Source: Candidatus Woesebacteria bacterium
Lineage (GTDB): Bacteria > Patescibacteriota > Microgenomatia > UBA8517
Reading direction: 5' to 3'
Assembly (NCBI GenBank): GCA_016700095.1
Contig: CP065002.1
Span: 867,141-931,140 of the forward strand
DNA length: 64,000 bases
Shown here: piece by piece, positions 1 to 64,000 of the stretch
How positions within the stretch are numbered: the stretch's first letter is position 1
Layout of the letters: every line of letters starts with the position of its first letter
The notes under the pieces: model-generated
The model's input: only the letters and a program-made list of their open reading frames with translations
Told to the model about the DNA's origin: nothing
Database searches by the model: none
Program-made: the position numbers and the translations under genes

Positions 1-1392
1 TTCGGATTTCTTTTCATAACCCAATTCTTCCACTTTGATTCTCGCGGTATCACCGGGATCAAATATATCCTGAACGTAACGCATCAACCACACTGTATTA
101 TAGGAAGCATCTAGATTTTCGAGATTAACCGTCTGCACTATTTTGTAATTACAGAGACTAAAAAATCCCTCGTTACACTGTTTATTGATATCAGTTTTTT
201 TACTTAAATAAAAGTTATAAGCTTCTTTCTGCGAGTCTTTCACAAATACAGTAGCTACTTTCCCCGAAGAGTTAAGTGATATGTAATCAACCGCACCTCG
301 CCAGTTCTCTCTTTGAAAACGAGTATTGGTTAGGTAGATAAGACTTGATGAGATATTAATAAATAATACTAAACAAATAGCGGCATATCCGAGCTTGGCT
401 TCTAGTTTACTAACACCCAGGCTAATAAGTAAATACAAAGCGGGTAGCACAAAAAGAAGCCTGAAGTACGAAAATACCGGGATCACCAGACCAATAATTG
501 AAGCAGTCAAAATAGGTATAAGTAGCCAGAACAGTAACGTTTTGCTCATTAAATCAATTTTCCGTATCTTAGGTAATGCATAAATTACAAGAGATGAATA
601 AACAATCCCGCAAAAAGCAGTAAGCGTGGCATACAAGTATTTGTTCTCAAAACTTATTCTTCCAAAAATAAATTTAGCAGGGAATATCGCAACTTCATGA
701 AAACTTGTTTTACCCAATATATTCCACCAACCTGGCGCGTTTTCTCGTACACTTAATCCCGATAGTAATTGCTTAATAAATAATGGAGCAAATACCGTGC
801 TTGCCAATCCAATTAAAATTAAAGTTACCGCAAATCGTTTAATATCCTTTCTGTCCCGTTTGATAAATACATAAATTACAAAAACCGGCAACATAAGAAA
901 ACTTAAGTAATGGGTAAATAATGCGAAAAAATATGCTATACCAAAACCGCGCCAATTTTTTGTAATAAGAAAATACACTGAAATTGATATTAAAAATGTT
1001 GCCAGAGAATACATTCTCGCTTCCTGTGAGTAGTAGATAAGTAATCCCGACGTCGCACTAAAACTACTTGCAATGATACCGACTTTTTTATTGGCTACTT
1101 TTTCACCAATTAAGTATGTTACAAAAACTATTCCCAGTGATGATATTAAAGAAATCATACGCAGTGACAACTCACTAACTCCAAACACCCCTACCCAAAA
1201 ATGCAAAACTAAATAATAAAATGGGGGGTGAAAATCGGAAGGTAAGAATTTGGTGAACAAGTCCGGCAAAGTATAAAATGTCGTAAGCACACTAGTTGCC
1301 TCATCAAGCCAAAGAGATTGGTTTATAGAAATTAGCCTTAATAATAAAGACAAAACGAGTATGAAAATTAATCCTATTCTATTTTTAAGCAT
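1..1392 (-). CDS. GT-C fold membrane glycosyltransferase, ArnT/PMT (GT39/PMT_2)-like. Partial: the C-terminus runs off the window start.
   Basis: Hand translation of the minus strand from ATG at 1392 gives MLKNRIGLIFILVLSLLLRLISINQSLWLDEATSV..., a short N-terminus, a TM helix, then a D-E pair, followed by many TM segments. No complete ORF is listed for 1..1429, so the reading frame is open to position 1. Confidence 0.6.
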   Translation of the reverse strand, partial: MLKNRIGLIFILVLSLLLRLISINQSLWLDEATSVLTTFYTLPDLFTKFLPSDFHPPFYYLVLHFWVGVFGVSELSLRMISLISSLGIVFVTYLIGEKVANKKVGIIASSFSATSGLLIYYSQEARMYSLATFLISISVYFLITKNWRGFGIAYFFALFTHYLSFLMLPVFVIYVFIKRDRKDIKRFAVTLILIGLASTVFAPLFIKQLLSGLSVRENAPGWWNILGKTSFHEVAIFPAKFIFGRISFENKYLYATLTAFCGIVYSSLVIYALPKIRKIDLMSKTLLFWLLIPILTASIIGLVIPVFSYFRLLFVLPALYLLISLGVSKLEAKLGYAAICLVLFINISSSLIYLTNTRFQRENWRGAVDYISLNSSGKVATVFVKDSQKEAYNFYLSKKTDINKQCNEGFFSLCNYKIVQTVNLENLDASYNTVWLMRYVQDIFDPGDTARIKVEELGYEKKSE

Positions 1393-1429
1393 TTACTTCA
1401 TGAACGTGTTGTGACTAGATCAGTCAACG

Positions 1430-2269
1430 TTATTTACCCATCTTTTTGAACAATACATACTCACAGATTCCCCAAAATACTCCAAGATCATAAACAATTT
1501 TAAATATCACGAAATTGATCGTCCTACTTTTAATAGACTTAACACAACCAACAACAAGGGAAACCGGCAACAAAGAGCGACTAAGTGCATATATTACTCC
1601 CAAAACGCCAAACTTATATTTTCTTTTACCAACCCATTTAGCTTGCGTAAATATTTCTGCCAGATTATCGGGATTTTCGTGGTAATATTTCGCTCCACTG
1701 ACAACCGACGCTTCGTAACCCAATTTGTCGCTAAGATAATCATCAGTATAATGCCCTCCGGGCAGAAATCCACCAACTCGGTCAAATTCCGACTTCAGGA
1801 GTGCTCTAAACACCTTTTGCTTGTCTGGATAATTTGTGGGGTGTCGTAGTTTTTGCGGCCAACCTTCATTAATATTCCAACACCGAGCCCATACATGTGA
1901 CCAATTGCTCACATATTCATTCTTACTAAAAGTTCCCTTTACTTTGTTTTGAACTATCGGTGTAACAAGATCGGTCAAGAATTTTTTATCAAACGTCATA
2001 TCCGCATCTAGAAAGACTAATATTTTCCCATTTGCTTTTTTTGCCCCCCAATTTCTTGCCATCCCCGGACCCTCATGGCGCTTTCTATAAATGTGTAGTT
2101 TGTAATTGTTAACCGTTACTTTATTGGCAATATCTACTGTTTTATCCTTCGATCCATCATCAACTACAATCACCTCAAAACGGTCAAAGTCTTGGTCGTC
2201 AAGCGAACGCAGGCATTTACTAATAACTTTTGCCTCATTAAAAGTCGGAATAACAATCGATACTTTCAT
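1430..2269 (-). CDS. GT2 (GT-A fold) glycosyltransferase
   Basis: N-terminal VSIVIPTFNEAKVI...VIVVDDGSKDKT...FLDADM (DXD) are hallmark GT2 motifs. 4-bp overlap with the upstream gene. Confidence 0.8.
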   Translation of the reverse strand: MKVSIVIPTFNEAKVISKCLRSLDDQDFDRFEVIVVDDGSKDKTVDIANKVTVNNYKLHIYRKRHEGPGMARNWGAKKANGKILVFLDADMTFDKKFLTDLVTPIVQNKVKGTFSKNEYVSNWSHVWARCWNINEGWPQKLRHPTNYPDKQKVFRALLKSEFDRVGGFLPGGHYTDDYLSDKLGYEASVVSGAKYYHENPDNLAEIFTQAKWVGKRKYKFGVLGVIYALSRSLLPVSLVVGCVKSIKSRTINFVIFKIVYDLGVFWGICEYVLFKKMGK

Positions 2270-3351
2270 ATGATTTTTATAAATAGTTTTTCGTATTCAC
2301 TAACTACAATGTCCCATGAATACCTCATCGCTTGGTTTCGAGACTTCTCTCCCCAATTTGTCTCCAGCGCTTTCGTTATTTCATGCGTAAAATCTTCTTT
2401 GTTTTCGGAATTAATAAATACTCCGGCATCACCTACAATTTCTCTGCGAATCGGATCATCAATAGTAACAATCGGGAGCCCACTTGCCATCGCTTCGACA
2501 AGTACAATACCAAACGCTTCCGACTCAAGGGGTACAAAAACAAATACATCTGCAGAACGATAAACCGACGGCATTGCCGAATGTTCAACCGAAACAAACT
2601 CAATTCGATCGCCAAGTTTTGCCCGACCCAACTTCGTCAGCTCATTTTTTAAATAGCCATTCCCCACTACAAGTAGTTGGTAATGATTGAGTCTGCTTAC
2701 ATTATCTATAACCAAATCAACGCGTTTGCATGGTACTAACGCATTTACAGTAAGTACAACAGGGTGCATCAAGGAGTGTTTATATTTTCTTCCTTGTGGT
2801 GAAAAACGCGCAAGATCAACACCGTTTGGAATATAAGTTGTTTTTACCAGAGGCATTGCCTTTTTTGCCCATACTTGGGCAAGTTTGGATATGGCAACAA
2901 AATAATCGGGAAAACTCCATAAGTTATTCCTATCGTCCCATCCAATTCCGGATTGCCCGGAGATAACCATTTTTGCACCGCTTAACCATGTCGCCAATCG
3001 CACCAGCGCGCATTGCCAGCCACCATTGAGCGGAAGAACAATATCATACTTATTCTTCATCAGTTTGGGGAATATTTTTAGAGTATGTATGGCAATTTTT
3101 CTACTCCAATAATCCATAAACCACCTACGTGCCAAAGTACCCGCCATATCTTTTTTATCCCAGTCTAATATTATTTCCGATTTGATAGTTTTGTAATTCA
3201 CTTTATTCTCTTTTGGTCCTGCTTGATACACAGTAACGTCATGCTTTTCACTCAATCTCTTTGCCAATTCATGTATAAACACTTCACCACCACGATTGAT
3301 TCCCCCAGAGAAAAAGCTTACAAATGCTATTTTTAATTTTTTCTTTTCCAT
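2266..3351 (-). CDS. GT4 (GT-B fold) glycosyltransferase
   Basis: C-terminal EAFGIVLVEAMASGLPIV motif (the E-x7-E region of GT4 retaining transferases). 361 aa. Confidence 0.8.
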   Translation of the reverse strand: MEKKKLKIAFVSFFSGGINRGGEVFIHELAKRLSEKHDVTVYQAGPKENKVNYKTIKSEIILDWDKKDMAGTLARRWFMDYWSRKIAIHTLKIFPKLMKNKYDIVLPLNGGWQCALVRLATWLSGAKMVISGQSGIGWDDRNNLWSFPDYFVAISKLAQVWAKKAMPLVKTTYIPNGVDLARFSPQGRKYKHSLMHPVVLTVNALVPCKRVDLVIDNVSRLNHYQLLVVGNGYLKNELTKLGRAKLGDRIEFVSVEHSAMPSVYRSADVFVFVPLESEAFGIVLVEAMASGLPIVTIDDPIRREIVGDAGVFINSENKEDFTHEITKALETNWGEKSRNQAMRYSWDIVVSEYEKLFIKII

Positions 3352-4724
3352 ATGCTTATATCTTCATCCATCATCCCACTTTCATTATAGTTTACCGTTA
3401 TCCATTTTGTTATTTCTTTTGGCTGATAAGTGCCCAAATCATACCAATTTCCACTTTTTGGTTGTGACCAAATGATAATTTCCGGAGGATTTAACTCCCA
3501 TGCGGCAATAGTGTTTTGTTGAACGTTGGGAATTTCCAAATACCAACCATAATTGTCTACCCACGGTTTTGGAGGTAAAGTTTTCGAGTACACATAAAGC
3601 GACGATGGTAATCCCATTAAGTAGACACTCTCTCCGTACGTAGACACATCACTAATACGATGCGCCAAATTAACGTCTTCGGTACCATAAAATCTAGTCT
3701 CTTTACCCCAATCGTTTGTTATTACTCGCGGGACAATTCCGATAACTAATAAGATACCGGAAATAAGCGCAATTCGTCTAACTTGCCTACTTCTATTTGA
3801 AAAATATGCGGTAAGAAGTATCAAAAAACACAAAGCCGCCTGGAAATGAAAAAACGAAAATCTTGGATAGACCGAAACGAAAGATCCACCGAGGAAAAAA
3901 AGTACAAGCATAATTGTTCGATCTTTGATAATTATATTTCTTGCCTTCACTACTCCAAATACCACAGGGAAAGACAGCAAGGTTAAAATTAGAATATCCT
4001 GGTTTCGCAGTTGCATTTGAACATAGCCGGGAAATTTACTCCAAAACGTGAACGGGTACCATACTACCCAATTTACAAAATATGCCAAGGATCCTTCGAT
4101 GGAAAGTTTAGTCAACAAAATGAAACCAAAGTAGAAAGGTGGAAAAAAAGACGACAGGATAGCTTTCTTGTTTCGCGAATAAACTACGATAAACAATAAG
4201 AATACAATTAAAAATAAACCGGCTGTTTGTTTAATTAAACACGCAATTGAGATAAAACTACTCGCAAGTGCGAAATCGGTCCACCGGGCACTTCCGGTAA
4301 GCGATCGTATTCCGAAATATGTTCCGGCAAGCAAAAATGGCACAAATGCCAAATCGAACCATAGCATATTACCGTCAAGGAAAGGTTGTAGTAAAACGTA
4401 ATAAAGAAGTGCCAACAACGAAATATGTTTATTACCGGTAAGCTTCGAGGCTATTAAATAGACATATAAATCGATAAATATAATAAATATCCAGGTTAAC
4501 AACTTTAAGGCAAAAACATTGTAACCCCATAATGAATACCACAAAGATAACATTCCCGTCAGCATTGGCGGGTATGGATGAATCATGTCCCCAAAAAGTG
4601 CAAATCCGTTATCAAATAAATATGGATATGCTAGCATTTCTGGCCATGCAGTAAATTTCAGACTACCAAGAAAAAACACATGAAGCGAAATTAGTAGTAG
4701 TAGGCCGACAATTGTTTTCTTCAC
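3333..4724 (-). CDS. Polytopic membrane protein, putative GT-C glycosyltransferase (PMT_2/DUF2029-like), with an extracytoplasmic C-terminal domain
   Basis: About 10 predicted TM helices followed by a roughly 130-aa hydrophilic W/Y-rich C-terminus. Sits in an operon with GT2/GT4 genes. No clear DE motif, so the family is uncertain. Confidence 0.45.
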   Translation of the reverse strand: MKKTIVGLLLLISLHVFFLGSLKFTAWPEMLAYPYLFDNGFALFGDMIHPYPPMLTGMLSLWYSLWGYNVFALKLLTWIFIIFIDLYVYLIASKLTGNKHISLLALLYYVLLQPFLDGNMLWFDLAFVPFLLAGTYFGIRSLTGSARWTDFALASSFISIACLIKQTAGLFLIVFLLFIVVYSRNKKAILSSFFPPFYFGFILLTKLSIEGSLAYFVNWVVWYPFTFWSKFPGYVQMQLRNQDILILTLLSFPVVFGVVKARNIIIKDRTIMLVLFFLGGSFVSVYPRFSFFHFQAALCFLILLTAYFSNRSRQVRRIALISGILLVIGIVPRVITNDWGKETRFYGTEDVNLAHRISDVSTYGESVYLMGLPSSLYVYSKTLPPKPWVDNYGWYLEIPNVQQNTIAAWELNPPEIIIWSQPKSGNWYDLGTYQPKEITKWITVNYNESGMMDEDISIWKRKN

Positions 4725-4733
4725 ACTTATATT

Positions 4734-5564
4734 CTACTTCTTAATACCGATAACAGCCAGGCTAGAACCACGTTTCGCGCAAGTTGTTATTAAATTGAAA
4801 GGCGCATAAACAATATTTTTGAAAAAGGCTTTTCTAAGGTTTACTAAATTAAATTTCATTAATGCACCTATACTTGCAACGTCAAAGATCCCCGACCATG
4901 AACCCCACCACACTATTTCAAATCCAGCTTTTCTGATAATCATTTTTAAGGTATTTGGTGTGAAGTGGTGAACGTGTTCATTGGGCATGAGATATCCCCA
5001 ATTATTACCCCGTATCTTTGCATCAAAACCACCGAAATTGGGAACATCGATATAAACCAAACCTTTTATTTTTAAAACCGCATAAATTTTTTTGACAACC
5101 GCGACAGGATCTTCAACATGCTCGAAGGTATGATTCATAATGACAACGTCGAAATAATTTAGGGGAAGTTTTGCTTTTTCGAAAGTCGAATTGGTTGTTT
5201 TAATTCCTTTTTTGTTCGCATATTTAAAAGACGCCGATGGTTCGACTCCCCACACCTGCCAACCATGATCTTTAAATATTGATAGCATTGTACCGGTTGA
5301 AGATCCGATATCTAAAATTTTTCCTTTCTTTTTGTATCTTGATATTGTTTGAAAGCGACGTATAAAAATATTTTTAAACAATTCTTCGTCACTTCGATAC
5401 TCTTTGTCATCGCGATGATAATTATCGTATTTTTCGAAATCGCGACAGTTAGTGCGCACTAAACCACATTCCAAACACTCTACAATGTCTTTTCCATTAA
5501 CTTCGAATAAATGTTTATACTTGTCCGATTTACAATATTTACATGTCATATTAATAACCAACAC
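4734..5564 (-). CDS. Class I SAM-dependent methyltransferase with an N-terminal CxxC...CxxC zinc ribbon
   Basis: CKYCKS...CLECG zinc ribbon, then motif I ILDIGSSTGTM and motif II VVIMNHTFEHV. Confidence 0.7.
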   Translation of the reverse strand: MLVINMTCKYCKSDKYKHLFEVNGKDIVECLECGLVRTNCRDFEKYDNYHRDDKEYRSDEELFKNIFIRRFQTISRYKKKGKILDIGSSTGTMLSIFKDHGWQVWGVEPSASFKYANKKGIKTTNSTFEKAKLPLNYFDVVIMNHTFEHVEDPVAVVKKIYAVLKIKGLVYIDVPNFGGFDAKIRGNNWGYLMPNEHVHHFTPNTLKMIIRKAGFEIVWWGSWSGIFDVASIGALMKFNLVNLRKAFFKNIVYAPFNLITTCAKRGSSLAVIGIKK

Positions 5565-6396
5565 CGGGAGTCAGGAGTTTTCTTTTAATTTTTTTAAGCG
5601 GTGTTTCAAATACAGCTCTTTTTTTGAATGAAGTTTTCATTATGCACCAAGGTGATCTAACAAAAGATGGTCGTTCTCTGAAAAAACTTTCCGGGTAATA
5701 GTAATTTTTTGCTACTTCAATTCCCATTTCATACTTTAGTTTTTTCTTACGTTTTGGTACCAACAAATCACCTTTGTCACCATGTGATCTTTGCAAAAAA
5801 GTCATATGCATATAGGGGGCGTGTATAAATTTGATTTTACGCGCAGATCTGTCCTGAATCATCTTCTTGTCCTTATCCGACCAACCCCATGTACCATGTG
5901 GATTTGTCGACGATAGACCGGGAATCATTCTGTTTATTCCCCTTAATCCCAAATGACCCTTTTTCCCCGCAATTTGATAATTGCCAGCGCTTTCATCCTG
6001 GTAATGAAAGATATCTCCTACCATATTTATACTGGGAACAAACACTGACTCGTACGTGAGTCCTCGTACTTGTCTTATGAAATCCGTAATGTCGCGTATT
6101 GATTTTTCCCACCATACTTCATCTGCATCCACAACCATAAACCAATCCGTATTTGTCGCACTTAACATGTCGGCTCGAACCTCTCTGAATTGTTCCGGAT
6201 TAACTTCGCCAACTAATTTTAGATCGATTTTATTAGGATAACGGTGTTTCAACTCTTTAGCAATTAACACACTATCATCCGTACTCCCCGTATCCCACAA
6301 CAACAACTTGTCAACGTAATCAATTACGCTTTGTACCGAATACCACAGAAAACGGTCTTCATTTTTAAATAAAGTATGTACTGATATGGTGTTCAC
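5551..6396 (-). CDS. GT-A-like glycosyltransferase (DXD-containing), family uncertain
   Basis: TLFKNEDRFL...LLWDTGSTDDS...FMVVDADEVWW matches the GT-A nucleotide-sugar binding layout. Confidence 0.5.
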   Translation of the reverse strand: MNTISVHTLFKNEDRFLWYSVQSVIDYVDKLLLWDTGSTDDSVLIAKELKHRYPNKIDLKLVGEVNPEQFREVRADMLSATNTDWFMVVDADEVWWEKSIRDITDFIRQVRGLTYESVFVPSINMVGDIFHYQDESAGNYQIAGKKGHLGLRGINRMIPGLSSTNPHGTWGWSDKDKKMIQDRSARKIKFIHAPYMHMTFLQRSHGDKGDLLVPKRKKKLKYEMGIEVAKNYYYPESFFRERPSFVRSPWCIMKTSFKKRAVFETPLKKIKRKLLTPGVGY

Positions 6397-7697
6397 TTTG
6401 ATTTATTAAACTCGTAAATTACACATACATAAGTTGCGATAAACAAAAATAAATTACTTAATCCTCCAACTATTACCGGAGCAAAAACACCTCGTGTCGG
6501 CGTTAGATATATGATGCCCAAAATTACAAACGGCAGCTGAATAAAGGTAAGCAAAGTAATGAGTTTAGGCTTCGAAAAAGCGTATATTAACAAATTAACA
6601 GACGGCACCGACAACATAAAAGGAATAGATCCGGCAATAAGCCATTTTAATAAACCACTTGCAACACTGTACTTGTCACCAAAAAACGCTATCACATACG
6701 GAGATACTACGATTCCCGCAAGCAGACCAAAACACATGAGTACAGTCAACCATACAGTCTTCATGAAATATTTTTTTAAGTCATTACTTTTCAAACTGGC
6801 ATATCTCGGAGCTAACACTCTCGCAAAACTTCCGGCAAGAAGCGGAATTCCAAACGACAATTGTCTTGCGGCAGAAAATATCCCTGTTTGGTAGGGCGTC
6901 AAAACTTGCAGTAATAAAATCGTATCAATTCGCCCATTTACGGCACCAGCGATACGTGACAACGCCATCCAAGAAGAAAAGTTAACAAACCCCTTCTCGA
7001 TATTTTTATAATTAATACGAAAAACTACCTGTGTTTTTTGCCAAAAGAAAGCAATAATAAAGGAAATAATATAGCTACCTGCATATACCATCATCGTATT
7101 TATTAACGTCAAGCCAAAGAATGACGACATCATTAAAGTTAGTGCAAGTCTGATTCCACCAATCAACATACTCAAAAGTGCTGATAATCCAAAATTTTTC
7201 TGCGATTGAAAAACTTGTATTTGAAAATCGACAATTAGAAAACCTGCAATCGCCAAGGCCGAAAACACGGTAAGCATCTTTTCTTCTGACTTTAAAACAA
7301 ATGATGAAATAACAGGCGACAACAAAGTAAGCACGACGATAAAAATACAAGCCGAAATAATACGTATTGCAAATACCGTATTTAGAGTTTCTTGTGCTTT
7401 GTCAAACTTTTTTTCTTTCAAATAGTTGGAGACATATCTAAACAAAGTTGATCCCAAACCCATATCACCTATCGCTATCATTATCGCAATGAAACTTAAT
7501 GCAGCGGAAATAATACCGAAAAGTTCAGGTCCCAGTTCTCGTCCGGCAAGTATCGTAAACATAATCGTAAATAATGATGCAATTATGCTCCCCATAAAAA
7601 GAACAGCTGTATCTTTAAAAGTATTTGAGAGAATGATGTTTCTAATTTTTGTTATCATGTTGAACTTTTTTTTCAGGACTAAACCAAAGCGCGACAA
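6393..7697 (-). CDS. Wzx-like oligosaccharide/polysaccharide flippase (MOP superfamily)
   Basis: 434 aa with about 12 TM helices. The N-terminal region with K/R-rich loops is typical of the polysaccharide biosynthesis protein (Wzx) family. Sits inside the glycosylation operon. Confidence 0.6.
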   Translation of the reverse strand: MSRFGLVLKKKFNMITKIRNIILSNTFKDTAVLFMGSIIASLFTIMFTILAGRELGPELFGIISAALSFIAIMIAIGDMGLGSTLFRYVSNYLKEKKFDKAQETLNTVFAIRIISACIFIVVLTLLSPVISSFVLKSEEKMLTVFSALAIAGFLIVDFQIQVFQSQKNFGLSALLSMLIGGIRLALTLMMSSFFGLTLINTMMVYAGSYIISFIIAFFWQKTQVVFRINYKNIEKGFVNFSSWMALSRIAGAVNGRIDTILLLQVLTPYQTGIFSAARQLSFGIPLLAGSFARVLAPRYASLKSNDLKKYFMKTVWLTVLMCFGLLAGIVVSPYVIAFFGDKYSVASGLLKWLIAGSIPFMLSVPSVNLLIYAFSKPKLITLLTFIQLPFVILGIIYLTPTRGVFAPVIVGGLSNLFLFIATYVCVIYEFNKSK

Positions 7698-10350
7698 TGG
7701 CTATAACAACAAGAGACAATGTCGTGTAATACAAACCCCATCTTACATACACTTGTGGTCCGAATTCCAGTTTATATGGAGAGTTTGATGGTTTTATATA
7801 AAAAGCATTTACCATGGAATACGCTGGGATGCTTAATGACGTACTTTGTAAATATGTAATTCTCCAACCGGGATGGAATGCGTCGGTAAATACAATCCAT
7901 CCGTTTTCTTTTTGTGGACTTAACTCATACACAGTCGGGTTTTTCTTTTCAAATTCTAGATTGCTAGATGCGGGTGGTTTATCATTTGTATCATCAGCAT
8001 ACACACGCACACCAAAGTGAGCCATGTAAGTCGAGGAATGGTTTTTTGCTTTATTCCATTCATCGGCGGTAATAAGTGCGACTGTATTAACAGAATTTAT
8101 TCCACCTAGATTTGTAATCGTAAGTTTATTGTCACCATCAAATAGTTTAATGCCTTGTGTGAACCATCTGAATTGCGTCTCACCACTATCTTTATTAAAA
8201 GCTTCACTTACAATCTCACCTTGTTCATTGCCTATTTCATATCTTAATTTCGAATCCATGCCCCCCAAACTTCGTATCGCAAGAATATAACTGGCATCCT
8301 GTACTTCGCCAAAATTAACGACAATTTTTTCACCAATTTTTTCTGAGAGAAATGATCCCAGACGATAATCAAAAGTTTTTGTTTTAATGCCTCGAATTAA
8401 TAACTGGTATTTAAAATCTAAATATTTATCATTATTAAAATACGCCCATTCACTCGCAAATTTTTTAGGGTCAACATAATCCTTTTGTAGAAAAGTCATT
8501 GTAAAATCATCCTCGTTGGTTCCATTAAAAATAATGGTTGCGCTTTCTGAAGCAATTTTATCCAGCAAAAGCGGATTCCACAGACCGTCTTCGAAATACG
8601 CGTTGATTTTGTTAGGCAAACCATCATCGCCAAACTCGGTTTCAATCTCAGGTCCGACTACAGCCAGTAGTTCATCCGCCTTAAATATTCTTGGTACACT
8701 ATTATCAATTTTATAAAAGGAAATATCGTTACTGTCGCGTTCTTTTTTCAACTCAGTATTATTGTTTAGTGCCATTTGCAATCTGTTCCAATCTTTTTGT
8801 TCTTCTCCATTTAACTTATATGGATTTCTGTGATCTTTGGATAATACAAGATACTTAATTCCCAACAATCGATACCAAGCTATATATTTATCGGTTTGAT
8901 AAATGTAATTATATTTATCTGAACTTCCAACAGTCAGATTAGCCAGAGGTCGAAGATTAGGCATATCACTTGCATTTAAAGCTGGGTTGTTCTCGGTTTC
9001 AAAGGTCGAAGGATGTTTGTCCGGGAACCAGAGTGAGCGATAATATTCATGATCCTCACTTAATATGGTGTTTATTTCACTTAGTTCATCGGGGTAATTT
9101 CTTATCGACAAAACAAAATTCATATTCCCGAGCATCGCCGGCGCTACCAGGAAGAGTAGATAAATATACGCAAATAAAGTAATACTTTTACCAAGAAGCG
9201 TATGTTTTGACAACTTGTCGCAAATTGTAGTTAGAAAACTACCCATTGAAATTCCCGCAAGTAACATTACCGGAACAAAAAATTTACTGTTATCTCGAAA
9301 CGACTCACCAAACGGTAAATTCGTTACTGCAAACGAGTATATATTTCCCATTGGCGGAGTTGCCCCCTTAAGTAAGAAAATCAAAAATAGCAAGATAAGA
9401 ATGATTTTAAGTTCACGCTTATCTTTACTGCTAAACAAATTTCCAAAAACCGTAACAGGAATTAGTAAAAAATACCATGCAGGGTACGTGATTTCGCCAA
9501 AGATATTTTTATACCAATGAGGCTGATAGAAAAATATGCCGTTCACAAACGAAATAAAATTCAAATTGGTGACAAAGGAAGCTGAATTTTCAGGATGAAT
9601 TTTTACTAAAGGAATTATCCAATACGAATTAATACATATCCAAGGCAACACAATTAACAATAGATTTTTTATTATCAAACGCCATTTACCGGGTGCTTCG
9701 ATAAAACCCACAAGTAATGCAACAAAAAGAGCAATCAATGCGATCCGTGGATCGGCAATCGTATTTAGAGTGAGAACAAAAAGAGCAAGGAAATATTTTT
9801 TCGGGGATAATTTGGAAATAACGTTGGTTAGTGTCAGTATCGTGAATGGAAATATTCCATAAGAAAGTGCAACACCAACCTGACCACCATCAATTAGTAG
9901 TATGAAATATGTATTTAGTGTGTAAAACAACGAAGCAAAAAACCATACCAACGGTGGATACTTTAATTTTTTTGCAAGATAAATAGGCCCAATAAGTGAA
10001 AGGATGATTGCTGGGAAGAAAAATAATAAGTTAATGATTATATTGTTGGGCAAACCGAGGTATTTACCCATAATTCCATAGAGCATTAGGATTGGTTTAA
10101 TAAAAAGCCTCGGATCGATTGTTCCTAAATTACCATCTCTGTTTATCCAGGAATACGGTTCACTGAAAAGATCGGTAAACTCACGATTCGTAAAGTTGGG
10201 TGCATCACCCCACGACAAATCGGTGTGAATAATGAGGGGATAGAAAACGATAATAACAGGAATAAGTAAACCAATAATAAAAAACGCTACATCGGCGACC
10301 TTATAAGTCCCTGGTATATTAATGCGAATCTTGTCAGTTTTCTTTTGCAT
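7642..10350 (-). CDS. Giant polytopic membrane protein (902 aa), putative GT-C glycosyltransferase (AftD/YfhO-like architecture) with a large extracytoplasmic C-terminal domain
   Basis: About 14 TM helices in the first 420 aa, then a roughly 480-aa soluble region. The N-terminal loop carries a WGDAPNF...D-rich motif. Confidence 0.45.
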   Translation of the reverse strand: MQKKTDKIRINIPGTYKVADVAFFIIGLLIPVIIVFYPLIIHTDLSWGDAPNFTNREFTDLFSEPYSWINRDGNLGTIDPRLFIKPILMLYGIMGKYLGLPNNIIINLLFFFPAIILSLIGPIYLAKKLKYPPLVWFFASLFYTLNTYFILLIDGGQVGVALSYGIFPFTILTLTNVISKLSPKKYFLALFVLTLNTIADPRIALIALFVALLVGFIEAPGKWRLIIKNLLLIVLPWICINSYWIIPLVKIHPENSASFVTNLNFISFVNGIFFYQPHWYKNIFGEITYPAWYFLLIPVTVFGNLFSSKDKRELKIILILLFLIFLLKGATPPMGNIYSFAVTNLPFGESFRDNSKFFVPVMLLAGISMGSFLTTICDKLSKHTLLGKSITLFAYIYLLFLVAPAMLGNMNFVLSIRNYPDELSEINTILSEDHEYYRSLWFPDKHPSTFETENNPALNASDMPNLRPLANLTVGSSDKYNYIYQTDKYIAWYRLLGIKYLVLSKDHRNPYKLNGEEQKDWNRLQMALNNNTELKKERDSNDISFYKIDNSVPRIFKADELLAVVGPEIETEFGDDGLPNKINAYFEDGLWNPLLLDKIASESATIIFNGTNEDDFTMTFLQKDYVDPKKFASEWAYFNNDKYLDFKYQLLIRGIKTKTFDYRLGSFLSEKIGEKIVVNFGEVQDASYILAIRSLGGMDSKLRYEIGNEQGEIVSEAFNKDSGETQFRWFTQGIKLFDGDNKLTITNLGGINSVNTVALITADEWNKAKNHSSTYMAHFGVRVYADDTNDKPPASSNLEFEKKNPTVYELSPQKENGWIVFTDAFHPGWRITYLQSTSLSIPAYSMVNAFYIKPSNSPYKLEFGPQVYVRWGLYYTTLSLVVIAIVALWFSPEKKVQHDNKN

Positions 10351-10496
10351 GTAATGTTAATTTATAAATTGTTAATCCAAGCAAACCAAGGTAGAGGTAT
10401 TTTGATAATTGAATTGCCCGACCGGGGTGATGTGTGGCAAGAAAAAAACAAACTATAAATAGAATTACCGATGTTATACTTACTAATACACGTTTC
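10351..10496. promoter_or_regulatory. Divergent intergenic region between the 902-aa GT-C gene (minus) and the YfhO/GT39 pair (plus). Presumed bidirectional promoter.
   Basis: This is the only strand switch to plus for multi-gene transcription in the first 30 kb. AT-rich with TATAAT-like hexamers. No experimental support. Confidence 0.3.
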
Positions 10497-12458
10497 ATGA
10501 TCAAATTACCAAAGGTATCAACACGCAGTTTAATGCCGTACTTTTTCATAATTCTATCGACTATAGTATTATACCTCCCGGTTTTAATAAATAGTGATCT
10601 TTTTTTGAATAGAGGTAACGACTTAACCGAATTCTTCTGGCCGATTTATTTATATGTCAAAAACCAGATTTTAGCGACACATAAATTGCCATATTGGAAT
10701 GGCATGTTCTTGTCAGGTGTGCCACTTTTACCTGACCCCCAATCGCCTATCTTTTATCTTCCCAATATCATTTTTATGGTCTTGCCCATCGGAGTTGCTT
10801 TTATCATTTCATCGATAATACATACTGCATTTGGGGGAATCGGAACATATTTGGTATGCTACAAGGGACTAAAATTTAAGCTACTACCTTCATTGTTTGG
10901 ATCCTTTGCATATCTACATCTGGCTCGGTATAGCGGCTTCATAGAAGCCGGTCATTTCGGCTTAATAGCGGCCACAACATACATTCCTTACGTTTTTTTA
11001 TCACTAATTATGATCTCAAGAAATCCCTCCCTCACATGGTCGGTAATTTTTGCTTCAAGTTTAGCGGGTATATTTTTCACTCACCCGACAACATTTGTAT
11101 ACGCAGCACTTTTTTCATTTCCGGTATTTTTCACTCTTACTAATTTAACTAGGCGAGCACATAAAACTTGGCTTTTTTATATTATCGGCGGACTTATTTC
11201 ATTTGGATTTACGGCAATAACACTGTTACCTCAATTAAACTGGGTTCCTCAAACTAATAGATTTTTATTATCGGTTGATAAAGATGTATACCCCAAGTGG
11301 AATTCTATTGGCGAATATGCTCAAAGCATTTTCGCTCCGTGGCTTAATGGCATATCAGGGATTAGATCGATCGACTCGGAAAAATGGCTTTTTATTGGTA
11401 TATTGCCAAGTATATTGGCGGTATATGGTTTTACGCAAATTAAAACCGCAAAGAAGAAAGTATGTATAATGCTACTTCTATTTACCTTTGCCCTATTTTC
11501 TCTAAATAACTTGTCACCATTTTACACTGCGCTTCTTAATCAAAATTGGTATGTTTTCGGCCGTGTCTCAACGCGAGTATGGTTTATGGTTTCTTTTCCG
11601 ATTATTTTGCTGGCAACATATGCAATTAATGTTTTAAGCACTAAACACACCAGATTAGCTTACATTCTTGCAATGCTAGCAGTTGTTGAGATTACAACAA
11701 TTTCACTAAGCCACATTACCAAACCGATACGTAACGATAGACTTATAGCAAGTAAAAACGTCTTGTCTTTTCTTGCAAACGACAAAGATAGATTTAGAGT
11801 ATTTTGTACCACCAGATGTTTCTCTCAAAAGGATGTAGCCGAATACGGCTTAGAAACAATCGAAGGATACTCGACCCTGCACCAAAAAAATTATTACCAG
11901 AGTGCATGGGGAATGACCGGAGCTTATTGGAATTATTACACACTCACGCTTCCGCCAATCGGGTCATACAAATATGGGAAATTAGATCCAAATTATGAGA
12001 GTCTGGGCAATTTCAATACAAAATATATCGTATCGCCTTATGAAATAGTCCATTCCGATATCGTGTTTCTTACTGCTATTGATGGTTTTAATATTTATTC
12101 TAATAATAAATACAAACCACGTGGTTATTTTGTTGAAAACGACAAAACGCAGACAGCCGATATTAAATACTACTCTCCCAACAAAATCGTTATTAACGTC
12201 AACACCACATCAAAACATCTAATTCTCGCCGAAGTGTTTAGCCCCGGATGGATTGCTTTGGCCGACACGAAAAAAGTGCAAGTGCAAGAAACCCCCAATG
12301 CACAAAGAGCAATAGATTTACCATTAGATACTAAAATGGTTGAATTATATTATCAACCCGTCGGATATAATTTGGGAAAAACTATTACTGTTGCGACTTT
12401 GATTGGTTTATCGTTCTATGTATTAAGTGTTAACTTGAAGAAAATCAAACTACCTTAA
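10497..12458 (+). CDS. YfhO-family membrane glycosyltransferase (GT-C-like)
   Basis: FFWPIYLYVKNQILATHKLPYWNGMFLSGVPLLPDPQSPIFYLPNI closely resembles the conserved YfhO N-terminal signature (hexose-P-C55-dependent glycosylation of teichoic acids). The ORF track start at 10434 is a GTG codon. ATG codons at 10497 and 10536 are more plausible starts. Confidence 0.6.
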   Translation: MIKLPKVSTRSLMPYFFIILSTIVLYLPVLINSDLFLNRGNDLTEFFWPIYLYVKNQILATHKLPYWNGMFLSGVPLLPDPQSPIFYLPNIIFMVLPIGVAFIISSIIHTAFGGIGTYLVCYKGLKFKLLPSLFGSFAYLHLARYSGFIEAGHFGLIAATTYIPYVFLSLIMISRNPSLTWSVIFASSLAGIFFTHPTTFVYAALFSFPVFFTLTNLTRRAHKTWLFYIIGGLISFGFTAITLLPQLNWVPQTNRFLLSVDKDVYPKWNSIGEYAQSIFAPWLNGISGIRSIDSEKWLFIGILPSILAVYGFTQIKTAKKKVCIMLLLFTFALFSLNNLSPFYTALLNQNWYVFGRVSTRVWFMVSFPIILLATYAINVLSTKHTRLAYILAMLAVVEITTISLSHITKPIRNDRLIASKNVLSFLANDKDRFRVFCTTRCFSQKDVAEYGLETIEGYSTLHQKNYYQSAWGMTGAYWNYYTLTLPPIGSYKYGKLDPNYESLGNFNTKYIVSPYEIVHSDIVFLTAIDGFNIYSNNKYKPRGYFVENDKTQTADIKYYSPNKIVINVNTTSKHLILAEVFSPGWIALADTKKVQVQETPNAQRAIDLPLDTKMVELYYQPVGYNLGKTITVATLIGLSFYVLSVNLKKIKLP

Positions 12459-12489
12459 TTATGATTGCAAATTATTGCATGTTTAGTCA

Positions 12490-13980
12490 ATGAAATTAGT
12501 AATTTACAAAAACTACAAGATTATTTTAATATTAGTACTTTCTAGTTTACTACGTTTTTCCAACTTGCCTGCAAAAATTACTTTTACCGCAGATGAAGCA
12601 TATCTGTCCTACGTCGCCCAAACACTGATTAAAAACTTCCACATCATATGGATTGGTTGGAGTGCATTAGGGTTTGACGTTTACTTAGGGCCCTTATGGA
12701 TATATGTCATTTATCCATTTCTATATTTATCGCACGGAAATCCCATTATTCTGGGTTATATTTCCGGTTTTCTTGGAGTACTAACAACTTTTGCAATTTA
12801 TAAAATCGGCTCTAAATTTTTTAATCACCAAGTAGCCATCTTGTCATCACTAAGTTACGCACTATTGCCCTTATTAATTTATTATGATCAAAAACCTTAT
12901 CCACCCGCCATACCACTTATTAGTCTTCTTGTGACATTTGCTTTACTGAAAGTAAGAAAAAGCGCCAAGTGGTGGGTCGTAATTTCATTTCTTTATGGAC
13001 TGGTTTTTAATATTCACCTTTCATTGGTTTTACTTGCTTTTCCTATCCTTTACGCATTATTTACTGGAAAAAAATATCTTAACAAAAAAATATTAGTCAG
13101 TTCATTTCTGGTATTTATTGTTACCGTTTCACCGCTTATTGTTTTTGATTATTATAAGAAAGGGTACAACATACAAGCTCCCCTAAGAGCGTTTAATGCT
13201 AGTCAAAACTCTACCGAAAAAACCTCCGGTCATTACGACGAATTGTTTTCTTCCTTTGGACGAATTTGGTATTTGAATTCATTTAGTGAAGTCGCCGACG
13301 AAATAATACCAACATGCAAAGAAAATGCGCTATCGACTTACTCACGACCTCCGCTTGGCATATCTATCGTTTCGTTGGCAATTTTTATATCCTTTGCTCT
13401 TAATAAAAAAACATGGAAGGATTATTCGCGTAAAATGTTACTTTTTGTCAGTTTAACATTTATCATTCCTTTTACGTTAGTTACCGTTATTAATCCTGTT
13501 GAATATTATCTGCTGGGGTTTTTCCCGATTTTACTCATTATTACATCAGTAGTTATTTACGACCAAAGAAAAATAGTCAAGATGTTTTTATTGCTACTTA
13601 TGTTTTCGTGTTTGATCTATGCACCATTCGTAACCCTAAGAGCAAATACAAATTACGGTCTTGAGGCAAAAAAAGAACTGGCTCAACAAGTTGCCCAATT
13701 AGTCGACGGCAAACCTTATTACCTGCAAGCCCGTGGCGGTTGTCAAAGCGTGGGTGGATGGCGATATCTTTTTTCCATCTATGGGCAACGACCCGCAAAA
13801 AGCTATGACGACGTAAGTTTTGGCTGGCTTTATCCTGATGAAATAACAAGTGAAAAAAGCGTTTACGAAGTATTAGTTGTTGAGAAACGGGCAAGTGATC
13901 ACACTAATTTATATACTAATTACGTTAACAAGGTAACATCCGGGGGTTATGAGGCTTTGATTTATAAAATTAGTGATTAG
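12490..13980 (+). CDS. GT-C glycosyltransferase, ArnT/PMT (GT39/PMT_2)-like
   Basis: N-terminal TM helix then FTADEAYLSYVAQ (DE motif), with more than 10 TM helices after it. 496 aa. Confidence 0.65.
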   Translation: MKLVIYKNYKIILILVLSSLLRFSNLPAKITFTADEAYLSYVAQTLIKNFHIIWIGWSALGFDVYLGPLWIYVIYPFLYLSHGNPIILGYISGFLGVLTTFAIYKIGSKFFNHQVAILSSLSYALLPLLIYYDQKPYPPAIPLISLLVTFALLKVRKSAKWWVVISFLYGLVFNIHLSLVLLAFPILYALFTGKKYLNKKILVSSFLVFIVTVSPLIVFDYYKKGYNIQAPLRAFNASQNSTEKTSGHYDELFSSFGRIWYLNSFSEVADEIIPTCKENALSTYSRPPLGISIVSLAIFISFALNKKTWKDYSRKMLLFVSLTFIIPFTLVTVINPVEYYLLGFFPILLIITSVVIYDQRKIVKMFLLLLMFSCLIYAPFVTLRANTNYGLEAKKELAQQVAQLVDGKPYYLQARGGCQSVGGWRYLFSIYGQRPAKSYDDVSFGWLYPDEITSEKSVYEVLVVEKRASDHTNLYTNYVNKVTSGGYEALIYKISD

Positions 13981-14705
13981 GTGTGTAACTTTTTTGATAT
14001 ATACCTAGTCCAAAATACCAGAATATATGTTTGAATAAATATCGCCCATTTAACGGTTTGCAAATAGTTGCCGACTATCGCCGATTCACCGACTCTTTGT
14101 AAATATGTTACAGGTACTTCAACGAATGAAAGTTTGTTGGAAACGGTAAGTAAGGTTAATTGAGTATTAAAAAGAGGCGACTTCTCAAATCCCCACTTCC
14201 TTTTAAGAATATTTAGAGCTTTTCTAGAAAACAATTTATAAGTACAGCCCACATCCGTTAAAGCGTTGGTATTAAAAAGCACTTCAATAGTTTTTGCTTC
14301 AATTACATTGGCAAATTTACGAAACACGCCCATACCGGCACCGGAGAGTGACGAAATTAAACTCGTACGTGAACCAAGTACTACTTCAAAATCATTTGAG
14401 TAAACCAGTAGTCGCTCCAGGTCTTTTGCCAAAAAGCTTCCATCCGGTTCACACGCCACTATAAGATCACCTCTTGCCGTGTTTAATCCCTTCTGAAAGG
14501 CATATCCATATCCCTGGCGATCTTCGTATACTATTTTTACACCGGTTTTATTTACTTCTTGGTCTGTACCTTTTTGGGCATTATTGTTTACTACTATGAT
14601 TTCATCAACAAATTGTGTTTTTTGAAAACTTTCGATTACTCTGCGAATCGTTTTTTTCTCGCGGTATGTGGCTAAAACTAAAGAGACTGTTTTTCCTTTA
14701 TACAT
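13977..14705 (-). CDS. GT2, DPM1/GtrB-like polyprenol-phosphate sugar synthase (soluble form)
   Basis: VSLVLATYREKKTI...EIIVVNNN...ACEPDGSF; 242 aa. The Gtr-like arrangement with the adjacent small membrane protein and GT-C is described in the findings. Confidence 0.65.
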   Translation of the reverse strand: MYKGKTVSLVLATYREKKTIRRVIESFQKTQFVDEIIVVNNNAQKGTDQEVNKTGVKIVYEDRQGYGYAFQKGLNTARGDLIVACEPDGSFLAKDLERLLVYSNDFEVVLGSRTSLISSLSGAGMGVFRKFANVIEAKTIEVLFNTNALTDVGCTYKLFSRKALNILKRKWGFEKSPLFNTQLTLLTVSNKLSFVEVPVTYLQRVGESAIVGNYLQTVKWAIFIQTYILVFWTRYISKKLHT

Positions 14706-14707
14706 AT

Positions 14708-15139
14708 TTATTTACATTTATAAAATTCATAAACCGATATTGTGAGCCCCAAGATAAAAGCCTGAAACATATAAATCATTGTTCGCTCGGCCCACACGCC
14801 AACCCCTAGAGCGAGCAATAATTCCGCAAAGGCTAAAAAAAACAACGATATCACAAAAATAACTTTGCTAGTTGCCCCAAGCATTATTACGGCAAGAATC
14901 AAACTAATCATGACAATAATATTTATCGTTAGTGGCAAAAAGGGGTGAAAATATCCGGCAGAATGAAGCAAGACAAGAAGTATTAGAATAATATTATAGG
15001 TAAATAGACCGGAAAGATGTTTATTTGCCCATGCTTTTGTTTTGACCTCTTTATGTCCCCAAAAGGTTCTTGACAGTCGTTTATTTATGTACTTTTTTAG
15101 ATCTTTTAACATAATTATAAAGAGGAAATATGAGCACAC
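14708..15139 (-). CDS. Small 3-4 TM membrane protein, possibly a GtrA/GtcA-like lipid-sugar flippase. Function unproven.
   Basis: 143 aa with hydrophobic helices. Sits between a GtrB-like GT2 and a giant GT-C. No recognisable GtrA signature, and the true start is uncertain. Overlaps the 3' end of the upstream gene. Confidence 0.3.
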   Translation of the reverse strand: MCSYFLFIIMLKDLKKYINKRLSRTFWGHKEVKTKAWANKHLSGLFTYNIILILLVLLHSAGYFHPFLPLTINIIVMISLILAVIMLGATSKVIFVISLFFLAFAELLLALGVGVWAERTMIYMFQAFILGLTISVYEFYKCK

Positions 15140-18038
15140 ATATCACAACCGTCGCCAAACTTACAAATAGTCCAAAGTAATAATATTTCTGTGTGGTATA
15201 GAATATTGTAAATTCCTGTGTAGTGCTATTCCCGGGCATATACCAAGCGTTTGCGTATCCATGGGCACTAAAGTGTAGTGGTTTTCCCAAATATGAGGCG
15301 CTAACGATATTCCAGTTCGGACTATATTTTTCCAAAAACACTAGCAAGTAATTATCATTGATATTTTCCACCTTCACCTTGTACTTCGTTGGGTTAACTT
15401 TTGTAAAAGATACCGTTGGAGTATGTATCGTGTCAGCATTTTGTTCTATTAAAAAAAGCTTATTATCATAGATACGCTTAAAGGAGATATTTTCAAAATA
15501 TGTTTTACTTCTCTTCTCCCGACTATCAACTGGGATTTCTATCACCACATTCATCGTTGAACTTGCTCTGACTGGTTCAACAAAAATTTCTTTTTTATTC
15601 CAATCGGTATCTTCATCGACTTTAGTGGGTAAAACCTTATACTTCGCAGCTCCGCTTTCTTGGACTATATTAACATTCGGTGTATTACCATAGATATATT
15701 TGTATTCATATGAGAACAGATAATTGGCGTATGGATTGAATTCATCTACCGGGACAATTAGACTCTTCTCATTAATACCATCATTAAACACGATCAACAC
15801 ATTGTCGTTATTCAATAATTCTTCTCCTTTGATATGGAGATTTTCATTTCCCTTTAATACCAGATCTTTGCTGATCAGGTTACTGTTCTCAGGATAAACA
15901 ATATCCACATTATGTTCACCCTGCGTGACCTTAATATTTTTGAGTATGTAAAATGTATCGGTTTCAACAATTTCTGTATCTTTATTTAACAGATCCGGGA
16001 AAATTACGCTTAGATCACTTCCGTTGTAACCTCTTTTTTCGATCGCTAATTCATAAATTCCCTCAGGAACATTTATTAAATACCTTTGACGATTTCCAAC
16101 CGGATTACTGCCATAGGTCGTATTGTCTAACTGGAATATGTTTTTCTTGATATCTTGCGAATTATCTATCTTATTTACTTCACTGTCACCAGCGAGAGTA
16201 ATTACGCGATTTGGATCAAGATATGGCAGTAACGTATCAAATACAGAATCATCAGAATTATTTGTATATAGTCCGTTTGCAGTAAGAATTTTACCAGGAT
16301 AGTCAGCATTTTGGTAAAAAGTCCATTCACCGAAAACCAGTTTATCTTTTTCCGGTATTTCTTTTGAATGATATATGGATACGGCGTCATTTTTCATGAA
16401 TAAAGTATCAGCATTCAAAAACGATAGAGACTTAAATACCGAGTCGTAATTCTCCTGTTTGATATTATTATAGATTCCTTGCAATATAGGCTTTAGTCCC
16501 TTACCCAGAAAAACAAAGGATGGTGCCACGGTTTCTTTGGACGAAAATAGATTAAGAACGGTTTCTGTACCCCTATATCCCCATTTAAACTGTTCCAGTT
16601 CATCCTCGGGATAAACAACGATACGAGCACTACTCTCACTATTATCAAGATATTTTTTTGTTTCCCATACATAGTCGGGGATTTTAACAAAAAAACTATC
16701 TGATTTTTGTGGACGAAATATTTTACCTGTTATAAGTGGATACTCATAAAGTAAGCCTCCAATTACAAAAATTACTACTCCCAAATATATCAAGCGCTTG
16801 CCAAGTATTATATTGAGAATTTTCTTGTCACCAAACCTTTTTAATATATTTTCAACAAGTAATCCGGAAAGCACGGCATATGCCAATATCACGTAAGGCG
16901 TAAATATATACCATGGACTTCTGAAAAACGAAAAGTACGGTATATATTTAGCCATCAAATTATATAAACTACCTGTTGGTTCATGTAATCCGGCTCCCAT
17001 AAAGATACCGATTACCAACATAATTCCTGTATATACATACAAATAGTTTTTCTTATTGTTTAGTAAGATGTAGGAAATAATTACAAGCGTTGGAACAACA
17101 AAACTAAACAGAATAAAGGGGAGTTTATAAAAATAGTTTAATGCGTATGGAATATACATCGGAAAACCCGATTGATCAACGGCATACCAATCCCAAGCTC
17201 CTTGTAATCTAATAACATTCAGAAGGCTGGTGTTTTCAGATAATGCCGCAACCCAGTTTGTATATCCAATATTCTCCAGAGTTAATACTGCTCGATCCGC
17301 TAGCATAAAGTGCGAAAACGGTACAACCCAATATAAATTTGACATAATGATAACTACACTCATTAACATTGCACCTAAGAAGATATGTCTGATTTCTCGT
17401 TTTCTAAAAGGTAATATTGTTAGAAAGTAAATTATCACTCCACCCATTAATGTAATAATATATGCAGGATTTATCCCGGCACCTGAAGTAATCATGGAAA
17501 ACAAAACACTATAAAAGAGTAACTTCCCATTCGATAGGGCATCAAATACATATCGATTGGCTAACCCAATAAATAGCGGTAAACCTACCATAACTGCGAG
17601 GTTAGCAACTTTAACGTTTTCCCATGTGTTGAACAAATAAATATTATATGTATAAATAAATACAAGTATTAGCTGAGCAAGTTTATTGTTTTTAAGAAAG
17701 GTTCGCGAAAGATAATAAGAACCAAAAACAATTGAAGAAAACCAAAATACAAGTGAGATTATTTGCACATGCCGTAAATTAAATCCCAAAACATGAGGTA
17801 TAACTTGAATCAAATGAAAAAACCAACCGGAAGTTGACGTTGTCGCATCCGCGCCGGTTCCAATTGTGTCATTCCAAACAAAAAAGCGTCTTTCAAACCA
17901 GACCAGAGGATCAAGTGGAAAGTTGGTATCTAGTCCATTAATGATGACATCGGGTCTACCAACAAACCACAGCAATGGAGTTAGTGACATGGCAAACATT
18001 ATAATTGTAAGCCAATGCTCTTTAATTATTTGTTTCAT
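15081..18038 (-). CDS. Giant GT-C-like membrane glycosyltransferase (985 aa), AftD/DUF3367-like
   Basis: The N-terminal loop GRPDVIINGLDTNFPLDPLVWFERRFFVWNDTIGTG resembles the DTKLDL...W.P..G.G signature of alpha-(1->3)-arabinofuranosyltransferase-like proteins. About 14 TM helices and a roughly 550-aa extracytoplasmic C-terminus. Confidence 0.5.
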   Translation of the reverse strand: MKQIIKEHWLTIIMFAMSLTPLLWFVGRPDVIINGLDTNFPLDPLVWFERRFFVWNDTIGTGADATTSTSGWFFHLIQVIPHVLGFNLRHVQIISLVFWFSSIVFGSYYLSRTFLKNNKLAQLILVFIYTYNIYLFNTWENVKVANLAVMVGLPLFIGLANRYVFDALSNGKLLFYSVLFSMITSGAGINPAYIITLMGGVIIYFLTILPFRKREIRHIFLGAMLMSVVIIMSNLYWVVPFSHFMLADRAVLTLENIGYTNWVAALSENTSLLNVIRLQGAWDWYAVDQSGFPMYIPYALNYFYKLPFILFSFVVPTLVIISYILLNNKKNYLYVYTGIMLVIGIFMGAGLHEPTGSLYNLMAKYIPYFSFFRSPWYIFTPYVILAYAVLSGLLVENILKRFGDKKILNIILGKRLIYLGVVIFVIGGLLYEYPLITGKIFRPQKSDSFFVKIPDYVWETKKYLDNSESSARIVVYPEDELEQFKWGYRGTETVLNLFSSKETVAPSFVFLGKGLKPILQGIYNNIKQENYDSVFKSLSFLNADTLFMKNDAVSIYHSKEIPEKDKLVFGEWTFYQNADYPGKILTANGLYTNNSDDSVFDTLLPYLDPNRVITLAGDSEVNKIDNSQDIKKNIFQLDNTTYGSNPVGNRQRYLINVPEGIYELAIEKRGYNGSDLSVIFPDLLNKDTEIVETDTFYILKNIKVTQGEHNVDIVYPENSNLISKDLVLKGNENLHIKGEELLNNDNVLIVFNDGINEKSLIVPVDEFNPYANYLFSYEYKYIYGNTPNVNIVQESGAAKYKVLPTKVDEDTDWNKKEIFVEPVRASSTMNVVIEIPVDSREKRSKTYFENISFKRIYDNKLFLIEQNADTIHTPTVSFTKVNPTKYKVKVENINDNYLLVFLEKYSPNWNIVSASYLGKPLHFSAHGYANAWYMPGNSTTQEFTIFYTTQKYYYFGLFVSLATVVICVLIFPLYNYVKRSKKVHK

Positions 18039-19680
18039 ATTCTTTCTTTATTTCATCAGTAATTTCAATTAATGATTCAATATCTCCTTGCCATTTATAG
18101 GCTATAATTGCATTACTTGGAATATTATATTCTTTTATTGCATTAAATAACTTATCTTTATCTCTAAAGTATCCAAAACCTCGACCGTCATACTCTTTGT
18201 AACCCTCCTCTTTGATCTCCCAAAGAAATTTGTTTTCATAAAATTGGACAGGAAGTTTTTCCTCGCTATACCAAACCAATAAAGTCTGGCCCAATCCTGA
18301 TTGAAAAGGTAATATTTTGTCGGTTTCTGGAAGTCCAAAATAAGAAGTATCGCTTTGGGTATAAAAAACTACCCTGTCAGGTAATTTGGTATGGCTGGCT
18401 TTAACTGCTAGTAATATATTTTTGCGTATTATTCCATAATCAACAAGTGTTTTAATTTGTCCAGTTAGGGCAACAATGTTTGTAATTATAACTATCGAAA
18501 GCGCGATATGTTGTGCTTTTTTATTTTTAAAAAGAGAATCCACTATCATAATAAGGAGTATAAACACTCCAACGCTTGTTAAGTATAGATTTCTCGAGTC
18601 GAGAACATTAATCTTTCCAAACCGCTCTGGGGACAAAGCATATATTAAGCTGTTTAAAATTACATAAACATAGAAGAACAATATTATATTTTTCTTTTCT
18701 TTGTCTTTGTGTCTTATGTACACAATATATATAAGGTATGAAAATATTACAAAAAAGGCTAAGGATAACCCCTCAAGAATTATTTTCTGTGCAAACAAAT
18801 CAAAGGTGGTTGTCCCAATAACAGGTCGTAACGATTCGGGTATTTTCGCCGCAATGAAATAACTAATTTTTATGAAGTACTGCAGGGGAATCACTGTTTG
18901 CGTAACAGTCTTCATGGGAAACGTAAGTAAGTTGTAAGTAATATCGGTCAAGCTTTGAGTTTCTGTTATCATGGGAGTAGCTCCGACGTTGTGTATAAAT
19001 AACATACCCGCTCGAAGTACAAAAAAGGATACTCCTGTTGCCAATGTTGCTATAAGTTGTTTATGTTTATTTTTGTTATTACTTAGATACAAGATTAGGG
19101 CATACAAAGCAAACATACCAATAGCGATTTCTTTGAACAATAAAGCGGCGATAAGCAACACAATCGAGTATGACCATCTGCGAAAATTTCCAGTTTTTCC
19201 ATATTTTATAAAATAATAGATAGAGATCAACGTGAATGAGGTTGCTCCATGTGTATTAATATTTGCCCCAACCCACGTGGTTGCTTGATAAATTGAAGCG
19301 GAAACACCAAATAGTAATGCAACTATCGATGCATAATATTTCCGCTTTAAATTCAATAAGACTAACTTGTAAACAAGAACAACATTTACTAAGTGCCACA
19401 CTAAACTTGCTCCAAACCACATTTGGTAATTTAAGTTAAATAACTTAAATATTGTTAGAAATACTATTCTTTGAAGTGGATTGTAATGATTTATTTCTAA
19501 TCGAAAGTAGCTAATTACCGTCACAAGAGGATTCTTTCCGACATCTCCCAAAACATCCGCAAACGCCAACCATTCATCTTGAGCAAAAAACGATTGGAAA
19601 CATCTTATGTAAGAAAGACATACTACCGCCAAACATGCAAACAAACCATATTTATCTAGATATTTACTTTTATTTTCCAT
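18022..19680 (-). CDS. GT-C-like membrane glycosyltransferase of the 'FxQD(D/E)' subfamily
   Basis: FFAQDEWLAF follows the first TM helix. About 11 TM helices and a roughly 150-aa soluble C-terminus. Paralogous N-terminal motif to the genes at 23351..25321 and 25318..27987. Confidence 0.45.
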   Translation of the reverse strand: MENKSKYLDKYGLFACLAVVCLSYIRCFQSFFAQDEWLAFADVLGDVGKNPLVTVISYFRLEINHYNPLQRIVFLTIFKLFNLNYQMWFGASLVWHLVNVVLVYKLVLLNLKRKYYASIVALLFGVSASIYQATTWVGANINTHGATSFTLISIYYFIKYGKTGNFRRWSYSIVLLIAALLFKEIAIGMFALYALILYLSNNKNKHKQLIATLATGVSFFVLRAGMLFIHNVGATPMITETQSLTDITYNLLTFPMKTVTQTVIPLQYFIKISYFIAAKIPESLRPVIGTTTFDLFAQKIILEGLSLAFFVIFSYLIYIVYIRHKDKEKKNIILFFYVYVILNSLIYALSPERFGKINVLDSRNLYLTSVGVFILLIMIVDSLFKNKKAQHIALSIVIITNIVALTGQIKTLVDYGIIRKNILLAVKASHTKLPDRVVFYTQSDTSYFGLPETDKILPFQSGLGQTLLVWYSEEKLPVQFYENKFLWEIKEEGYKEYDGRGFGYFRDKDKLFNAIKEYNIPSNAIIAYKWQGDIESLIEITDEIKKEYETNN

Positions 19681-20707
19681 ATGTTTTCAGTTCAGTTTTT
19701 ATATTAAATACGTATTTAATGTAATAATACACTATAGTTATCAAAGTAAAATAAACTAATAAAGGATGAATCATGTATACATAATTTCTTTTGGAAATGG
19801 TAATTCGAACACCGTCAACAAGTGGAAATATTAGTGACATACCATACAGAATAAATAAATATTTTCGAAGCCTTACATCACTGTTGGTTAGTACTTCTCG
19901 GCCGACATACCCACCCTTTCCCATGTCCGACCTAAAAATGTTGTTTTTAACGCGCGACACAATCTTTTTCACATATGTAGCCAAACTAGTGGTTGAATAA
20001 TGAAGAGTTGGATCGTTTTTTGTGATTGCGACAAGTTGCTTATCTTTTATCAGTAGGTAGAAAAGTAATGCTATATATTCAGGATGTTTCGATAAATGCG
20101 GATAGTGTTTCTTCGTGTATGTTGCATCAATCATGCACCCTCCCGCCCAGAGCTCAAATACACTACTGTTAGAGGAATTTGCAAAATCAAATATAACACA
20201 ATCTTTTGTTTCGTTAATTACACGATATTTATTTCTCAGCGATGTGATTAATGATTTATCGTCTTTGGATTCCTTGTAAACAAATTGCGTAAAGGGGTCA
20301 CCGAAGCTATTTATGTAGTAGTTAATTTTTGAATAGTTCAAAGGTGTTTTGTACCCAGTGGTGATAACTGCACGCGTATTTTTTTGTGTCTTAATGGCTT
20401 TTAGTTTTAATTCAACACTATTTACATTTTCCAAAACTTCATCGCTGTCTATAAAAATAATGTAATCCCCGGTCGCCTTGTTGTAACCCACCTGTTTCCC
20501 ATATATTAAATCAACTTTATTATTACGATATATTTTACATTTGTATTTTTTACATATAGCTAGTGTCGTATCTGTCGAACCTCCGTCAGCAATTAAAATT
20601 TCTATGACGGCACGTGTTTTTTGTTTTCTTATCGAACTAAGAGTTTTTTCGATAGTCCTAGAAGAATTCAAAGTTGGTATTACAAAGCTTACTTTATCTT
20701 TTTTCAT
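19670..20707 (-). CDS. GT2 glycosyltransferase with a C-terminal TM helix
   Basis: VSFVIPTLNSSRTI...ILIADGGSTDTT...IFIDSDE (DXD), with a hydrophobic C-terminal segment. Confidence 0.75.
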   Translation of the reverse strand: MKKDKVSFVIPTLNSSRTIEKTLSSIRKQKTRAVIEILIADGGSTDTTLAICKKYKCKIYRNNKVDLIYGKQVGYNKATGDYIIFIDSDEVLENVNSVELKLKAIKTQKNTRAVITTGYKTPLNYSKINYYINSFGDPFTQFVYKESKDDKSLITSLRNKYRVINETKDCVIFDFANSSNSSVFELWAGGCMIDATYTKKHYPHLSKHPEYIALLFYLLIKDKQLVAITKNDPTLHYSTTSLATYVKKIVSRVKNNIFRSDMGKGGYVGREVLTNSDVRLRKYLFILYGMSLIFPLVDGVRITISKRNYVYMIHPLLVYFTLITIVYYYIKYVFNIKTELKTYGK

Positions 20708-20735
20708 TATTGGTTGTAAAAACTTTTAACCATTG

Positions 20736-21050
20736 TTATCGCGTTTTTTCGTGTTCGAGATATTGGTTGCATGGTAAATTTACTTTCGTATTCGCAATTT
20801 CCTCGGTAATTGGAAAACCACCTCTTTTATACCCTATTTCTTGATATGCGAGTGACAAATGTGGAAATGGTAGTTGATCGCAAGTTATTACCGCATGTCC
20901 ACCTCTTGGAACGTCCTTGAAGATTTTATGCATATAAAATTCCCGTTTGAATTTAAATCTAGAATTTTTTCCACTTTCGATTATTGTTAAATTGCCACGT
21001 TCATCTAATATGGTTTGGAGTTTAGTGAATTTGCACTTTTTTATGTCCAT
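20736..21050 (-). CDS. FdtA/WxcM-like cupin (sugar 3,4-ketoisomerase family), apparently truncated or degenerate after about 75 aa. Possible pseudogene remnant.
   Basis: [11 protein letters not shown]...[10 protein letters not shown]...PRGGHA matches the FdtA/QdtA N-terminal half. The conserved HxxKxxxQ...GLYIGP..W C-terminal half is absent; only 104 aa are present versus about 135 expected. Confidence 0.4.
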
Positions 21051-21106
21051 GGATTCTCAATACAGTTTTCAGCAAAGTATACAATATAGTTGCTATAATT
21101 ATATAT

Positions 21107-21574
21107 ATGAATAGTGATGTTTTTATCCATCCACTTTCGGATGTGAGGACAACCAACATTGGTTCAAAAACTAAAGTGTGGCAATTTTCAGTTATTCTTG
21201 AAGGGGCAGTTATCGGAAAAAACTGTAATATCAATTGTCAAACCTTCATCGAAAACGACGTCGTTATCGGCGACAATGTCACGGTAAAATGCGGTGTTTA
21301 TATCTGGGATGGAATACGGTTGAAAGACAATGTCTTTATTGGCCCAAATGTCACTTTTACTAACGATAATTTTCCGAGATCGAAACAATACCCGGAAAAA
21401 TATTTACCGATAATCATAGAAAAAGGTGCTTCGGTCGGTGCAAACTCCACTATTCTCGGCAATATTACAATAGGGGCAAACGCAATGATTGGAGCAGGTA
21501 GTGTGGTTACAAAAAACGTACCACAAAATCAACTTTGGATGGGAAGTCCGGCAAGATGTGTTAAAGAAATATGA
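21107..21574 (+). CDS. Left-handed beta-helix (hexapeptide-repeat) sugar N-acetyltransferase, FdtC/WxcM/PglD-like
   Basis: Repeating [LIV]GxN[VC]x[IV] hexapeptides ([50 protein letters not shown]). 155 aa. Confidence 0.7.
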
Positions 21575-22050
21575 ATATAAATATTGTTTACAACCACCTG
21601 ATTACCCTAAGAGCGAGAATAAGATCGCAGTTCTGGAAATTGTTTCTCAAAAGAATGGGAAAACATGTTGATATTATGGGGAATGTAAAAATCATGAGTC
21701 CGCAAAAAATATCAATAGGAAATAACGTGCTAGTAAATTCGGAAAGTAAATTAGGTGGGCAATGCGGTATCGAGATTGGAAATGATGTGTTGATTGGCTA
21801 CAACGTAAATATCGTTTCGCAAAATCATGCGTATGACGACAGGAACATACCAATTAAAAATCAAGGATTTTACGGACGGAAAATTGTAATTAAAGACGAC
21901 GTATGGATTGGTGCAAACGCCGTAATTCTTCCCGGTGTTACTCTTGGAAAAGGATCCATTGTGGGTGCCAACGCGGTTGTGACAAAAGATGTTGAACCTT
22001 TCACAATAGTGGGCGGAGTACCGGCAAAATTAATAAAACAAAGAATCTAG
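21571..22050 (+). CDS. Hexapeptide-repeat O-acetyltransferase (LacA/NodL/CysE-like)
   Basis: [33 protein letters not shown]...GGVPAKLI is the classic maltose/galactoside acetyltransferase C-terminal signature. ATGA overlap with the preceding acetyltransferase. Confidence 0.8.
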
Positions 22051-23156
22051 TTTTTTAATAAATAGTTCACGATAATTTCCGACGGTTTAATATTAGTTTT
22101 TACAGGTTTTCTTCTTCTTTTTTTATAGTCGGTAAGAAAATCATTTATGATTCCGGTGTCTCCTTTTGACAGTACTACATTTTCGTTTAACCCCTCAATT
22201 TGCTCAGTGTGTTCTCTTAACAACAAACACGGTTTCCCCATTAAGTAAGCTTCAAACTGATTTGTCGCCCCATCGGTTGCGATATATTCAGCTTTTTCCA
22301 TTAATTTAATAAAGGTTGAATAATTAATCAAAGGCATTATTTTTATATTCTTATTTTCCATATCCAGCGATTTAATTATTTTTACTGTGATAGGGTGATT
22401 AAACAGCACACACACAAGTTTCTTTTCTGAATTATCTATCACAGTTTTAATTATCTTTTTCGACCAATTTTTGCGAAATATTACATGTTCTTGTCTGTGT
22501 AATATTAAAATGTAATATTTCTGTTTTGGTATAACATTTTTTTGAATAGTTTGTTTCTTATACCAATTAAACCCTTCAAGTAAAGTATTGAAATGGGTGT
22601 TTATTTTGGGTTTATGGATATTTTTGAGATTATTTGTTGCCCATGTACTCGGAGGAAACAACACATCGGCAAGTCGAATATTGATATTCCTACAAATTTC
22701 TTCGGGAAACGGTTCTTTCAAATTCTTAGACAAATCTCCACTTTCTATGTGAATAATTTTTATGTGTAATATCTTGGCGATAATTGCACCAATTGTAGTT
22801 GTAACTGGATCGCCATATATAATTAAATTGATATTTTTTCTTGCCTGCATTTTTTCTTTATGCAAGATATCAAGACCGAGAATAAAAGCTTTGACCGCCC
22901 ATATTCCAAAACGGAATACTGAAGGCTTAGTGCTTTTGTTTATAAGTAAAGTCGTTTCTAATTGTCCAGTATACTTTTCAACCTCTTTTACGCGAACATT
23001 GTTTTGACCGGACAAAATAATTTTATATTTTTGATTTCTTTTCTTTAGTTCTATCAATATCGGAGCAACACGAATTAATTCAGCGGTAGTGCCAACCATA
23101 AAAACAAAAAGTGTTTTTCTTTTTGTTTGATTATTAACTTGCTTTGTCATTTTCAA
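22047..23156 (-). CDS. UDP-N-acetylglucosamine 2-epimerase family protein (WecB/NeuC-like, Epimerase_2)
   Basis: [50 protein letters not shown] and [24 protein letters not shown] align with WecB VLTVFGTRPEAIKMAPLV, VHGDTTTTLA...VGHVEAGLRT and SPWPEEANR...HFSPTE. Confidence 0.7.
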
Positions 23157-23350
23157 GTAAGTGCAATTTTATATCTTATATATTACTGTTACAATCATTT
23201 CCTAAAAACATAATATGCGATAAATATCTATTTTCATGTCAAGTATAACTAGACTTATAAGTCTTTATAATGAGAGGAGAATTATACGAGTACGCGAAAT
23301 TTTATTAAGAAACCGCATAAATCCCATATTTTTTATCTTTCACTTTAATT

Positions 23351-25321
23351 TTACATTACCAATTCTTGGATTATTGGACTGATGATTACATAGCTTGGAG
23401 TGAAATTATTCTGGCTTTGTAAGTATATATTTCTAAGCAAAGTTCCACCAGGCGGTATTATAAACTGAATATGACTCCCATTTTCTGAATTGTTTTCAAC
23501 TATCGCCTGAGCTTCTTTGGAGTCAAATATTGAACCAAACGTATCATACTCCCAAGATACATGTATTACGTTTTTCAGTATCGTGTTATCAAGTTTAACA
23601 ACTACACTCAAAGGTGCCATAGAATTTATATCATAACTTGAAAAATCGGCTTTTGTACGATTATCTACTTTGTCCCAATTGGGATCTATATTTAAACTCG
23701 TATCCCAGAGCAAACTCTCCCGCAAACGCCAGCTCGTGTTTACAACGGAGTCTGGAGTTACCATGAAAGAATAAATATTCTCAATAGGCAAATTTCTTTC
23801 CGTATAAATTGACTGTATACTCGACAAGTTCTCGGGGTAAATAATTTTATCTATCGAGACATCTAAATTGTAGGCAAACGCTGCCTCCGTAGATAGTTGT
23901 CCTACACGGGAAGCATCTCCAACGCTATATTGTAAATCTTTAAGCGATGCATCGGTAAAAATAATAATCGGTGTGTCTTCAGCTTCCACCTCTTGCCGGA
24001 CAGAATTGAACATACGTCTTGCAGTTACACTGTACTTGTCAACAAATTTATATTGAGTGCTAACTGCGTAATACAAGTGTAAAAATATCAAAATAAAAGC
24101 AATAATAGTTGTTAACGTTGTAACGTGTGATTTATTTTTTGTATCGGATAAGTACAATATGGTTATAAAAAGCGGTGCAACAAACGAAAGTGCCATCATA
24201 TAACGATAGTCACTTGATATGTAAAACTCCGGCTTAACCAGTATTAGACTTAAGGCAGCTCCTGCAAACATAGACAATATAATCAAGATTTGTTTCTTAT
24301 TTATTGAAAAAATAAAATTAAGAACTAAAAATATAAATAGGGCTAATCCAATCAGCGTAGATTCCAACACTACAACGTCTGATATTTTATCGAAAAACAA
24401 TTTCGCAGGCAAAAGATACAATATTATCGCTAATACACTGTACCTTTTAATCCTATTTGACATAAGTGAAAGTAAAATAATGTAAATAATTAGAGGTAGA
24501 AAATATGTCGACAACGACTCTAAATTATATTTTAAAATTGGGTTCGCCAAAAACTTCTGCTGGAGATCCGTCGGTACTATACTATTTGCCAAACTTGATA
24601 ATACCGACGAGACAATCGTGTATTTATCGGCTTTAAATATCGCATTCCCCGTGACTTCATACGTACCGTAATCAATCACATATGAAATCGGGTGAATGAA
24701 AAGCTGCATTAAAAACATGAATAAATAAACAGACGCATTGCGTACACTCTCCTTAACTTTCACCTTGTTAGAATACAATACGATAATTGTTAGTATTGGT
24801 ATTATAATTCCAGTAAACCGATGTGATGCTGACTCCAAGGTGGCAATGAAAAAAAGACAAGATAGTAAAATATCTTTTTTCTCTCGTAGTTTGTAATACC
24901 GAATTAAACTAGCAATTGATAGCAAATAAAAACTAAGTCCCAGCAGTACTCCCGCACCATCTCCGGCAAACATAAATAGCGATTGCTGTCCAGTATATCC
25001 GCTTGCAAATATAATGGTTAATAAATATATTTTATATTTCCCCAACTTTGCTATTTGGTGCAAGAGACAGAAAAGTGCATATACACAAAATGCAAAAAAT
25101 AACAGAGCAATAAGATGGTAATAAAATGAATTTTTCCCAAATAGAGAATTGATTATGTACACAATGTACGTATTTATATGATATGGAAAATCTGGGACAA
25201 TTTTTTCTTGTGCGAAATACAAATGAGTATAATCATCATTCCAAAAATACATCATGAGGGTCTGTCCATAAGAAATAATAATCGTACATATAATAAGAAT
25301 GTTGGGAATAAATTTTTTCAT
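23351..25321 (-). CDS. GT-C-like membrane glycosyltransferase, 'YFWxDD' subfamily (656 aa)
   Basis: YGQTLMMYFWNDDYTHLYF follows TM1. About 12 TM helices and a roughly 200-aa soluble C-terminus. Tandem paralog of 25318..27987. Confidence 0.45.
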   Translation of the reverse strand: MKKFIPNILIICTIIISYGQTLMMYFWNDDYTHLYFAQEKIVPDFPYHINTYIVYIINSLFGKNSFYYHLIALLFFAFCVYALFCLLHQIAKLGKYKIYLLTIIFASGYTGQQSLFMFAGDGAGVLLGLSFYLLSIASLIRYYKLREKKDILLSCLFFIATLESASHRFTGIIIPILTIIVLYSNKVKVKESVRNASVYLFMFLMQLFIHPISYVIDYGTYEVTGNAIFKADKYTIVSSVLSSLANSIVPTDLQQKFLANPILKYNLESLSTYFLPLIIYIILLSLMSNRIKRYSVLAIILYLLPAKLFFDKISDVVVLESTLIGLALFIFLVLNFIFSINKKQILIILSMFAGAALSLILVKPEFYISSDYRYMMALSFVAPLFITILYLSDTKNKSHVTTLTTIIAFILIFLHLYYAVSTQYKFVDKYSVTARRMFNSVRQEVEAEDTPIIIFTDASLKDLQYSVGDASRVGQLSTEAAFAYNLDVSIDKIIYPENLSSIQSIYTERNLPIENIYSFMVTPDSVVNTSWRLRESLLWDTSLNIDPNWDKVDNRTKADFSSYDINSMAPLSVVVKLDNTILKNVIHVSWEYDTFGSIFDSKEAQAIVENNSENGSHIQFIIPPGGTLLRNIYLQSQNNFTPSYVIISPIIQELVM

Positions 25322-27987
25322 TGTGAATCACTACTAAGTTCATCAATCATGTCGTTACTAATCAATTCATTGAGTGATAAACTTCTCACGCTTATATTTG
25401 AAATCTCGAAACTAATTGGGATAGAGAATTTGATGTTAAATCTATCAACAGAAGTACCTCCTGCAGGAATAACAATCTTGTACGTATGATATTTGCCATC
25501 TATAACAATCGGAAAACTACTGCTTTGTTTGTCTATATCTCCTTTATCCGTCTTCCAACTGATAGTCGCAAATGAAATTGGTTCAGCTTGTTCGTATAAA
25601 ATATCCCATTCATTTTTATTACTAGCAAGTGAAAGGGGATCGTCGTAATACGTATGCGCTTGAGCAAACGAAATTGAATTAAATCGATCTTCCACCACTT
25701 CAAACTCCAATAGAGATGGTGAATCGTCTGTTTGAGTTTTGCTGATGACCATTCGTACATATCGAGCATCAGTTGCGGCAAACTTTTCCACAATCTGTTC
25801 TACATTTTTTCTCTCAGGTCCATTTACAACTGATTTTCGAACTGACCAGTTTTTCCGGTCAACTGAAGTTTCTATGCTGTAAGTCACCGGTGCAAGCGAC
25901 GTTTTCCAATTCGTCCATATTACACTTCCAATTTTTTTAACTTTACCCAAATCAACAATCAATTCTTCGTGTCCTTTTTCATTCCAATAAATTCTGTGTC
26001 CTTGCCATGTAGTTGTAATATTTTTATCTACAGCATACCCAACTTCCCTAAATCTCCAATCAGACAGACTATTGCTTACTACTTCCGCATAATAATCGTT
26101 TCTAGCCTTGAGATACTCAAGTATCAAAAGCTTCTCTTTTAGGGAATATTTAATTGGTTTATAATTCGTTGGAGGTATTCCTTTGGCAGCAGAAATAGTA
26201 AGTTTTAACTCAACAGGTACCAACGGGATTGCCACCACATCACTTAATGATGTAAATACGGTGTTTTCCGACCCGTTATTGAGAAGTTCTCGCATTTTGT
26301 AAGTATTGTCTACTAGTCCATTTTTCCCGTAATAGTATGAATACAAATAGTCAATTTCCATGTCCCCATTTGCAATATATAAAACCGTTTCATTGAAGTC
26401 TGTTAAATGTCGCACGTCATATCTGTCAACATCATAATACATGGCAAGGGCAGTCGATTCCGGCATAGAACCTACCGAAAAAAAATCATAGAAGCGTTGA
26501 GGGTAAGGCGGTTCTAGAGACACGTCAAAATAAAATCCAGATCCTTTTTCAATATCAGGCACATATGTTAATAATTTAGTATAAAATTCTCTTGTAGTTT
26601 TACTGCGTGTTTCAACTAAATTAGCTTGATAAGTAAATCCGAAATAAAGGTGCATGGAAAGTATTCCTATTAAAAGACCCTTGCCTAAAAACGACTGTTT
26701 ACTTTTTTTGTTTTCCCCAAGCTTAATAATAGAAACAAATATTATTGCAAACCCAATCACTACATAACTAAAGTAGCGATGTGTTGTTCCCCATATAGCA
26801 CTTGGATACTGAACATAGTAACCAAATACTTGTGTCACAATTACAATAAAGGCAAAGAAAGCTACCTTGGACAGCTTTTTATTCTTGTGTATATTTTGAA
26901 TACAAATTGTAAAACTAAAGACAATAAACTCAATCCCTAGAGCTCCAGAAAATATATCTGCAATTTGCCGATACCAAAGGTAGTCTAATGAATAAAGAAA
27001 TAAGTTTAATATCATTCCCAAAAAAAGAATTCCAATCCCAATAATTTTCTTCTTTGTTGCCTCATGACACATCGCCAGTAGATAAAAAACGGAAAACAAA
27101 CCAAACGCAAAACCAGAAACTACAAAGGCTTGGTCTGAAACTATACGGGGTAAAACGAAGGTTAACAGTTTTTCTTGGAGTGGATATGCAAAAACAGAAT
27201 TACCAATATTTGCAAATAATGGCGCCAAAATTTCTACATTTCCTGCAACTAATTCATTGACTAAACTTACTAAACCCGGCCCACCGAATCCTTCATTGGT
27301 TAGATAACGAAAGTAGAATATAAACAAAAATGGAATCTGTCGAATACCATATTTTAAAAGTGATGTGACCTTTGAAATATTTACTAGAAACAGTGCATCT
27401 AAAACCACAATCGGGACAATAAGCGAGTGAGAACGAATAAATACAAACTCTGTTGCTGCCCAATAAAAAAAGACAGCGAGAAAATAATGAACTTTCTTTT
27501 TCTTTTTTGTAAACTTAACAATCTGTTCAAAAGTTAAGAACGCCAAAATAAGTCCAAAGTTAGTTTGCCATGAATTAATAACTCGAAACATAATGTCACT
27601 ACCTATATAACCTGCTGCAAATATAAGTGTCGAATAGTACGCATATTTTATTTCACCATACAATTCTCGGACAAATCGATGAAAGAAATAGGTTGCGATA
27701 ATATATGTGATAAAACCTATAAAAAAATATCCGAACGGGTCTTTGCCGAAAAGTGGAAAAAACGGAACAAACGGTGTAACTAAATATTTATATGCACCAT
27801 GGCCAATAATACCTTCTCCGAAACTCCCCGCGGCTCCTTCCGGGTTTTGAAGTTTAAAAATAAGAGCTGAATCGTCTTGCCAAAAGTACATTTGTAAAGT
27901 CTGTCCGTATGCAATCAGTACGACAATAATTACAAGAAAGATAAACGATAATTTACCCAAGCGAATGTTTTTAATTCTTTTTTTCAT
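25318..27987 (-). CDS. GT-C-like membrane glycosyltransferase, 'YFWxDD' subfamily (889 aa), with a C-terminal discoidin (F5/8 type C)-like carbohydrate-binding domain
   Basis: YGQTLQMYFWQDDSALIF follows TM1, with about 13 TM helices. In the C-terminal region (about nt 25700..26100) the segment WQGHRIYWNEKGHEELIVDLGKVKKIGSVIW...YSIETSVDRKNWS...ARYVRMVI...LLEFEV matches the discoidin-domain pattern. Confidence 0.5.
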   Translation of the reverse strand: MKKRIKNIRLGKLSFIFLVIIVVLIAYGQTLQMYFWQDDSALIFKLQNPEGAAGSFGEGIIGHGAYKYLVTPFVPFFPLFGKDPFGYFFIGFITYIIATYFFHRFVRELYGEIKYAYYSTLIFAAGYIGSDIMFRVINSWQTNFGLILAFLTFEQIVKFTKKKKKVHYFLAVFFYWAATEFVFIRSHSLIVPIVVLDALFLVNISKVTSLLKYGIRQIPFLFIFYFRYLTNEGFGGPGLVSLVNELVAGNVEILAPLFANIGNSVFAYPLQEKLLTFVLPRIVSDQAFVVSGFAFGLFSVFYLLAMCHEATKKKIIGIGILFLGMILNLFLYSLDYLWYRQIADIFSGALGIEFIVFSFTICIQNIHKNKKLSKVAFFAFIVIVTQVFGYYVQYPSAIWGTTHRYFSYVVIGFAIIFVSIIKLGENKKSKQSFLGKGLLIGILSMHLYFGFTYQANLVETRSKTTREFYTKLLTYVPDIEKGSGFYFDVSLEPPYPQRFYDFFSVGSMPESTALAMYYDVDRYDVRHLTDFNETVLYIANGDMEIDYLYSYYYGKNGLVDNTYKMRELLNNGSENTVFTSLSDVVAIPLVPVELKLTISAAKGIPPTNYKPIKYSLKEKLLILEYLKARNDYYAEVVSNSLSDWRFREVGYAVDKNITTTWQGHRIYWNEKGHEELIVDLGKVKKIGSVIWTNWKTSLAPVTYSIETSVDRKNWSVRKSVVNGPERKNVEQIVEKFAATDARYVRMVISKTQTDDSPSLLEFEVVEDRFNSISFAQAHTYYDDPLSLASNKNEWDILYEQAEPISFATISWKTDKGDIDKQSSSFPIVIDGKYHTYKIVIPAGGTSVDRFNIKFSIPISFEISNISVRSLSLNELISNDMIDELSSDSQ

Positions 27988-28043
27988 AAATTATTCGACG
28001 TTTTATTCGTGGACTTATATTCTCATTTTTCACTATTTATACA

Positions 28044-28808
28044 TTATTTAAAAATATTACTTTTATATATGTTTAGGTTATTTAATATGTAAAGCAGTAA
28101 AACCGCAAGTGAATTAATTCCAAATTTCAAACCGGGTAGCAATTTAATAGAAGAAGACTCTTCGTAAAATCTAACAGGAATTGGTATTTCTCCAATTCTT
28201 ATTCCCTTGGCTATAGCAGAAACCGTGAATTGCTGATCAAAAATAAAATCATTTGAAAATCGCTGAAACGGTACAGTTTCGAGAGTGGTTGCGGAGTAAG
28301 CCCGCATACCCGACATGTGTTCACTAAAATTTACACCCAGTACTGGATTGGCAAATAATGTATACATCCGATTAAACAAGTATTTATGAAGGGGCATTCC
28401 GCCATCTAGCGCTTCTTTGCGAGTTCGTATTCTACTCCCAAATGTGTAACCGTATCGCCCTTGTAAAATTGGCCGAATAAGTTCTTCTATCAAAGTTGCG
28501 TCATACTGATAATCGGGATGAATCATTACAACCACTTGAGGTTTGTACTGAAGCGCTTCCCAGTAACACGTTTTCTGATTACCACCGTAACCAAGATTTT
28601 TCGGATGTTTATAAACTTCAATCCCCAATTTTTGAGCGGTTTTGACAGTTTTATCCTTACTGCCATCATCAACCAATATTATCTTTTTGACAATTTTTTT
28701 GTTTATGTCAGCGAAAGTTTTTTTGAGCGTTTTTTCAGCATTAAATGCTGGCATAACGACTATAACTTTTGGCTTTCCCAACTTTCTTGCGCGTCTTTCT
28801 CTATTCAT
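28044..28808 (-). CDS. GT2, DPM1/GtrB-like polyprenol-phosphate sugar synthase (soluble form)
   Basis: VIVVMPAFNAEKTL...IILVDDGSKDKT...HPDYQYD; 254 aa with no TM. Confidence 0.7.
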   Translation of the reverse strand: MNRERRARKLGKPKVIVVMPAFNAEKTLKKTFADINKKIVKKIILVDDGSKDKTVKTAQKLGIEVYKHPKNLGYGGNQKTCYWEALQYKPQVVVMIHPDYQYDATLIEELIRPILQGRYGYTFGSRIRTRKEALDGGMPLHKYLFNRMYTLFANPVLGVNFSEHMSGMRAYSATTLETVPFQRFSNDFIFDQQFTVSAIAKGIRIGEIPIPVRFYEESSSIKLLPGLKFGINSLAVLLLYILNNLNIYKSNIFK

Positions 28809-28918
28809 ATTCTTAATACATCGATGTATATGGATTGCCTAACGTGGTAACACTGGGTACTGCTTTATATTTATTATAACTAACTCCATTCATTAACATA
28901 GAAGTTAAATGCCCACTT

Positions 28919-30994
28919 TTACAAATTCCCGTGACTATTTGGAAATACGATATCAGTATCTAATTTAATTGGATTTGGGGTCCATCCTCCAAAATCTTCG
29001 GATACATCCGCCTCAAACACTTCCAGTTTATCAAAATATACATCCGACTGTGATTCTTGGTATACACCAATACTCACAACAGCATAACTCGAATTTTTAG
29101 GTATAGCGTGTGCAAATTGTTGTTTGGTAAACTCACTACTTGTTATCCGCGGTGATATTCGAACCGCGGTTCTATTTTTACGTTCGGTCGCATCACTTGC
29201 ATTTTTAAAGTATTCAACAAAGACGAAACCATCTCTGGAGTTCAATCCTTCAAGTTTCGACACATGGGTTATCATTAATCCCTTTATATTATCTACACTA
29301 AAATAATTTGAGCTCCAGCTTCGAAAGTTAACTTTTTCATTTTTGTTAAAGGTAAACTCCAATAACAGATTTTTTACTCTCACATCCCTATCGGGAATTT
29401 TTACTACTACAAAATCAGACTCGGGTGCTAATGCAGGATTTGTAATCGAAAAAATCGAATAATCGGAATATTCTCGAATTACAAGTGCTGGATACGCCTC
29501 TTCAAGTAATTCTACCGGTTTGTTCCAGTATTTAAGAGAATTCATTGTCCCTTGGGACATCCACCAATAAAATTCATTTGTCATCCATTCTAGGTTTATC
29601 GCTACGAAGTCTGCATCATTAAATTCCTCCATACTATAATTATGTTTTTGATCAAACGGTAAACGTTCATAATTAACGCTATCAAAATTAACCGAGGAAT
29701 GTGCTGCTATCTTTGAACCCGGAGGTATATTTTCCTCGATCCATTTTTTAGTAATCAAATAGTTCCATTCCTGTCTATACTCATTTCCCACTACAACAGA
29801 TTTTGATATATTTTCAAACAGAGCTAGTCCAATTAGAGGAATAATAATTAATAAACCCACCTTTTTTGGAACTGATTTTGATATTTGTACTACAAATGCT
29901 GATGCAAAGATCATTAATAATGGAGTTACCGTAATAAAGTTTCTCGTGTAAAACCCTCCTCCAGTAAGAAATGTTATGACAATCAAAAAAGGTACAATCA
30001 CAGATAGCAGCATAAGCTTCTCTTTAAATCTGGTAAAAATACTTATTATTCCCAAAATTACGAGCACGCTTGTAACCCTACCCAAACCATAGTGGTACAA
30101 ATATGAATAAGGGAAAAAATCGAATTCATTTTTACCTGTTTTATATTTCAAAGATACATCTACTATCTGTTCTCTAAATTGCTCAAAGTGAATAAAGTGA
30201 TAAGGATTTATTATTAAAGTAATAACCATTATCGACAATCCTGCAATAAATATTTTTTTGTCAAACAAACAACCTATTAAAGCGCTTTTGTTTTTAAAAT
30301 GAAAATAAAAATGAGCTAAAAGTAAAGGTGGTATGGCGTAAACATGAAACTTTGTGGAAAAAGAAAGTCCAGCTCCAATTCCCGCTAAAAGATAACTCTT
30401 AATACTTGGTTTATCAATAATTCGATAGGTTAGTAATAGTGAAAGTAATAAAAAAAATGCATTATAAATATCTGGTAAAGCGAGGTGGCTGTTTAGAACT
30501 TGTCTGTAATTTACAGCTACAAACACAGATGATAACAATGCAACTTCTTTTGCAAACATTTTTTTTGCAAGTAAATAAGTTAACAAGACATTTCCAACAC
30601 CAACTGATGCCGCAATAATTCTACCCCAAGTAAGAACATGTATTTCTCTAATCCCTAATATACTGAGTTGTAAGATTTTATTAGATTCTTCGGTTGTTAG
30701 TGGAAAGTTATACAATCCGTCGACGAACATGCCAATGTTTGATATGTAAAACTTCCCCCAAGAAAATGGTATAAATATTAATTTAAAAAATAGAGCGTTT
30801 AGTATCGGTATTAAACCCGGATATGCATAGTGAAGGGAATAGCCGTTTGCATCTAGCGTACCATCAATCAATATATAAATCCCTTGAGAATAACTCATTC
30901 CTTCGTCAGCATGATATGGTGGATAACCGGGATAAATACCAGTAAATCGCAAATAAGCTGCAGCAAAAAGAATTGCTAGTAATATTTTTTTCAT
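28919..30994 (-). CDS. GT-C glycosyltransferase, ArnT/PMT (GT39/PMT_2)-like (691 aa), with a roughly 300-aa extracytoplasmic C-terminal domain
   Basis: LRFTGIYPGYPPYHADEGMSYSQ (DE motif after TM1), with about 11 TM helices. Confidence 0.65.
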   Translation of the reverse strand: MKKILLAILFAAAYLRFTGIYPGYPPYHADEGMSYSQGIYILIDGTLDANGYSLHYAYPGLIPILNALFFKLIFIPFSWGKFYISNIGMFVDGLYNFPLTTEESNKILQLSILGIREIHVLTWGRIIAASVGVGNVLLTYLLAKKMFAKEVALLSSVFVAVNYRQVLNSHLALPDIYNAFFLLLSLLLTYRIIDKPSIKSYLLAGIGAGLSFSTKFHVYAIPPLLLAHFYFHFKNKSALIGCLFDKKIFIAGLSIMVITLIINPYHFIHFEQFREQIVDVSLKYKTGKNEFDFFPYSYLYHYGLGRVTSVLVILGIISIFTRFKEKLMLLSVIVPFLIVITFLTGGGFYTRNFITVTPLLMIFASAFVVQISKSVPKKVGLLIIIPLIGLALFENISKSVVVGNEYRQEWNYLITKKWIEENIPPGSKIAAHSSVNFDSVNYERLPFDQKHNYSMEEFNDADFVAINLEWMTNEFYWWMSQGTMNSLKYWNKPVELLEEAYPALVIREYSDYSIFSITNPALAPESDFVVVKIPDRDVRVKNLLLEFTFNKNEKVNFRSWSSNYFSVDNIKGLMITHVSKLEGLNSRDGFVFVEYFKNASDATERKNRTAVRISPRITSSEFTKQQFAHAIPKNSSYAVVSIGVYQESQSDVYFDKLEVFEADVSEDFGGWTPNPIKLDTDIVFPNSHGNL

Positions 30995-31941
30995 TTGATA
31001 GCTTCAGCTTTCCAGAAGTAGCAAAATCGGTCGAATGGCTGGTTTTTTACTAATTTATTACCGTATATACTTGTAAACTCCAACATTTTATCGTAAAACG
31101 GTATTTTGTATAACGCAGGAATTAATATCGTTGAAAAAAATAAAAGTCTTTCTATTCTATGCGGGATTATTTTCCATTTTACAAACTTTGAGTTAAGAAA
31201 CAATTTATAATAATCTCCTTTTGTAAATTGCCTTTCATCCTCACCGAGTGCAAATTGTGGAAACGTTGGAAAAACTTTTCTTAGTTTTAATAATTTGAAC
31301 AAACCACGACCGGTAAAACCAATTGGATTATGTAAGTTGGGGTCAACTGTATATAATATTCCTCCCTTTTTTAAAACCCTATAACTCTCATCTAAAATAC
31401 ATTCCGGATCGGCCACATGATGAAGAATATTAATTGCAACAACTACATCAAAGGTATCAGATCTAAAAGGGAGTTTTCTCGCATCACCAACAACAAAATC
31501 ATTATTGGGAAATTTTTCTTTGGCTCTAATCATTTGTTTTTTAGATAATTCCAACCCAACAACCCGTCTTCCTCTGATATGTGATGTTGATACCCCATTA
31601 CCACAACCAATGTCGAGAACTGCATCGGTTAACTTGGTCGGTATATAATTTGCAGCTTCTCCCGATTCTTCCCAGAATTTTAATTTTTTAAATATTTGCA
31701 TATTCTTTTTGTATACGCTTAATGCACTTTTTGTAACTCCCTTTTGCCACTCATCTTCCCAGGCTTCAGCCTCTATTTCTAAATATGGGTCAAGTTTGGT
31801 AAAAACAGGAACGCCGTTTTCTATCTCATACTTTACCGAATTTGCTGATATTAAAGTATTGTTCTTTCTAATCAATTTCCGCTTTGATATAGGATCAACA
31901 AGAATATCCAGAAGTTTTTTATTTATTTTTTGATTTGGCAT
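30991..31941 (-). CDS. Class I SAM-dependent methyltransferase with an N-terminal Trm112-like domain that has lost its zinc-binding cysteines
   Basis: LLDILVDPISKRKL...YEIENGVPVF parallels Trm112 LLxILVCPxCKGxL...YPIxDGIPVLL with C->D/S substitutions. Motif I VLDIGCGNGVST. Confidence 0.65.
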   Translation of the reverse strand: MPNQKINKKLLDILVDPISKRKLIRKNNTLISANSVKYEIENGVPVFTKLDPYLEIEAEAWEDEWQKGVTKSALSVYKKNMQIFKKLKFWEESGEAANYIPTKLTDAVLDIGCGNGVSTSHIRGRRVVGLELSKKQMIRAKEKFPNNDFVVGDARKLPFRSDTFDVVVAINILHHVADPECILDESYRVLKKGGILYTVDPNLHNPIGFTGRGLFKLLKLRKVFPTFPQFALGEDERQFTKGDYYKLFLNSKFVKWKIIPHRIERLLFFSTILIPALYKIPFYDKMLEFTSIYGNKLVKNQPFDRFCYFWKAEAIK

Positions 31942-32651
31942 AAATATATTATATGACTAAAGGGTTTCTTGCTGTGAGGATAGGTTTTCGAGATAGAATA
32001 TCCATTTCCGCAAAGTAATTCATCCCACTCTTTTTCTCTGCGATAATGAAAATTAAAATCATATAGCTTTTTCTCAAATAAAATAGGTACTATGAAGGCA
32101 TCCGTAAGCCAAGTGAATATTGATTTTAATACAGGTCTTTCAATAATTTCAACGATTATTAACTTTCCATTAGTGTTAAGTTTAGCGAATGTTTCCTTGA
32201 CTACTTTCTCCTGAGATTTTCTATTCGGCAAGTGGTGAAGAACATGAGACAATATAATACAATCGGCTTTCGGATATTTACCCGACACAATATCTCCTTT
32301 TTCAAATTTTGTGTTTTCGACTCCTTTGTTGGCGTCTTTTAGTCTATTTTTGTTTATCTCAATTCCGACCAGCTTCCTATTTTTTGAAGAAAGTGCAAGA
32401 TAATTTGTTAGTATACCGTCACCACAACCAAGATCAATTATTCTTCCTGATTTTGGAACTAGCTTGTTTATTTCCTCGAATGGAGCGTCCCACATTCTAA
32501 TTAACGAAAATATTTCAATAAAACCTGCTCCGTTATATAGCTCAAGAGTTTGTTTGAACAAATTACCATATTTAGGTTTTCCAAAGATAAAAAAATATAT
32601 TTTAAAAAACGCTTTAACGAAAATAATTAATAATGATTTTACTATCGCCAT
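31923..32651 (-). CDS. Class I SAM-dependent methyltransferase
   Basis: Motif I IIDLGCGDGILTNYL and motif II ADCIILSHVLHHL. Confidence 0.65.
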   Translation of the reverse strand: MAIVKSLLIIFVKAFFKIYFFIFGKPKYGNLFKQTLELYNGAGFIEIFSLIRMWDAPFEEINKLVPKSGRIIDLGCGDGILTNYLALSSKNRKLVGIEINKNRLKDANKGVENTKFEKGDIVSGKYPKADCIILSHVLHHLPNRKSQEKVVKETFAKLNTNGKLIIVEIIERPVLKSIFTWLTDAFIVPILFEKKLYDFNFHYRREKEWDELLCGNGYSISKTYPHSKKPFSHIIYLCQIKK

Positions 32652-32693
32652 GGGTTATTGATAATTTATAAGTCTAGAAATATAATTACTTAA

Positions 32694-33614
32694 ATGGAAC
32701 TATCAATCATTCTACCAATTCACAATGAAGAATCAAATATCAATCCTCTGTATGACAGACTTTCTCTTGTTCTTAAGAAATTAAAGGTTAACTATGATTT
32801 AGTTTTTATTAACGACGGAAGCACGGATGATTCATTAAATAAATTACTAGCACTAAGAAATAAAGACAAAAGAGTTAAAATAATAAACTTCTCGCGCAAC
32901 TTTGGTCACATGTCTGCAGTTACGGCTGGTTTAAGAAACGCACAAGGAGATAAGGTTGTCATAATGGATTGCGATTTACAAGACCCTCCGGAAGTTATTC
33001 CTCAGTTGTACAAAAAATCAAAAGACCACGACGTCGTTTATGCGATTAAAGAAAAAAGGAAAGAAGGGCTAGTAAAGCGTGCAATGTTTTCGTTGTTTTA
33101 TATCATCCAAACACACATAGCAGATCTGCCTATACCCGCAAACGCCGGAACTTTTTCAATTCTTGATAAAAAAGTTGTAAAAATAATTGATACTCTACCC
33201 GAAAAGAATAAATTTTTTTCAGGTCTTCGGGTTTGGGTGGGATTTAAACAAGGCAGTATCACTTATGAACGTGCGGCAAGATTGTCAGGTGAGAAAAATT
33301 CTTTAAAAAAGCTTGTTAAACTGGCATTCGACGGATTATTCTCTTTTTCTTATGTCCCCCTTAGAATAGCAAGTATATTAGGAATACTGTTTGCTCTAAT
33401 TGCTTTTGTTTTGGTAATAATTGTTGGTGTTCTTAGGATATTCTTCGACTGGGGAATTGTTGGTTGGGCTTCTACATTAACCACAATTTTATTTATTGGC
33501 GGAGTTCAGTTAATAACGTTAGGTATAATAGGCGAATATTTAGCAAGAATTTATGACGAAGTTAAAAACCGCCCAGAGTATATAATTCAAGATAAACATG
33601 GGTTTGATAAATAA
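32694..33614 (+). CDS. Membrane-anchored GT2 polyprenol-phosphate sugar synthase (GtrB/ArnC/CsbB/DPM1-like)
   Basis: LSIILPIHNEESNI...VFINDGSTDDS...FSRNFGHMSAVTAGL...VIMDCDLQDPPEVIP, plus two C-terminal TM helices. This is the canonical architecture of C55-P-sugar synthases. Confidence 0.8.
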   Translation: MELSIILPIHNEESNINPLYDRLSLVLKKLKVNYDLVFINDGSTDDSLNKLLALRNKDKRVKIINFSRNFGHMSAVTAGLRNAQGDKVVIMDCDLQDPPEVIPQLYKKSKDHDVVYAIKEKRKEGLVKRAMFSLFYIIQTHIADLPIPANAGTFSILDKKVVKIIDTLPEKNKFFSGLRVWVGFKQGSITYERAARLSGEKNSLKKLVKLAFDGLFSFSYVPLRIASILGILFALIAFVLVIIVGVLRIFFDWGIVGWASTLTTILFIGGVQLITLGIIGEYLARIYDEVKNRPEYIIQDKHGFDK

Positions 33615-34712
33615 CTACTCCATATCCTTCTCAACTCTTCGGAAATCATTTATAAATTTATTAAAATCCACTTTTCTTGAAAGATTGTTAAATATAAACT
33701 GATCGTTTACTTTTCTTTGTTGTTGAATTATTTTTCGTTTCTCTAGTGTCACTTTAATATTTCTTATATTATAACCAATGGCATCGATTATCATAACAGC
33801 GCTATTCTTTTGTCCTCTTAGGAAGAACACGAATGCGATTCCCAGTGAAATAAATAAATGTATTGGTAATATGTAAATCAAGTTTATTAATTCAAGATTT
33901 TTAATAAGTGACATAATTCTGTTTTTGTAATAATCGTAATTTATCTTCACAACATCCAATCTTTTTATGGTAAAGCCGACTTTATGTTCAATTGTTGCGT
34001 TAGGGAAATAGACTACTTTCCAACCAGCAAGCCATACACGCCAGCAAAAATCACTTTCTTCGAAGTAAGATACAAAATCATTATCAAAAAGCCCAATTTC
34101 ATCAATTACACTTTTGCGAACAAGCATACATGCCCCCTTGCACGAAAATACTTTAGTTTCCTTATTAAATTCTTTACTGTCTTTTTGCCCAAATCCCCAA
34201 TGTTCGAGAAAACCTATACGTGTAAAGAAACTTCCTGCATTATCCAAGTAACTGATTCTACCCTGCCCTTCCGTAACTATTGGCGAAGGAGGTGCTTGCC
34301 CGTCCGTAGGTTTTGGCGAAGGAGGGTCCATCATAAATATCTTGGGTTGAATTACTCCCAATTTTTTGTCCTTTTCCATGCGAGATACCAACTGGTCCAA
34401 CAAGTCAGGTGAAACAACCGTGTCGTTATTTAGCAGTAACACATAATCTCCTTTGGCAAACTTAATCGCCTGATTGTTAGCAGGAGCAAAACCGAGGTTC
34501 ACTTTATTCACCAATAGGCGGTAGTTGGTAGTTGGTAGAATTATTTTTTTGGCTAATTTTTCACTTCCATCGCTACTTCCATTATCAACAACTATCAATT
34601 CCCAATTTTTATATTTAAGTTTAGAAAGCGAAGTTAAGCAATTTTTAAACACTTCCCCACCATTCCAGTTGACGATAATTATTGAAACTTCAGGAACTAT
34701 TCTAATTCTCAT
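33615..34712 (-). CDS. GT2 glycosyltransferase (WbbL/rhamnosyltransferase-like) with an internal Pro-rich insertion and a C-terminal TM
   Basis: VSIIIVNWNGGE...LIVVDNGSSDGS...LLLNNDTVV (DXD-like). Insertion PPSPKPTDGQAPPSPIVTEGQG, encoded by a short tandem DNA repeat at about 34260..34330. Confidence 0.75.
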   Translation of the reverse strand: MRIRIVPEVSIIIVNWNGGEVFKNCLTSLSKLKYKNWELIVVDNGSSDGSEKLAKKIILPTTNYRLLVNKVNLGFAPANNQAIKFAKGDYVLLLNNDTVVSPDLLDQLVSRMEKDKKLGVIQPKIFMMDPPSPKPTDGQAPPSPIVTEGQGRISYLDNAGSFFTRIGFLEHWGFGQKDSKEFNKETKVFSCKGACMLVRKSVIDEIGLFDNDFVSYFEESDFCWRVWLAGWKVVYFPNATIEHKVGFTIKRLDVVKINYDYYKNRIMSLIKNLELINLIYILPIHLFISLGIAFVFFLRGQKNSAVMIIDAIGYNIRNIKVTLEKRKIIQQQRKVNDQFIFNNLSRKVDFNKFINDFRRVEKDME

Positions 34713-34714
34713 GT

Positions 34715-35605
34715 TTAGTACTTTTTACGAATTGTTGTAATTAATGTTTTTAAAAATTTATTAATACCTACCGCGCTTATGTATCCCAGAATTGCAGAGG
34801 TTGCCTCTAATATCCTAATCGCAATAAAAGTAAGTCCAAGTATTGGATGAAATATAAACTTTTTCCAATTCTTGAAATATGCCTTTCTAAAAAGCATATT
34901 ACCTTGAGAAGAAATTAATTCCGGATGTTTTTTGGCGTATGATGCACTTTTTGCGGCATAATAATATTTCTTTCTAAGTTGTTTGGGCAGTGTTAAAGTT
35001 TCTTCGTGGTGTAGTAACCATTCGGTTGACCAGCCAATCTTGTGTCTTTTACTGATTCGATAGGGTAAATCATAATCTTCAGCCCCGGTTAACTTGACAT
35101 CATAACCATCAAATTCATTAAATATCTTTTTATCAAAAAACCTGGCTACTTCTATTGTCGCATCCCCCATGTACATCTCTCTTTCAAATCTTCTAACCCT
35201 ACTCATAAAACTTCCCCCAGTAGTTTTTTCGGGTATGATAAGTGCCTTATATTTAGAATTGGATATAATTTCTATGCAATTCAAAACGACGTTGGGTGTC
35301 AATTCCATGTCAGCATCCAAAAACACTAAATAATCTCCCTTTGCTCTATTTGCCCCAAAATTTCTCTGGATACTTCTTTCTGCATGCTTTCTGGCATAAA
35401 CACGAGTCGCATATTTATTTGCAATACTTACCGTTTTATCCGTACTTCCATCGTCTACTACAATCGATTCAATGTTTTTATAACTTTGCTTGCCGATGCT
35501 AACCAGCAAACGCTTGATATTCTTCTCTTCGTTAAAGGTGGGAATTATTATTGAAACCTTTGGGTATTTCATATTGCTTTTATAATTCTTCATGTATAAT
35601 AACAA
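34715..35605 (-). CDS. GT2 glycosyltransferase
   Basis: VSIIIPTFNEEKNI...IVVDDGSTDKT...VFLDADMEL. Confidence 0.75.
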   Translation of the reverse strand: MLLYMKNYKSNMKYPKVSIIIPTFNEEKNIKRLLVSIGKQSYKNIESIVVDDGSTDKTVSIANKYATRVYARKHAERSIQRNFGANRAKGDYLVFLDADMELTPNVVLNCIEIISNSKYKALIIPEKTTGGSFMSRVRRFEREMYMGDATIEVARFFDKKIFNEFDGYDVKLTGAEDYDLPYRISKRHKIGWSTEWLLHHEETLTLPKQLRKKYYYAAKSASYAKKHPELISSQGNMLFRKAYFKNWKKFIFHPILGLTFIAIRILEATSAILGYISAVGINKFLKTLITTIRKKY

Positions 35606-35749
35606 ATTAGTTACACAAGTTATAGTTAACTCAGTGTAAAATCATCGGTATATGTTGTCTTTTGACTTTGAGTGTTAAGGATTTCATACATGTCAAATTA
35701 GTGTTGAAAGAGGAAATTATTAACCATGTAACTATTTTAATCCGGTTTT

Positions 35750-36688
35750 ATGACAAAAGCACGTAAATTATCTTTTGTAATTCCTGCAAAAAATGAAGAG
35801 GGATCTATTGAGATACTCTATCAAGAAATTATTAGCGTTGTTAAAAACAAAAAGTATAACTATGAAATAGTATTTATTGACGATGGATCAACGGATAAAA
35901 CTTTTGAAAATTTCACAAAACTTAAAAAAGGCGATCCTTGTGTAAAAGTAATTAAACTAAGAGGAAACTGGGGCAAGGCGGTAGCTATGCAAGCAGGTTT
36001 TACTCATGCAACCGGTGACTTAATATTTACTTTGGATGCTGATCTTCAAGACAACCCCAAAGAGATACCAAAGTTTATTGAAAAAATTGACGAAGGATAT
36101 GACCTCGTCGTTGGTTGGAAAAAAGAACGACATGATCCTTTGAGCAAATTAATATCAACAAGATTATTCAACGGAACGGTTAAATTACTCACAGGACTCA
36201 AAATTCATGATGTAAATTGTGGGTTCAAAGCATACAAAAAGGAAGTTATAAATGATCTACCTTTGTATGGTGATCTATTTCGTTTAATTCCAGTAATCGC
36301 TCAAAAACAAAACTACAAAGTTGGAGAAGTAATTGTCGAACATCGAAAAAGAAAACACGGTAAATCTAAATTTGGCTTAGAGCGTAGTTATAAAGGTATG
36401 CTTGATCTTCTGACGGTAGTATTTTTAACAGGTTATCTCAAACGCCCTGGGCACTTTTTTGGTGGGTTAGGCTTTTTATCTTTTTTTGGAGGATTTCTCG
36501 TCGGAATGTATATCACTTTTCTTCGTTTTACAACCGGGTCAATTCAATATAGACAGCCACTTCTTTTCCTGGGAATCTTGCTTATGGTAATTGGAGTACA
36601 ATTAGTAACCACCGGTTTGTTGGCAGAGCTTACATTACATTTAAATCAGAAATCTTCTGTAGCAAATAAAACCGAAACAATTCTCTAG
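35750..36688 (+). CDS. Membrane-anchored GT2 polyprenol-phosphate sugar synthase (GtrB/ArnC/CsbB/DPM1-like)
   Basis: LSFVIPAKNEEGSI...VFIDDGSTDKT...LRGNWGKAVAMQAGF...FTLDADLQDNPKEIP, plus two C-terminal TM helices. Confidence 0.8.
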   Translation: MTKARKLSFVIPAKNEEGSIEILYQEIISVVKNKKYNYEIVFIDDGSTDKTFENFTKLKKGDPCVKVIKLRGNWGKAVAMQAGFTHATGDLIFTLDADLQDNPKEIPKFIEKIDEGYDLVVGWKKERHDPLSKLISTRLFNGTVKLLTGLKIHDVNCGFKAYKKEVINDLPLYGDLFRLIPVIAQKQNYKVGEVIVEHRKRKHGKSKFGLERSYKGMLDLLTVVFLTGYLKRPGHFFGGLGFLSFFGGFLVGMYITFLRFTTGSIQYRQPLLFLGILLMVIGVQLVTTGLLAELTLHLNQKSSVANKTETIL

Positions 36689-38773
36689 TTACTTATATAT
36701 TTTTACTTCCACCTTATCTATTGTACTCAAGCATTGGTCAATTGGACTCATGACAATACGAGCAAATCTAGTCTCATTGCCTATAAATGGAATGACGATA
36801 TTTTTGTCAGTAGGATAGAATCCCATAAGCGGTACACTCCAATCTTCTTTGGGCATAGTCCCAGGTAAACGTTGCCAATTTGTATTGTCTGTAGAAATTT
36901 GAACATAACCATGCTCTATATCCAGACATCGTGCGTCATCGTACGAAATACTAATTTTAGCTAAATCAACTATCTTTCCGAGATCAACAACAAACCCTTG
37001 ATCTGAATATTCGTATGTAAAACCATAATAGTCTGAAATTGACGAGTATTTCTCGGTTCGATATTTTGCTGTGTTTTCCCACACTTTTAATATCGATGCT
37101 CCATCAACATCTATTGAGTAAATTGGGTGTAATCCCAAATTAAGATATCTGTCGTGAAACGAAGTTAATTCAGTTCCTTGGTACGTCAATGCAATTATAT
37201 ATTCTCCCTCTTGAAGGATCCCGCTTCTGTAAGAATTTGAAAGTCTTATATCAGGTCGTATCCAAATGAGAGGTATGTTGGGGATAAGTTCACGAGCGTA
37301 AGCGAGCTTAGTCCCATGAGGTGTACTTTTATTTATCCATGATATACCTTCCCTATACGCTACGCCAAAACTATTTCCAGCAGCCGGAAAATTTATAGAT
37401 CTGGCACCAATATGTCCTCCTATTAGTGAATTGAAATAAACATTTTCGTTCGGGTGAAGAGAAATTAATCTAAATATATGGAAAGTATAACCAGATATTA
37501 ATACTATCCAAAATAGTGATCGGAGTATTTTTTGCTTACTTACCAGGTTGTAAATCGTCAAAGCACCAATACCGCACAATATTGATAAAGGCGCAACATA
37601 CTCCATTATCTGACGGACTCCACCATAAATATTTGTTCCCGGGGCAGTAACTCTTGCAATTGGAACTATCAACCAAAGAACAACCAGAAAATAAAATCCA
37701 TTATTTCGATTTCGTAAATCACATATAGCCTTTGTTAATCCCAGTGCCGATAGAATAAGAACGATTATCGGGGTTGAGAACACTATCCACAACATGGGGT
37801 ATAGATTAATTCCACCAAAGGCAATGAATCGTTTGTCGAAAGAGTCCGTAAGTCCAATTTCATGATAGAAATTCAATACGGTTTTGATATTAGACAAAGG
37901 ATCTAGCCATAAAAATGGCCATAGTGCAATAAAGATAAATAATGCCAGAATGGGAATACAAAACAGAGTCATTATAAGCGTTTTGTTTTGTAAAAGTATT
38001 TTTTTAATTTCACTACGCCTGGGATACAATAGTAGAATCATCCAGGGCAATACGATGAATGGTAAAAAAAATGCATTAAACTTTGTTCCCAAAGCTAGTC
38101 CGGACGTTATTCCTGCAATCAACAACAATCGCTTTTTCTTTCTGAGAACTCCATACCACACAAGCATAAGTGTTAATAAAATATATACCGCTTCTGGAAT
38201 ATCTTTCTCATTATTAAAATGAGCTTCGGACCAATACAGTGGATACGACAACAAAGTTAAGGCAGATATAAATCCTGCAAGATATGAATTTGTTGTATCA
38301 GAAATCCAATAAAATAAAAAAGCGACCGACATTGAAAAAAGTAATATTGAATATACACGATATGAATCAATATCATTAATTATTCCCCATTTCTGAAATA
38401 GAAAGTAGTTAAATAGCGACGAAATAATATCGCTTGCAGGAGGATGTCCACCATCGTTTTCCATAAAATAATTAAAATCAACTCCAGCATTTTGATATAA
38501 ACTAACACGAGCTACATCTTCTCGCGATTTGTCGATTGGGCTAAAAGCTAGTTTGTCCGGATCTTGCCAGTATTTCGTAAATGTCGGCAAATTCGAGAAA
38601 TCACGAGAACCAGTTAAGAAATAATTCAGATATGCTTGTCCGCGCGGCAAGTGATTGATAGTATCCCAGTTAATTCCATAGTGTGGGAGCGTAACCAATC
38701 CAAGAATAAACACTAGAACAAAAATAAATAAAGTGTACAACCTAATATTGCGAAGTTTTTGGCTTTTAATCAT
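36689..38773 (-). CDS. GT-C-like membrane glycosyltransferase (PMT_2-like, 694 aa) with a C-terminal discoidin-like domain
   Basis: About 12 TM helices. The N-terminal loop HYGINWDTINHLPRGQAY carries a degenerate acidic motif. The C-terminal roughly 115 aa (about nt 36689..37040), DLGKIVDLAKISISY...NWQRLP...TRFARIVM, resembles the discoidin pattern seen in 25318..27987. Confidence 0.5.
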   Translation of the reverse strand: MIKSQKLRNIRLYTLFIFVLVFILGLVTLPHYGINWDTINHLPRGQAYLNYFLTGSRDFSNLPTFTKYWQDPDKLAFSPIDKSREDVARVSLYQNAGVDFNYFMENDGGHPPASDIISSLFNYFLFQKWGIINDIDSYRVYSILLFSMSVAFLFYWISDTTNSYLAGFISALTLLSYPLYWSEAHFNNEKDIPEAVYILLTLMLVWYGVLRKKKRLLLIAGITSGLALGTKFNAFFLPFIVLPWMILLLYPRRSEIKKILLQNKTLIMTLFCIPILALFIFIALWPFLWLDPLSNIKTVLNFYHEIGLTDSFDKRFIAFGGINLYPMLWIVFSTPIIVLILSALGLTKAICDLRNRNNGFYFLVVLWLIVPIARVTAPGTNIYGGVRQIMEYVAPLSILCGIGALTIYNLVSKQKILRSLFWIVLISGYTFHIFRLISLHPNENVYFNSLIGGHIGARSINFPAAGNSFGVAYREGISWINKSTPHGTKLAYARELIPNIPLIWIRPDIRLSNSYRSGILQEGEYIIALTYQGTELTSFHDRYLNLGLHPIYSIDVDGASILKVWENTAKYRTEKYSSISDYYGFTYEYSDQGFVVDLGKIVDLAKISISYDDARCLDIEHGYVQISTDNTNWQRLPGTMPKEDWSVPLMGFYPTDKNIVIPFIGNETRFARIVMSPIDQCLSTIDKVEVKIYK

Positions 38774-38775
38774 TT

Positions 38776-39549
38776 TTAATTCTTTTCAAGGAGAAAGATA
38801 TAATTAGGCATAAACGGTAAGATTAAAGACTGTGGAAGTAACTTGCTAATCGGTTTATATTTCACTAATCCATCAAAACCAAATTTCTCAGGATTCCGTA
38901 AAACAGCTATCGTGTAATCGTGAATAATAAACTTATGACACAATTTTTTAATTCCTTGATGACTAAGGTATTTATTACCCATAAATGAATTACCCTTACC
39001 CATTATTCTAACGTAATAATCAGCCAAGCGACTCGGCAAAAAGGTGAGCAAAGGAAGCTTATATTGAGATTCTATTATCACAAATCTGTTCCGGGCTCCA
39101 AGAAAACATATCCCTCCCGGTTTAAGTATACGATAGATTTCATCAAACATGAGTTTTTGATTCTCAACACAGTTATAAACCTGATTAGCAATTACAATAT
39201 CAAACGAATCATCTTTGTAAGGAATTCTCTCGTCGGTGGTTACTTTAAAATTTAGATTTTTTTTCTTAAATGTAGTTTTTGCTTTTTTTATTGCATTCAC
39301 ATCAACGTCAACTCCCACTACATGTTTATAATACTTTGACATGTAATCTGCGATCGTTCCAATGGATGCCCCATAATCCAATAGTATCAGTTTTTTTGTG
39401 TTTTTTTTGAGATGCGCTGATATTAAATGATGTATTTGACGAGCTTTTTTTTGACGACTCTTCTCACCCATCGCGAAGGGTAAAGCCTCTGAATAATCCT
39501 TATTATTTGCTTTATTTTTTTTCATGCTTAACAAATTACTCGTTACCAT
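38776..39549 (-). CDS. Class I SAM-dependent methyltransferase
   Basis: Motif I LLDYGASIGTIADY and motif II FDIVIANQVYNCV. Confidence 0.65.
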   Translation of the reverse strand: MVTSNLLSMKKNKANNKDYSEALPFAMGEKSRQKKARQIHHLISAHLKKNTKKLILLDYGASIGTIADYMSKYYKHVVGVDVDVNAIKKAKTTFKKKNLNFKVTTDERIPYKDDSFDIVIANQVYNCVENQKLMFDEIYRILKPGGICFLGARNRFVIIESQYKLPLLTFLPSRLADYYVRIMGKGNSFMGNKYLSHQGIKKLCHKFIIHDYTIAVLRNPEKFGFDGLVKYKPISKLLPQSLILPFMPNYIFLLEKN

Positions 39550-39649
39550 CGCACATCTTAATTTAATAAATATTATCTACTTACACGATGCTTAATATAG
39601 GATAGCTCATGATTTATTCTTTATTAAAATAATAATATTAATAGATTCT

Positions 39650-40897
39650 TCACGATAATAGTTTTTTAAATAAATCGTTATATTGTTGTCCTATCGCATT
39701 CCACGAAAATTTAACCTGAACCAGTTGACGGCTATGTTTACCCATTTTATCACGAAGGGGTTTGCTCGCAACAAGTTTACCGAGCACACTTGCGATTTCA
39801 TTTAACGACTTCTCACTTATCAAGTACCCATTCTTTCCATCTTCGATAACAATCTTGTAACCTGGAAAATTTGTAGTTACAATTGGCTTTCCACAAGACA
39901 TTGCCTCCACTACCGAAACAGATTGATCATCTAGATTACCTTTTTCGTCACGTATAGACGGGAGAATAAATACATCTGCTAAATTATAATAATTGACGAG
40001 TTTGTCGTATTTTACCCATCCTGGAAAAATAATATGACTTTCTACGTTTAATTTCTTTACTAATTTTGTCAGGTCATTTCTTTGGTCGCCTTCACCCACA
40101 ATAAGAAAAGTGACTTTGTTGTATTTTTTAAGGACGGTTGGTATTGCTTCAATTAAATAGGAAAACCCTTTCTTGGGAACCAGTCTTCCCACAGACACAA
40201 TCACAACATGATCTTTGGGTATATTGTGTTTTTTTCTAAGTGAAGCAATAGCTGATCGATTTGGCTTAAATATCGATGGATAAGTACCATAGATTATTGG
40301 AGAAAATTTCTTCATAAGTAAATTTCTAGCCTTTATATCGACTGGGTGATTAATTTTTGCAAGATCCTCTAATAACTGCGGGCTGTTGCTTGTAATCCAC
40401 TTAGAACGTCTTGTAGCGAAACGCGCCATCCATCTAAACTGTGGTTTTTGGGCAATGTAAACATCGGAGCCCGGAAGCGTTGATACGACAGGTACTCCTG
40501 TCAAGTACGATGCGATTGATGCAATAAAACCATTCGGTACGATCCAATGTGCATTAATAATATTGATCTTTTCTTTTTTTATTAATTTTATTAGTGCAAC
40601 CAATCCAAAAAAGTACATCAATGGGGACAGAGCATACATTATTTTAGGAACTCCCATGTCGTTTTTCAAAGTATTAGAATAACCCAACATATGGAGACTT
40701 TCCGGCCAAACATATTTATATGTAACAATGGTATATTTTTGATCGCTTACTTTTCGTTTAAATCCTCGTGTATACGGAGTTAAGACAAATACATCATTTC
40801 CAGCTTCAGTTTGCCCATACGCAACACCATCCATAAAGGGAGCCGCATAATCATTCTTGTAACGAGGAAATGTGTGAGTGAGAATGCAGATTTTCAT
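39650..40897 (-). CDS. GT4 (GT-B fold) glycosyltransferase
   Basis: C-terminal VVEAMSCGKPIVTTNFPGYKIVIEDGKNGYLI is typical of GT4. 415 aa. Confidence 0.8.
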   Translation of the reverse strand: MKICILTHTFPRYKNDYAAPFMDGVAYGQTEAGNDVFVLTPYTRGFKRKVSDQKYTIVTYKYVWPESLHMLGYSNTLKNDMGVPKIMYALSPLMYFFGLVALIKLIKKEKINIINAHWIVPNGFIASIASYLTGVPVVSTLPGSDVYIAQKPQFRWMARFATRRSKWITSNSPQLLEDLAKINHPVDIKARNLLMKKFSPIIYGTYPSIFKPNRSAIASLRKKHNIPKDHVVIVSVGRLVPKKGFSYLIEAIPTVLKKYNKVTFLIVGEGDQRNDLTKLVKKLNVESHIIFPGWVKYDKLVNYYNLADVFILPSIRDEKGNLDDQSVSVVEAMSCGKPIVTTNFPGYKIVIEDGKNGYLISEKSLNEIASVLGKLVASKPLRDKMGKHSRQLVQVKFSWNAIGQQYNDLFKKLLS

Positions 40898-41994
40898 TGA
40901 TAATACTCTTTTAGCGTTTTAATTACATATAGAACTTCTCTTTTTCTCATCTGTGGATATATTGGCAACGAAAGAACTTCCTTGCATGATGCTTCAGAAA
41001 CTGGAAAACTATTTGTTTTATTTCCCAAATGTTTATATGATGGTGTTAAATGTATGGGTTTAGGGTAATGTACTGCGCTTGCTATACCCTTATCGCTTAA
41101 ATATTTTATTATTTTTTCTCTATGCTTCACTCGTATAACCAACAAATGATAGACGCCGTACGTCCTTTTGGCTTCTGGCAGTAATACAATTGGGAGATCT
41201 TTCAAACCATTCTGGTATATTTTTGCCAACTCACGTCTTCTTTTATTCCATTTCTCAAGATATTTAATTTTTACATTAAGAATTGCTGCTTGGGTTTCAT
41301 CGAGTCTGCTGTTATAGCCAACAAGAACGCTGTTGTATCTACTTTTTTCACCGTACATTCTCCACAATTTTGCCTTGTCAGATATTTTCTTGTTATTCGT
41401 AAGAATTGCACCTCCGTCGCCATGTGCTCCCAAATTTTTTGTAGGATAAAAACTAAAACATGCAACATCACCAAATGTACCAACTTTTCTATCATTATAT
41501 CTAGCACCGATTGATTGCGCGCAATCTTCAATTAGGAAAAGTTTGTGTTTATTGGCAAATTTCTTTATTGCAATAATTTGAGCAGGATTTCCATACAGAT
41601 GTACAACCACAATTGCTTTAGTCTTATTTGTAATACTGGCCTGTAATTGATTCACGGAAATTAGCAATGATTCCGGATCAACATCAACTAACTTTATTTG
41701 CACACCAGAGTGTGATACTCCAAAAGCAGTCGGATATACATTTGCTGGCACTAACACCTCATCATTCTTTCCAAGTCCCAGTGATTGTATTGCAATTGTT
41801 AACGCATCTGTTCCCGAATGAACTCCTACCGCGTATTTTACACCAATATATGTAGCGAGATAATTTTCAAAACGTGTCACTTCCTCACCAAAAAGATACC
41901 GGCCACTCGATTGTACTTGTTTAACAACTTTATCAAGTTCAGGCTTTAGTTCACGGTATTGTCTTTTCAAATCAACAAATTGAACCGTTTGCAT
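40894..41994 (-). CDS. DegT/DnrJ/EryC1/StrS-family PLP-dependent sugar aminotransferase
   Basis: VQFVDLKRQYRELKPELDKV...GEEVTRFENYLATYIGVKYAVGVHSGTDAL matches the family N-terminus. Probable start at MQTVQF (41994) rather than the ORF-track start at 42030. Confidence 0.8.
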   Translation of the reverse strand: MQTVQFVDLKRQYRELKPELDKVVKQVQSSGRYLFGEEVTRFENYLATYIGVKYAVGVHSGTDALTIAIQSLGLGKNDEVLVPANVYPTAFGVSHSGVQIKLVDVDPESLLISVNQLQASITNKTKAIVVVHLYGNPAQIIAIKKFANKHKLFLIEDCAQSIGARYNDRKVGTFGDVACFSFYPTKNLGAHGDGGAILTNNKKISDKAKLWRMYGEKSRYNSVLVGYNSRLDETQAAILNVKIKYLEKWNKRRRELAKIYQNGLKDLPIVLLPEAKRTYGVYHLLVIRVKHREKIIKYLSDKGIASAVHYPKPIHLTPSYKHLGNKTNSFPVSEASCKEVLSLPIYPQMRKREVLYVIKTLKEYYQ

Positions 41995-42255
41995 AAACAG
42001 GATTCTACCAAATAGGCAATTATCAAGCAATGCTATCCGGAAGAATTTGACATAAACGAGTTACCCCATCAATAGTAAAACACACCCCACGCAATACAGG
42101 GTTTACACATCTCTTTTGTCAATTATTAGACAATTTCCAAAATTACTAAGTAATTTTGTTATTACATTTTATCGACACGCTACTAGATATTTAAAAGGCA
42201 TCAACAAAAAAAAGACTCTCGGAAGCGACACATAGCGTTTACCAGCAAATCAATA

Positions 42256-43293
42256 TTAATTCTTATCTTTTTTCCAATAATGATCCTTGTGTTGCATGTA
42301 ATAATTTAAAGATTTTCTAATTCCCTCTTCTAGTTCGATCTTGGGCGTCCAACCAACTGTTTGTTTAATTTTGGAATAGTTTGCTATATAATCTCCAATT
42401 TCGATCGATTTTCTGTCCGATGGGAAAGGAACTGTTTCGCACTTTCCCCTCCCATGTACTTTTATCACGGATTCTGCAAAACCCTTCAAGCCAACGGGTA
42501 TGCCTCCCAAATTATACACTTCACCCCAGACGGCTTCTGAAGCTCCACAAAGTAAAAATGCGCGTACAACATCATCCACAAAATTTGTATCACGTATCTG
42601 TTCGCCCGTTCCGAACAGTTTGACTTTTTCTCCATCTAGCACTTGTCTAATAAACCAATTTAACACCCCTTGACGCGGATGCTTCATCTGATGCCGAGGT
42701 CCATAGGTATTTGTCATACGAAGGGAACAAGACTTAATTCCATATACTTTGTAATACAGAATATGATAGTACTCACCCGCGTTGATATTTATTCCATTAA
42801 CATCAGTAGGTTCAAGTGGGTGTCGTTCATCTACCGGTAAGTATTGCGCTCTTCCATATTGATTTCTGGTGCCAGCGAAGAGAATTTTTATTTGCGGATT
42901 ATTGTGTCGTACTGCCTCTAAGGTCGATAGCTGACTTACACAATTAATGTCTAGATCGGTATATGGATCCGTCATACTGTCAACATGACTAAGAGTACCA
43001 GCAAGATTGAACATGATATCTTTATTCTGAACTAAATAATTCATACTGTGTTTGTCTCGAACATCTGAAATATTTACGTTGACTTTATTTTTTATAGGGT
43101 CAATATTAAATAAATTTCCACCATAATCCGGAACAAGCGAGTCAATAATTGTCACTTCTGCTCCAAGCTCAACTAGTTTTATCGAAAGTGAACTTCCTAT
43201 AAAACCAAGTCCACCAGTTACCAGCACTCGTTTGCCTTTATAGTATGTTTTTAGTTCGCTTGCTGTTTTTGCTTTAGTCACAACTTTTACCAT
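42256..43293 (-). CDS. Extended-SDR NAD-dependent nucleotide-sugar epimerase/dehydratase
   Basis: Rossmann motif KRVLVTGGLGFIGSSL, and YxxxK embedded in YHILYYKVYGIK. 345 aa. Confidence 0.75.
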   Translation of the reverse strand: MVKVVTKAKTASELKTYYKGKRVLVTGGLGFIGSSLSIKLVELGAEVTIIDSLVPDYGGNLFNIDPIKNKVNVNISDVRDKHSMNYLVQNKDIMFNLAGTLSHVDSMTDPYTDLDINCVSQLSTLEAVRHNNPQIKILFAGTRNQYGRAQYLPVDERHPLEPTDVNGININAGEYYHILYYKVYGIKSCSLRMTNTYGPRHQMKHPRQGVLNWFIRQVLDGEKVKLFGTGEQIRDTNFVDDVVRAFLLCGASEAVWGEVYNLGGIPVGLKGFAESVIKVHGRGKCETVPFPSDRKSIEIGDYIANYSKIKQTVGWTPKIELEEGIRKSLNYYMQHKDHYWKKDKN

Positions 43294-43393
43294 ATGCGAT
43301 AAAATGAATACCTATAATTATACATTTTTATATTATTAACAATAAGCACAAGAAATACTTACACTATTAACAATATACTGGGATGATTAATAA

Positions 43394-43417
43394 ATTGTAT
43401 ACTTAATAATATACAAT
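43394..43417. promoter_or_regulatory. Perfect 8-bp inverted repeat ATTGTATA-N8-TATACAAT in the long intergenic region upstream of the epimerase-aminotransferase operon. Candidate operator.
   Basis: Read directly from the sequence. Lies about 100 bp upstream of the minus-strand start at 43293. Confidence 0.3.
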
Positions 43418-43466
43418 GTCGTCTGACATAATTATCAACTTGTTTTAACCCAGATTGACAAAAGAC

Positions 43467-43482
43467 TGACAATGTACTGTCA
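43467..43482. promoter_or_regulatory. Inverted repeat TGACA-N6-TGTCA, preceded by a TTGACA hexamer. Candidate regulator-binding site or promoter element.
   Basis: Read directly from the sequence (gattgacaaaagactgacaatgtactgtcatt). Confidence 0.25.
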
Positions 43483-43700
43483 TTAAATTAACTTCCTTAT
43501 TTATAGTACAAAATTATTTATACCAATCTCATAAAATGAAATGCTATGTATACAAAAATATTTAACTTCACCAAAAATATATGCTAGTAAAGTCGCATAT
43601 TCAAGAAGCGCTTGTCAACCAATCCATTATATCGCAACTACTAAGCTGAAAATATTTCGCAATTTGTTAATAAAGACGATTGTAGCAACGGTAGATCGTG

Positions 43701-44312
43701 TTATATTTTTTCGGATAAATCTGAAGCTTTGTTTGCCAAGTCAACAAGAAGTTTTTCGTCGTTTGTCATAGATAAGAAAATCGCTAGCTTTGATATATTT
43801 TCAAGTCTGGTGTTTATGCCATGCACTTTCTGACCATAGTTTCCACCTTTTTTGCTTATGTCGTTAACCTTTTCTTCCGCTTTGTCCAACTCTTCAATTG
43901 CATCTTTGAGCGTATCTGAGGCAGCATCTTTTTTACCTTCGTTTAGTAATTTTTCAGTTTCCAGAGTCCGTTTGACTGCAATAAATACATGATAATCTAC
44001 TTTCTGCGAACTTCCAAAGATAAGTGCACCTCTTGTTTTTTCTTTAATCCTTTTTAAGAAATACATTTTTTCCGTACGTGTCTTTCCCGCAACAAGTGGC
44101 CAAAACAATTCGTACGAATTTATCTCACTATCTTCTTTTTCTCCCATTTCCCAAAGCATATTTCCCTCTGCTTCATCGGTTGCGGTTTTGTCCTCTGACA
44201 GTTTCATTTTTGCACTCGGAGACACTTCGTTAGTCTTTTCCGCCAATATCATACTTGACGAGCCAGAAATAATAAGTGCTGCTAAAAACATACTAAGTAG
44301 GATTTTCTTCAT
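43701..44312 (-). CDS. Secreted or lipoprotein-like protein with a signal peptide and a K/E-rich coiled-coil C-terminus. Hypothetical.
   Basis: MKKILLSMFLAALIISGSSSMILA looks like a signal peptide. The remainder is hydrophilic and charged. Flanked by unusually long AT-rich intergenic regions. Confidence 0.45.
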   Translation of the reverse strand: MKKILLSMFLAALIISGSSSMILAEKTNEVSPSAKMKLSEDKTATDEAEGNMLWEMGEKEDSEINSYELFWPLVAGKTRTEKMYFLKRIKEKTRGALIFGSSQKVDYHVFIAVKRTLETEKLLNEGKKDAASDTLKDAIEELDKAEEKVNDISKKGGNYGQKVHGINTRLENISKLAIFLSMTNDEKLLVDLANKASDLSEKI

Positions 44313-44386
44313 ATTAATAATTATATAGTAAATTTATTACAGCGCAATACTCCTCCAAATATTTAATTTACCAATGAATGCGTTTT

Positions 44387-45532
44387 CTAGTTTACTGTTC
44401 GGGCTACGTTTTCAAGAAGCGATAAGCTTAACTTCCTCGACTTTTTCCACGTAAATTTCTCCGCCCAATCTCTTGATCCCTTAACTAACACGTCGTATTT
44501 TTTCTTGTCATTAACAAGCATATAAATAACATCTGCAAAATTAACCGGTGAATTGGGTTTTATCAAATATCCGCTATATTTATCTTTCACACTATCAACA
44601 AGTCCCGGTGCGGTATAGGCTACAACCGGCGTACCTACAGCATTGGCTTCAATATTTACAAGTCCGAACCCTTCAAGGATTGATGGATTTATCAAAATAT
44701 GACTTCTTGCAAGAAGTTCGAATTTTTTCGCCTCTGATACAAAACCCCAGAATTTTGTTTTCTCATAAATCCCCAGGTTCTTTGCTAGTTTGGTTAAATA
44801 AGCCACATAGTCCGACCCGCCCTTACCTATTATCCAATACTTATAATTCTTGGTATCAGATTCCTCTTTAGCTCTTTGATTGATTAAAGCGAATGTTTTT
44901 ATCGCATCTTCAATCCCCTTGTCCTTTGCGAGTGCTCCTAAAAATGTAATGGTAATATCTTTTTCTTTTTTAGGGAAAGGTTTAGGTAAAGTAATCAATG
45001 TTCCATGCGGAACTACTGTTATACTTTTTCGTGGAAGCCTCATTTTACTTAATTCATCTTTTGCCGATTGAGAACCTACCATAAATTTTACTTTCCTATA
45101 AATTACAAACTGAAACGGCTCTGCAAGATAGCCAATTATGCCGACAATCAAATTTAACGGTTTAGGTAAATCATTTTTCAACCACACACCACGGGCAACT
45201 TCTTGTAGTACGGCGAGTTTAGGCTTTCTCACATAAAACGGAGTAAAAAAGGGGATACCGTGAAATTGATCCACAACAACATCATATTTTTGCTTGCCAA
45301 ATATATACCAGAAAAAGGCTGCAATATGCACTCCCAATATTTGATTGGCACGTCTAAATATTCTCACACCATCTAACTCTTGATCGCGCAAGGCATTTTG
45401 AAAATTTGAAGTAAATAGCGTTACATTATGACCTGCTTTAACCCACCCCTTCATGTGTTCATGCATCACCTGCTCGGCACCCCCCGCCAGGGGATGTTTT
45501 GGTCCGCGCCAGGAAAATACTAATATATTCAT
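44387..45532 (-). CDS. GT4 (GT-B fold) glycosyltransferase
   Basis: GT-B layout. N-terminal MNILVFSWRGPKHPLAGGAEQ. C-terminal ...INPSILEGFGLVNIEANAVGTPVVAY. Confidence 0.75.
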   Translation of the reverse strand: MNILVFSWRGPKHPLAGGAEQVMHEHMKGWVKAGHNVTLFTSNFQNALRDQELDGVRIFRRANQILGVHIAAFFWYIFGKQKYDVVVDQFHGIPFFTPFYVRKPKLAVLQEVARGVWLKNDLPKPLNLIVGIIGYLAEPFQFVIYRKVKFMVGSQSAKDELSKMRLPRKSITVVPHGTLITLPKPFPKKEKDITITFLGALAKDKGIEDAIKTFALINQRAKEESDTKNYKYWIIGKGGSDYVAYLTKLAKNLGIYEKTKFWGFVSEAKKFELLARSHILINPSILEGFGLVNIEANAVGTPVVAYTAPGLVDSVKDKYSGYLIKPNSPVNFADVIYMLVNDKKKYDVLVKGSRDWAEKFTWKKSRKLSLSLLENVARTVN

Positions 45533-45533
45533 A

Positions 45534-46400
45534 CTAAGTTATTATCAGTATAACACCACCAAACATTATGACTGCACCGACAAGTTTATTTGCAATGTAC
45601 GTTTCATGAAAGAAATACCAACCAAATAAAGTATTGAATATTATCGCTAGTTTGAAAATTGCCGTTACCAAACCAAGGTTTTGCATACTAAACGCTAAAT
45701 AGGCACATGTTTGACCAACAGCCCCCAGTATCCCAATAAGTAAATATGTTTTTTTGTCCTTCGCTATACTAACCAAAGGACGTACCTTGTTTTTTATCAG
45801 TAACAAAGAAAGAATGAGTGTAGAAATAATTAATCCTACAAAAGAAGCAAAAGGGGGAACAGCAGGATAGGTGTTCTGAATGGCAATTTTTTCAAATATC
45901 GGAGTAACGCTCCATATTAGGTATGCAAGTAGCGCAAGTCGGACACCTTTTTCATTAAAAGTTTCCATAAAAGATGAAATAACATTTTTGTAGTTTTTTT
46001 GCCGCAGAAGATATGTCCCCACGACAATAAATATAATTCCTAAAATGTCTCGTCCGCCTAGCTTTTCTTTTAGCAAAAGATAAGAGACTATGGCAGTAAA
46101 TGCCGGATTATAAGCAGACATTGAACTTACAAGTGACAGATCAGTTGTTTTTAGAGCTTTATAAACCAATATCGCCGCGAGTGTTCCAAGGGTAGAACTA
46201 ATTAGGATACTTACAATAAAGATGTGATTAATAAAGGGGATTTGATATTTAATAATAATTATCAAAAAAAGAAATAGTATTACAAGTAACTGTGATACGA
46301 ACAAATAAACTCTCTCGTCGGTTGCACGTAAAATCTTTTTGGCGAATACGTTAGTAACCGATGAAGTTAGTGCAAAGGATATTGAGTATAAAAACCACAT
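45534..46400 (-). CDS. EamA/DMT-superfamily 10-TM transporter
   Basis: 288 aa with two repeated 5-TM halves. Composition is typical of EamA domains. Confidence 0.6.
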   Translation of the reverse strand: MWFLYSISFALTSSVTNVFAKKILRATDERVYLFVSQLLVILFLFLIIIIKYQIPFINHIFIVSILISSTLGTLAAILVYKALKTTDLSLVSSMSAYNPAFTAIVSYLLLKEKLGGRDILGIIFIVVGTYLLRQKNYKNVISSFMETFNEKGVRLALLAYLIWSVTPIFEKIAIQNTYPAVPPFASFVGLIISTLILSLLLIKNKVRPLVSIAKDKKTYLLIGILGAVGQTCAYLAFSMQNLGLVTAIFKLAIIFNTLFGWYFFHETYIANKLVGAVIMFGGVILIIT

Positions 46401-46430
46401 TTACGTTGTTAACTAGCCTATCGGAGATAT

Positions 46431-47213
46431 TTATTTTTTATCATAATAATGTAGTATTTTTAGTTTGTTATAAACAGCCAAGGTGTCCCACGCCATTTTG
46501 AATGGCGAGTTGGGATTAAATATGGGAAAAAATTGGATTCTACTTTTACCTACATTAAAGTTTAGCTCGATCGGTGCTTCGTAAATTCTTGTATATCCCA
46601 TGTGGTTTGCAAGAGCCAGCATTTCAATGTCCATGGCAAATCTATCAATTGATAGTTTGGGGAGAATTTTTTTAATGACTTCTTTTTTAAATATTTTTAT
46701 CCCGCTTTGGGTGTCTGTCAGAGATAAACCAAAAAGTAATTTAATACCGAAAGAATATCCGACACTTAGTATCCTCCTTAATAACGGGTAATCAAGTTTG
46801 GACGCAGGGTGTCGTTTACTGCCGACAATTACATCTGCATCGTACCATTCCATATGAGCGAGTAACATCATAATTCCCTTTTCTTTGATGTCGCGACCTG
46901 CATCCATGAAAGATATCAAATCTCCATTCGCTTCTTTCATACCGGTACGGACAGCATACCCCTTGCCCCTATTTTCTTTATAACTAATAAACTTGAGGTT
47001 CGAATAATGAAGTTTTTTTACCTCCGCAGAGGTGTTATCAAACTGGCCATCTTCAACGCAGATTATTTCAAAGTCGTATTTCTCCGGTAACCCTTGTTTT
47101 AATGTTTTAATCAATATTTCTAGATCCGTTTTGATAGTTTTCCCCTCCTTGTAGGAAGGAACCACAATTGAAACTAGTGTCTTTGTACTTTTCTTCATAC
47201 TACGTTTTAACAT
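46431..47213 (-). CDS. GT2, DPM1/GtrB-like glycosyltransferase (soluble)
   Basis: VSIVVPSYKEGKTI...ICVEDGQFDNT...ENRGKGYAVRTG...FMDAGRD. Confidence 0.7.
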   Translation of the reverse strand: MLKRSMKKSTKTLVSIVVPSYKEGKTIKTDLEILIKTLKQGLPEKYDFEIICVEDGQFDNTSAEVKKLHYSNLKFISYKENRGKGYAVRTGMKEANGDLISFMDAGRDIKEKGIMMLLAHMEWYDADVIVGSKRHPASKLDYPLLRRILSVGYSFGIKLLFGLSLTDTQSGIKIFKKEVIKKILPKLSIDRFAMDIEMLALANHMGYTRIYEAPIELNFNVGKSRIQFFPIFNPNSPFKMAWDTLAVYNKLKILHYYDKK

Positions 47214-48465
47214 AGTTTAAACGCTTTAATTCATTGTAACCCAGGTATACAAATAATACTAAAAGTGTAAAGCCCATAAGTATTGTATTCACATATAAAA
47301 CTTCTCTTATCGTAGAATGAACATTCCAGAGTACAAATATTTGAACGATTGAAGTGACCAATGGAAACATCACTACTTGCGTCCGGTGGATCGACAGTAA
47401 GAAATTTACAATTAAGCTTGCAAGGGTATAAAAAGTAATAAATAAACCCATCCAAACAAGTTCCGGCGCAACAATAAGATAATCCTTTCCATACAAAAGT
47501 CCAATTGCCAGGTCGGGCAGTAAATAGTAGAACACCAAAACCAAAGACGATAATAAAAAGACCGCAGAGACACTTAGATAAAAGGTTGTTCTATAATTCT
47601 CTCCCTTTGAGCGTTTACCTGCGACAATCGGAAACATAACTGAAGCGACTGGTTGCGTTGCAAAAAATATAATTTTCCCCAACATGGAAAGAGCAGCATA
47701 ATACCCTGCAATCGGATTTTCCGGACCGAAGAAATGTTTTATTATAATTAAATCAACGGTAAATATTGATGTAAATGCCATAGCTTGCAGGAGAACAGGG
47801 AAAGCAAATTTAATAATAGGATAGATATTGTAGTCTAATGAGGATTTTTCCGATATTTCCTTTTTGATGACAATTTCAGAATAATAGTATGCCATCACGG
47901 AAGACATAACTATTGCAAAAGTAGCTCCGGGAACTTTGAGTCCAAAGAAAACCAGGACGATACCTAAAAATAACTTCGCCGTACTTGAAATCGAATCGGA
48001 AACAACCACACCTGTAAATTTTAATATTCCCTGAAGGAGCGCTTTGTTTACAATTGTTAACAACATAAAATAAACAATCGGTGCTATAAAAATAAGACTA
48101 TAAAATTCGCCCAAGTGTAAAAAATTCTTCAACGGATAGGCAGATAGAAGCATAACAACACTGGCAATTATCGAAAATCTTTTAAGTAATTTTTTTAAAG
48201 TAAAATATATGTGATCTCTTTCTGATTTGCTTTTGGCTGATGATATAAATTTAACAATCGCAAAACTAGTGGAGGTTGGAATAATTCCGACAATATAAAG
48301 GATAGAGAAAATTATCGCCAAGTTTCCGTAATCAACCGGTCCAAGCACTCTTCCCATCAGAAGATGATAAATATAATTAATTCCGTTATTACCCAAACTT
48401 CCCCCAACCATCAAAAGACTACCAAGAAGCAAAGGGTTTCTAATTAAGTCTTTTGCCTTTTTCAT
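47200..48465 (-). CDS. Wzx/MurJ-like flippase (MOP superfamily)
   Basis: About 12 TM helices. Likely start MKKAKDLIRN at 48465; the ORF-track start at 48513 abuts the gmd stop. Confidence 0.6.
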   Translation of the reverse strand: MKKAKDLIRNPLLLGSLLMVGGSLGNNGINYIYHLLMGRVLGPVDYGNLAIIFSILYIVGIIPTSTSFAIVKFISSAKSKSERDHIYFTLKKLLKRFSIIASVVMLLSAYPLKNFLHLGEFYSLIFIAPIVYFMLLTIVNKALLQGILKFTGVVVSDSISSTAKLFLGIVLVFFGLKVPGATFAIVMSSVMAYYYSEIVIKKEISEKSSLDYNIYPIIKFAFPVLLQAMAFTSIFTVDLIIIKHFFGPENPIAGYYAALSMLGKIIFFATQPVASVMFPIVAGKRSKGENYRTTFYLSVSAVFLLSSLVLVFYYLLPDLAIGLLYGKDYLIVAPELVWMGLFITFYTLASLIVNFLLSIHRTQVVMFPLVTSIVQIFVLWNVHSTIREVLYVNTILMGFTLLVLFVYLGYNELKRLNYVKT

Positions 48466-48513
48466 ACAATCTTGTACGATTATACTGCAGAAAAATGAAG
48501 CGATACAGCGCAA

Positions 48514-49539
48514 CTATTTCAAGCGGGCAATATTGGCATCGACAAGCATTGCAACAAGATCACTAAATTCAGTTCTCGGTTTCCAACCAAGCACTTTCAC
48601 AGCTTTTTTGGGATCGGCAACAAGTGGCCCCGTTTCTGTCGGCCGTACAAACCTCGGGTCAATAGTCACATATTCATTCCAGTCTTTTCCAACATAACCA
48701 AATGCCTCCTCACAAAGCTCACGAATCGTATGCGTTTCACCCGTACCGATTACATAATCGTCTGGCTTACTTTGTTGTAACATTAACCACATACTTTCGA
48801 CATAATCACCGGCAAAACCCCAATCCCTTTTGGCTTCTAAATTTCCCAATGCGACTTTTTTATTTTTAAAAATCGGCTCTCCTTCTTCGTTTAAATGTTC
48901 ACTGGTTTTGATACCCAACTTTGCACACGCTGCCGCATATGTTACTTTCTGAGTAACAAATCCCAAACCACGCCTTGGTGATTCATGATTAAAAAGAATT
49001 CCACAAGAAATAAACATTCCATAGCTTTTCCGATAAATTTTAGCGATGTTATGCGCATACAATTTTGCGGCTGCATATGGGTTCGCGGGATTAAACGGTG
49101 TGTCCTCATTCTGGGGAATTTCTTTCACCCAACCAAACATTTCAGAACTTGACGCTTGATAAAAACGGGCTTTAGGACAGCGTTCGCGTATACATTCCAT
49201 TACACGTTGTGCCCCAACACCTGTTATTTCCGCTGTATGGACGGGCTGTTTAAAAGATTCGGCAGGCGAAGACTGCGAGGCGAGATTATAAACTTCGTCT
49301 ACATCACCTATAACCGAAAGGGCATTGGTAAGTGATACCGGATCCAACAAATCAGCTTGTACGATATTTAATTGATGTTGAAAATGAGCAATATTTGCAT
49401 ACAAAAAGTGACTGGTTTTTCTTACAATCCCCGATACCTCGTAACCTTTTTTCAATAAAAACTCTGCCAAATACGATCCGTCTTGTCCCGTGACACCCGT
49501 AATTAATGCTTTTTTGTTTTTAAGTTTTTTCATTGACAA
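48514..49539 (-). CDS. gmd: GDP-mannose 4,6-dehydratase
   Basis: KKALITGVTGQDGSYLAEFLLKKGYEVSGIVRKTS is the canonical Gmd N-terminus. Downstream ...NIAKIYRKSYGMFISCGILFNHESPRRG matches the Gmd NHESPRRG motif. 341 aa. Confidence 0.85.
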   Translation of the reverse strand: MSMKKLKNKKALITGVTGQDGSYLAEFLLKKGYEVSGIVRKTSHFLYANIAHFQHQLNIVQADLLDPVSLTNALSVIGDVDEVYNLASQSSPAESFKQPVHTAEITGVGAQRVMECIRERCPKARFYQASSSEMFGWVKEIPQNEDTPFNPANPYAAAKLYAHNIAKIYRKSYGMFISCGILFNHESPRRGLGFVTQKVTYAAACAKLGIKTSEHLNEEGEPIFKNKKVALGNLEAKRDWGFAGDYVESMWLMLQQSKPDDYVIGTGETHTIRELCEEAFGYVGKDWNEYVTIDPRFVRPTETGPLVADPKKAVKVLGWKPRTEFSDLVAMLVDANIARLK

Positions 49540-49697
49540 CTTTATTTATATATTAATAATTAGAAAAGTAACTACACTCAACCTGACTCTTTAATAATAT
49601 TTTCAACCCCGAACTTTAACTTTTGATTAATTCAATCATTCGCGAATTAAAACGCGAAGACTTCTTGAATTAGAATAAATTCTAACATACTCGTCAA

Positions 49698-50813
49698 TTA
49701 ATTGATTCCGTAAGCTTTGATTGTCTCTTTGGCCGTAATTGTCCAGTTATATTTCTTAACGTGTAATAACCCCTTGGAAATACATGTCTTTCGTTTTTTC
49801 TCGTTTTTATACAACAAACTAAAAGATTGCGCAAATCCGTCCACACTATCAGGATCAACAAAAATAGCTGCCTTTTCAGCAATTTCCACCAATGCTTGAG
49901 TTTTGCTTGCGACAACCGGAACACCGCAAGCCATGGCTTCAAGAACAGGAAAACCAAAACCTTCCGAAAACGACGGTTGGCAATATACTGTTGCCAAATT
50001 GTATATTTTTACCAAATCCTCGTCACTGACAAAACCCAATCTTTTTACTCTTGGATTATCCTTTAGTAAATCCAGTATTTGCTTGTAATGCTTAACTTCA
50101 GGATGTGGTTTTCCGAAAAGGAATCTCGCCCAATCTCTTGGTCCGTGTAGTTGGGAAATTTCCGAAGTATAATTCTCAATATAAAGCGCTTGTTTCCCCA
50201 CAATAATTAAATCGGTTTTAATTTTGTTGCATGCTTGTATTAAAGTTCCAATATTTTTGTTGTAATTGACGTCACCGACATATAAGACAAATCTTTTGGG
50301 AAGCAAATATTTCTTAACGATATTTTCTTGCCAAGTATCATTCTTTAATTGATTAAAGTGGCTAGCAGGCGCTAAATGCGTGACAAATATCTTTTCGCTT
50401 GGAATACCCAAAAACCTGACAATATCCTTTTTGGATGCCTCAGTATCGGTCACAACTGCGTAAACACGTCGCAGTTGCCTTTTTTGATCTTGTAGTTTTA
50501 CTTTACCTCGCACACCCGAAGGATACTGATTGGGGTGTAAAAGTGGTATCACGTCGTGAATTGTAACTACTATTTTAGCATCAACTTGAGGTAATTTACT
50601 TTCGTAAAGTTTGAAAAACGGAAAATGAATAATATCAAACTTATGAGCATTTTTTATAAGCGTTTGGGTGTCAAGTCCAGTTATATCTAGCGAAAACTCA
50701 CCGGCAATTTTCTCCAAACTTTCAAGTAAATATTTCGTATAAAAACCTACCCCCCTCACTTTGTCTTGTGATTTTAGGGGTCCTATGTCAATTGCTACTT
50801 TCATATCATTCAA
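49698..50813 (-). CDS. GT4 (GT-B fold) glycosyltransferase
   Basis: MKVAIDIGPLKSQDKVRGVGFYTKYLL resembles the GT4/GT1 mannosyltransferase N-terminus. C-terminal SFSEGFGFPVLEAMACGVPVVAS. Confidence 0.75.
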   Translation of the reverse strand: MNDMKVAIDIGPLKSQDKVRGVGFYTKYLLESLEKIAGEFSLDITGLDTQTLIKNAHKFDIIHFPFFKLYESKLPQVDAKIVVTIHDVIPLLHPNQYPSGVRGKVKLQDQKRQLRRVYAVVTDTEASKKDIVRFLGIPSEKIFVTHLAPASHFNQLKNDTWQENIVKKYLLPKRFVLYVGDVNYNKNIGTLIQACNKIKTDLIIVGKQALYIENYTSEISQLHGPRDWARFLFGKPHPEVKHYKQILDLLKDNPRVKRLGFVSDEDLVKIYNLATVYCQPSFSEGFGFPVLEAMACGVPVVASKTQALVEIAEKAAIFVDPDSVDGFAQSFSLLYKNEKKRKTCISKGLLHVKKYNWTITAKETIKAYGIN

Positions 50814-51177
50814 CTAATACATGTTTCTCGGGTGACATTCCCGGAATAGAAGTTACTTTTATCCAAGTACTGTTTCCTTGAGCAAAATGAATTTGACCTG
50901 GCATAATTGTAAAACTCCGTCCAGGTGTGATTGTATGCTCGCGCCCTTCAACGTTAATTATTAGATTGCCTTTTATAACCTCAATTACTTCTTGTGATTG
51001 CCTATGATAATGGGTTATTTTTTTATCAATAACCGCAATATAAACACTTCTTTGTGGATTTAATTCTCTTGATTCAAGTTCACAAATTACTTCACCGGTA
51101 TGAAGTAGATCGTCAACGTATATTTTTTTCCCGGGATAAAGAATTTTCAACTCACTTATTATCTTTTTTGCCTCCAT
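50806..51177 (-). CDS. Small cupin-domain protein (possible sugar isomerase or epimerase)
   Basis: HYHRQSQEVIEVIKGNLIINVEGREHTITPGRSFTIMPGQIHFAQ fits the cupin_2 two-His motif pattern. 123 aa. Confidence 0.5.
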   Translation of the reverse strand: MEAKKIISELKILYPGKKIYVDDLLHTGEVICELESRELNPQRSVYIAVIDKKITHYHRQSQEVIEVIKGNLIINVEGREHTITPGRSFTIMPGQIHFAQGNSTWIKVTSIPGMSPEKHVLVE

Positions 51178-51210
51178 ATTATTTATTGCGTTATTACTTT
51201 GCTCTTTACG

Positions 51211-51954
51211 TTACTTATAATCAGACGGGTAAAGCGTGATTTCAGCCTCATATTCATCTTTCTCAATTATAGCAATAAATTTGTCAGCTACCCACGAAGG
51301 AGTAAAATATGATTTGCCTCGTAAATTTTCCTCAATTTTATCTTCCAGAGACAGTGGGCCGAAATCAGTTAATGTACTACCTAAGTCTATATGAACAAAA
51401 TGAATATTCGACCCATGATATTCAGCGGCAAGTGACAAAGTCATTCCCCTCAAGGCATATTTCGTGGCACAATATACACTCCTGCAAGGAGTAGGGATTT
51501 TACCCATACCCGAACCCACATTTATAACGACAGAGTCCTCGGATTTTTTAAGGTGAGGCAGAAGTTCTTTTGTTAAGTAAAAGGGTGTCGTTACGTTTAT
51601 CGCAACACTATCTTCCCATTCATTAATACCTGCATCTTCTAAACTTTTGTATACACCAACACCAGCTGCATTTACCAAAATATCAATTTTTTCAGTTAAA
51701 CCCAGTATCTTTTCCGCCGTCTCTTTAACTTTTTGTGTTTTTGTTGCATCCATTTGAATGTACTCATGACCATCTCCATCGAGTCTGTCAATCAAATCCT
51801 TGAGTTTACTTTCAGTCCTAGACAGTAAAATAAGTTTCACTCCCTTTTGGGCTAACTTAACTGAAAGTACTGAGCCAATTCCACCAGTTGCACCTGTAAT
51901 AACCGCCGTTTTATTTTTCAAATTCATACTTGATATTACCATATTCGTATTCAC
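51211..51954 (-). CDS. Classical short-chain dehydrogenase/reductase (SDR)
   Basis: KTAVITGATGGIGSVLSVKLAQKG (TGxxxGxG), NAAGVG, and the catalytic YCATKYAL (YxxxK). The start may be ATG at 51927. Confidence 0.8.
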   Translation of the reverse strand: MNTNMVISSMNLKNKTAVITGATGGIGSVLSVKLAQKGVKLILLSRTESKLKDLIDRLDGDGHEYIQMDATKTQKVKETAEKILGLTEKIDILVNAAGVGVYKSLEDAGINEWEDSVAINVTTPFYLTKELLPHLKKSEDSVVINVGSGMGKIPTPCRSVYCATKYALRGMTLSLAAEYHGSNIHFVHIDLGSTLTDFGPLSLEDKIEENLRGKSYFTPSWVADKFIAIIEKDEYEAEITLYPSDYK

Positions 51955-51991
51955 TCTTGCCCTGTGAGTTTAAAATAATTAAAATACTTGT

Positions 51992-52924
51992 ATGCCTACA
52001 AAAATATTCGGCCACAAAGCACCAGATACCGATACCATATGCTCTGCTGTTTCCTATGCATGGTTTCTAAATCAAAAAGACATTGATGCAAAGGCTTATA
52101 GATTGGGAGACTTAAACAAAGAAACACAGTTCGTGTTGGAAAATTTTAATGTCCCTTCACCTGATTTGCTTGGTCACCTTGAGGAAAAAGATAAAGTAGT
52201 AATTGTCGATACCAACAATCCAGAAGAATTACCTGACGACCTTCAAAAGGCCGAAATAATTCAAGTGATTGATCACCACAAATTAACAGGTGGAATTAAA
52301 ACTAACTATCCCATACCGGTAATAATTAAGCCACTTGCTTCAACGGCTACGATTATTTGGAAGCACATAAAACATTCCGGAATTGAAATCGACCTGGCAA
52401 ATGCAGGACTTCTACTCGCAGGGATAATATCCGATACCTTGAATTTAACCAGCCCTACGACAACCGAGAAAGACAGAAGCGCTGTTAAAGAGCTAAACGA
52501 AATTGTCAAACTAGATATCAATGAATTTGCCGGTAAAATGTTTGAAGCGAAGGGTGATTTAACGGGCATGTCGCCTAGGCAAATTGTTTTAGTGGATAGT
52601 AAGATTTTTGAGTTTGGAACGAAGAAAGTTCGGATATCCGTGTTAGAAACAACCAAACCCGATAATGCGCTAAATATGCAATCTGATTTAGAAAAGGATT
52701 TACAAGAATTGAAACTTAAGGAAAATCTCGATTTCGCATTTTTCTTTGCAGTCGATATTCTTAACTCAAGAGCAGTACTCATATCTGGTACTAACGAAGA
52801 AAATAATCTTGCCGAAGAAGCTTTTAACGCTAAGTTTGAGAACGGTAGAATTATGCTCCCCGGTGTAGTGTCACGCAAAAAACAAATAGTACCCGTACTC
52901 CAGACTGTAATCGAAAAACTCTAG
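51992..52924 (+). CDS. ppaC: Family II (Mn-dependent, DHH-family) inorganic pyrophosphatase
   Basis: IFGHKAPDTDTICSAVSYAWFL (H-x-x-PD-x-D motif) and VIDHHKL (DHH motif). The 310-aa length is typical of PpaC. Confidence 0.85.
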   Translation: MPTKIFGHKAPDTDTICSAVSYAWFLNQKDIDAKAYRLGDLNKETQFVLENFNVPSPDLLGHLEEKDKVVIVDTNNPEELPDDLQKAEIIQVIDHHKLTGGIKTNYPIPVIIKPLASTATIIWKHIKHSGIEIDLANAGLLLAGIISDTLNLTSPTTTEKDRSAVKELNEIVKLDINEFAGKMFEAKGDLTGMSPRQIVLVDSKIFEFGTKKVRISVLETTKPDNALNMQSDLEKDLQELKLKENLDFAFFFAVDILNSRAVLISGTNEENNLAEEAFNAKFENGRIMLPGVVSRKKQIVPVLQTVIEKL

Positions 52925-52979
52925 ATAAAGCATAGTATAAAAAGACAACATAATTTAAATTTTTGCGAAAGTAGTATAA

Positions 52980-54182
52980 TTGTTGCAAATGAAAAAATAC
53001 TACGGCGAAGAAACGCGAAAGGCGCTTGATAATTTCCACATGACCAACACCCCGGTTGATCTTCGTTTGATTAAAGCGGTCGCAATTGTAAAACTTGCAG
53101 CCATTAAAGCAAACGTAAAAACCGGCAAAATAAAAAGAGAGCTCGGTCGACCGATAATCAAGGCGGCTAAAGAAGTAATTGACGGAAAACTTGACACTCA
53201 ATTCCCGACCGACCAAATCCAAGGTGGTGCCGGTACGTCAATAAATATGAATGTAAATGAAGTGATTACATCTCGAGCAAATGAAATACTAGGCAGTAGT
53301 TCTATTCATTATTTAGATCATGTCAATTCATCGCAATCAACAAACGATGTAATTCCAACCGCTATAAGAATCGTAATTCTTGAAGAGCTCGGCAAATATT
53401 TGATTTCGTTAAATAAATTGTCAATTACATTTGCCAAAAAAGAAAAAGAGTTTTGCAATATTGTTAAAGTAGGAAGAACCCATTTGCAAGACGCTGTACC
53501 GATTACCTTGGGTCGAGAATTCGGCGCATACAAGAATTTAATCAAAAGAGATATTAAAAGACTTGAGGAAATAAAAAAATATCTTCTTATCACCAATCTG
53601 GGTGGTACAGCAATCGGAACAAGTGAAAATGCTTCCAAAGACTATATCACAGCTATTCATGAATACTTAGAAATGGAAACGGGCTATAAATTCACACCAT
53701 CACATGACTTAGTCGATGCTACTCAAAACATCGACCCCTTGATCCACGCTTCGTATCTCATACAGCTTTCCAGTGTGGGAATATCCAAAATTTGTAGTGA
53801 CTTAAGACTACTTGCCTCAGGACCGCGTGCAGGGTTAGCTGAAATACTTTTACCATCATACCAAAAAGGTTCAAGCATAATGCCGGGAAAAACTAACCCC
53901 GTTATACTGGAAGCTTTTAACCAAGTCACATATCAGGTAATTGGCAATACCCAAGTAGCTACACAAGTAATTCTTGCCGGTGAACTAGAGTTGAACACCA
54001 TGCTTCCCGTTTTTTCAAAGACGATAATAGAGTCATTAACTTTTTTAACCAACGGCATCAATTCGGTAAATGATACCGTTTCAACAATAAAGGCAAATTC
54101 CGAAAAAATTCAATCTAACCTTGATACTAGTCTTGTACTGTCGACTCAATTGTCAAAATTCATTGGATACGACAGAGCATAG
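52980..54182 (+). CDS. Class II fumarase/aspartase-family lyase, terminated by an in-frame TAG about 40 codons before the expected end
   Basis: Signature GSSIMPGKTNP (the GSSxMPxKxN motif), and YGEETRKALDNF at the N-terminus. The protein ends ...IGYDRA* while homologs continue. Confidence 0.75.
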   Translation: MLQMKKYYGEETRKALDNFHMTNTPVDLRLIKAVAIVKLAAIKANVKTGKIKRELGRPIIKAAKEVIDGKLDTQFPTDQIQGGAGTSINMNVNEVITSRANEILGSSSIHYLDHVNSSQSTNDVIPTAIRIVILEELGKYLISLNKLSITFAKKEKEFCNIVKVGRTHLQDAVPITLGREFGAYKNLIKRDIKRLEEIKKYLLITNLGGTAIGTSENASKDYITAIHEYLEMETGYKFTPSHDLVDATQNIDPLIHASYLIQLSSVGISKICSDLRLLASGPRAGLAEILLPSYQKGSSIMPGKTNPVILEAFNQVTYQVIGNTQVATQVILAGELELNTMLPVFSKTIIESLTFLTNGINSVNDTVSTIKANSEKIQSNLDTSLVLSTQLSKFIGYDRA

Positions 54183-54308
54183 TTTCTGGTGACTAAAGCT
54201 ATTGAACACACATCTCAACTAAAAGACGAAGCTATAAACGACAACATCGATGCTCATATAATTGACGCGGTGTTTGGTAAAACAAAGACCGTGAAGAAGT
54301 TTTATTAA
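54183..54308 (+). other. In-frame continuation of the fumarase-family ORF after the TAG (41 codons), retaining homology to the fumarase C-terminus
   Basis: FLVTKAIEHTSQLKDEAINDNIDAHIIDAVFGKTKT is read in the same frame immediately after TAG. This parallels FumC ...[25 protein letters not shown].... Confidence 0.45.
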
Positions 54309-55177
54309 GACTTAATACTCCCTACCCAATACTTCCAATAAGCAAGGGGGAAGTGCATCGCCGAGTAAGCTGACCACAGAAAACCGCGAATTCCATCTTT
54401 GTAACCTTTGTGGCGGATAAATAACATAACAAAAAGATAAGTGGGTTTAATAAATGAAAAATACATAAATTTCCTTTTATTTTTTTTGATTCCAACTTTT
54501 TCCATTTGTCCAGCCGTTATACTTGTATATCTATCGGCGCGATAAAGATAACGATCCAAAGTAGGAGATTCATGGTGTTCAAGATCATTAAACAACCAAG
54601 CAATTTCCCCATCAACTTCCATCAGTTCATGAACGCTTTTGGCAGGTAAACGAGCTTTCCCCTGTTTAATTAAACGAATTACGGCATCCGGATAAACTCC
54701 TGCATGCTTAAGCGGTTTACCGACAAAGTAATTTATACGAGGAATAAAAAATGCACATATTTCACCGGTTTCTTTTCCCAAAGAACCATCTCTTTGCCTA
54801 ATAATTTTTTCGTGTCTTTGGAATAGCTTCCATTTTTTAAGATCTATAATCTTCCTTGACCTTATTTTGTCGTCGTTATTATTTAATATGTTTTGTATTT
54901 CAATTGCTAATTCCTTGGAAACTCTTTCGTCAGCATCAAGTTGTAATATCCAATCTCCTTTTGCTTTTTCGATGGCAAATTGCTTTGTCTGATGGAAGTT
55001 TGTTGTGTGTTTGAATTCATATACTTTAGCACCACATTCTCTGGCAATTGCTATAGTTTTATCAATTGAACCATCGTCAACCACGATTATCTCATCAGCA
55101 ATTGATTTTACGGACAGTAAACAACTTTTTATATTATTTTGTTCGTTTTGAACCGCAAGAACAACTGATAATTTCAT
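54305..55177 (-). CDS. GT2 glycosyltransferase
   Basis: LSVVLAVQNEQNNI...IIVVDDGSIDKT...LQLDADERV (DXD). Confidence 0.75.
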   Translation of the reverse strand: MKLSVVLAVQNEQNNIKSCLLSVKSIADEIIVVDDGSIDKTIAIARECGAKVYEFKHTTNFHQTKQFAIEKAKGDWILQLDADERVSKELAIEIQNILNNNDDKIRSRKIIDLKKWKLFQRHEKIIRQRDGSLGKETGEICAFFIPRINYFVGKPLKHAGVYPDAVIRLIKQGKARLPAKSVHELMEVDGEIAWLFNDLEHHESPTLDRYLYRADRYTSITAGQMEKVGIKKNKRKFMYFSFIKPTYLFVMLFIRHKGYKDGIRGFLWSAYSAMHFPLAYWKYWVGSIKS

Positions 55178-55183
55178 AGTGAA

Positions 55184-56608
55184 TTAATACCAAAACTGAT
55201 CTTGAAAATTAATAATAGTTTTGATATTTAGGTGGAGAGCAATTATTGTAAATATAACTAAAATTACTTGCACGATTCTCTTAATAATATTATTATTCGT
55301 TAATTCATACAACATTGGTGGTGTAAGTAATCCTACAAAAGTGTATTGAAATTTTCTAATTTCACTGAGACCAAATTTCTTTTCACCAGTACCATAAATA
55401 TAACTTGAAGCAAACGGAACTGTTAAGACAAAAAAGGTAGAAAGTAATTTTGGTTTTTTTATAACATTTATTATGACATCCGCCATTGCCCATGCTAAGA
55501 ACGGGTAAAAGGGAATTCTATACCAACCTTTGCTGTGCCCTGACATAATGAAAAAAAACACCAAATACGACCCGAGAAAAACTGGAATTATAATATCTTT
55601 TAAGTTTATCTTCCTCCTTTCTCTACTTTGAATACCAATAGCAAATGCTGATATCCAACCAAAAATAATCCAACCATCAACATCCATAACTTTCTCGCCT
55701 ATCCTATATGTAACAAACAAACTAAATATATTCCCTGGTAGATATAACTCCCTACCGCTTGACACATTAATAATTTTGAGAAATATATCTATGTTATAAA
55801 AATATCCATAAACAAACCACGCGAAGACAAAAAGAAATATTGTCCCGGCTAAAACAAGTGATTGTTTGTAGTATTTTAACGCAAATAGGCATCCAAACAC
55901 TGCAATGGGAACGAATATACCAGGAGTTTTATACATTAAACTCGAAGCGCTAACAAAAGAAAGAAGCAAGAGTACAATTATGTTTTTTCTTTTTGTATAT
56001 ATCAACAAAAGCAAAATTGACAACATTGAAGAAAAAGCTATCATGTTCTCGGATAACACCAAACGACTACTTAAAACGAAAGTGGGCACAGTAGCATAGA
56101 TCATAGATGCCAAAAGTGCCTCTATATATCCATGCGTTAACCAAACAACAATAAAAAGTATAAATATACTAAGGGTTGCCAGTTTTATCATCGGATATCT
56201 AACAAGCCCGACATCAACATTTTCGAGATCATATATTCCTTTTGTATACAAATAGCCACCGGTTAACAAACCAAATCCGGGTGGTTCATCAAACCACGGC
56301 TTCACCATTCTAAATTTAGTTCCTCTTATTGTTACCATTGGGAAATCTCCATAATCATCCCAAAAAGACCATGAACTAGGTACTTTATCCTTAATCAGGC
56401 TTAGTCCATTAAAAGGAGCTTTGTATTCATCAGCGGTGTCATTGATTGGGGGGAAAAACGTAAATTTTTCCATACGCAAGTTAAAGCCAAGTCTCGCAAC
56501 TATATATGCAGTAATTAGAACGACAATTAGTTTAGCTGTTTTGTGCGTATTAAAATAGTTTATAACTTTATGTATTCTTTCTCTCAATATTTTATATGTT
56601 ATCGACAT
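55184..56608 (-). CDS. GT-C glycosyltransferase, PMT_2/GT39-like (474 aa)
   Basis: VKPWFDEPPGFGLLTGGYLYTKG is a DE-containing first-loop motif. About 11 TM helices. Confidence 0.6.
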   Translation of the reverse strand: MSITYKILRERIHKVINYFNTHKTAKLIVVLITAYIVARLGFNLRMEKFTFFPPINDTADEYKAPFNGLSLIKDKVPSSWSFWDDYGDFPMVTIRGTKFRMVKPWFDEPPGFGLLTGGYLYTKGIYDLENVDVGLVRYPMIKLATLSIFILFIVVWLTHGYIEALLASMIYATVPTFVLSSRLVLSENMIAFSSMLSILLLLIYTKRKNIIVLLLLSFVSASSLMYKTPGIFVPIAVFGCLFALKYYKQSLVLAGTIFLFVFAWFVYGYFYNIDIFLKIINVSSGRELYLPGNIFSLFVTYRIGEKVMDVDGWIIFGWISAFAIGIQSRERRKINLKDIIIPVFLGSYLVFFFIMSGHSKGWYRIPFYPFLAWAMADVIINVIKKPKLLSTFFVLTVPFASSYIYGTGEKKFGLSEIRKFQYTFVGLLTPPMLYELTNNNIIKRIVQVILVIFTIIALHLNIKTIINFQDQFWY

Positions 56609-56626
56609 CTATAGCTGGTTTTCATT

Positions 56627-57904
56627 TTATAATTTATTTATTATATTTGCCACCTTTTCACCCAATTCAACTGCGTAATTTGTTCCTCTATCCCAAGGAT
56701 AAACTTGTTGAATGTTAGCTAAGTACAGACCTTCAATTGGAGTTTCAAAAGGTGGTATTTGCTTAGAATAATTAAGGGGAATTATTGGTTGTGCAAACGA
56801 AGCCTTGAATACATAGCTATCATTTATCCAAGACTTATTAAAAGATCGATTAATTCTTTTTAACGACGTGGTAAATTCATTAACGAGTGCTTCTTGTGTA
56901 TATGAGAAATACTTATGATTAACGGGTAAATAATTTCCAATATAAACTAAGTTTTCATCGTTGTAGTGTTTTTTATCTATAAGATGTGTATGTTCGACAA
57001 CAGCGAGAAATGGAAACGATGTATCGTTCACATTTAACCAATAAGTATTGTCTTTTAGAAATTCGTGTTTTAATGACAACAGAAGTGTTATGGCGCCCAA
57101 TCCCTTAAGCGGTTTTAAACTATTTATATAACCTTGGGGTAACCCGCTTGTTAATTTTATAAACATACTCGTTGGAAGAGTGCAAATCACAAAATCATAT
57201 TCGTTAGGTGTTCGCCCCTTGTTTGTGATTAATATTCCCTTTTTAGTTTTTTCAATTCCAATTGTTTCTTCATTGTAAATAATTTTTCCTCCTTCTTTCT
57301 GAAATTCATCTGCGATGCTTTGCGCAAACGCTTGAAAACCCTCCTCGGGATATCCCAAAGCCGAACTTCTTTTTTTTATTCTTGCCCAAAACCATGATGC
57401 CGGAATCTCTTTGGAGAAGTCACCAAACTTACCTTCCATCAAAGGTTGCCAAATTAATTGCCAAGATTTTCTACCCATATATCTTTCCAGATAATTATGA
57501 GCAGTCTGCGATTCCATTTTTTTCCAAAAAGGCGTAGTTTTTAAATAAGCAAGTACCATGCCGGTTCGAATCCTGTCAGTTACGGATAATTGGGAAAATT
57601 GCAGTAAACTTAAGGGGCTGTCAAGTTGAAATAATTCATCTTTAATAATAACTGATGTTTTTGGTCTAGAAAAAATTATCGGGTGATGTATTTCTTTGGC
57701 AAGTTTTTTGATATACGTATCTGAAGTAAACCAATGATGATAGTGTTCTTCAATAGCCCACTCCCATTTGCCGGCTCGAAAGCCACTCGCCAAACCGCCG
57801 GGTTTTGATGAGGATTCATAAATAGTTACACCGTGTCCCTTTTTTGCCAAAGTTAAACCAGCCGTTAGGCCCACATAACCAGCACCGATTATTCCAATTT
57901 TCAT
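56627..57904 (-). CDS. Rossmann-fold FAD/NAD(P)-dependent oxidoreductase (amine-oxidase / protoporphyrinogen-oxidase / UDP-galactopyranose-mutase-like superfamily)
   Basis: MKIGIIGAGYVGLTAGLTLAKKGHGVTIYESSSKPGGLASGF is a GxGxxG dinucleotide-binding motif followed by an acidic residue and GG. 425 aa. Confidence 0.6.
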   Translation of the reverse strand: MKIGIIGAGYVGLTAGLTLAKKGHGVTIYESSSKPGGLASGFRAGKWEWAIEEHYHHWFTSDTYIKKLAKEIHHPIIFSRPKTSVIIKDELFQLDSPLSLLQFSQLSVTDRIRTGMVLAYLKTTPFWKKMESQTAHNYLERYMGRKSWQLIWQPLMEGKFGDFSKEIPASWFWARIKKRSSALGYPEEGFQAFAQSIADEFQKEGGKIIYNEETIGIEKTKKGILITNKGRTPNEYDFVICTLPTSMFIKLTSGLPQGYINSLKPLKGLGAITLLLSLKHEFLKDNTYWLNVNDTSFPFLAVVEHTHLIDKKHYNDENLVYIGNYLPVNHKYFSYTQEALVNEFTTSLKRINRSFNKSWINDSYVFKASFAQPIIPLNYSKQIPPFETPIEGLYLANIQQVYPWDRGTNYAVELGEKVANIINKL

Positions 57905-57906
57905 AA

Positions 57907-59553
57907 TTAATTTGCTACAATTTTATAAGCGGTACTACCATTTGGAAACTTAATAGTCTTAACAATATTAGCCGCATCAGGAATTTCCTCATCAGTCCCA
58001 ACTATGAGTGAATTAGGATAAGTGTTGGGGGTGTTGGGCCATTCAATTGAATTAAATCTAAACTTTTCAAATTCTCTGACAGTTGAAAAACCATACCCAT
58101 CACGAGGGGACAAAACATGTGCTCCCTGAAATTCGGCGGTGGGAACTTTGAGATAAAACAAAGTTAAAATGTATGGTTGATCATACCGATCAGTAATAAT
58201 TATATAATCAAACTCATCTTTCACACTTTCAACATAAGAGATCATTTCTTGAAATCCGTATTGCGAAGAATAAGGATATGCACGAGGCATGTGAAAATTA
58301 TATAAATATTCATATCTCGCAAACGACCAGACTAACATGATGAACATAATTGGAAATAATGTGTATTTTAATAAAGTATTTTGTTTAAATATATTAAGCA
58401 TGTTTGTCAAACCATATGCCGATATAAGGCAAAGGGGTATTATCATGTTATGAGAACGAAGTGCATGTGGCGATTGAAAAGTTAATGCGGCAGCAAAAGG
58501 AGCAATCAAAAGCCACCAAAGCATAAAACTCCATTTACTATTTACTCCTCTTGAAATGAAATAAAGGCCAGCGATCAAAAGCAGTGAATCAATCAAATAC
58601 ATCTGGCCGTGGTCGGGGACTTTATTGCGTTGAATATCATCGCCTGATATAAACAAAAAGTCTCCCGAGAAGTGCTCTCCCCAATTTTCTGCAATCGCAA
58701 TAGCATAATTTACGAGTTTGTTGTGGATTAATTCAGCCACTAGACCATCAACGTTTTCATGTTCGCCGCGCTGTTCATTAATTTTATTTAATGGTCCAAT
58801 ATCAGCAAATATTCCTACTCCGGCGGCACGCGACATACCTGCCTCTCCGGTTAAATCTTTTGCAAGCGGCAGCAGAAGGACCAATCCGAAGATCCCAGCA
58901 ATTAGTATGGGTTTAAAATTTTTCAGTAAATATTTAAAATTACTAAGTACATATCCAAGTAATAAAAGTGGGATCACAATTCTTGCGGCATGATAAGTAT
59001 ATAGGCCAAGGACAAAAAACAAAGATGAGTATTTGAAATACCTAGTATTCTTAGCGGATTTCACCAGGAACAAGACACCTATTGTTATAAAAAACGTAGC
59101 AATATTTACTTCCCATCCACCTCTTGAAAAATGTATATGCCACGGAGAAATAGCCAAAAATAATGCTGCAATAGTAGGAAAATCGAGTGTCAAATTTAAT
59201 ATTTTTATTTTTACGTCTTTTCCGCGTAGTTCTTTGGCTAATAGGTAGATAAGAATAATAGTTGCAGTTCCCATTAGCGCGCCGGGGGCTCTTACCACCC
59301 ATATGTTAAGACCCAATAGTTTAACAAACGGCAATACAATATAGAAATATAAACCTGGTTTATAATCATTAAACGATTGGAAGTGAAGCGGCCATGCGTT
59401 GCCGTGTTCATCCATTCCTGTATTTACCAAACTCCAAGCATTGTAACCAATTGCAGCCTCGTCGGCGTTTAATGCAGGCAATGTGTTTAATCTATTAAAT
59501 CGCAAATACAACCCTAAAATTAGTATTAATATTATCAATATGTTTTTTCTCAT
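57907..59553 (-). CDS. GT-C glycosyltransferase, ArnT/PMT (GT39/PMT_2)-like. Tandem paralog 1 of 4.
   Basis: LRFNRLNTLPALNADEAAIGYNAWSL (DE motif), WHIHFSRGGWE motif, about 12 TM helices. Confidence 0.7.
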   Translation of the reverse strand: MRKNILIILILILGLYLRFNRLNTLPALNADEAAIGYNAWSLVNTGMDEHGNAWPLHFQSFNDYKPGLYFYIVLPFVKLLGLNIWVVRAPGALMGTATIILIYLLAKELRGKDVKIKILNLTLDFPTIAALFLAISPWHIHFSRGGWEVNIATFFITIGVLFLVKSAKNTRYFKYSSLFFVLGLYTYHAARIVIPLLLLGYVLSNFKYLLKNFKPILIAGIFGLVLLLPLAKDLTGEAGMSRAAGVGIFADIGPLNKINEQRGEHENVDGLVAELIHNKLVNYAIAIAENWGEHFSGDFLFISGDDIQRNKVPDHGQMYLIDSLLLIAGLYFISRGVNSKWSFMLWWLLIAPFAAALTFQSPHALRSHNMIIPLCLISAYGLTNMLNIFKQNTLLKYTLFPIMFIMLVWSFARYEYLYNFHMPRAYPYSSQYGFQEMISYVESVKDEFDYIIITDRYDQPYILTLFYLKVPTAEFQGAHVLSPRDGYGFSTVREFEKFRFNSIEWPNTPNTYPNSLIVGTDEEIPDAANIVKTIKFPNGSTAYKIVAN

Positions 59554-59555
59554 AA

Positions 59556-61268
59556 CTAGAATACCTTATATCGATTTACATTTGACTCATCAAGAACCTC
59601 AACAAGTCTAAAAATCATCTCACCGGTTGGTAAGGTAATTTCTCCGATTTGTTTAAATTCTCCCGGATCAACTGAATCCTGGATTGGAATTGTCTCGGAA
59701 TCCGCAGCAAACAATGTACCAAAGTCTCCACGCGCTGTCGTCCAATTTAAGTATTCAAAACTTATATTATCAAGATTTGTCACCCTACCAACATCACCAT
59801 ACCTGCTTTCTTCTAGGTATGCATTTTTTTGATAAGTCGCAGGATCGTATTTCTGATAAAAAAGAAAATAAATATACGGTTGAGCATACGTAAAATGTAT
59901 TTTTACTTTTTTATAATCATGTTGGATTGGTGTAATTATTTCGACTAGTTGTTTATATCCATAATCCCAATATCTCGCGTTATGAATTGGTTGGTGAACG
60001 AAATATGCATCGAGAAAATAAAATACACTCGCCAAATACAATAAAAATACTCCTAAAATGCCAACATATTTCACCTTACCCCATTCCGACACTTTCTGTG
60101 AAAAGAAAGACAGACCAAAAGCAGTCACTACTACCAAAGGAATAACCATGTTATAAGACCTCACTGCATGAATTTGGTCGCGCGATAAGGCGGATGGCAA
60201 AGGAGCAAGCAAAAGCCAAAGTAAAATGAAACGAGCACCTGTGTTGTTAGCATTTATCAAAATATATAGACCGCAAAGTAAAAAAAGTGAATCAACAAAT
60301 AGCATTTCTCCCGAGCTGGGAGCTGAATGTCTGGGATTTTGCCAATCACCCTCAAAAAATAGAAATCTCGGAGAAAAGTGATTGAACCACCTTCCCATAA
60401 TTCCCTTGGTTATATTTAGATTTTCAGAATAATAAAGATAGTATTCCGGCGATCCAAATTTAACATCCGCAGTCGCCAAAAGATCCGTTAGATATTCTTG
60501 CGGCCTTGTATATGAAAACACGCTAAACACCTTCAGCCGTCCAGTTTCCCCTTTTGAAAATGATGCAATTATTGGAAATGCCACAATCAGTCCAACAAAA
60601 AAAGACAACACTAAAACTTTTAAGTTAATCTTACTAATTTTCTTTCTGTAAATAATTGCAAGAAGAAATAGAACTATTAGACTGGAAAGTTTCGCGCCTT
60701 GATAGGCAGTCAATGTCGCTCCGAAAGATAGTGCAGCAGGTATCAGATATTTATTATTTGTAAACGATTTTAGAACACAATATATCCCCAAAAGTGTCAA
60801 TGTTAACGCTATGTTAATTTCCCAAGCACCTCGTGAAAAATGAATGTGCCAGGGTGAAATAGCAAGGATAAGTGATGATAATAACGCCGGAGAAAATACT
60901 CCTTTATTTTTTTTATTTTCTACTTCTAATAATAAATTGACAATATGATAAATTATAAAAACTGCAAATATTCCTGAAAGTGAACTGGCCAAACGAACAG
61001 ACACTTCATTAAGGTCAAAAAGAAATACAAACGGAACTGTGGCGTATACATACAAACCGGGTTTGTAATCTCCAAAGGATTTAAATACAATCGGGAGCAG
61101 TTTTCCATATTCATCACGTCCTGTTTTTAGAATCGAGTATGCGTTATAACCAAGCGCCGCCTCATCGGGAGTTAAATGTGGTGGATTTACTCCCAGATTC
61201 CATATTCGCAAAAAGGCAGCAATTACCAATATAGCTAGAAGTGAATAACGTTTCATGTATTGTCTCAT
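59556..61268 (-). CDS. GT-C glycosyltransferase, ArnT/PMT (GT39/PMT_2)-like. Tandem paralog 2 of 4.
   Basis: LRIWNLGVNPPHLTPDEAALGYNAYSI, WHIHFSRGAWE. About 50% amino-acid identity to paralog 1 in the N-terminal region. Confidence 0.7.
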   Translation of the reverse strand: MRQYMKRYSLLAILVIAAFLRIWNLGVNPPHLTPDEAALGYNAYSILKTGRDEYGKLLPIVFKSFGDYKPGLYVYATVPFVFLFDLNEVSVRLASSLSGIFAVFIIYHIVNLLLEVENKKNKGVFSPALLSSLILAISPWHIHFSRGAWEINIALTLTLLGIYCVLKSFTNNKYLIPAALSFGATLTAYQGAKLSSLIVLFLLAIIYRKKISKINLKVLVLSFFVGLIVAFPIIASFSKGETGRLKVFSVFSYTRPQEYLTDLLATADVKFGSPEYYLYYSENLNITKGIMGRWFNHFSPRFLFFEGDWQNPRHSAPSSGEMLFVDSLFLLCGLYILINANNTGARFILLWLLLAPLPSALSRDQIHAVRSYNMVIPLVVVTAFGLSFFSQKVSEWGKVKYVGILGVFLLYLASVFYFLDAYFVHQPIHNARYWDYGYKQLVEIITPIQHDYKKVKIHFTYAQPYIYFLFYQKYDPATYQKNAYLEESRYGDVGRVTNLDNISFEYLNWTTARGDFGTLFAADSETIPIQDSVDPGEFKQIGEITLPTGEMIFRLVEVLDESNVNRYKVF

Positions 61269-61321
61269 GTTACTGACAAAATCTAATTTGCTCTTTGCGA
61301 TATATAATTCTAATTGACAAG

Positions 61322-63148
61322 CTATTGATTAGCATATATTTCAAAGGCGGGTTCATTATTCAAAAAGTATACAGTTTCGTATTTTTTCCATCCACTAGGC
61401 ATATTTCCGGGTGAGGTGATTAACAAACATTTTATTTCATTGCAATTAATATCCCCACCACTTTCAAGCACAAAGTGGTTTTCTTCTCTATCGCCACTTT
61501 TTATTTGCCAATCATTGACAAAATAAAACTTATCAAATGCATCTACCCAAAACCATTCCGTTTGCTCAAAACGAATGAGATTCGGATCATTCCGATACGA
61601 CTCGGGTTTCCATCGCCATGGCGCCCCACCCCCAACCCCTCCGTAGAAAAGAAAAAATTCGTGAGGTTCACCGTATTTTTTAGTCACTATTATTTTGTCG
61701 TAATCGTAATAGTACTGTTTAGTGTATTGAACTACTTGTTGATACCCGTATTGCCAACTCCATGAATAGTTACTTCTATATGAAGTAAAGTATCCATGCA
61801 AATAGTTCTCGGCGGATAAGATTATCAAGAAAATATAAATTGGTGTTATTATCCATGCCATATTTTTTAAAGTTATACGTTTTCCCTTGTTAACGAAATT
61901 CATAAACGTTAAATAACCAAATGCAGTTATAATCATTGGTGAAGGAAGCATTGTCGAGGAACGTAAAACATGTGGTGCTTCCCGAGTAATACTCGACGCA
62001 ATAGGTCCGACAAAAAACCAAAAAAGAATAATATTTCCTACTCTGTTTTTTAGTCTCAACAAAGCAAAGACTCCGATTACAAGAAATATTGCGTTAATAA
62101 TATAGAGTAACCCGTGTTTGGGAACGCTAAACTGATATTGACTACCGCCGTCGGTAAACAAATAATCACCCTTAAAATGAGATGTCCAATTGCTTGCTGC
62201 CTTTTTAATAAAAAATGTTCCCTTATTATGTAAAGCCCGTGCTATAAACGGACTATAAGGTGATGAATTTCGTAATTCATCAATTTGTGCAATTGCACCC
62301 TCGTCAACTATTTCCACTTTACTGTATCTAGCTTGTCCAGCAGGATTAACCAATTGAGCAAACATGGAAGCTGTAAAGAAAAAGAGAATGATAAACGAGA
62401 ATTTTACCAAATGTACATTTCTAAGATAAATCCCTGCAATTTCCAACCTATAACCTAAAACTAAAATTACGACAAACAAGGGAACAAATATCCTTGCTGA
62501 ATTGTAGGTCCAAACGGCTAATCCAAAAAATACTGCCGACCAAACTAAATTCATATATTTTTTCTCTGCCGATATTAGCAAGTAGGTCGCAAACGTAATG
62601 AAAAAGAGCGCAAGATTAGCCTCAAAAGCTGCACGGGAAAGAAATAGTGTCCAGGGTTCAATAGCAACAAGAAACGCTGTAAGTAAAGAGAGATTTTTTA
62701 ATCTTTCTTTTGACGCTATTTCGTTTTGGAAAAGCGTATGTGTCAAGAAATAAGAAACAATTACCAACCCGACACCGGCAAGCATTGAGGGTAATCTCAC
62801 TGCTAGTGTATTTACACCAAATAGTTTTTCCGATAATGCTGTAACATAAATATACACCGGCAATTTATAATCTCCATAAGCACGAAATATTGTTGGCATC
62901 TTCTTACCCCATTCGTCATATCCCGAAGAAAGAAGTGAATATGCATTATAACCATGGCTCACCTCATCCCAATTTAGCGATGGGGGTGTATTGTCAATAG
63001 CTACAAACCGTACAAGAATGGAAAAAACCACAATAGAAAGAAGTGTCATGTTTTTTGTGTTTCTTACTTTGTGAATTACAGGACACGATAAAACACCCCG
63101 ACCACAATTTCGCAGTAAATATTTTATAGTTTTTCTCATAGATTTCAT
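61322..63148 (-). CDS. GT-C glycosyltransferase, ArnT/PMT (GT39/PMT_2)-like. Tandem paralog 3 of 4.
   Basis: DNTPPSLNWDEVSHGYNAYSLL (DE motif). Multiple TM helices and a soluble C-terminal domain. Confidence 0.65.
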   Translation of the reverse strand: MKSMRKTIKYLLRNCGRGVLSCPVIHKVRNTKNMTLLSIVVFSILVRFVAIDNTPPSLNWDEVSHGYNAYSLLSSGYDEWGKKMPTIFRAYGDYKLPVYIYVTALSEKLFGVNTLAVRLPSMLAGVGLVIVSYFLTHTLFQNEIASKERLKNLSLLTAFLVAIEPWTLFLSRAAFEANLALFFITFATYLLISAEKKYMNLVWSAVFFGLAVWTYNSARIFVPLFVVILVLGYRLEIAGIYLRNVHLVKFSFIILFFFTASMFAQLVNPAGQARYSKVEIVDEGAIAQIDELRNSSPYSPFIARALHNKGTFFIKKAASNWTSHFKGDYLFTDGGSQYQFSVPKHGLLYIINAIFLVIGVFALLRLKNRVGNIILFWFFVGPIASSITREAPHVLRSSTMLPSPMIITAFGYLTFMNFVNKGKRITLKNMAWIITPIYIFLIILSAENYLHGYFTSYRSNYSWSWQYGYQQVVQYTKQYYYDYDKIIVTKKYGEPHEFFLFYGGVGGGAPWRWKPESYRNDPNLIRFEQTEWFWVDAFDKFYFVNDWQIKSGDREENHFVLESGGDINCNEIKCLLITSPGNMPSGWKKYETVYFLNNEPAFEIYANQ

Positions 63149-64000
63149 TTTAAAGCAAATTCCGTCGAACTGGGATTAACAAAATAAATCGCCGTCTCGC
63201 CACTGGGATAAGCAACTTCATACTCAGGTACGGTATTTAATGGAAATTCTTCTTTCTTTCCCACCAGTAATGTCTTACCTAAATATTTTCGTTTTTCGAA
63301 ATCAATATTTTCAAACTTGATATTTCCCAATGAATAACTTCCAAGTTGGTCGAGAAATTTTAAATTTAGATCGCGATATCTACCCCAATTTTTTGCTTCA
63401 CCTTGAACCATCTTAGGGTCATATTCGTTGTAAAAGGCAAAATAAATATGGGGTTCGGAAAGTGTACGACTCACAATTATAAACTGATATCCTTTTATAT
63501 TATTTAAATACTTAACCATGTCCTTTCTTCCATAAAGCATAGATGGCGCGGTGACGTAAGCCGACTTGCCAAAATACTGATAAGAAAACTCAATTAAGTT
63601 AAAACCAATAAGTGCTGCCAATGTAATTACGAGAAGTCGTCTTTGGGGCACCGACACATTATCAATTCTAATAAGTGTGAGTATCCAATAAGCACCAATT
63701 GCCATGGCAATTTGTAAGGCAGGAAGCATTATCACCGATCTGTTACCAGCAAAACCGACACCTGTAGACAGCGCTGCAGGAATCGGAGCACACACTAACC
63801 AAAAAACAATTAACCACATCTCCTTCAGGTGTCTATACTTAACCACGCCGACAAGAAATGCAAAAAGTAGTATCAATTCAAATGGATAGATTACTCCACG
63901 GCCCGGTATCATTCCATACGTCGCTTCGGCAGGTCCGTGGTCTACGAGAAATTTGAGTGAATAGTATTGTTTATAGTTTTCAAAGAATCTATTAGTAGTA
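63145..64000 (-). CDS. GT-C glycosyltransferase, ArnT/PMT-like. Tandem paralog 4 of 4. Partial: the N-terminus lies beyond the window end.
   Basis: Hand translation shows the frame stays open upstream of the internal Met at 63912 to the window end (...NRFFENYKQYYSLKFLVDHGPAEATYGMIPG...). WLVCAPIPAALS aligns with WWLLIAPFAAALT and WLLLAPLPSALS of paralogs 1 and 2. Confidence 0.6.
   Translation of the reverse strand, partial: TTNRFFENYKQYYSLKFLVDHGPAEATYGMIPGRGVIYPFELILLFAFLVGVVKYRHLKEMWLIVFWLVCAPIPAALSTGVGFAGNRSVIMLPALQIAMAIGAYWILTLIRIDNVSVPQRRLLVITLAALIGFNLIEFSYQYFGKSAYVTAPSMLYGRKDMVKYLNNIKGYQFIIVSRTLSEPHIYFAFYNEYDPKMVQGEAKNWGRYRDLNLKFLDQLGSYSLGNIKFENIDFEKRKYLGKTLLVGKKEEFPLNTVPEYEVAYPSGETAIYFVNPSSTEFALK

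Follow-up and report, generated by a model that had tools for sequence, protein, structure and literature searches.

The window analysed here, a 64-kb stretch of DNA from a Candidatus Woesebacteria genome, carries about fourteen GT-C-type genes together with numerous genes for GT2, GT4, methyltransferase and sugar-modifying enzymes. Within this sugar-coat gene island, which belongs to an uncultured bacterium with a small genome, lie three minus-strand ORFs, referred to as A, B and C (Table 1), which public records label only as 'hypothetical' or 'discoidin domain-containing'. An earlier note on this DNA had described three copies, two of them in tandem, and the ORFs and the quoted peptides were found as described. 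B and C are adjacent, and the start of B overlaps the stop of C (ATGA). As also described, each of the three proteins begins with a K/R-rich leader, followed by a first hydrophobic helix and then by an acidic motif. The 'CFQS' with which TM1 ends in A, listed at the time as a shared trait, is not a family feature.

Table 1. Genes, motifs and domains at the locus (window coordinates; residue numbers refer to the encoded protein).
Feature	Coordinates	Strand	Residues or size	Remarks
Gene A	18022..19680	-	552 aa	IPM62_04470
A, domains		-	alpha/beta domain, about 430-552	11-helix GT-C membrane domain plus extracytoplasmic alpha/beta domain
A, FFAQDEW	19570..19590	-	31-37	D35 invariant, E36 nearly invariant
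A, H65-Y-N-P68	19477..19488	-	65-68	external loop 1; H65 and P68 invariant; resembles the TMTC SHKSYRP element
A, K183-E184	19129..19134	-	183-184	family consensus FKEITIG; outer face, directly past TM5
A, R363-N-L-Y366	18583..18594	-	363-366	external loop between TM9 and TM10
Gene B	23351..25321	-	656 aa	IPM62_04500
B, YFWNDD	25232..25249	-	25-30	acidic pair D29-D30
Gene C	25318..27987	-	889 aa	identical to P0001, 'discoidin domain-containing protein', Candidatus Woesebacteria
C, YFWQDD	27871..27888	-	34-39	D38-D39 invariant; start of first external loop
C, R185	27433..27435	-	185	invariant; outer face just past TM5; counterpart of A K183
C, R404-Y405 (TTHRY)	26773..26778	-	404-405	invariant; external loop preceding the penultimate TM helix
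C, membrane domain	26563..27987	-	1-475	GT-C, 13 helices
C, alpha/beta domain	26188..26562	-	476-600	extracytoplasmic
C, CBM32/discoidin domain	25690..26079	-	637-766	
C, beta-sandwich		-		C-terminal, after the CBM32/discoidin domain
GT2 gene upstream of C	28044..28808	-		directly upstream; best matches polyprenyl-/dolichyl-phosphate sugar synthases
GT2 gene upstream of A	19670..20707	-		directly upstream; 11-nt overlap with A start; N-terminal GT-A domain
AftD-like GT-C gene	15081..18038	-	985 aa	directly downstream of A; 17-nt overlap
Small membrane protein gene	14708..15139	-	143 aa as listed	about four hydrophobic segments by sequence reading

The 49 window ORFs that are 150 aa or longer (19,987 residues) were scanned for the pattern [FYW]-x-[QN]-D-[DE], which occurred three times, in each case within residues 26-35 of A, B or C, and this confinement to the N-termini of the three proteins indicates that the pattern did not arise by chance. 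D-D was present in 95/95 C/B-type homologs. D-[ED]-W (family consensus F-Q-Q-D-E-W) was found in 226 of the 241 A-type homologs, with the acidic pair invariant in all 226 matched sequences; the remaining A-type homologs were truncated, carried an N-terminal fusion or had D-E-[FIL] instead. In the C/B family, conservation does not extend to the Q/N position, which the earlier note had made part of the motif (Q in 75, R in 8, I in 7 and other residues in 5 of 95 sequences). The acidic pairs are located 3-6 residues past the end of the TM1 helix, at residues 38-39 in C, 29-30 in B and 35-36 in A. A D-D/D-E pair after TM1 is a classical motif of the GT-C/PMT clan (PMC7801869), and the canonical PMT_2 paralogs of the window also carry an acidic pair, as xADE, xPDE or xWDE. 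The motif therefore does not define a subfamily, as had been proposed; it is superfamily-wide.

B and C are clearly paralogous, with a BLASTP match at E 9e-21 that spans 585 aa, and B was recovered by the C/B-family profile at E 2e-126. By contrast, pairwise BLASTP detected no similarity between A and either B or C (E 0.016-0.078), as would be expected if A were unrelated to them and the N-terminal motif were a product of convergence or coincidence. Comparison of the A-family and C-family profiles, however, gave an hhalign match of 99.65% probability (E 5e-25) that covered 514 columns, kept both motifs aligned and took in the outer C-terminal domain. Among the window ORFs, the A profile found C and the C/B profile found A (E 7e-6 and 3e-8), neither profile matched any other ORF, and the motif occurred nowhere else. 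We therefore give convergence next to no chance, and the profile-profile match has already refuted it. At about 14% identity, A on the one hand and B and C on the other are two sister families rather than the one tight subfamily first envisaged.

In Pfam searches, B had no match, C matched only the discoidin domain, and the match of A to PMT_2 was sub-threshold (E 0.0033; 18.1 bits against a cut-off of 26.1), so that none of the three reached the PMT/PMT_2 gathering threshold. Eight other window ORFs had matches to PMT_2 or PMT, with E values from 4.3e-6 to 3e-10, including 59556..61268, which at 24.7 bits lies just under the 26.1-bit cut-off. Among relatives, 7/31 A-type and 2/38 C-type members matched PMT_2 at E<0.01. 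Profile-profile comparison revealed distant homology with established PMT_2 proteins: the window PMT_2 paralogs matched the C family at 95.5% (E 1.5e-8) and the A family at 90.2% (E 1.5e-6), over about 120-130 columns spanning TM2-TM5. Set against the A-C match and the extra domain that A and C share, these values bear out the proposal that the three proteins are distinct from the canonical PMT_2 paralogs, and the clade lies at the fringe of PMT_2. The family profiles gave no significant hhalign match to single AftD-like, YfhO-like or 902-aa proteins. No NCBIfam model reached threshold for A, B or C, and no description of the clade was found in a full-text literature search. As suspected in the earlier note, it is thus a previously unnamed branch lacking a dedicated Pfam or NCBIfam model, otherwise conventional for GT-C, and it was found here only in Microgenomates-type candidate-phyla-radiation (CPR) bacteria.

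The same hhalign comparisons bear on the suggestion that the acidic pair occupies the place of the catalytic Asp-Glu of PMT and ArnT enzymes. In the extended, low-confidence part of the alignment, D-E of A fell on NADEA of the window's PMT_2 paralogs. D-D of the C family lay about 10 residues off D-E in its own extended alignment, which was consequently dropped as proof of D-D/D-E equivalence, and the equivalence was routed via A. On the strength of that low-confidence part and of position, residue-level equivalence with the PMT/ArnT catalytic Asp is proposed.

AlphaFold2 models were obtained for A (pLDDT 90.1, pTM 0.90) and C (pLDDT 91.7), with the helices of C in the same order as in A, and structure comparison revealed the GT-C helix arrangement in a multi-spanning membrane domain. 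In structure searches with C, CBM32 matches filled the result lists, the membrane domain gave no clean GT-C match of its own, and AftD was the sole long PDB match; assignment of C to the fold rests on its profile link to A, its helix layout and the one AftD match. The sequences are 8-12% identical to GT-C enzymes of solved structure, and no GT-C protein in the PDB was found by sequence with the single proteins or with either family HMMER profile. The only PDB match of the A profile, to Ninjurin-2, was spurious. PIG-U/GAB1 took ranks 14, 16 and 17 in the comparison with solved GT-C structures; some GT-C-fold proteins, PIG-U/GAB1 among them, are non-transferases. The GT-C identity proposed earlier held, in that no strong match to a well-characterised non-glycosyltransferase family was obtained. 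Beyond the membrane domain, the extra extracytoplasmic domain is common to the A and C families and contains an invariant PFQSG.GQT stretch in A and the stretch FSVGSMPEST in C. The CBM32 (F5/8 type C) domain of C was identified by a Pfam score above threshold and by a beta-sandwich fold match; it is absent from B, a divergent paralog of C, and present in about a third of A-type relatives.

Eleven helices were predicted for A and 13 for C, and the N-terminus was placed on the inside. In C, the K+R density of the short loops was 35% on the inner side and 6% on the outer side; the corresponding values in A were 32% and 8%. By helix count and positive-inside statistics, the conserved residues and CBM32 all fall on the outside. 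The odd helix number, the K/R-rich leader and the K+R bias of the loops predict that the active-site loop faces the extracytoplasmic side, in agreement with the placement of the acidic pair at the outer face rather than in the cytoplasm. The GT-C/PMT clan motif set is complete in A, where D35-E36, H65-Y-N-P68 (EL1), K183-E184 (EL3, past TM5) and R363-N-L-Y366 (EL5, preceding TM10) are each invariant or nearly so, the matching being by position and pattern rather than by direct alignment to TMTC or ArnT. In TMTC, ArnT, PMT and OST proteins, SHKSYRP, KET(Q)xxT and ERxxY bind sugar, phosphate and metal, with K of KET(Q)xxT binding phosphate, its E binding metal and Arg of ERxxY binding the donor phosphate (PMC7801869). 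K183-E184 of A corresponds to KET(Q)xxT, and R363-N-L-Y366 to ERxxY. The counterparts in C are D38-D39, Y66, R185 and R404-Y405, of which D38-D39 is proposed as the catalytic or metal-binding acidic pair, R185 is a candidate phosphate ligand and R404 a candidate phosphate-binding Arg; B retains D29-D30, R168 and R373-Y374.

Such conservation bears on whether A, B and C might have the GT-C fold without a glycosyltransferase role, either as a scaffold or acceptor-presenting subunit, as PIG-U in the GPI transamidase, or as a polymerase or ligase using polyprenyl-diphosphate-linked oligosaccharides. Because the acidic pair, the basic residues and R-x-x-Y or R-Y are invariant in hundreds of homologs, including B, they are an active-site signature and do not fit a scaffold. 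GT2-GT-C fusions, found in both families (P0088, C-type; P0163, A-type), also fit a donor-acceptor enzyme pair, and we regard a role other than that of a glycosyltransferase as quite improbable.

The gene neighbourhood points to possible partners. The best matches of the GT2 upstream of C were AglJ, PpgS, a Dol-P-hexose transferase, Pyrococcus DPMS and GtrB, with scores all far under the equivalog cut-offs, so that the donor is assigned at the level of class. On the basis of these matches, the GT2 is presumed to be the donor synthase for C and B. The same GT2-then-C gene order was found in Daviesbacteria. Taken together, the adjacent GT2, its conserved order and the GT2 fusions are indirect evidence for a polyprenyl-phosphate- or diphosphate-linked sugar as donor. 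The GT2 upstream of A has a C-terminal part that looks hydrophobic by sequence reading. A and the AftD-like gene were adjacent in 17 of 27 related loci, or 18 if a match located about 3.5 kb downstream is included, and in 12 related loci the AftD-like gene was in turn followed directly by the small membrane protein gene. The three genes thus form a conserved block, and A and the downstream AftD-like GT-C work together as a conserved module. The small membrane protein had no family match. A role as lipid-sugar flippase is speculative, and its assignment as a GtrA-like flippase, which lacks a supporting family match, was set aside as a guess. None of the genes next to A, B or C could be recognised as encoding a MATE or SMR flippase. 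An aminotransferase remnant was considered for the C-terminal half of ORF 20736..21050 and rejected, as Pfam gave no support.

A, B and C are probably integral-membrane glycosyltransferases of the GT-C fold, belonging to a PMT/ArnT/TMTC-like branch. The analysis shows their fold, homology, motif conservation, topology and gene linkage, whereas for their route of action we infer the acceptor, the class of donor and what each residue does in catalysis. A GT2 at the cytoplasmic face would load polyprenyl phosphate with a sugar from a nucleotide sugar; this GT2 would be 28044..28808 for C and B, and possibly 19670..20707 or 13977..14705 for A. Flipping would then bring the lipid-linked sugar to the outer side of the membrane, where its phosphate would be held by conserved basic residues (A: K183 and R363; C: R185 and R404) and the invariant Asp-Asp/Asp-Glu at the start of external loop 1 would serve as catalytic base and/or metal ligand. 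Finally, the GT-C enzyme would transfer the sugar to an extracytoplasmic acceptor. By analogy with EmbC, AftD and the GT136 enzyme, a glycan acceptor is most likely held by CBM32 together with the outer alpha/beta domain that the families share; the acceptor would then probably be a cell-surface polysaccharide or glycoconjugate and not a naked protein.

A protein acceptor would be expected if A, B and C were bacterial protein O-mannosyltransferases sensu stricto (GT39-type), transferring mannose from polyprenyl-phosphate-mannose to Ser/Thr of a secreted or S-layer protein. This appears unlikely given their sub-threshold PMT and PMT_2 scores and the tight linkage to an AftD-like, polysaccharide-type GT-C. 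In addition, Pfam found no MIR domain in A, B or C, and the loop secondary structure in the AlphaFold2 models is helical; the different alpha/beta domain, often with CBM32, argues for a carbohydrate acceptor. In eukaryotic PMTs, the large luminal loop carries a MIR domain of the beta-trefoil type (PMC7759382). Compared with Pmt1/2/4 (CAZy GT39; Pfam PMT PF02366 and PMT_2 PF13231), identity is 8-11%, A and C carry a C-terminal alpha/beta domain, often with CBM32, in place of the MIR domain in the loop, and the acceptor is probably a glycan.

Returning to the PMT/ArnT/TMTC-like branch, A has 11 TM helices, as do the TMTCs. ArnT, of CAZy family GT83, has 13 TM helices, the number also found in C. 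Like TMTC1-4 and ArnT, the proteins carry four motifs, DD/DE, H..P, K-E and R-x-x-Y, at the same topological positions (PMC7801869). They also resemble EmbC, AftD and GT136 ORF12 of Citrobacter youngae, a pentofuranosyltransferase of three-component glycosylation systems, in that the GT-C membrane domain leads into a C-terminal module for carbohydrate binding, which in those enzymes binds the glycan acceptor (PMC11127046). Compared by description, GT136 ORF12 has its catalytic Asp right past TM1 and an essential R349-Y350, and C has R404-Y405; in both cases a polyprenyl-phosphate sugar synthase is encoded nearby. The module of the GT136 enzyme is described as immunoglobulin-like (PMC11127046), whereas that of C is CBM32.

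Recognition as GT-C enzymes yields candidate catalytic residues, a likely donor synthase, an AftD-like partner and seed alignments for family models; how GT-C enzymes are understood to work is unchanged, and the value lies in annotation rather than in a new kind of biology. More tentatively, the A-type and C/B-type proteins could represent one or two new CAZy-level GT-C families, specific to Microgenomates, that build an unknown surface polysaccharide with their partner genes. If so, the partners would be the GT2, the AftD-like GT-C and the small membrane protein, with CBM32 holding the growing glycan, and the system, operating in ultra-small, probably episymbiotic bacteria, would be the CPR equivalent of arabinan assembly in mycobacteria or of the three-component systems that modify glycans extracytoplasmically. 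CPR bacteria have tiny genomes, yet so many GT-C-type genes lie within 64 kb here, clearly a heavy investment in an unknown surface glycan.

Translation confirmed three ORFs on the minus strand, here called A, B and C, together with the motifs that an earlier note had quoted for them. At each N-terminus, a short leader rich in K/R precedes a single hydrophobic helix, and the motif comes after this helix; among the 49 window ORFs of 150 aa or more (19,987 residues), [FYW]-x-[QN]-D-[DE] is found only three times, always at these N-termini. The stop codon of C contains the start of B (CAATGAAA, an ATGA overlap), and the region around the three genes is uniform in base composition. Identical entries in the database belong to a Candidatus Woesebacteria MAG, on a contig of 1.27 Mb.

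Features of the window considered here; motif positions were checked by translation
Feature	Coordinates	Strand	Length	Locus tag (identical database entry)	Motif (residues)
A	18022..19680	-	552 aa	IPM62_04470	FFAQDEW (31-37)
B	23351..25321	-	656 aa	IPM62_04500	YFWNDD (25-30)
C	25318..27987	-	889 aa		YFWQDD (34-39)
GT2 gene upstream of C	28044..28808				
AftD-like gene (GT-C-type)	15081..18038	-	985 aa		
Small membrane protein	14708..15139	-			
Membrane protein (possible GT-C)	7642..10350	-	902 aa		
FdtA/WxcM-like ORF	20736..21050	-	104 aa		
GT-C-type gene	3333..4724				
GT-C-type gene	10434..12458				
GT-C-type gene	12490..13980				
GT-C-type gene	28919..30994				
GT-C-type gene	36689..38773				
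GT-C-type gene	55184..56608				
GT-C-type gene	57907..59553				
GT-C-type gene	59556..61268				
GT-C-type gene	61322..63148				

B and C are paralogs (BLASTP E 9e-21, 23% identity across 585 residues). Pairwise BLASTP of A against B or C revealed no significant similarity (E 0.016-0.078), and homologs were therefore gathered for profile work. C had 93 relatives, nearly all of 830-960 aa with a discoidin domain, and A had more than 190, about one third of which also carry a discoidin domain at the C-terminal end; a word-indexed search found only 2 relatives of B. When the alignment of the A family (A2, 31 sequences) and that of the C/B family (A1, 38 sequences) were compared as profiles, they matched at 99.65% probability (E 5e-25, 514 columns), with GFFQQDEW placed over MYFWQDD and DSRNLY over TTHRYL; the match extends through the extracytoplasmic C-terminal domain. 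When the window ORFs were searched with each family profile, the other group was found and no further ORF. The A profile matched B as a single sequence at E 4.9e-5, whereas the best canonical PMT_2 paralog (window ORFs matching Pfam PMT_2/PMT) reached only E 0.002. Together, the profile-profile match and the reciprocal finds place A, B and C in one clade of two sister families. In an exhaustive HMMER scan of cluster representatives, the A profile had 629 matches below E 1e-30, 9,674 below 1e-10 and 44,323 below 1e-3, a compact core shading into the wider GT-C population.

D-D was present in all 95 C/B-type sequences with an intact N-terminus (96 examined), preceded by Q in 75 and otherwise by R, I, K, V, N, H or W, and F-x-Q-D-[ED]-W was found in 226 of the 241 A-type sequences, the others being truncated, fused at the N-terminus, or D-E-[FIL]. 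In the canonical PMT_2 paralogs this position is occupied by TADEA, NADEA, TPDEA, NWDEV or HADEG, and extended hhalign set QDEW of A over their NADEA, in a low-confidence part of the alignment. The acidic motif of the superfamily is D77/E78 in Pmt1, D55/E56 in ArnT and DD in TMTCs (PMC7801869). The conservation of D-D or D-E, the D-E of the paralogs and the hhalign placement indicate that the acidic pair is the superfamily motif known from PMT, ArnT and TMTC. It thus lies where ArnT and PMT enzymes have their Asp-Glu, as proposed earlier, but, against the other part of that proposal, it does not define a subfamily, since the canonical paralogs carry D-E too. A has three further clan motifs at matching loops, namely H65-Y-N-P68 in external loop 1 (compare SHKSYRP), K183-E184 directly after TM5 (family consensus FKEITIG; compare KET(Q)xxT) and R363-N-L-Y366 between TM9 and TM10 (compare ERxxY). 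In KET(Q)xxT the Lys is a phosphate ligand and the Glu a metal ligand, and the Arg of ERxxY likewise binds phosphate (PMC7801869). The C/B counterparts differ (R185/R168 and R404-Y405/R373-Y374). Topology read from the AlphaFold2 helices gave 11 spans for A and 13 for C, with the N-terminus inside, and K+R made up 32-35% of short loops inside versus 6-8% outside. All of these conserved residues, the alpha/beta domain and the CBM32 are predicted to lie outside; helix count and K+R bias thereby place the acidic motif away from the cytoplasm, a location that would have refuted the earlier proposal.

The AlphaFold2 models were of high confidence, with a pLDDT of 91.7 and a pTM of 0.87 for C, and 90.1 and 0.90 for A. 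Values tabulated for the fold were Pmt4 20.7, Pmt2 18.9, STT3B 18.1, ALG12 17.2, AglB 16.6, AftA 16.0, PglB 15.2, Pmt1 14.9, ArnT 14.6 and AftD 13.0. By fold and motifs, the clade is a PMT/ArnT/TMTC-type GT-C. Pfam gave a PMT_2 match below threshold for A, F5/8-type-C only for C and no match for B; NCBIfam matched none of the three, and PDB sequence searches found no match for the membrane part. A, B and C fall under the Pfam PMT_2/PMT thresholds, have no MIR or TPR domain and possess a conserved outer domain of their own. The clade is therefore outside GT39 in the curated sense and, if characterised, would probably receive its own family. Consistent with the earlier suspicion that this may be an undescribed GT-C clade, no curated model (Pfam, NCBIfam) or paper describing it was found. 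For CPR envelope biology the gain is a sound one in annotation; the clade brings no new mechanism and would not surprise a glycobiologist.

The GT2 gene directly upstream of C had as best matches AglJ, PpgS, dolichyl-phosphate hexose transferase, Pyrococcus Dol-P-Man synthase and GtrB, all polyprenyl-phosphate sugar synthases, with every score under the equivalog cut-offs. A Daviesbacteria genome has the same GT2-then-C order. In the relative P0088 (2131..5217 of the related locus L003), a GT2 64% identical to the one upstream of C is joined to the N-terminus of a C-type GT-C, and in P0163 a GT2 is joined to that of an A-type GT-C; such a fusion would combine, in a single polypeptide, a synthase on the cytoplasmic side with a transferase facing outward. 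The best-supported reading is an extracytoplasmic glycosylation step dependent on a lipid-phosphate-sugar. A GT2 would produce a polyprenyl-phosphate sugar, which would be flipped across the membrane; its phosphate would be held by K183/R363 in A or R185/R404 in C, and catalysis via the acidic pair of the GT-C enzyme would pass the sugar to an acceptor outside. EmbC, AftD and GT136 bind their glycan acceptor by a C-terminal CBM (PMC11127046). Because of this precedent and the CBM32, we favour a polysaccharide or glycoconjugate as the likely acceptor rather than bare protein.

The window is a glycosylation island, at a density of surface-glycan genes unusual for a reduced genome. Its GT-C-type genes comprise A, B and C, eight PMT_2/PMT ORFs, an AftD-like GT-C, one protein resembling YfhO and another, of 902 aa, with weak similarity to the AftD-like one, accompanied by seven GT2, two GT4, four methyltransferases, two Wzx-like flippases, an epimerase and acetyltransferases. 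About 14 GT-C-type membrane proteins thus lie within 64 kb of a genome of about 1.3 Mb (span 3333..63148). The 902-aa membrane protein had no Pfam match, a weak NCBIfam match to MmpA trehalose-lipid delivery (E 1e-7, far under cut-off) and weak tblastn similarity to stretches within AftD-like genes at other loci, and may be a further GT-C that has diverged strongly. The first ~57 residues of the FdtA/WxcM-like ORF match the N-terminus of that sugar isomerase (131-residue model), and no match was found for the rest. Lying between the two GT-C operons, this ORF resembles what is left of a truncated or rearranged gene.

Among 27 related loci from species-representative genomes, an AftD-like homolog directly follows the A-type gene in 17, as in the window, or in 18 if a match ~3.5 kb downstream is counted. 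In 12 loci, a homolog of the small membrane protein comes directly after the AftD-like gene (36-52% identity, Microgenomates). This protein has ~4 hydrophobic segments by sequence reading and no family match; it may act as the missing flippase for the lipid-sugar or as an accessory subunit. The related loci often have A-type genes in tandem (L006, L007, L009, L013, L015, L020, L023, L025, L027, L029), with copies ~24-37% identical to A in other Microgenomates genomes; the window tandem is of C/B type, and the clade seems to diversify by repeated local duplication. Most loci belong to Woese-, Davies-, Levy- or Gottesmanbacteria, or to generic Patescibacteria/Parcubacteria records, 13 are MAGs titled 'uncultured Gammaproteobacteria' and one is titled 'Woesearchaeota archaeon'. 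These last titles (L005, L008, L009, L011-L015, L020, L022, L024, L026, L010) look like placeholders, to judge for the Gammaproteobacteria by names and sizes, or like misassignments, not true taxonomic spread. The MAGs under the Gammaproteobacteria title are binchicken/SRP co-assemblies, one of them an 810-kb 'chromosome'.

Follow-up and report, generated by a model that had tools for sequence, protein, structure and literature searches.

The isomerase FdtA folds as a domain-swapped two-sheet barrel of ~135 amino acids, and its activity requires His49, His51 and His95 in addition to this barrel (PMC2943079). In WxcM/FdtD (4mzu) a comparable cupin follows an acetyltransferase domain within one polypeptide. 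Loss of the Fuc3NAc/Qui3NAc branch has been described for Escherichia coli, where a point mutation in fdtB accounts for the change from O2 to O50 (PMC7685785). The window analyzed here, 64,000 nucleotides from a Candidatus Woesebacteria bacterium, contains a locus that appears to have lost the same branch by another route. As in O2/O50, one sugar-nucleotide branch would be lost from an otherwise intact glycan locus while other pathway genes remain. Unlike in E. coli, where a single base was changed, two genes have probably been fused here by a deletion, and the host is an uncultured bacterium of the candidate phyla radiation (CPR).

The FdtA-like head of the reading frame

The reading frame of 104 amino acids that a first-pass annotation had reported on the minus strand (20736..21050, ATG start) is real. 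In the public record it is named 'WxcM-like domain-containing protein'. Its fdtA-derived 5' part (20892..21050, minus strand) comprises codons 1-53, MDIKK...PRGGHA. Pfam PF05523 matched residues 5-60 with an E value of 3.2e-10 and 40.3 bits (cut-off 23), a partial match to profile positions 2-57 of 131. A profile built from 77 FdtA homologues of related loci scored 46.6 bits over residues 3-60, and the best of the FdtA/QdtA/WlaR PDB chains was the stand-alone FdtA 5tpu (E 7.6e-7). The FdtA/QdtA cupin N-terminus is thus genuine over the first ~53-60 residues; the earlier assignment to FdtA stands, the length of ~70 residues given with it does not.

Residues 1-53 align with the strands of the FdtA/QdtA N-terminus, including the RGxH motif. 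The motifs DERGNL, KR.FY and RGGH are kept, as are 8 of 12 conserved columns. Residue H52 is the equivalent of the catalytic base His49, the position of His51 is taken by a valine (V54), and the region around position 95 and most of the β-barrel are absent. A full-length barrel of ~130-140 amino acids, matching PF05523 from end to end, is not encoded by the reading frame. Because only the His49 equivalent is left of the catalytic set of His49, His51 and His/Arg95, and most of the barrel is lost, the product cannot be an isomerase, and functionally it is no member of the family.

The cupin does lack its second half, as the first-pass annotation had stated. Searches by tblastn with six full-length FdtA homologues detected no trace of it in the 64 kb window. 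Translation of the three minus-strand frames of 20700..21110 showed that the other two are stop-rich and hold no cupin remnant. A full-length alignment containing all catalytic histidines, or a complete small-cupin family to which the reading frame might belong, was also looked for and neither was found. A 123-amino acid Cupin_2 protein encoded elsewhere in the window (50806..51177) was considered as a relative of, or replacement for, the reading frame and was rejected, its similarity not being meaningful.

The aminotransferase-like tail and the junction

The remainder of the reading frame had been taken for unrelated sequence, but residues ~54-102 prove to be a homologue of the tail with which DegT aminotransferases of the QdtB/FdtB type end. 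The tail matched residues 306-351 of the 373 of QdtB (3frk, E 8.1e-5), with further PDB matches to 3uwc, 7b0d and 4qgr. This fdtB/qdtB-derived 3' part lies at 20736..20891 on the minus strand and consists of codons 54-104 and the stop codon. In tblastn searches residues ~312-353 of six FdtB homologues mapped to 20864..20748 with 39-55 % identity. For a seventh query, the fdtB product of locus L071, residues 302-356 mapped to 20900..20739 (38 % identity). A profile of 51 FdtB homologues matched the tail through positions 317-354 with 20.8 bits, whereas none of 5000 shuffled tails scored above 3.2 bits. Pfam PF01041, run against the tail alone, gave 11.2 bits (cut-off 19.8; E 0.21) over profile positions 312-351 of 360. 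Homology of the fragment to the DegT/DnrJ/EryC1 family is supported by these alignments; membership as an enzyme is not.

The tail aligns to the HYPxPxH...AY...GDFPxTE...LSLP region of QdtB/FdtB (PF01041; 3frk), but with the HYP motif degenerated to DQL and an end ~15 residues short of the usual FdtB C-terminus. It retains 10 of 19 conserved columns, against 13-16 of 19 in intact DegT proteins outside the training set. The ~305 N-terminal residues of the aminotransferase are missing and the last ~50 alone are present. Since the PLP-binding large domain with the Schiff-base lysine is gone, the product cannot be an aminotransferase either. The first-pass suggestion of a minimal cupin of a different family falls away as well, the second half being an aminotransferase tail and not cupin strands. 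In cases of this kind, where a truncated domain is followed by seemingly unrelated sequence, the neighbouring pathway genes are to be checked before a small-protein family is proposed.

Seven full-length FdtB homologues, searched by tblastn against the 64 kb, detected nothing but the reading frame itself and a separate intact DegT gene at 40894..42030. This paralogue was rejected as the source of the tail: it shares 35 % identity over 34 amino acids, which is below the values for FdtB homologues of other phyla.

The fusion junction falls within 20865..20894 (minus strand), most likely between codon 53 (GCG, Ala) and codon 54 (GTA, Val), at nucleotides 20892|20891. The FdtA consensus RGGHAH can be followed as far as RGGHA, and V54-I55-T56 can be lined up with the G-I-x-T found in FdtB proteins ahead of HYPIPxH. 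Over residues 54-62 the FdtA and FdtB alignments overlap and the assignment is ambiguous. The alignments show the breakpoint to lie within a few codons of Ala53/Val54.

The source is a metagenome-assembled genome of an uncultured CPR bacterium, and the junction might be a mis-join or a collapsed region of a genome that in reality holds intact fdtA and fdtB genes. Such an artefact is extremely improbable. The 1.27-Mb NCBI contig agrees over ~20.3 kb with a 26.4-kb contig of an independent Logan assembly (SRR11674018), with 2 mismatches in 20,315 nucleotides (at 26040 and 26053), both outside the feature. Repeats able to mislead an assembler are absent from the junction, and an in-frame mis-join between two genes of the same pathway, with flanks syntenic with those of relatives, would be an unlikely coincidence.

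The neighbouring acetyltransferases and the syntenic frame

A divergent intergenic region of 56 bp (21051..21106) separates the reading frame from an intact gene of the opposite strand (21107..21574, plus), encoding a 155-amino acid homologue of FdtC-type dTDP-3-amino-3,6-dideoxyhexose N-acetyltransferases. The stop codon of this fdtC gene is overlapped by 4 nucleotides by the start of a second hexapeptide acetyltransferase gene (21571..22050, plus; 159 amino acids), a resident gene of the maltose/galactoside O-acetyltransferase type whose best-fitting PDB and NCBIfam entries are WcaF/WbbJ/maltose O-acetyltransferases. The divergent arrangement, its spacing and the tandem of N- and O-acetyl type transferases had all been described correctly in the first-pass annotation. 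The claim that this tandem forms the only other plus-strand island was wrong, since further plus-strand reading frames occur at 10434..13980, 32694..33614, 35750..36688 and 51992..54182. A scan for promoters and terminators gave counts not above shuffled background, which applies as well to the one weak promoter-like match in the intergenic region (minus strand, 21111..21083, 9/12).

Among PDB entries the best match to the 155-amino acid protein was bifunctional FdtD (4mzu, N-terminal domain; E 1.2e-62); the N-acetyltransferases 7s43/7s3u matched with E ~1e-59 (residues 6-151). A full-length left-handed β-helix with the conserved residues of the FdtD N-terminal domain and 7s3u is present. Of 48 columns with a conservation of 90 % or more across 67 homologues, 46 are retained; position 119 carries a change from Gly to Asn. 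As a homologue of these enzymes it is predicted to be an acetyl-CoA-dependent N-acetyltransferase of dTDP-3-amino-3,6-dideoxyhexose, of the FdtC type, although fdtA and fdtB, which would presumably have provided its substrate, are both disrupted at this locus.

The resemblance to FdtD and the presence of a cupin fragment only 56 bp away would agree with the proposal of a WxcM/FdtD-type origin, in which an ancestral acetyltransferase-cupin fusion gene broke in two and one piece was turned round, so that a shortened cupin now adjoins the acetyltransferase. Fused fdtC::fdtA genes of ~310 amino acids do occur among the homologues (L031 and L063, and judged by length also L052, L057 and L064). Nevertheless, the proposal has hardly any probability left. 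In contrast to WxcM/FdtD, the two reading frames lie head to head on opposite strands, and the alignment of the cupin head to stand-alone FdtA proteins begins at their residue 1-3 (5tpu E 7.6e-7, against E 0.95 for the FdtD cupin domain). A length of 155 amino acids fits stand-alone FdtC homologues (150-156 amino acids), and its nearest relatives, at 66-70 % identity, are unfused genes of fdtA-fdtC-fdtB clusters. Fission would moreover leave the in-frame aminotransferase tail behind the cupin unexplained. An inversion scar, as suggested in the first-pass annotation, fits no better: turning the plus-strand island back would place the O-acetyltransferase gene and not fdtC next to the cupin, and the search for inverted and direct repeats around the island and the junction yielded only short AT-rich matches of chance quality.

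The flanks were compared with those of CPR relatives. A GT2 glycosyltransferase gene (19670..20707, minus; Pfam PF00535) starts 28 bp downstream of the chimeric reading frame, and a UDP-GlcNAc 2-epimerase-family gene (22047..23156, minus; Pfam PF02350, E 3e-36) lies at the other side; both serve as syntenic anchors. An Epimerase_2/Hexapep/GT2 block is common to six CPR relatives. GT2 orthologues in CPR contigs (45-51 % identity) always adjoin an Epimerase_2 and a Hexapep gene, the epimerase shares 47-49 % identity with the Epimerase_2 genes of L079, L081 and L082, and the 159-amino acid O-acetyltransferase shares 67 % and 61 % identity with the syntenic Hexapep genes of L082 and L081. Since the slot between Hexapep and GT2 measures 37-60 bp in four of the six relatives and the O-acetyltransferase is the orthologue of their Hexapep gene, fdtC and the chimeric reading frame are additions to the locus.

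Origin and standing of the chimeric reading frame

Candidate parents of the two halves occur side by side in other loci. In L071 and L050 fdtA is followed by fdtB with an overlap of 4 nucleotides, in L053 and L044 the two genes are also close together, and these loci are the source of the best matches to both halves. Mapping of the breakpoints onto fdtA-fdtB loci gave a deletion of ~1.18 kb. In all likelihood, the reading frame is a non-functional remnant in which the 5' end of fdtA and the 3' end of fdtB were fused in frame by deletion; the simplest origin, judged from the sequences compared, would be one deletion of ~1.2 kb spanning two adjacent genes. The decaying pseudogene considered in the first-pass annotation was right in substance, but the remnant is a fusion of two genes and the fdtB origin of its C-terminal half had been missed. 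This is ordinary gene decay and not the birth of a new small enzyme, and it opens no new mechanism.

In the ancestral module fdtC would have been divergent from fdtA-fdtB. This module, the product of which may have been dTDP-Fuc3NAc or dTDP-Qui3NAc, would have occupied a variable slot, flanked by the resident genes for the O-acetyltransferase and GT2, in what is probably an envelope glycosylation island of this CPR bacterium (Candidatus Woesebacteria). The deletion would have joined the ends of fdtA and fdtB, in frame by chance, and would have shut off the Fuc3NAc/Qui3NAc branch. What remained of the module, an fdtC gene that looks intact but is orphaned, would now be the first gene of the acetyltransferase operon. 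Two observations fit less easily with decay. The reading frame is still open with a well-preserved FdtA head (46.6 bits), and fdtC looks fully intact, which is unexpected in a long-dead pathway. The preserved frame may point to a recent deletion and is compatible with expression or a residual role. With an intact QdtB-like DegT gene present at 40894..42030, the pathway may also be complemented in trans.

Among 152 loci with fdtC homologues (72 from genomes, 80 from metagenomes), most of those long enough to show it carry an fdtA and/or fdtB homologue in the same direction, and every fdtA found in the 152 is on the same strand as fdtC. An intact locus with fdtC divergent from fdtA-fdtB was looked for in 73 genome loci and 80 metagenome loci and in six CPR contigs located by their GT2 orthologues, and none was found. 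The pre-deletion arrangement is for this reason an inference, and two or more rearrangements may have been required. The commonest gene order is fdtA-fdtC-fdtB, in which a single deletion cannot yield this fusion. The same remnant could have arisen in several steps: from a cassette of the order fdtA-fdtC-fdtB or fdtC-fdtA-fdtB in which fdtC was first inverted or relocated, by separate acquisition of fdtC and fdtA-fdtB, or by horizontal transfer of a module already deleted. Besides the atypical divergent layout, such a route is suggested by the closest fdtC relatives, which belong to Bacteroidota and Brenneria (~70 % identity) while the flanking genes have CPR orthologues, and by the best matches of fdtC and of the remnant halves, which are in different loci. 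It is nevertheless unlikely, since a divergent module would need a single deletion and this route takes further steps; repeats, leftover fragments or similar footprints of such steps were not seen in the window, and the halves (53 and 51 amino acids) are too short for reliable phylogenetic placement.

On the preferred reading, a single deletion in a divergent module, the locus is easily misjudged. A 'WxcM-like' annotation next to an intact fdtC suggests a working isomerase and a dTDP-Fuc3NAc/Qui3NAc pathway, whereas two of the three pathway-specific genes, fdtA and fdtB, have been destroyed at this locus. The locus illustrates how a glycan island may change in a reduced CPR genome, modules being gained in a variable slot and lost by short deletions, much like the diversification of O-antigen clusters in cultured bacteria.

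It could be argued that the cell makes a protein from the fusion, or from a minimal half-cupin, and that this protein has acquired a role of its own, for instance in dTDP-sugar binding, in regulation or as a subunit together with other envelope enzymes. The 104 open codons with an ATG start, the retained motifs of the head and the place as first gene of the GT2 operon, 28 bp ahead of GT2 itself, agree with this, as does a second fdtA::fdtB chimera annotated as a gene in two further samples. Still, a functional protein is very unlikely. Less than half of the domain-swapped barrel of FdtA is left (PMC2943079), the tail is a piece of the aminotransferase small domain out of its context, and conserved positions are eroded in both halves. 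Any sign of conservation is lacking too: when 1.84 billion representatives were searched exhaustively with HMMER, 73 matches were obtained, with the best stretch mainly in the FdtA head or the DegT-type tail, and no other protein was a whole-length relative. A word-index homologue search of 5.8 billion clusters returned the reading frame alone.

The second chimera, P0060, was found in two metagenome samples (L077/L078) and is an independent fdtA-N::fdtB-C fusion. Like the reading frame described here, it has an FdtA head, extending to RGGHAH, and an in-frame FdtB tail, and its precomputed Pfam domains are FdtA and DegT. It differs in its fdtB breakpoint, which is ~12 residues earlier, in its sequence (35 % identity) and in its surroundings, a visibly decaying cluster in which fdtC is deleted and a frameshifted fdtA lies upstream. 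One might speculate that fdtA::fdtB fusion is a recurrent, possibly selected switch-off that yields a new small protein, a regulator or decoy in the envelope glycosylation of CPR bacteria, which might keep dTDP-sugar binding or act on FdtC or GT2; we give this scant credence. In both independent chimeras fdtA is broken within one or two codons of RGGHA(H).

An fdtA-fdtB fusion remnant and its junction

The first-pass annotation described a truncated gene for an FdtA-type 3,4-ketoisomerase, divergent from two tandem acetyltransferase genes. This description held: the ORF at 20736..21050 (minus strand) has 104 codons and an ATG start, 56 bp separate it from the 155-aa acetyltransferase gene fdtC (21107..21574, plus strand), and fdtC overlaps a second acetyltransferase gene (21571..22050) by 4 nt. 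At its N-terminus the remnant truly belongs to the FdtA family: residues 5-60 align with positions 2-57 of 131 of the Pfam PF05523 profile (40.3 bits, E 3.2e-10). FdtA and FdtB profiles were made from genes of 73 loci bearing homologues of the 155-aa acetyltransferase. The FdtA profile (77 sequences) scored 46.6 bits over residues 3-60, to which solved FdtA/QdtA/WlaR isomerases were also aligned (phmmer, PDB sequences, best E 7.6e-7).

The C-terminal half, earlier taken for unrelated sequence, in fact matches the C-terminus of DegT-type aminotransferases. When the entire ORF was compared with PDB sequences by phmmer, residues 306-351 of 373 of the aminotransferase QdtB (3frk) aligned to remnant residues 56-100 (E 8.1e-5), with weaker tail matches to DegT-family proteins 3uwc, 7b0d and 4qgr, each at its own C-terminal end. 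Pfam DegT_DnrJ_EryC1 aligned to the tail alone at positions 312-351 of 360, under threshold (E 0.21). Positions 317-354 of the FdtB profile (51 distinct sequences) align to residues 63-102; the tail scored 20.8 bits against it and the best of 5000 shuffled versions 3.2 bits. By tblastn, C-terminal residues ~302-356 of seven FdtB homologues map to 20900..20739 with 38-55% identity, and an intact DegT paralogue in the window aligns to the tail with 35% identity. Moderate erosion of conserved columns is seen in both parts. The head retains 8 of 12; of 19 tail columns with at least 80% conservation, the remnant has 10, and three intact DegTs not used for training have 13-16.

The FdtA consensus RGGHAHKE is kept through R49-G50-G51-H52-A53. 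V54 occupies the position of the second catalytic histidine of FdtA, and V54-I55-T56 aligns to the G-I-x-T upstream of the HYPIPxH motif in FdtB proteins. The join most likely lies at nt 20892/20891, as judged from these alignments, with an ambiguity spanning 20865..20894. An assembly artefact is unlikely at this point, since two assemblies are concordant and the flanks are syntenic. The independent assembly, from SRR11674018 (Logan contig, 26.4 kb), covers 20,315 nt of this region and differs at two positions, 26040 and 26053, both distant from the remnant.

FdtA folds as a domain-swapped barrel with two five-stranded sheets, and its active site includes His49, His51 and His95 (PMC2943079). 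The remnant keeps the His49 equivalent only, fewer than half of the FdtA strands, and the last ~50 of about 365 aminotransferase residues, minus the final ~15. Because catalytic residues, strands and most of the aminotransferase are gone, its product can be neither isomerase nor aminotransferase. A search of three frames of the ORF region for the missing cupin half gave no further fdtA or fdtB fragments, and tblastn found none across the whole 64 kb. At 20697..20738, where the remnant ends ~15 residues short of the usual FdtB C-terminus, the reading frame continues past its TAA for another 13 codons (QWLKVFTTNNEKR and a stop), running into the GT2 start. A secondary nonsense mutation could account for the remnant stop, as could a shorter tail in the deleted gene.

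Probable origin by deletion

RmlA and RmlB yield dTDP-4-keto-6-deoxyglucose, which is isomerised by FdtA/QdtA, aminated at C-3 by FdtB/QdtB and N-acetylated by FdtC/QdtC (PMC7685785, PMC2943079). Homologues of the 155-aa acetyltransferase occur in 152 loci (72 genome, 80 metagenome); among those of sufficient length to show one, most carry an fdtA and/or fdtB homologue on the fdtC strand. The commonest order is fdtA(-fdtA)-fdtC-fdtB; fdtC::fdtA fusions followed by fdtB are also present, as is fdtC...fdtA-fdtB with a 4-nt overlap between fdtA and fdtB (L071, L050; also L053, L044). The best matches to both remnant halves come from loci with adjacent fdtA-fdtB, and breakpoints mapped on L071 and L050 correspond to a deletion of ~1.18 kb. 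The simplest route would be a single deletion reaching from fdtA into an adjacent fdtB, with odds of one in three that the frame is preserved. None of the 152 loci has fdtA divergent from fdtC; therefore we infer the pre-deletion layout in the window, and a multi-step history is possible.

Other origins had been proposed. Fission of a WxcM-type gene (an acetyltransferase-isomerase fusion), or an inversion scar, would leave a truncated cupin beside an acetyltransferase, but is not supported: the cupin head starts with an N-terminus of its own and is like stand-alone FdtAs rather than the FdtD cupin domain (E 0.95 to the latter), the acetyltransferase is as long as its stand-alone counterparts, flanking inverted repeats were not found, and the aminotransferase tail would be left unexplained. 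A functional minimal cupin or fusion protein with another role is likewise unlikely and unsupported; neither of the two protein collections searched contains a relative of the entire ORF. Searched exhaustively with HMMER, 1.84 billion representatives yielded 73 matches at E <= 1e-3. Their best-scoring stretches correspond for the most part to the query's FdtA head or DegT-type tail; the ORF itself was the only full-length match. The ordinary explanation is that the remnant is a pseudogene, a deletion-derived in-frame fdtA-fdtB fusion.

The exhaustive search also gave an independent second fdtA-head::fdtB-tail chimera, P0060 (129 aa; junction RGGHAH/RARLQQHLNEDGIQTLIHYPIPPHLQQAY...), with both Pfam families annotated. 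It is found on contigs of two different metagenome samples (L077 3297..4089, L078 2443..3235), where a frameshifted fdtA immediately precedes it and there is no fdtC. Deletion fusions of the fdt cassette therefore recur, and the remnant is a fresh instance of an already known kind of event. The fdtA breakpoints of the two chimeras lie within 1-2 codons of each other, which is treated as coincidence, as there are two cases and the search is biased to similar breakpoints. In a 102-aa protein from a public collection (P0033), a tyrosine-recombinase-like N-terminus (…SKNTQLSYERDINQLKKYL…) is joined to an FdtB-type tail; several unrelated gene calls, truncated or chimeric, therefore carry FdtB tails. 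The value of the remnant is mainly an annotation correction and an example of how modules are gained and lost in a CPR (candidate phyla radiation) glycan locus.

A variable slot in a glycosylation island

The window is an envelope-glycosylation island of Candidatus Woesebacteria. Besides numerous GT2, GT4 and GT-C/PMT-like genes, it has genes for five methyltransferases, two flippases and a GDP-mannose 4,6-dehydratase (48514..49539); sugar nucleotidyltransferase genes were not found within the 64 kb. At least nine large membrane proteins are GT-C/PMT_2/AftD-like (3333..4724, 12490..13980, 15081..18038, 18022..19680, 28919..30994, 36689..38773, 55184..56608, 57907..59553, 61322..63148). For four large ORFs (7642..10350, 10434..12458, 59556..61268 and 63145..63912; 902, 674, 570 and 255 aa) Pfam gave nothing at E <= 1e-5, and for a 656-aa ORF (23351..25321) nothing even at E <= 1.

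Orthologues of the GT2 just downstream of the remnant (45-51% identity) are found on six other CPR contigs (L079, L081, L082, L163, L164, L165), all of which share with window 19670..23156 the block of Epimerase_2, opposite-strand Hexapep O-acetyltransferase and GT2. The 21571..22050 acetyltransferase is the orthologue of the relatives' Hexapep gene (67% and 61% identity). The Hexapep-GT2 slot is empty (37-60 bp) in four of the six relatives and holds a GNAT gene in one, an Amesbacteria-type contig; in the window it holds fdtC and the remnant, which thus form an extra module at a variable site flanked by conserved genes. DegT and GFO_IDH_MocA (WbpE/WbpB-like) genes come after GT2 in four relatives; the window lacks them there.

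FdtC and its possible amino-sugar supply

By its sequence, the predicted FdtC is intact, with matches to the N-terminal domain of FdtD (4mzu; E 1.2e-62) and to the N-acetyltransferases 7s43/7s3u (E about 1e-59); it retains 46 of 48 highly conserved columns. Residues 118-119 (21461..21466) are Gly-Asn where 4mzu and 7s43, the nearest homologues of solved structure, have Pro-Gly, Asn119 replacing a Gly 97% conserved among 67 homologues; Ile102 replaces a 91%-conserved Thr. The nearest relatives, from Bacteroidota and Brenneria, are only ~70% identical, which suggests a horizontal origin without a sampled donor.

With fdtC intact and the remnant product neither enzyme, fdtC is an apparent orphan, unless substrates arrive from elsewhere. 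No isomerase gene was found within the 64-kb window. An intact QdtB-like DegT of 378 aa is encoded at 40894..42030 (3frk, E 1.3e-92; 7b0d, E 1e-107); this paralogue, distinct from the lost fdtB, could in principle provide an amino sugar for the orphan FdtC. The gene for this QdtB/DesV-like C-3 sugar aminotransferase overlaps a GT4 gene (region 40894..43293), and ~225 bp separate it from an upstream SDR gene that is weakly RmlB-like (142 bits, cut-off 365).

Follow-up and report, generated by a model that had tools for sequence, protein, structure and literature searches.

We suggest that the 889-residue protein described here is probably an extracytoplasmic glycosyltransferase of the GT-C fold, which depends on a lipid-phosphate-linked sugar and has a CBM32-type lectin module built into the same chain. 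The gene lies in a 64,000-nucleotide stretch of DNA (the window) from a Candidatus Woesebacteria bacterium, a tiny, uncultured organism of the groundwater type, and its product is named 'discoidin domain-containing protein' in the NCBI database. A protein so far named only by its accessory domain thereby gains a functional annotation at the level of the fold: its catalytic part would be a GT-C transferase, and a partner gene probably supplies the donor. The features are collected in Table 1; conservation is counted over 41 sequences, and loci are compared between the window and 11 others.

Table 1. Features of the gene, its product and its neighbours (nucleotide positions in the window)
Feature	Residues	Position	Strand	Remarks
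Whole gene	889 aa	25318-27987	-	Identical to NCBI QQS38615.1
GT-C-fold membrane domain (predicted)	1-475	26563-27987	-	13 transmembrane helices
First extracytoplasmic loop	33-83	27739-27891	-	Motif YFWQDD
Extracytoplasmic α/β domain	476-610	26158-26562	-	Highly conserved motif DFFSVGSMPESTALA
Loop and long connecting helix	611-615, 616-635	26080-26157	-	
Discoidin / F5-F8 type C / CBM32-like β-sandwich	637-768	25684-26079	-	
Helical linker	769-805	25573-25683	-	
Second, terminal β-sandwich	806-870	25378-25572	-	Conserved P-x-GGT motif
Downstream paralog	656 aa	23351-25321	-	4-nt overlap with the gene
Upstream GT2	254 aa	28044-28808	-	Pfam GT2
PMT_2-type GT-C	691 aa	28919-30994	-	Pfam PMT_2/PMT

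The membrane domain

The assignment of the N-terminal half to the GT-C class rests on predicted structure because the protein matches no GT-C sequence family. Residues 1-620 have no match in Pfam or NCBIfam, a profile of the N-terminal part alone (10 sequences) found nothing among PDB sequences at E<=10, and the Pfam PMT_2 model touches just two of the 41 relatives. Comparison with the neighbouring PMT_2 enzyme by hhalign was insignificant (probability 1.9%). On the predicted model, the domain is a GT-C fold: it is polytopic, contains the conserved GT-C helical core and places conserved acidic residues in the extracytoplasmic loop that follows TM1, and its top fold matches are Pmt4 and AftA. 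The N-terminus is located inside and the C-terminus outside. Clusters of Lys and Arg occur at the N-terminus and in loops 159-165, 306-314, 365-374, and 424-430, positions which place the C-terminal region on the extracytoplasmic side; given this topology, the lectin module lies outside the cell.

D38, D39, Y66, Q141, R185, R404, and Y405 are invariant in all 41 sequences, as is G57 of the first outer loop, which in the predicted model contains helices 39-47 and 71-80. The D38/D39 pair is also invariant in the paralog, and we regard it as a putative catalytic or donor-binding acidic pair. Q141, R185, R404, and Y405 are all found at outward-facing helix ends or in loops. In the α/β domain that follows, G506 is invariant, and M508 and P509 are retained in 38 of the 41 sequences. 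We considered whether the GT-C-fold domain might be non-catalytic, like PIG-U/GAB1 in the GPI transamidase, the protein then serving as a lectin or scaffold, anchored in the membrane, to organise the other GT-C enzymes of the island. We judge this very improbable, as the Asp-Asp pair sits exactly at the position of the GT-C catalytic acid, the invariant Arg and Tyr residues on the outer face form the pattern expected of an active site, and the coupling to a donor-synthase GT2 would have no rationale.

The discoidin module

The initial annotation had proposed a discoidin-like carbohydrate-binding module at the C-terminus of a GT-C enzyme. The module itself is confirmed: Pfam F5_F8_type_C (PF00754) matches at 43.6 bits, above its curated threshold of 28.2 (E 3.9e-11; envelope residues 641-756, nucleotides 25720-26067), all 41 homologs match the same model, and the region has the eight-stranded distorted β-sandwich (jelly-roll) of the discoidin fold. 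Its placement needs refining, as it belongs to the C-terminal region but is not terminal, being followed by the helical linker and the second β-sandwich. When the full-length family profile was compared with PDB sequences, the discoidin part alone was matched, by CBM32 structures at E 4e-12.

No other region of the protein is as well conserved as this module. Its conserved motifs, W661-x-G-H-R-x-x-W668, W691-x-N693, and T751...D755-x-P757, are located in apical loops that align with those flanking the strands of the chitosan-binding CBM32 DD2. The family retains aromatic and polar residues in these loops (W661, R665, W668, W691, N693, and D755), a composition typical of sugar-binding sites, and the binding face is probably under selection. 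A metal-site-like motif is also conserved (D654 in 41/41, N/D656 in 34/41, T/S659 in 40/41, and E761 in 41/41 sequences). It resembles the structural Ca/Na site seen in CBM32 structures and in domain 1 of galactose oxidase, an N-terminal D-x-N-x-x-T with a C-terminal Glu. The positions that bind galactose in Clostridium perfringens CBM32, mapped by alignment, are not conserved in this family, and the sugar specificity of the module therefore cannot be inferred from them.

We assume that the module binds carbohydrate. The enzyme could instead be a GT-C transferase as described whose discoidin module recognises an acceptor protein such as an S-layer protein or a pilin, in which case it would act as a PMT-like protein O-glycosyltransferase, or serves as a spacer in contact with membrane or peptidoglycan. 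We suggest that this is unlikely: every method ranked bacterial carbohydrate-binding CBM32 modules first, the sugar-site-like residues of the apical loops have been kept, the surrounding genes are devoted entirely to glycan biosynthesis, and the accessory β-sandwiches known from GT-C enzymes bind glycans.

Gene neighbourhood and donor supply

The GT2 encoded upstream is likely, on sequence similarity, to be a polyprenyl-phosphate sugar synthase that supplies a lipid-linked donor. A profile of its orthologs best matches Pyrococcus furiosus DPMS (5mlz, E 6e-13), followed by ArnC (1.6e-5) and GtrB (1.7e-3), in the PDB; in NCBIfam it comes closest, in each case well under the cutoff, to AglJ, PpgS, a dolichyl-P hexose transferase, and PgfS. 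A GT2 of about 250 residues is found directly upstream in 6 of the 12 loci (window, L001, L004, L005, L006, and L009), and in L008 it lies within 1.6 kb; it is missing from about half of the loci. One homolog, P0088, which is known from a single contig of one sample, is a natural fusion of GT2, GT-C, and discoidin parts, and its GT2 part is 63% identical to the upstream enzyme. Because a DPMS/ArnC-like GT2 adjoins the gene in half of the loci and is once fused to it, the sequence evidence points to a polyprenyl-phosphate-sugar, that is a lipid-phosphate-linked, donor.

A donor in the form of a polyprenyl-diphosphate-linked oligosaccharide would put the protein among the oligosaccharyltransferases, ligases, or polymerase-type enzymes, and the CBM32 would then measure or hold the polymer. 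This strikes us as quite improbable, since the GT2 most resembles synthases that load monosaccharides on polyprenyl phosphate (DPMS, ArnC, GtrB, PpgS, AglJ, and PgfS), and Pmt4 and AftA, the top fold matches, both use monophosphate donors. The WWD(YG) motif of oligosaccharyltransferases occurs in none of the 41 members; with WWD absent from the C-terminal soluble domain, identity with STT3/PglB/AglB (GT66) was downgraded.

In this family, the PMT_2-type GT-C is often conserved as a neighbour. In 7 of the 11 other loci, homologs of it (22-39% identity by tblastn) are encoded upstream of the gene at a distance of no more than 4 kb, and in L009 the homolog is downstream instead. No GtrA, SMR, or MATE-type flippase adjoins the gene, nor do the intergenic gaps hold a convincing candidate, a 143-aa membrane ORF at 14708-15139 being outside the library scans. 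The gaps flanking the gene pair (28809-28918 and 23157-23350) are each under 200 bp, too small for a flippase gene; the only candidates, a pair of Wzx-like genes and an EamA gene, are 18-20 kb away.

We propose in outline how the lipid-phosphate-sugar-dependent enzyme would function. At the cytoplasmic face, the adjacent GT2 would load a sugar on polyprenyl phosphate; this lipid-linked sugar would be flipped across the membrane, and the GT-C domain would move it to a cell-surface glycan or possibly to a glycoprotein. The CBM32 module may keep the acceptor, or the product as it grows, close to the active site, as experiments have shown for EmbC, AftD, and GT136 ORF12, and such holding could raise the local substrate concentration or maintain register.

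Comparison with known systems

GT-C enzymes with carbohydrate-binding modules are already established in EmbC, AftD, and GT136 ORF12; the lectin-on-GT-C design being known from these, the enzyme is not new in kind. They are also the precedents that support the earlier suggestion that a lectin module on a membrane glycosyltransferase binds product or acceptor glycan. We regard the result as a sound but unsurprising annotation, one that leaves the concept of how such enzymes work unchanged. It indicates that a design found in mycobacterial arabinan synthesis and enterobacterial O-antigen modification also occurs in ultra-small CPR bacteria.

In M. tuberculosis EmbC, also a GT-C enzyme, the extracytoplasmic C-terminus bears a lectin-like module, which binds acceptor and influences polymer length (PMC3044687). 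For mycobacterial AftD (arabinofuranosyltransferase D; PDB 6W98/6WBX), a role of the CBM has been shown experimentally (preprint 10.1101/2019.12.22.885152). AftD shares 7% sequence identity with our protein and differs in its size (about 1,400 residues), its three CBMs, extra C-terminal transmembrane helices, and bound acyl carrier protein; its donor, decaprenyl-phosphate arabinose, is made by another route with no GT2. Pfam GT-C_AftD has no match in our protein. Another gene of the window, at 15081-18038, is matched by this model.

Citrobacter youngae ORF12 (GT136) belongs to a three-component system (Kelly et al. 2024, PMC11127046). This GT-C enzyme has its catalytic Asp after TM1 and, at the C-terminus, a β-sandwich CBM to which the acceptor polysaccharide binds; it works together with a polyprenyl-phosphate sugar synthase encoded nearby. 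Unlike our protein, it has 11 transmembrane helices and an Ig-like rather than a discoidin CBM; its donor synthase is of the phosphoribosyl type, and its system includes a MATE flippase, with none beside our gene. The GtrB-GtrA-Gtr*, ArnC-ArnE/F-ArnT, and CsbB-GtcA-YfhO systems follow the same logic of a GT2 polyprenyl-phosphate sugar synthase with a GT-C transferase (PMC8035078), and the GT2 profile matches their ArnC and GtrB. Their GT-C partners have no lectin modules, and they include a small flippase, which is not evident here. Of the synthase, flippase, and GT-C that make up such a three-component system, the synthase is represented at our locus by the GT2.

Pmt1/2/4 (GT39) and PMT_2/ArnT-like enzymes (GT83) differ from our protein, which has no MIR domain and no Pfam PMT/PMT_2 match; protein O-mannosyltransferase (GT39) was rejected as an identity on the absence of a PMT or MIR match. 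The lectin module of the Pmt enzymes is inserted in a loop, whereas ours is C-terminal. In the predicted model, outer loop 230-285 contains three short helices only. The CBM32s of C. perfringens NagH, NagJ, GH89, and NanJ and of Paenibacillus IK-5 (chitosan-binding DD1/DD2) are carried by secreted degradative enzymes, whereas ours is part of a membrane enzyme of biosynthesis. Because the residues that contact the ligand differ, the specificity of the glycoside hydrolase modules is not transferable.

The paralog and the family

The paralog has the same GT-C domain (with a YFWNDD loop), α/β domain, and terminal β-sandwich, without the discoidin cassette. The two proteins align by hhalign over residues 12-573 (probability 99.8%, E 8e-30), and the terminal β-sandwich is recovered separately at the C-terminus of the paralog (probability 66%, E 5.7e-5). 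It is possible, although we offer this tentatively, that the DD-loop membrane domain defines a new family of glycosyltransferases which, with the adjacent or fused polyprenyl-phosphate sugar synthase, forms a minimal two-gene unit of extracytoplasmic glycosylation. A swappable CBM32 cassette might then send each of the two paralogs to its own acceptor on a surface glycopolymer specific to the lineage.

By sequence, this small GT-C family has no counterpart of its own in Pfam, NCBIfam, or the PDB sequences. It comprises about 337 clusters at 50% identity among 1.84 billion representatives, and a scan of 185,579 species-representative genomes gave seven loci, too few for a robust co-occurrence statistic; five of these records are titled 'uncultured Gammaproteobacteria', probably a placeholder title. 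A literature search on discoidin-bearing GT-C enzymes of CPR bacteria or Microgenomates turned up no publication about the family. The named records so far are from Microgenomates (CPR bacteria) only. The host genome, of about 1.27 Mb, gives at least 64 kb to surface-glycan assembly and a dozen or so GT-C-like enzymes, which suggests that these episymbionts have elaborate envelope glycans that merit characterisation.

The discoidin module

The region 25700-26100 lies within a single minus-strand ORF of 889 residues, which contains the peptide quoted in the initial annotation and is identical to QQS38615.1, a 'discoidin domain-containing protein' from a Candidatus Woesebacteria MAG (Patescibacteria group / Microgenomates group; genome about 1.27 Mb). 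The discoidin call is therefore already public; the remainder of the protein is unannotated in the public record. The proposed discoidin domain was borne out by Pfam, where F5_F8_type_C (PF00754) covers residues 641-756 (nt 25720-26067) with E 3.9e-11 and a score of 43.6 bits (curated cutoff 28.2 bits) and a second, related family, PF22633 (NedA-like galactose-binding domain), is above threshold as well, and by the predicted structure, which has a discoidin β-sandwich in the C-terminal region. A profile of the 41-sequence family set matched only solved CBM32-type modules among PDB sequences, the best being C. perfringens NagH/NagJ CBM32 (E 4e-12), the others YeCBM32, GH89 CBM32s, Paenibacillus chitosan-binding DD modules, galactose oxidase domain 1 and a sialidase galactose-binding domain. 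We conclude that the module truly belongs to the discoidin/CBM32 fold family.

The domain is present in all 41 aligned homologs and is the most conserved stretch of the protein in the family alignment, with D654, W668, P700, Y703, P757 and E761 invariant. Judged by sequence, D654, N(D)656, T(S)659 and E761 fit the pattern D-x-N-x-x-T...E of the metal site in CBM32 structures and in galactose oxidase domain 1. The motifs W661-x-G-H-R-x-x-W668, W691-x-N693 and T751...D755-x-P757 form inter-strand loops in the predicted model, and these align with loops of the DD2 chitosan-binding module. Conservation of the residues that contact galactose in C. perfringens CBM32 was not found in the alignment of the 41-sequence profile to PDB, and we therefore transfer no ligand specificity to the target module.

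Features of the target protein and of the window
Feature	Nucleotides (strand)	Residues or length	Remark
Target	25318..27987 (-)	889 aa	
α/β domain	26158-26562 (-)	476-610	after TM13, predicted extracytoplasmic
Long helix		616-635	
Discoidin sandwich		637-768	
Helical linker		769-805	
Second β-sandwich		806-870	
Paralog	23351..25321 (-)	656 aa	next ORF downstream, 4-nt overlap
GT2	28044..28808 (-)	254 aa	directly upstream of target
PMT_2-type GT-C	3333-4724		
PMT_2-type GT-C	12490-13980		
PMT_2-type GT-C	28919-30994		
PMT_2-type GT-C	36689-38773		
PMT_2-type GT-C	61322-63148		
AftD-like GT-C	15081-18038		
YfhO-like gene	10434-12458		
Wzx-like flippase	6393-7697		
Wzx-like flippase	47200-48513		
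EamA	45534-46400		
GT2	13977-14705		
Small hydrophobic ORF	14708-15139 (-)	143 aa	
Membrane ORF	18022-19680 (-)	552 aa	
Large ORF	7642-10350 (-)		
Large ORF	55184-56608 (-)		
Large ORF	57907-59553 (-)		
DUF5667 protein	43701-44312 (-)		

The predicted GT-C fold and topology

For residues 1-620 of the target, nothing matched in Pfam, NCBIfam or the PDB sequences, where a profile made for this part was searched down to E<=10, and the protein falls in no described GT-C sequence family in Pfam and NCBIfam. Comparison with the neighbouring PMT_2 enzyme by hhalign was insignificant, and Pfam PMT_2 is reached by only 2 of the 41 relatives; the homolog P0060 scores 31.5 bits (cutoff 26.1). The predicted structure is most similar to Pmt4 (score 19.1), AftA (17.2), Pmt2 (16.6), ALG12 (16.5) and STT3B (16.2), followed by AglB (15.4), PglB (14.9), ArnT (14.4), ALG9, PIG-M, Pmt1, PIG-U, ALG6 and ALG3, with AftD (13.0), AftB (11.8), PimE (10.4) and DPY19 (10.2) lower; below this set the score falls to 8.8, that of unrelated helical proteins. 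From this ranking we assign a GT-C fold to the predicted model, at 7-12% sequence identity, and the GT-C half of the initial annotation thus holds on predicted-structure fold matches and not on sequence families.

D38, D39, Y66, Q141, R185, R404 and Y405 are invariant in the family. D38 and D39 sit in the motif YFWQDD, immediately behind TM1; the catalytic acid of GT-C enzymes, ORF12 among them, lies in the first outer loop (PMC11127046). The model has 13 transmembrane helices, and Lys/Arg clusters occur at the N-terminus and in loops 159-165, 306-314, 365-374 and 424-430, the alternate loops being nearly devoid of them, which indicates an N-in/C-out orientation. In this orientation the DD loop, R185, R404/Y405 and all of the C-terminal region (476-889) would lie outside the membrane. 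That the GT-C-fold domain is a non-catalytic scaffold is very improbable, given that the DD, R and Y residues are invariant at the outer face.

In the model, the outside region is more than a discoidin domain alone. The description of the module as fused to the C-terminus of the GT-C enzyme is approximately right, although it is internal to a larger ectodomain. The α/β domain carries the motif DFFSVGSMPESTALA(I/M)YY, among the most conserved of the family; in its placement the domain resembles the periplasmic domain of PglB/STT3, which also bears a motif.

The 656-aa ORF is a distant paralog of target residues 12-573 (hhalign probability 99.8%, E 8e-30) and has the loop YFWNDD. At the C-terminal end it can be aligned to the last β-sandwich of the target (probability 66%, E 5.7e-5), which it probably shares. 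It has no discoidin domain; discoidin and its flanking helices thus behave like a cassette that one paralog has and the other lacks. No such tandem long and short pair was seen at the 11 other loci examined.

Probable donor supply and proposed mechanism

Polyprenyl-phosphate monosaccharides are the products of AglJ, PpgS, PgfS, dolichyl-phosphate hexose transferase, dolichol-phosphate mannose synthase, ArnC and GtrB. The best NCBIfam similarities of the upstream GT2 are to AglJ, PpgS, dolichyl-phosphate hexose transferase and PgfS, all far under equivalog cutoffs, and the profile built from its orthologs has its best match in P. furiosus dolichol-phosphate mannose synthase (E 6e-13), then ArnC (1.6e-5) and GtrB (1.7e-3). 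Of 12 distinct loci, 6 have a GT2 of similar size immediately upstream of the family gene, and one more has a GT2 within 1.6 kb. In P0088 (L013 2131-5217), GT2, GT-C and discoidin are fused in frame, the GT2 part being 63% identical to that of the window; the fusion occurs on one 14-kb contig from one sample only and so may be an assembly or stop-codon error.

We suggest that the GT2 would load a sugar onto polyprenyl phosphate at the inner face, that the lipid-linked sugar would then be flipped, and that the GT-C domain would move it to an extracytoplasmic acceptor via D38/D39, with R185, R404 and Y405 as probable phosphate ligands. The logic is that of the ArnC/ArnT, GtrB/Gtr, CsbB/YfhO and GT136 systems (PMC8035078; PMC11127046). 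Use of PP-linked oligosaccharides, as by an oligosaccharyltransferase or polymerase, would fit the 13-TM and α/β layout, but WWD occurs in none of the 41 members and the partner GT2 belongs with the monophosphate-sugar synthases, and we regard such use as unlikely. A small flippase gene adjoining the target was not found. The 143-aa ORF is predicted to have several hydrophobic helices; it is located between a GT2 and the AftD-like gene, overlapping the 3' end of the latter by 59 nt, and may encode a small transporter or flippase.

The CBM32 module would bind the acceptor or product glycan and tether it close to the active site. With its modelled GT-C fold, the target resembles AftD, EmbC and GT136 ORF12, which combine GT-C and CBM. 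The C-terminal CBM of EmbC binds arabinan, and its mutation lowers both the amount and the length of the arabinan made (PMC3044687); AftD carries three CBMs, and its authors used CBM32 entry 4A45 as structural homolog of a Ca-binding AftD CBM (10.1101/2019.12.22.885152); the CBM of ORF12 binds unmodified O-antigen, yet is dispensable for activity (PMC11127046). In light of these precedents, the 'processive or quality-controlled' extension read from the architecture by the initial annotation is not implied; by analogy it is possible. The lectin-on-GT-C architecture is of a known kind, and the analysis brings a clean confirmation together with a gain in annotation, without conceptual surprise.

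Family distribution and the glycan island

Residues 1-620, searched against the full set of 1.84 billion representatives, gave only 337 clusters at E<=1e-3. About 135 of the best 150 are at least 736 aa long and therefore have the C-terminal extension. Family loci number only 7 among 185,579 species-representative genomes. Where the source of a homolog is named, it is Woesebacteria, Daviesbacteria, Blackburnbacteria or 'Microgenomates', and the family is so far named only from Microgenomates; it would probably merit a GT family of its own, if activity were shown. Otherwise restricted to Microgenomates, the gene also occurs in five TPA metagenome-assembled genomes (loci L007, L009, L010, L011, L012) under the title 'uncultured Gammaproteobacteria bacterium', which is probably a placeholder or mislabel. 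Locus L010 has three GT-C and discoidin copies nearby on a single strand (12-2135, 2207-5014, 7007-9013), and L005 has two (1-1903, 5001-7877) with an oppositely oriented PMT_2 gene between, which suggests lineage-specific expansion.

An island for surface-glycan assembly takes up the entire 64-kb window, out of a genome of about 1.27 Mb. With the tabulated genes counted in, it encodes at least 10 GT2, four GT4, five SAM methyltransferases, DegT, epimerases and dehydratases, and several large membrane ORFs without annotation. The 552-aa membrane ORF has no Pfam or NCBIfam match; 'FFAQDEW' right behind its first TM helix resembles the target's 'YFWQDDS', and from this motif it may be another unannotated GT-C. 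The three large ORFs have no Pfam match; that at 7642 has only a sub-threshold NCBIfam match ('MmpA family trehalose lipid delivery protein'), and that at 57907 a weak tblastn match (E 0.009) to the TM region of the target. Another DUF5667 protein lies beside a PMT_2 gene in a Daviesbacteria locus (L001 568-1068), and the protein may be a conserved accessory of such islands.

Follow-up and report, generated by a model that had tools for sequence, protein, structure and literature searches.

We analyzed a 64-kb window of the genome of a Candidatus Woesebacteria member (CPR/Patescibacteria), in which two genes encoding GtrB/ArnC-type polyprenyl-phosphate (Pren-P) glycosyltransferases lie inside a glycosylation island. 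Synthase A (306 aa) occupies 32694..33614 and synthase B (312 aa) 35750..36688, both on the + strand, exactly as placed by the first-pass annotation. On the + strand, A is an isolated gene, with a methyltransferase gene on one side and a GT2 gene on the other. The methyltransferase (31923..32651, - strand; 242 aa, SAM-dependent, with a hydrophobic N-terminus and matches to Pfam Methyltransf_23/31/11) is divergent from A, and the 42 bp separating them (32652..32693) carry a promoter-like site (TTGATA-17-TATAAT, 11/12 matches, 32658-32686, + strand) ending 7 nt before the A ATG. This site is only a lead, because such sites are no commoner in the region than chance predicts. In relatives L002, L022, L023 and L024, a methyltransferase ortholog (38-50% identity) immediately precedes the A ortholog in divergent orientation, and in L001 a Gmd gene is found between the two.

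Convergent with A is a 365-aa GT2 with one C-terminal TM segment (33615..34712, - strand), followed by a 296-aa GT2 (34715..35605, - strand) that is divergent from B across 144 bp (35606..35749). The 365-aa protein matches Pfam Glycos_transf_2, Glyco_tranf_2_3 and Glyco_trans_2_3, with chondroitin synthase, GalT1 and heparosan synthase as its best PDB matches; it is an ordinary cytoplasmic-type nucleotide-sugar GT-A and belongs to the invariant pair of GT2s that precedes B. These Pfam families and nucleotide-sugar GT structures led us to reject it as the GT-C partner of A. Its orthologs (48-62% identity) occur in all 8 loci with DNA. Those of the 296-aa GT2 (Pfam Glycos_transf_2, 105 bits; PDB chondroitin synthase, 70 bits) occur with 45-63% identity in L001, L016, L017, L022 and L024, and a different GT2 takes this position in L014 and L015. 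The divergent arrangement of the pair and B is kept in all relatives examined with DNA.

At its other end, B meets a convergent 694-aa GT-C of the GT39/ArnT-like type (36689..38773, - strand), whose membrane domain (aa ~1-440) is followed by an extracytoplasmic domain. As first suggested, this GT-C is discoidin-tagged: its C-terminus (aa ~575-694; 36692..37051, - strand) is a CBM32/discoidin-like beta-sandwich domain. In the structural model (pLDDT 90), ArnT was the closest structure and the C-terminal domain had a CBM32 fold; by Pfam the protein belongs to PMT_2 (GT39/ArnT-like) and not to the STT3/AglB family. The linkage between B and this GT-C is conserved. An ortholog of the latter is found no more than 10 kb from B in 8/8 loci with DNA, the two genes are directly convergent in the window and in three relatives, and the top-120 homolog lists of both proteins have 18 contigs in common, 9 of them <=11 kb. 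The idea that each synthase faces its partner transferase survives for B but not for A, whose abutting gene encodes a GT2. A second GT-C on the A side of the core (28919..30994, - strand; 691 aa, Pfam PMT_2 and PMT), with orthologs on that side in L002, L014, L016, L022 and L024, is an unproven candidate user of the A product; since it is also found where A is absent, the link to A is not exclusive.

Beyond the 694-aa GT-C, the - strand carries a GT-C-linked cassette with a 257-aa SAM-dependent methyltransferase (38776..39549; Pfam Methyltransf_11; orthologs in L014 and L017). Next comes a 415-aa GT4 that travels with the GT-C (39650..40897; Pfam Glycos_transf_1, 144 bits), its orthologs (38-62% identity) adjoining the GT-C ortholog in L001, L002, L014, L015 and L016. 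A 378-aa DegT-family sugar aminotransferase (40894..42030; Pfam DegT_DnrJ_EryC1, 367 bits) follows, whose NCBIfam scores (PseC 250, dTDP-4-amino-4,6-dideoxygalactose transaminase 206 and ArnB 189 bits) are all under the cut-offs, and then a 345-aa SDR resembling an NDP-sugar 4,6-dehydratase (42256..43293), which scored 142 bits for dTDP-glucose 4,6-dehydratase, 120 for LegB and only 38 for the ArnA/UXS type. The 64-kb island encodes at least 10 Pfam-supported GT-C enzymes and several further multi-TM candidates, one EamA-family and two Wzx-like proteins. We found no GtrA-type flippase in the window, and neither A nor B adjoins a dedicated small flippase of the GtrA, SMR or MATE family.

Both synthase genes end exactly where a minus-strand gene ends (33614/33615 and 36688/36689), and here too the initial description was accurate: immediately after the A stop codon (TAA, 33612-33614) comes CTA, which on the other strand is the TAG ending ORF 33615-34712, and immediately after the B stop codon (TAG, 36686-36688) comes TTA, the TAA of ORF 36689-38773. 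However, this abutment is not special to the synthases. The convergent junctions of the window (n=5) measure -4, -4, 0, 0 and +122 bp, so that the gap is at most 0 in 4/5, as it is in 21/50 of all junctions; the median intergenic gap is 2 bp. Stop-to-stop abutment is a product of genome compaction rather than a synthase-specific feature.

The order methyltransferase, A, GT2 pair, B and GT-C was seen again in relatives. L001, L002, L022 and L024, the last a WWE3 scaffold, carry both paralogs in the same order, and a JGI contig has both with B moved away from the GT2 pair. L014-L017 lack A at the conserved position; the core can therefore do without this gene.

Judged by sequence, A and B are full-length, well-conserved members of the known GtrB/ArnC-type Pren-P glycosyltransferase family, and the GtrB architecture ascribed to them (GT2 domain, DxD motif and two C-terminal TM helices) was borne out by full-length GtrB/ArnC alignments. 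The two C-terminal helices of each, hydrophobic on the Kyte-Doolittle scale (~222-250 and 260-284 in A, nt ~33357-33545; ~237-258 and 268-296 in B, nt ~36458-36637), line up with the GtrB and ArnC TM helices. An 'ED motif', also proposed, was not identified; present instead are an N-terminal NEE motif and DxDLQD, which reads DCDLQD in A (D92-D97, aa 92-97, nt 32967-32984) and DADLQD in B (D96-D101, aa 96-101, nt 36035-36052). The catalytic motifs are intact: DxDLQ and the phosphate-binding basic residues (K/R/K as equivalents of GtrB R122/R125/K132), with roles as described for the family (PMC12698845; bioRxiv 10.1101/2025.01.29.634835), are kept in A, B and their homologs. Of five DPM1/GtrB-like GT2s initially counted, A and B are membrane-anchored, but the other three are short, without the two TM helices and with a degenerate DxD, and score far under curated cut-offs.

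A (Pfam Glycos_transf_2, 94 bits) resembles GtrB of Synechocystis (sll0501, PDB 5EKP), phage P22 and SfI in length, with the same GT-A domain, juxtamembrane helices, two TM helices and C-terminal hairpin region. It matched 5EKP at 265 bits over its full length (residues 1-304 against 26-332), TM region included, and its identity to GtrBs, 42% for Synechocystis and 39% for P22 and SfI, spans the whole protein. Its NCBIfam scores were 246 bits for PgfS and 162 for ArnC; neither A nor B reached any NCBIfam equivalog cut-off. Besides DxDLQD, A has equivalents of GtrB R125, K132 and R197, but carries Thr for D157 (GTFSIL versus GDFRLM), Ser for K180 and Lys for R122. Mutation of D157 in Synechocystis GtrB kills activity, although the same paper now prefers D94 as the catalytic base (PMC12698845); the missing D157 and K180 would count against a catalytic role of A. 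In contrast to phage gtrABC, A has no flanking gtrA or co-directional gtrC. Since A belongs to the GtrB clade, a UDP-hexose or UDP-HexNAc is its most likely predicted donor.

B (Pfam Glycos_transf_2, 117 bits) falls in a separate clade, nearest to ArnC and DPMS, whose conservation in CPR is strong, with identities of 61-73% among the best 120 matches listed. Over its full length (residues 4-294, TM region covered) it matched ArnC (PDB 9HWJ) at 154 bits, ahead of GtrB (109 bits) and Pyrococcus furiosus DPMS (PfDPMS, PDB 5MLZ; 84 bits), and its BLASTP identity to ArnC was 33%. NCBIfam scores for ArnC (173 bits, well under the cut-off of 529), PgfS (128) and AglJ (94) all fell short. B is 36% identical to the PfDPMS catalytic domain, shares with DPMS a Gly at the GtrB-D157 position, and has Thr, also a hydroxyl residue, at the PfDPMS Ser position; PfDPMS differs in its four TM helices and its use of GDP-Man and dolichol phosphate.

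Our model, which we hold with good confidence, is that A and B are two non-redundant Pren-P glycosyltransferases and that B works with the adjoining 694-aa ArnT-like GT-C. B could instead be functionally analogous to ArnC, FlmF2 or LgmA, loading onto Pren-P a 4-amino-4,6-dideoxy sugar, or an N-acyl/N-formyl amino sugar, from the neighboring 4,6-dehydratase and DegT enzymes, which the ArnT-like GT-C would attach to a glycan or lipid of the envelope, thereby altering the charge of the surface. ArnC, the Und-P L-Ara4FN transferase (also PDB 9BHC and 8VXH), is the best characterized match of B, and ArnT the best structural match of the GT-C; a DegT gene is located at most 10 kb from B in the window, L001, L002, L015, L016 and the JGI contig, and a PglF-like Polysacc_synt_2 dehydratase adjoins the GT-C in L022 and L024. 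In addition, L016 has a Formyl_trans_N gene, and L017 and L002 have Polysacc_deac_1 and YdjC genes, respectively, which belong to ArnD-, LgmC- and NaxD-type deformylase/deacetylase families. However, B joins ArnC at only 51% bootstrap and differs at ArnC-marking positions (DADLQD and Gly, against DADLQN and Met), and L014 and L017 have no DegT gene within 10 kb of B. The 64-kb window lacks a formyltransferase, a deacetylase, an ArnA-type dehydrogenase/formyltransferase, ArnD and ArnE/F, its SDR being closer to 4,6-dehydratases than to ArnA, and ArnT (PDB 5F15) is without the extra CBM32-like domain of the GT-C. The DegT, SDR and GT4 genes could also feed the cytoplasmic GT4 instead. The host is a member of the CPR, which are not known to have LPS. 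We regard this alternative as unlikely.

Could A and B be isozymes that share one lipid-linked product, for example Und-P-Glc, and differ only in regulation or in the complexes they enter? Their architecture and catalytic motif are common, and half of the relatives lack A at the conserved position. Moreover, GtrB-type enzymes hold the sugar loosely (it is weakly coordinated in GtrB structures, and UDP-Gal is bound too; PMC12698845), which makes specificity hard to read; the lipid-linked sugars of A and B cannot be read from sequence, and Man, Glc or GlcNAc cannot be assigned. Nevertheless, A and B are only 31% identical and, in an NJ tree with 300 bootstraps, fall into separate clades supported at 100% each, A joining the GtrB references at 97% and B lying outside in its own clade, so the earlier claim of two distinct membrane-bound synthases stands. 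Conservation within each clade is strong (55-73% identity among the matches listed), residues lining the active site differ (T/G at 157, S/P at 180, R/H at 197), and distantly related CPR lineages, WWE3 among them, have retained the two genes side by side. Redundancy is very unlikely, and A and B are clearly different enzymes by these sequence comparisons.

The two divergent cytoplasmic GT2s, not the GT-C, are the most invariant neighbors of B, in all relatives with DNA, which would also fit the building of a lipid-linked oligosaccharide. B would then act like archaeal AglJ, starting a Pren-P-linked oligosaccharide rather than making a monosaccharide donor, with the GT2 pair and the GT4 extending it, the neighboring methyltransferases methylating it and, after flipping, a GT-C transferring it en bloc, much as N-glycans are assembled on dolichol phosphate in Haloferax. 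The match of B to the AglJ model is full-length (residues 9-301 against 4-288 of 293), methyltransferases and Wzx-like proteins abound in the island, and the 64-kb window showed no phosphoglycosyl transferase. This scheme is nonetheless highly improbable: the AglJ score is far under the cut-off of 325 and under the ArnC score, the GT-C is of the PMT_2/ArnT and not the STT3/AglB type, and GtrB-like synthases also lie beside cytoplasmic polymer-building GTs where monosaccharide side chains are known to be added, as in the streptococcal Gac cluster.

Returning to two non-redundant synthases, we infer catalytic activity for both. By analogy with GtrB and ArnC, each would be anchored in the cytoplasmic membrane by its two C-terminal helices, probably as a tetramer. 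On the cytoplasmic face, the DxDLQD loop would bind the nucleotide sugar and a divalent cation, and the phosphate head of the polyprenyl phosphate carrier (undecaprenyl or other) would be threaded between two juxtamembrane helices onto the conserved Lys/Arg, allowing transfer of one sugar to give a Pren-P-monosaccharide. This product would be flipped and then used by GT-C enzymes outside the membrane. For B, the user would be the adjoining GT-C, whose CBM32/discoidin-like domain probably holds the glycan acceptor. A cytoplasmic-face Pren-P-sugar synthase coupled to an outside-acting GT-C is the logic of the three-component systems (GtrABC; CsbB/GtcA/YfhO; GacI/J/K/L), established together with acceptor-glycan binding by carbohydrate-binding modules on GT-C enzymes (PMC11127046), and GT136 ORF12 and EmbC bear such a module as well. 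The island differs in the absence of a small flippase beside either synthase and in having two membrane-anchored synthases, and up to three short candidates, against many GT-C paralogs.

An amino- or deoxy-sugar is plausible for B, because DegT aminotransferase and 4,6-dehydratase genes recur beside the GT-C. The gene order with alternating strands is CPR-specific. As A and B are clearly different and are retained together in other CPR genomes, two different lipid-linked donors are the most economical reading.

Synthase A (32694-33614, +, 306 aa) and synthase B (35750-36688, +, 312 aa) were recovered in the window with exactly these coordinates and strands, and each carries a GT2 domain (Pfam Glycos_transf_2; 94 bits in A and 117 bits in B). 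In HMMER searches of PDB sequences, both aligned end to end with a polyprenyl-phosphate glycosyltransferase (Pren-P GT): A residues 1-304 with residues 26-332 of Synechocystis GtrB (5EKP; 265 bits), and B residues 4-294 with ArnC (9HWJ, 9BHC and 8VXH; 150-154 bits). Each matched the other's reference and the P. furiosus DPMS (PfDPMS) more weakly. The metal/donor-binding loop occupies aa 92-97 in A (DCDLQD) and aa 96-101 in B (DADLQD), and aligns with 94-DADLQD-99 of GtrB, 100-DADLQN-105 of ArnC and 89-DADLQH-94 of PfDPMS. Two C-terminal hydropathy peaks (222-250 and 260-284 in A; 237-258 and 268-296 in B) coincide with the alignment positions of the GtrB and ArnC transmembrane (TM) helices. 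We took as reference the residues that hold the phosphate in GtrB (R122, R125 and K132) and in ArnC (R128, R137 and R205). The lipid-phosphate basic residues are kept in A as K, R, K plus R197 (against GtrB) and in B as K, R, K plus the conserved Arg in 'RKRKHGKSKF', and the sampled homologs of both enzymes carry them too. Thus, the first-pass annotation of A and B as membrane-anchored GtrB/ArnC-type synthases is borne out by the GT2 domain, the DxDLQD loop, the full-length Pren-P GT alignment and the helix pair, which hydropathy and structural alignments both place in the membrane. Judged by sequence, A and B belong to the GtrB/ArnC/DPMS-type Pren-P GTs and are predicted to transfer sugar. 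As catalytic base, recent structural work favours the leading Asp of DxD (PMC12698845; bioRxiv 10.1101/2025.01.29.634835); A and B both keep it, so nothing suggests that either is inactive.

Aligned with each other, the two synthases are 31% identical (106 bits). Against the references, A reaches 42% identity with Synechocystis GtrB and 39% with the GtrB proteins of phages P22 and SfI; for B the values are 33% with ArnC and 36% with the PfDPMS catalytic domain. A neighbour-joining tree was computed on sampled homologs together with PDB sequences, annotated phage gtrB genes and distant genomic matches, with 300 bootstrap replicates and support taken as an explicit count of splits. The A-type and B-type sequences of the CPR (Patescibacteria, ultra-small bacteria) each formed a clade with 100% support. 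A grouped with all GtrB references (Synechocystis, P22, SfI and an Oenococcus phage) at 97%; B lay outside the GtrB clade, and its grouping with ArnC had just 51% support. The NCBIfam models ranked PgfS (246 bits) before ArnC (162) for A, and ArnC (173) before PgfS (128) and AglJ (94) for B, with all scores far under the equivalog cut-offs (529 bits in the case of ArnC). The synthases therefore do not cluster with a single characterised specificity, in the tree or by NCBIfam, and the proposal that they are distinct is upheld by their low identity and separate clades. We conclude that A and B are, as far as their sequences can tell, different enzymes. Their placement in distinct clades is new here, as is a B-type clade that has no characterised member among the PDB, phage and genomic references in the tree.

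Both enzymes also depart from their references at individual residues. A carries T157 (GTFSIL) where GtrB has D157 (GDFRLM), and S180 where GtrB has K180; its homologs have Thr or Ala at the first position and Ser at the second. D157 is present in all five GtrB-clade reference sequences of the tree, and both residues have been functionally implicated in Synechocystis GtrB (PMC12698845). A fits GtrB sensu stricto by clade but differs from it by missing D157 and K180, and the lack of this pair in A-type enzymes is also new here. B has Gly at the GtrB-157 position, like DPMS, and Thr where DPMS and ArnC have Ser; it bears neither of the ArnC family markers, having DADLQD instead of DADLQN and lacking the Met at the GtrB-157 position. 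We did not assign a sugar to A or B, because the GtrB structure coordinates the sugar loosely and binds UDP-Gal as well (PMC12698845), which rules out reading the sugar from specificity-determining residues. Separately, in one relative (L001, 2364-4366) a GDP-mannose 4,6-dehydratase gene lies 5 bp upstream of the A ortholog in the same direction, and its product is 76% identical to that of window 48514-49539. This single locus hints at a GDP-6-deoxyhexose derivative as a possible donor for A.

We next consider the neighbourhoods of eleven homologs, nine of which had DNA that we mapped onto the window proteome by BLASTP. An ortholog (48-62% identity) of the GT2 gene at 33615-34712 (-) lies directly upstream of B and divergent from it in 8/8 B loci, and the second GT2 (34715-35605, -) is upstream of B in five of the eight. 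A full-length ortholog (32-48% identity, 390-647 bits) of the 694-aa GT-C encoded at 36689-38773 (-) occurs within 10 kb of B at every one of these loci. The two genes, B and the GT-C, converge directly in the window, in L015 (17-bp gap), in L017 (23-bp overlap) and in L024 (20-bp overlap). As an independent proxy for linkage, the lists of the best 120 homologs of B and of the GT-C have 18 contigs in common, nine of which are at most 11 kb long. A, in the window and in L001, L002, L022 and L024, always sits between an ortholog of the methyltransferase at 31923-32651 (-) and the GT2 pair. A JGI contig has A next to the same methyltransferase type and the GT2 pair (by Pfam assignment only), and in L023 it has the methyltransferase without the pair. 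A was not found at the conserved position in L014-L017. The whole order in L024, whose scaffold carries a protein recorded as 'candidate division WWE3', is discoidin protein, GT-C, methyltransferase, methyltransferase, A, GT2, GT2, B, GT-C. This shared order indicates that the alternating-strand arrangement is old or widely shared within the CPR. The conservation of methyltransferase, A, GT2, GT2, B and GT-C across CPR lineages is thus a further new finding. A peptide-pattern scan of genome contigs with B, whose patterns were too specific, returned distant non-CPR relatives only (25-50% identity), and nothing in their neighbourhoods matched the window proteome or gave a functional lead.

The first-pass annotation had assigned each synthase an abutting partner transferase. 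This is supported for B, which is linked to the GT-C within 10 kb at 8/8 loci, so that a synthase genetically linked to a GT-C, as expected of a three-component system, is found here. The GT-C is predicted to have a multi-TM GT-C_A fold, whose first extracytoplasmic loop carries a conserved acidic residue, and appears ArnT/PMT-like. Its C-terminus (aa ~575-694) scores under the Pfam gathering thresholds (PF00754, 18.5 vs 28.2 bits; PF22633, 17.9 vs 27.8), and a precomputed PF00754 match exists for 1/120 of the listed homologs; in the model, the predicted beta-sandwich superposes on CBM32 and discoidin domains of known structure. An ArnT-like candidate partner of B with a putative CBM32 domain is new here. 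The claim does not hold for A, whose neighbour (33615-34712) is an ordinary GT2: a nucleotide-sugar GT-A whose C-terminus bears a single TM segment and whose best PDB matches are to chondroitin synthase, GalT1 and heparosan synthase. Such an enzyme cannot use a lipid-linked donor as a GT-C does, so it is no three-component 'partner' of A. In five relatives the GT-C at 28919-30994 is found on A's side of the core, yet it also occurs where A is missing, and no specific GT-C co-varies with A in the relatives examined.

Two further observations concern proteins of this region. The 33615-34712 product contains a Pro-rich insertion (PPSPKPTDGQAPPSPIVTEGQG, aa ~129-152) inside its catalytic domain, and its orthologs are ~20 residues shorter (335-349 aa vs 365 aa). 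The gene at 25318-27987 (-) encodes an 889-aa protein with ~9 TM segments and no GT-C Pfam match, in which aa 641-756 form a clear F5/8 type C domain; its orthologs recur at the A end of the core in L016 (273-2837), L022 (1570-6805, duplicated) and L024 (3961-6360). This discoidin membrane protein may represent an unrecognised GT-C family with a CBM.

Our model suggests that A and B would each load a different monosaccharide onto Pren-P at the cytoplasmic face, that the Pren-P-monosaccharide would be flipped outward, possibly by EamA or Wzx-like proteins, and that GT-C enzymes would use the flipped lipid-linked sugar outside the membrane. In this scheme, B and the 694-aa GT-C would form an ArnC/ArnT-like pair. 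The flippase candidates are an EamA protein (45534-46400) and two Wzx-like proteins (6393-7697 and 47200-48513), none of which adjoins A or B. In phages P22 and SfI, gtrA, gtrB and a GT-C gene are co-directional; the neighbours of A are instead a methyltransferase and a GT2. No GtrA-like ORF was found in the window, including every intergenic gap, and a 143-aa membrane ORF (14708-15139) beside a short GT2, considered as a small partner of the GtrA/DUF2304 type, is not DUF2304 by Pfam.

An Arn-like amino-sugar role for B is, in our estimation, unlikely. Set beside the arn operon (ArnA, ArnB, ArnD, ArnT, ArnE/F), the window has an ArnT-like GT-C and a DegT aminotransferase; it lacks an ArnA-type enzyme, a formyltransferase and a deacetylase, and its SDR resembles a 4,6-dehydratase. 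In favour of this role, DegT and dehydratase genes recur near the GT-C: its orthologs usually have a GT4 alongside, and a DegT aminotransferase, a methyltransferase and SDRs of the 4,6-dehydratase type are frequent there too. Also in its favour, relatives carry Formyl_trans_N (L016, 11523-12335), Polysacc_deac_1 (L017, 18173-18931) and YdjC (L002, 16262-17149) genes near the B ortholog, none of which occurs in the window; we take these to be the families of ArnA-FT, ArnD/LgmC and NaxD. That A and B are redundant is very improbable, as both the phylogeny and their co-retention oppose it. Slimmer still is the chance that B, like AglJ, starts a lipid-linked oligosaccharide on polyprenyl monophosphate rather than supplying a monosaccharide donor, as the invariant GT2 pair beside B, suggestive of oligosaccharide building, might imply; equally remote is its detailed form, in which the GT2 pair, the GT4 and methyltransferases build a methylated oligosaccharide that the ArnT/OST-fold CBM32 GT-C transfers en bloc. 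If true, it would be a bacterial counterpart, common among the CPR, of the haloarchaeal AglJ-initiated dolichol-phosphate pathway.

The window as a whole is a glycosylation island: it is 93% coding, consists almost entirely of glycosylation genes and has nearly every gene on the minus strand. By Pfam, at least ten of its products carry GT-C signatures of the PMT_2, PMT, AftD or YfhO type, and four to five more are large multi-TM proteins without a GT-C match (7642-10350, 18022-19680, 23351-25321, 25318-27987). The window also holds eleven GT2s, four GT4s, two Wzx-like proteins, one EamA protein, nucleotide-sugar enzymes and several SAM methyltransferases; a phosphoglycosyl transferase did not turn up in it. 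Five of the GT2s had been described as DPM1/GtrB-like, which stands for A and B but is not established for the three short ones (242-260 aa; 13977-14705, 28044-28808 and 46431-47213, all -). These have weak matches to AglJ, PpgS and DPMS models, and we keep them apart from the established Pren-P GTs because they lack the TM pair, have degenerate DxD regions (EPDGS, HPDYQY and DAGRD) and returned weak or empty PDB sequence searches (none for 28044, 23 bits to 6P61 for 13977 and 43 bits to PfDPMS for 46431). The 28044 orthologs are well conserved (79% in L001, 57% in L016), and in L016 the gene adjoins the ortholog of the 28919 GT-C. A small secreted DUF5667 protein (43701-44312, -, 203 aa, N-terminal signal-like segment) adjoins the B/GT-C cassette in most relatives (L001, from 17681; L014, 456-1007; L017, 19676-20209; L022, 14414-14914) and might be a substrate or accessory protein. 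The match of the 104-aa ORF at 20736-21050 (-) to the FdtA/WxcM-like C-terminal profile (131 positions) is confined to positions 2-57; this may point to a sugar 3,4-ketoisomerase gene that is truncated or survives as a remnant.

The stop-to-stop contacts of A and B are real: the TAA of A directly abuts the reverse-complement stop of 33615-34712, and the TAG of B that of 36689-38773. They are also generic in so compact a window, where the median intergenic gap is 2 bp, 21/50 junctions are zero or negative and the five convergent junctions measure -4, -4, 0, 0 and +122 bp. Two further convergent pairs overlap at their stops (13977-13980 and 22047-22050, TTAG and CTAG), indicating that spacer-free convergent genes are the norm in this genome; on this ground we rejected the abutment as a specific regulatory feature. 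In the relatives, too, A and B overlap the convergent gene at their 3' ends or almost touch it. No terminator was found at either junction, and promoter and terminator counts were at chance level. A near-consensus sigma-70-like site, TTGATA-17-TATAAT (11/12; 32658-32686, +), of a kind whose count in the region is at chance, ends 7 nt upstream of the A ATG; with almost no 5' leader, a leaderless transcript is possible. Rfam and tRNA scans of the window gave no matches.

The enzyme family, mechanism and three-component logic of such systems are already well known, and the finding in itself carries them into a new lineage. The recorded annotations are generic (GT2 and GT39, with 'glycosyltransferase family 2 protein' for A and B). 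Our literature search found no account of extracytoplasmic glycosylation or of this A/B gene order in CPR/Patescibacteria, and a paper on Saccharibacteria pili termed pilus glycosylation 'unexplored'. Here, a tiny CPR genome (1.27 Mb; 1,274,238 bp) commits one contiguous stretch of 64 kb, ~5% of its length, almost wholly to glycosylation, with two membrane-anchored synthases facing at least ten Pfam-supported GT-Cs. The methyltransferase, A, GT2, GT2, B and ArnT-like GT-C make a defined, testable unit of two expressible enzymes and a candidate GT-C partner, and this conserved unit offers a route to the surface glycans of these epibiotic cells.
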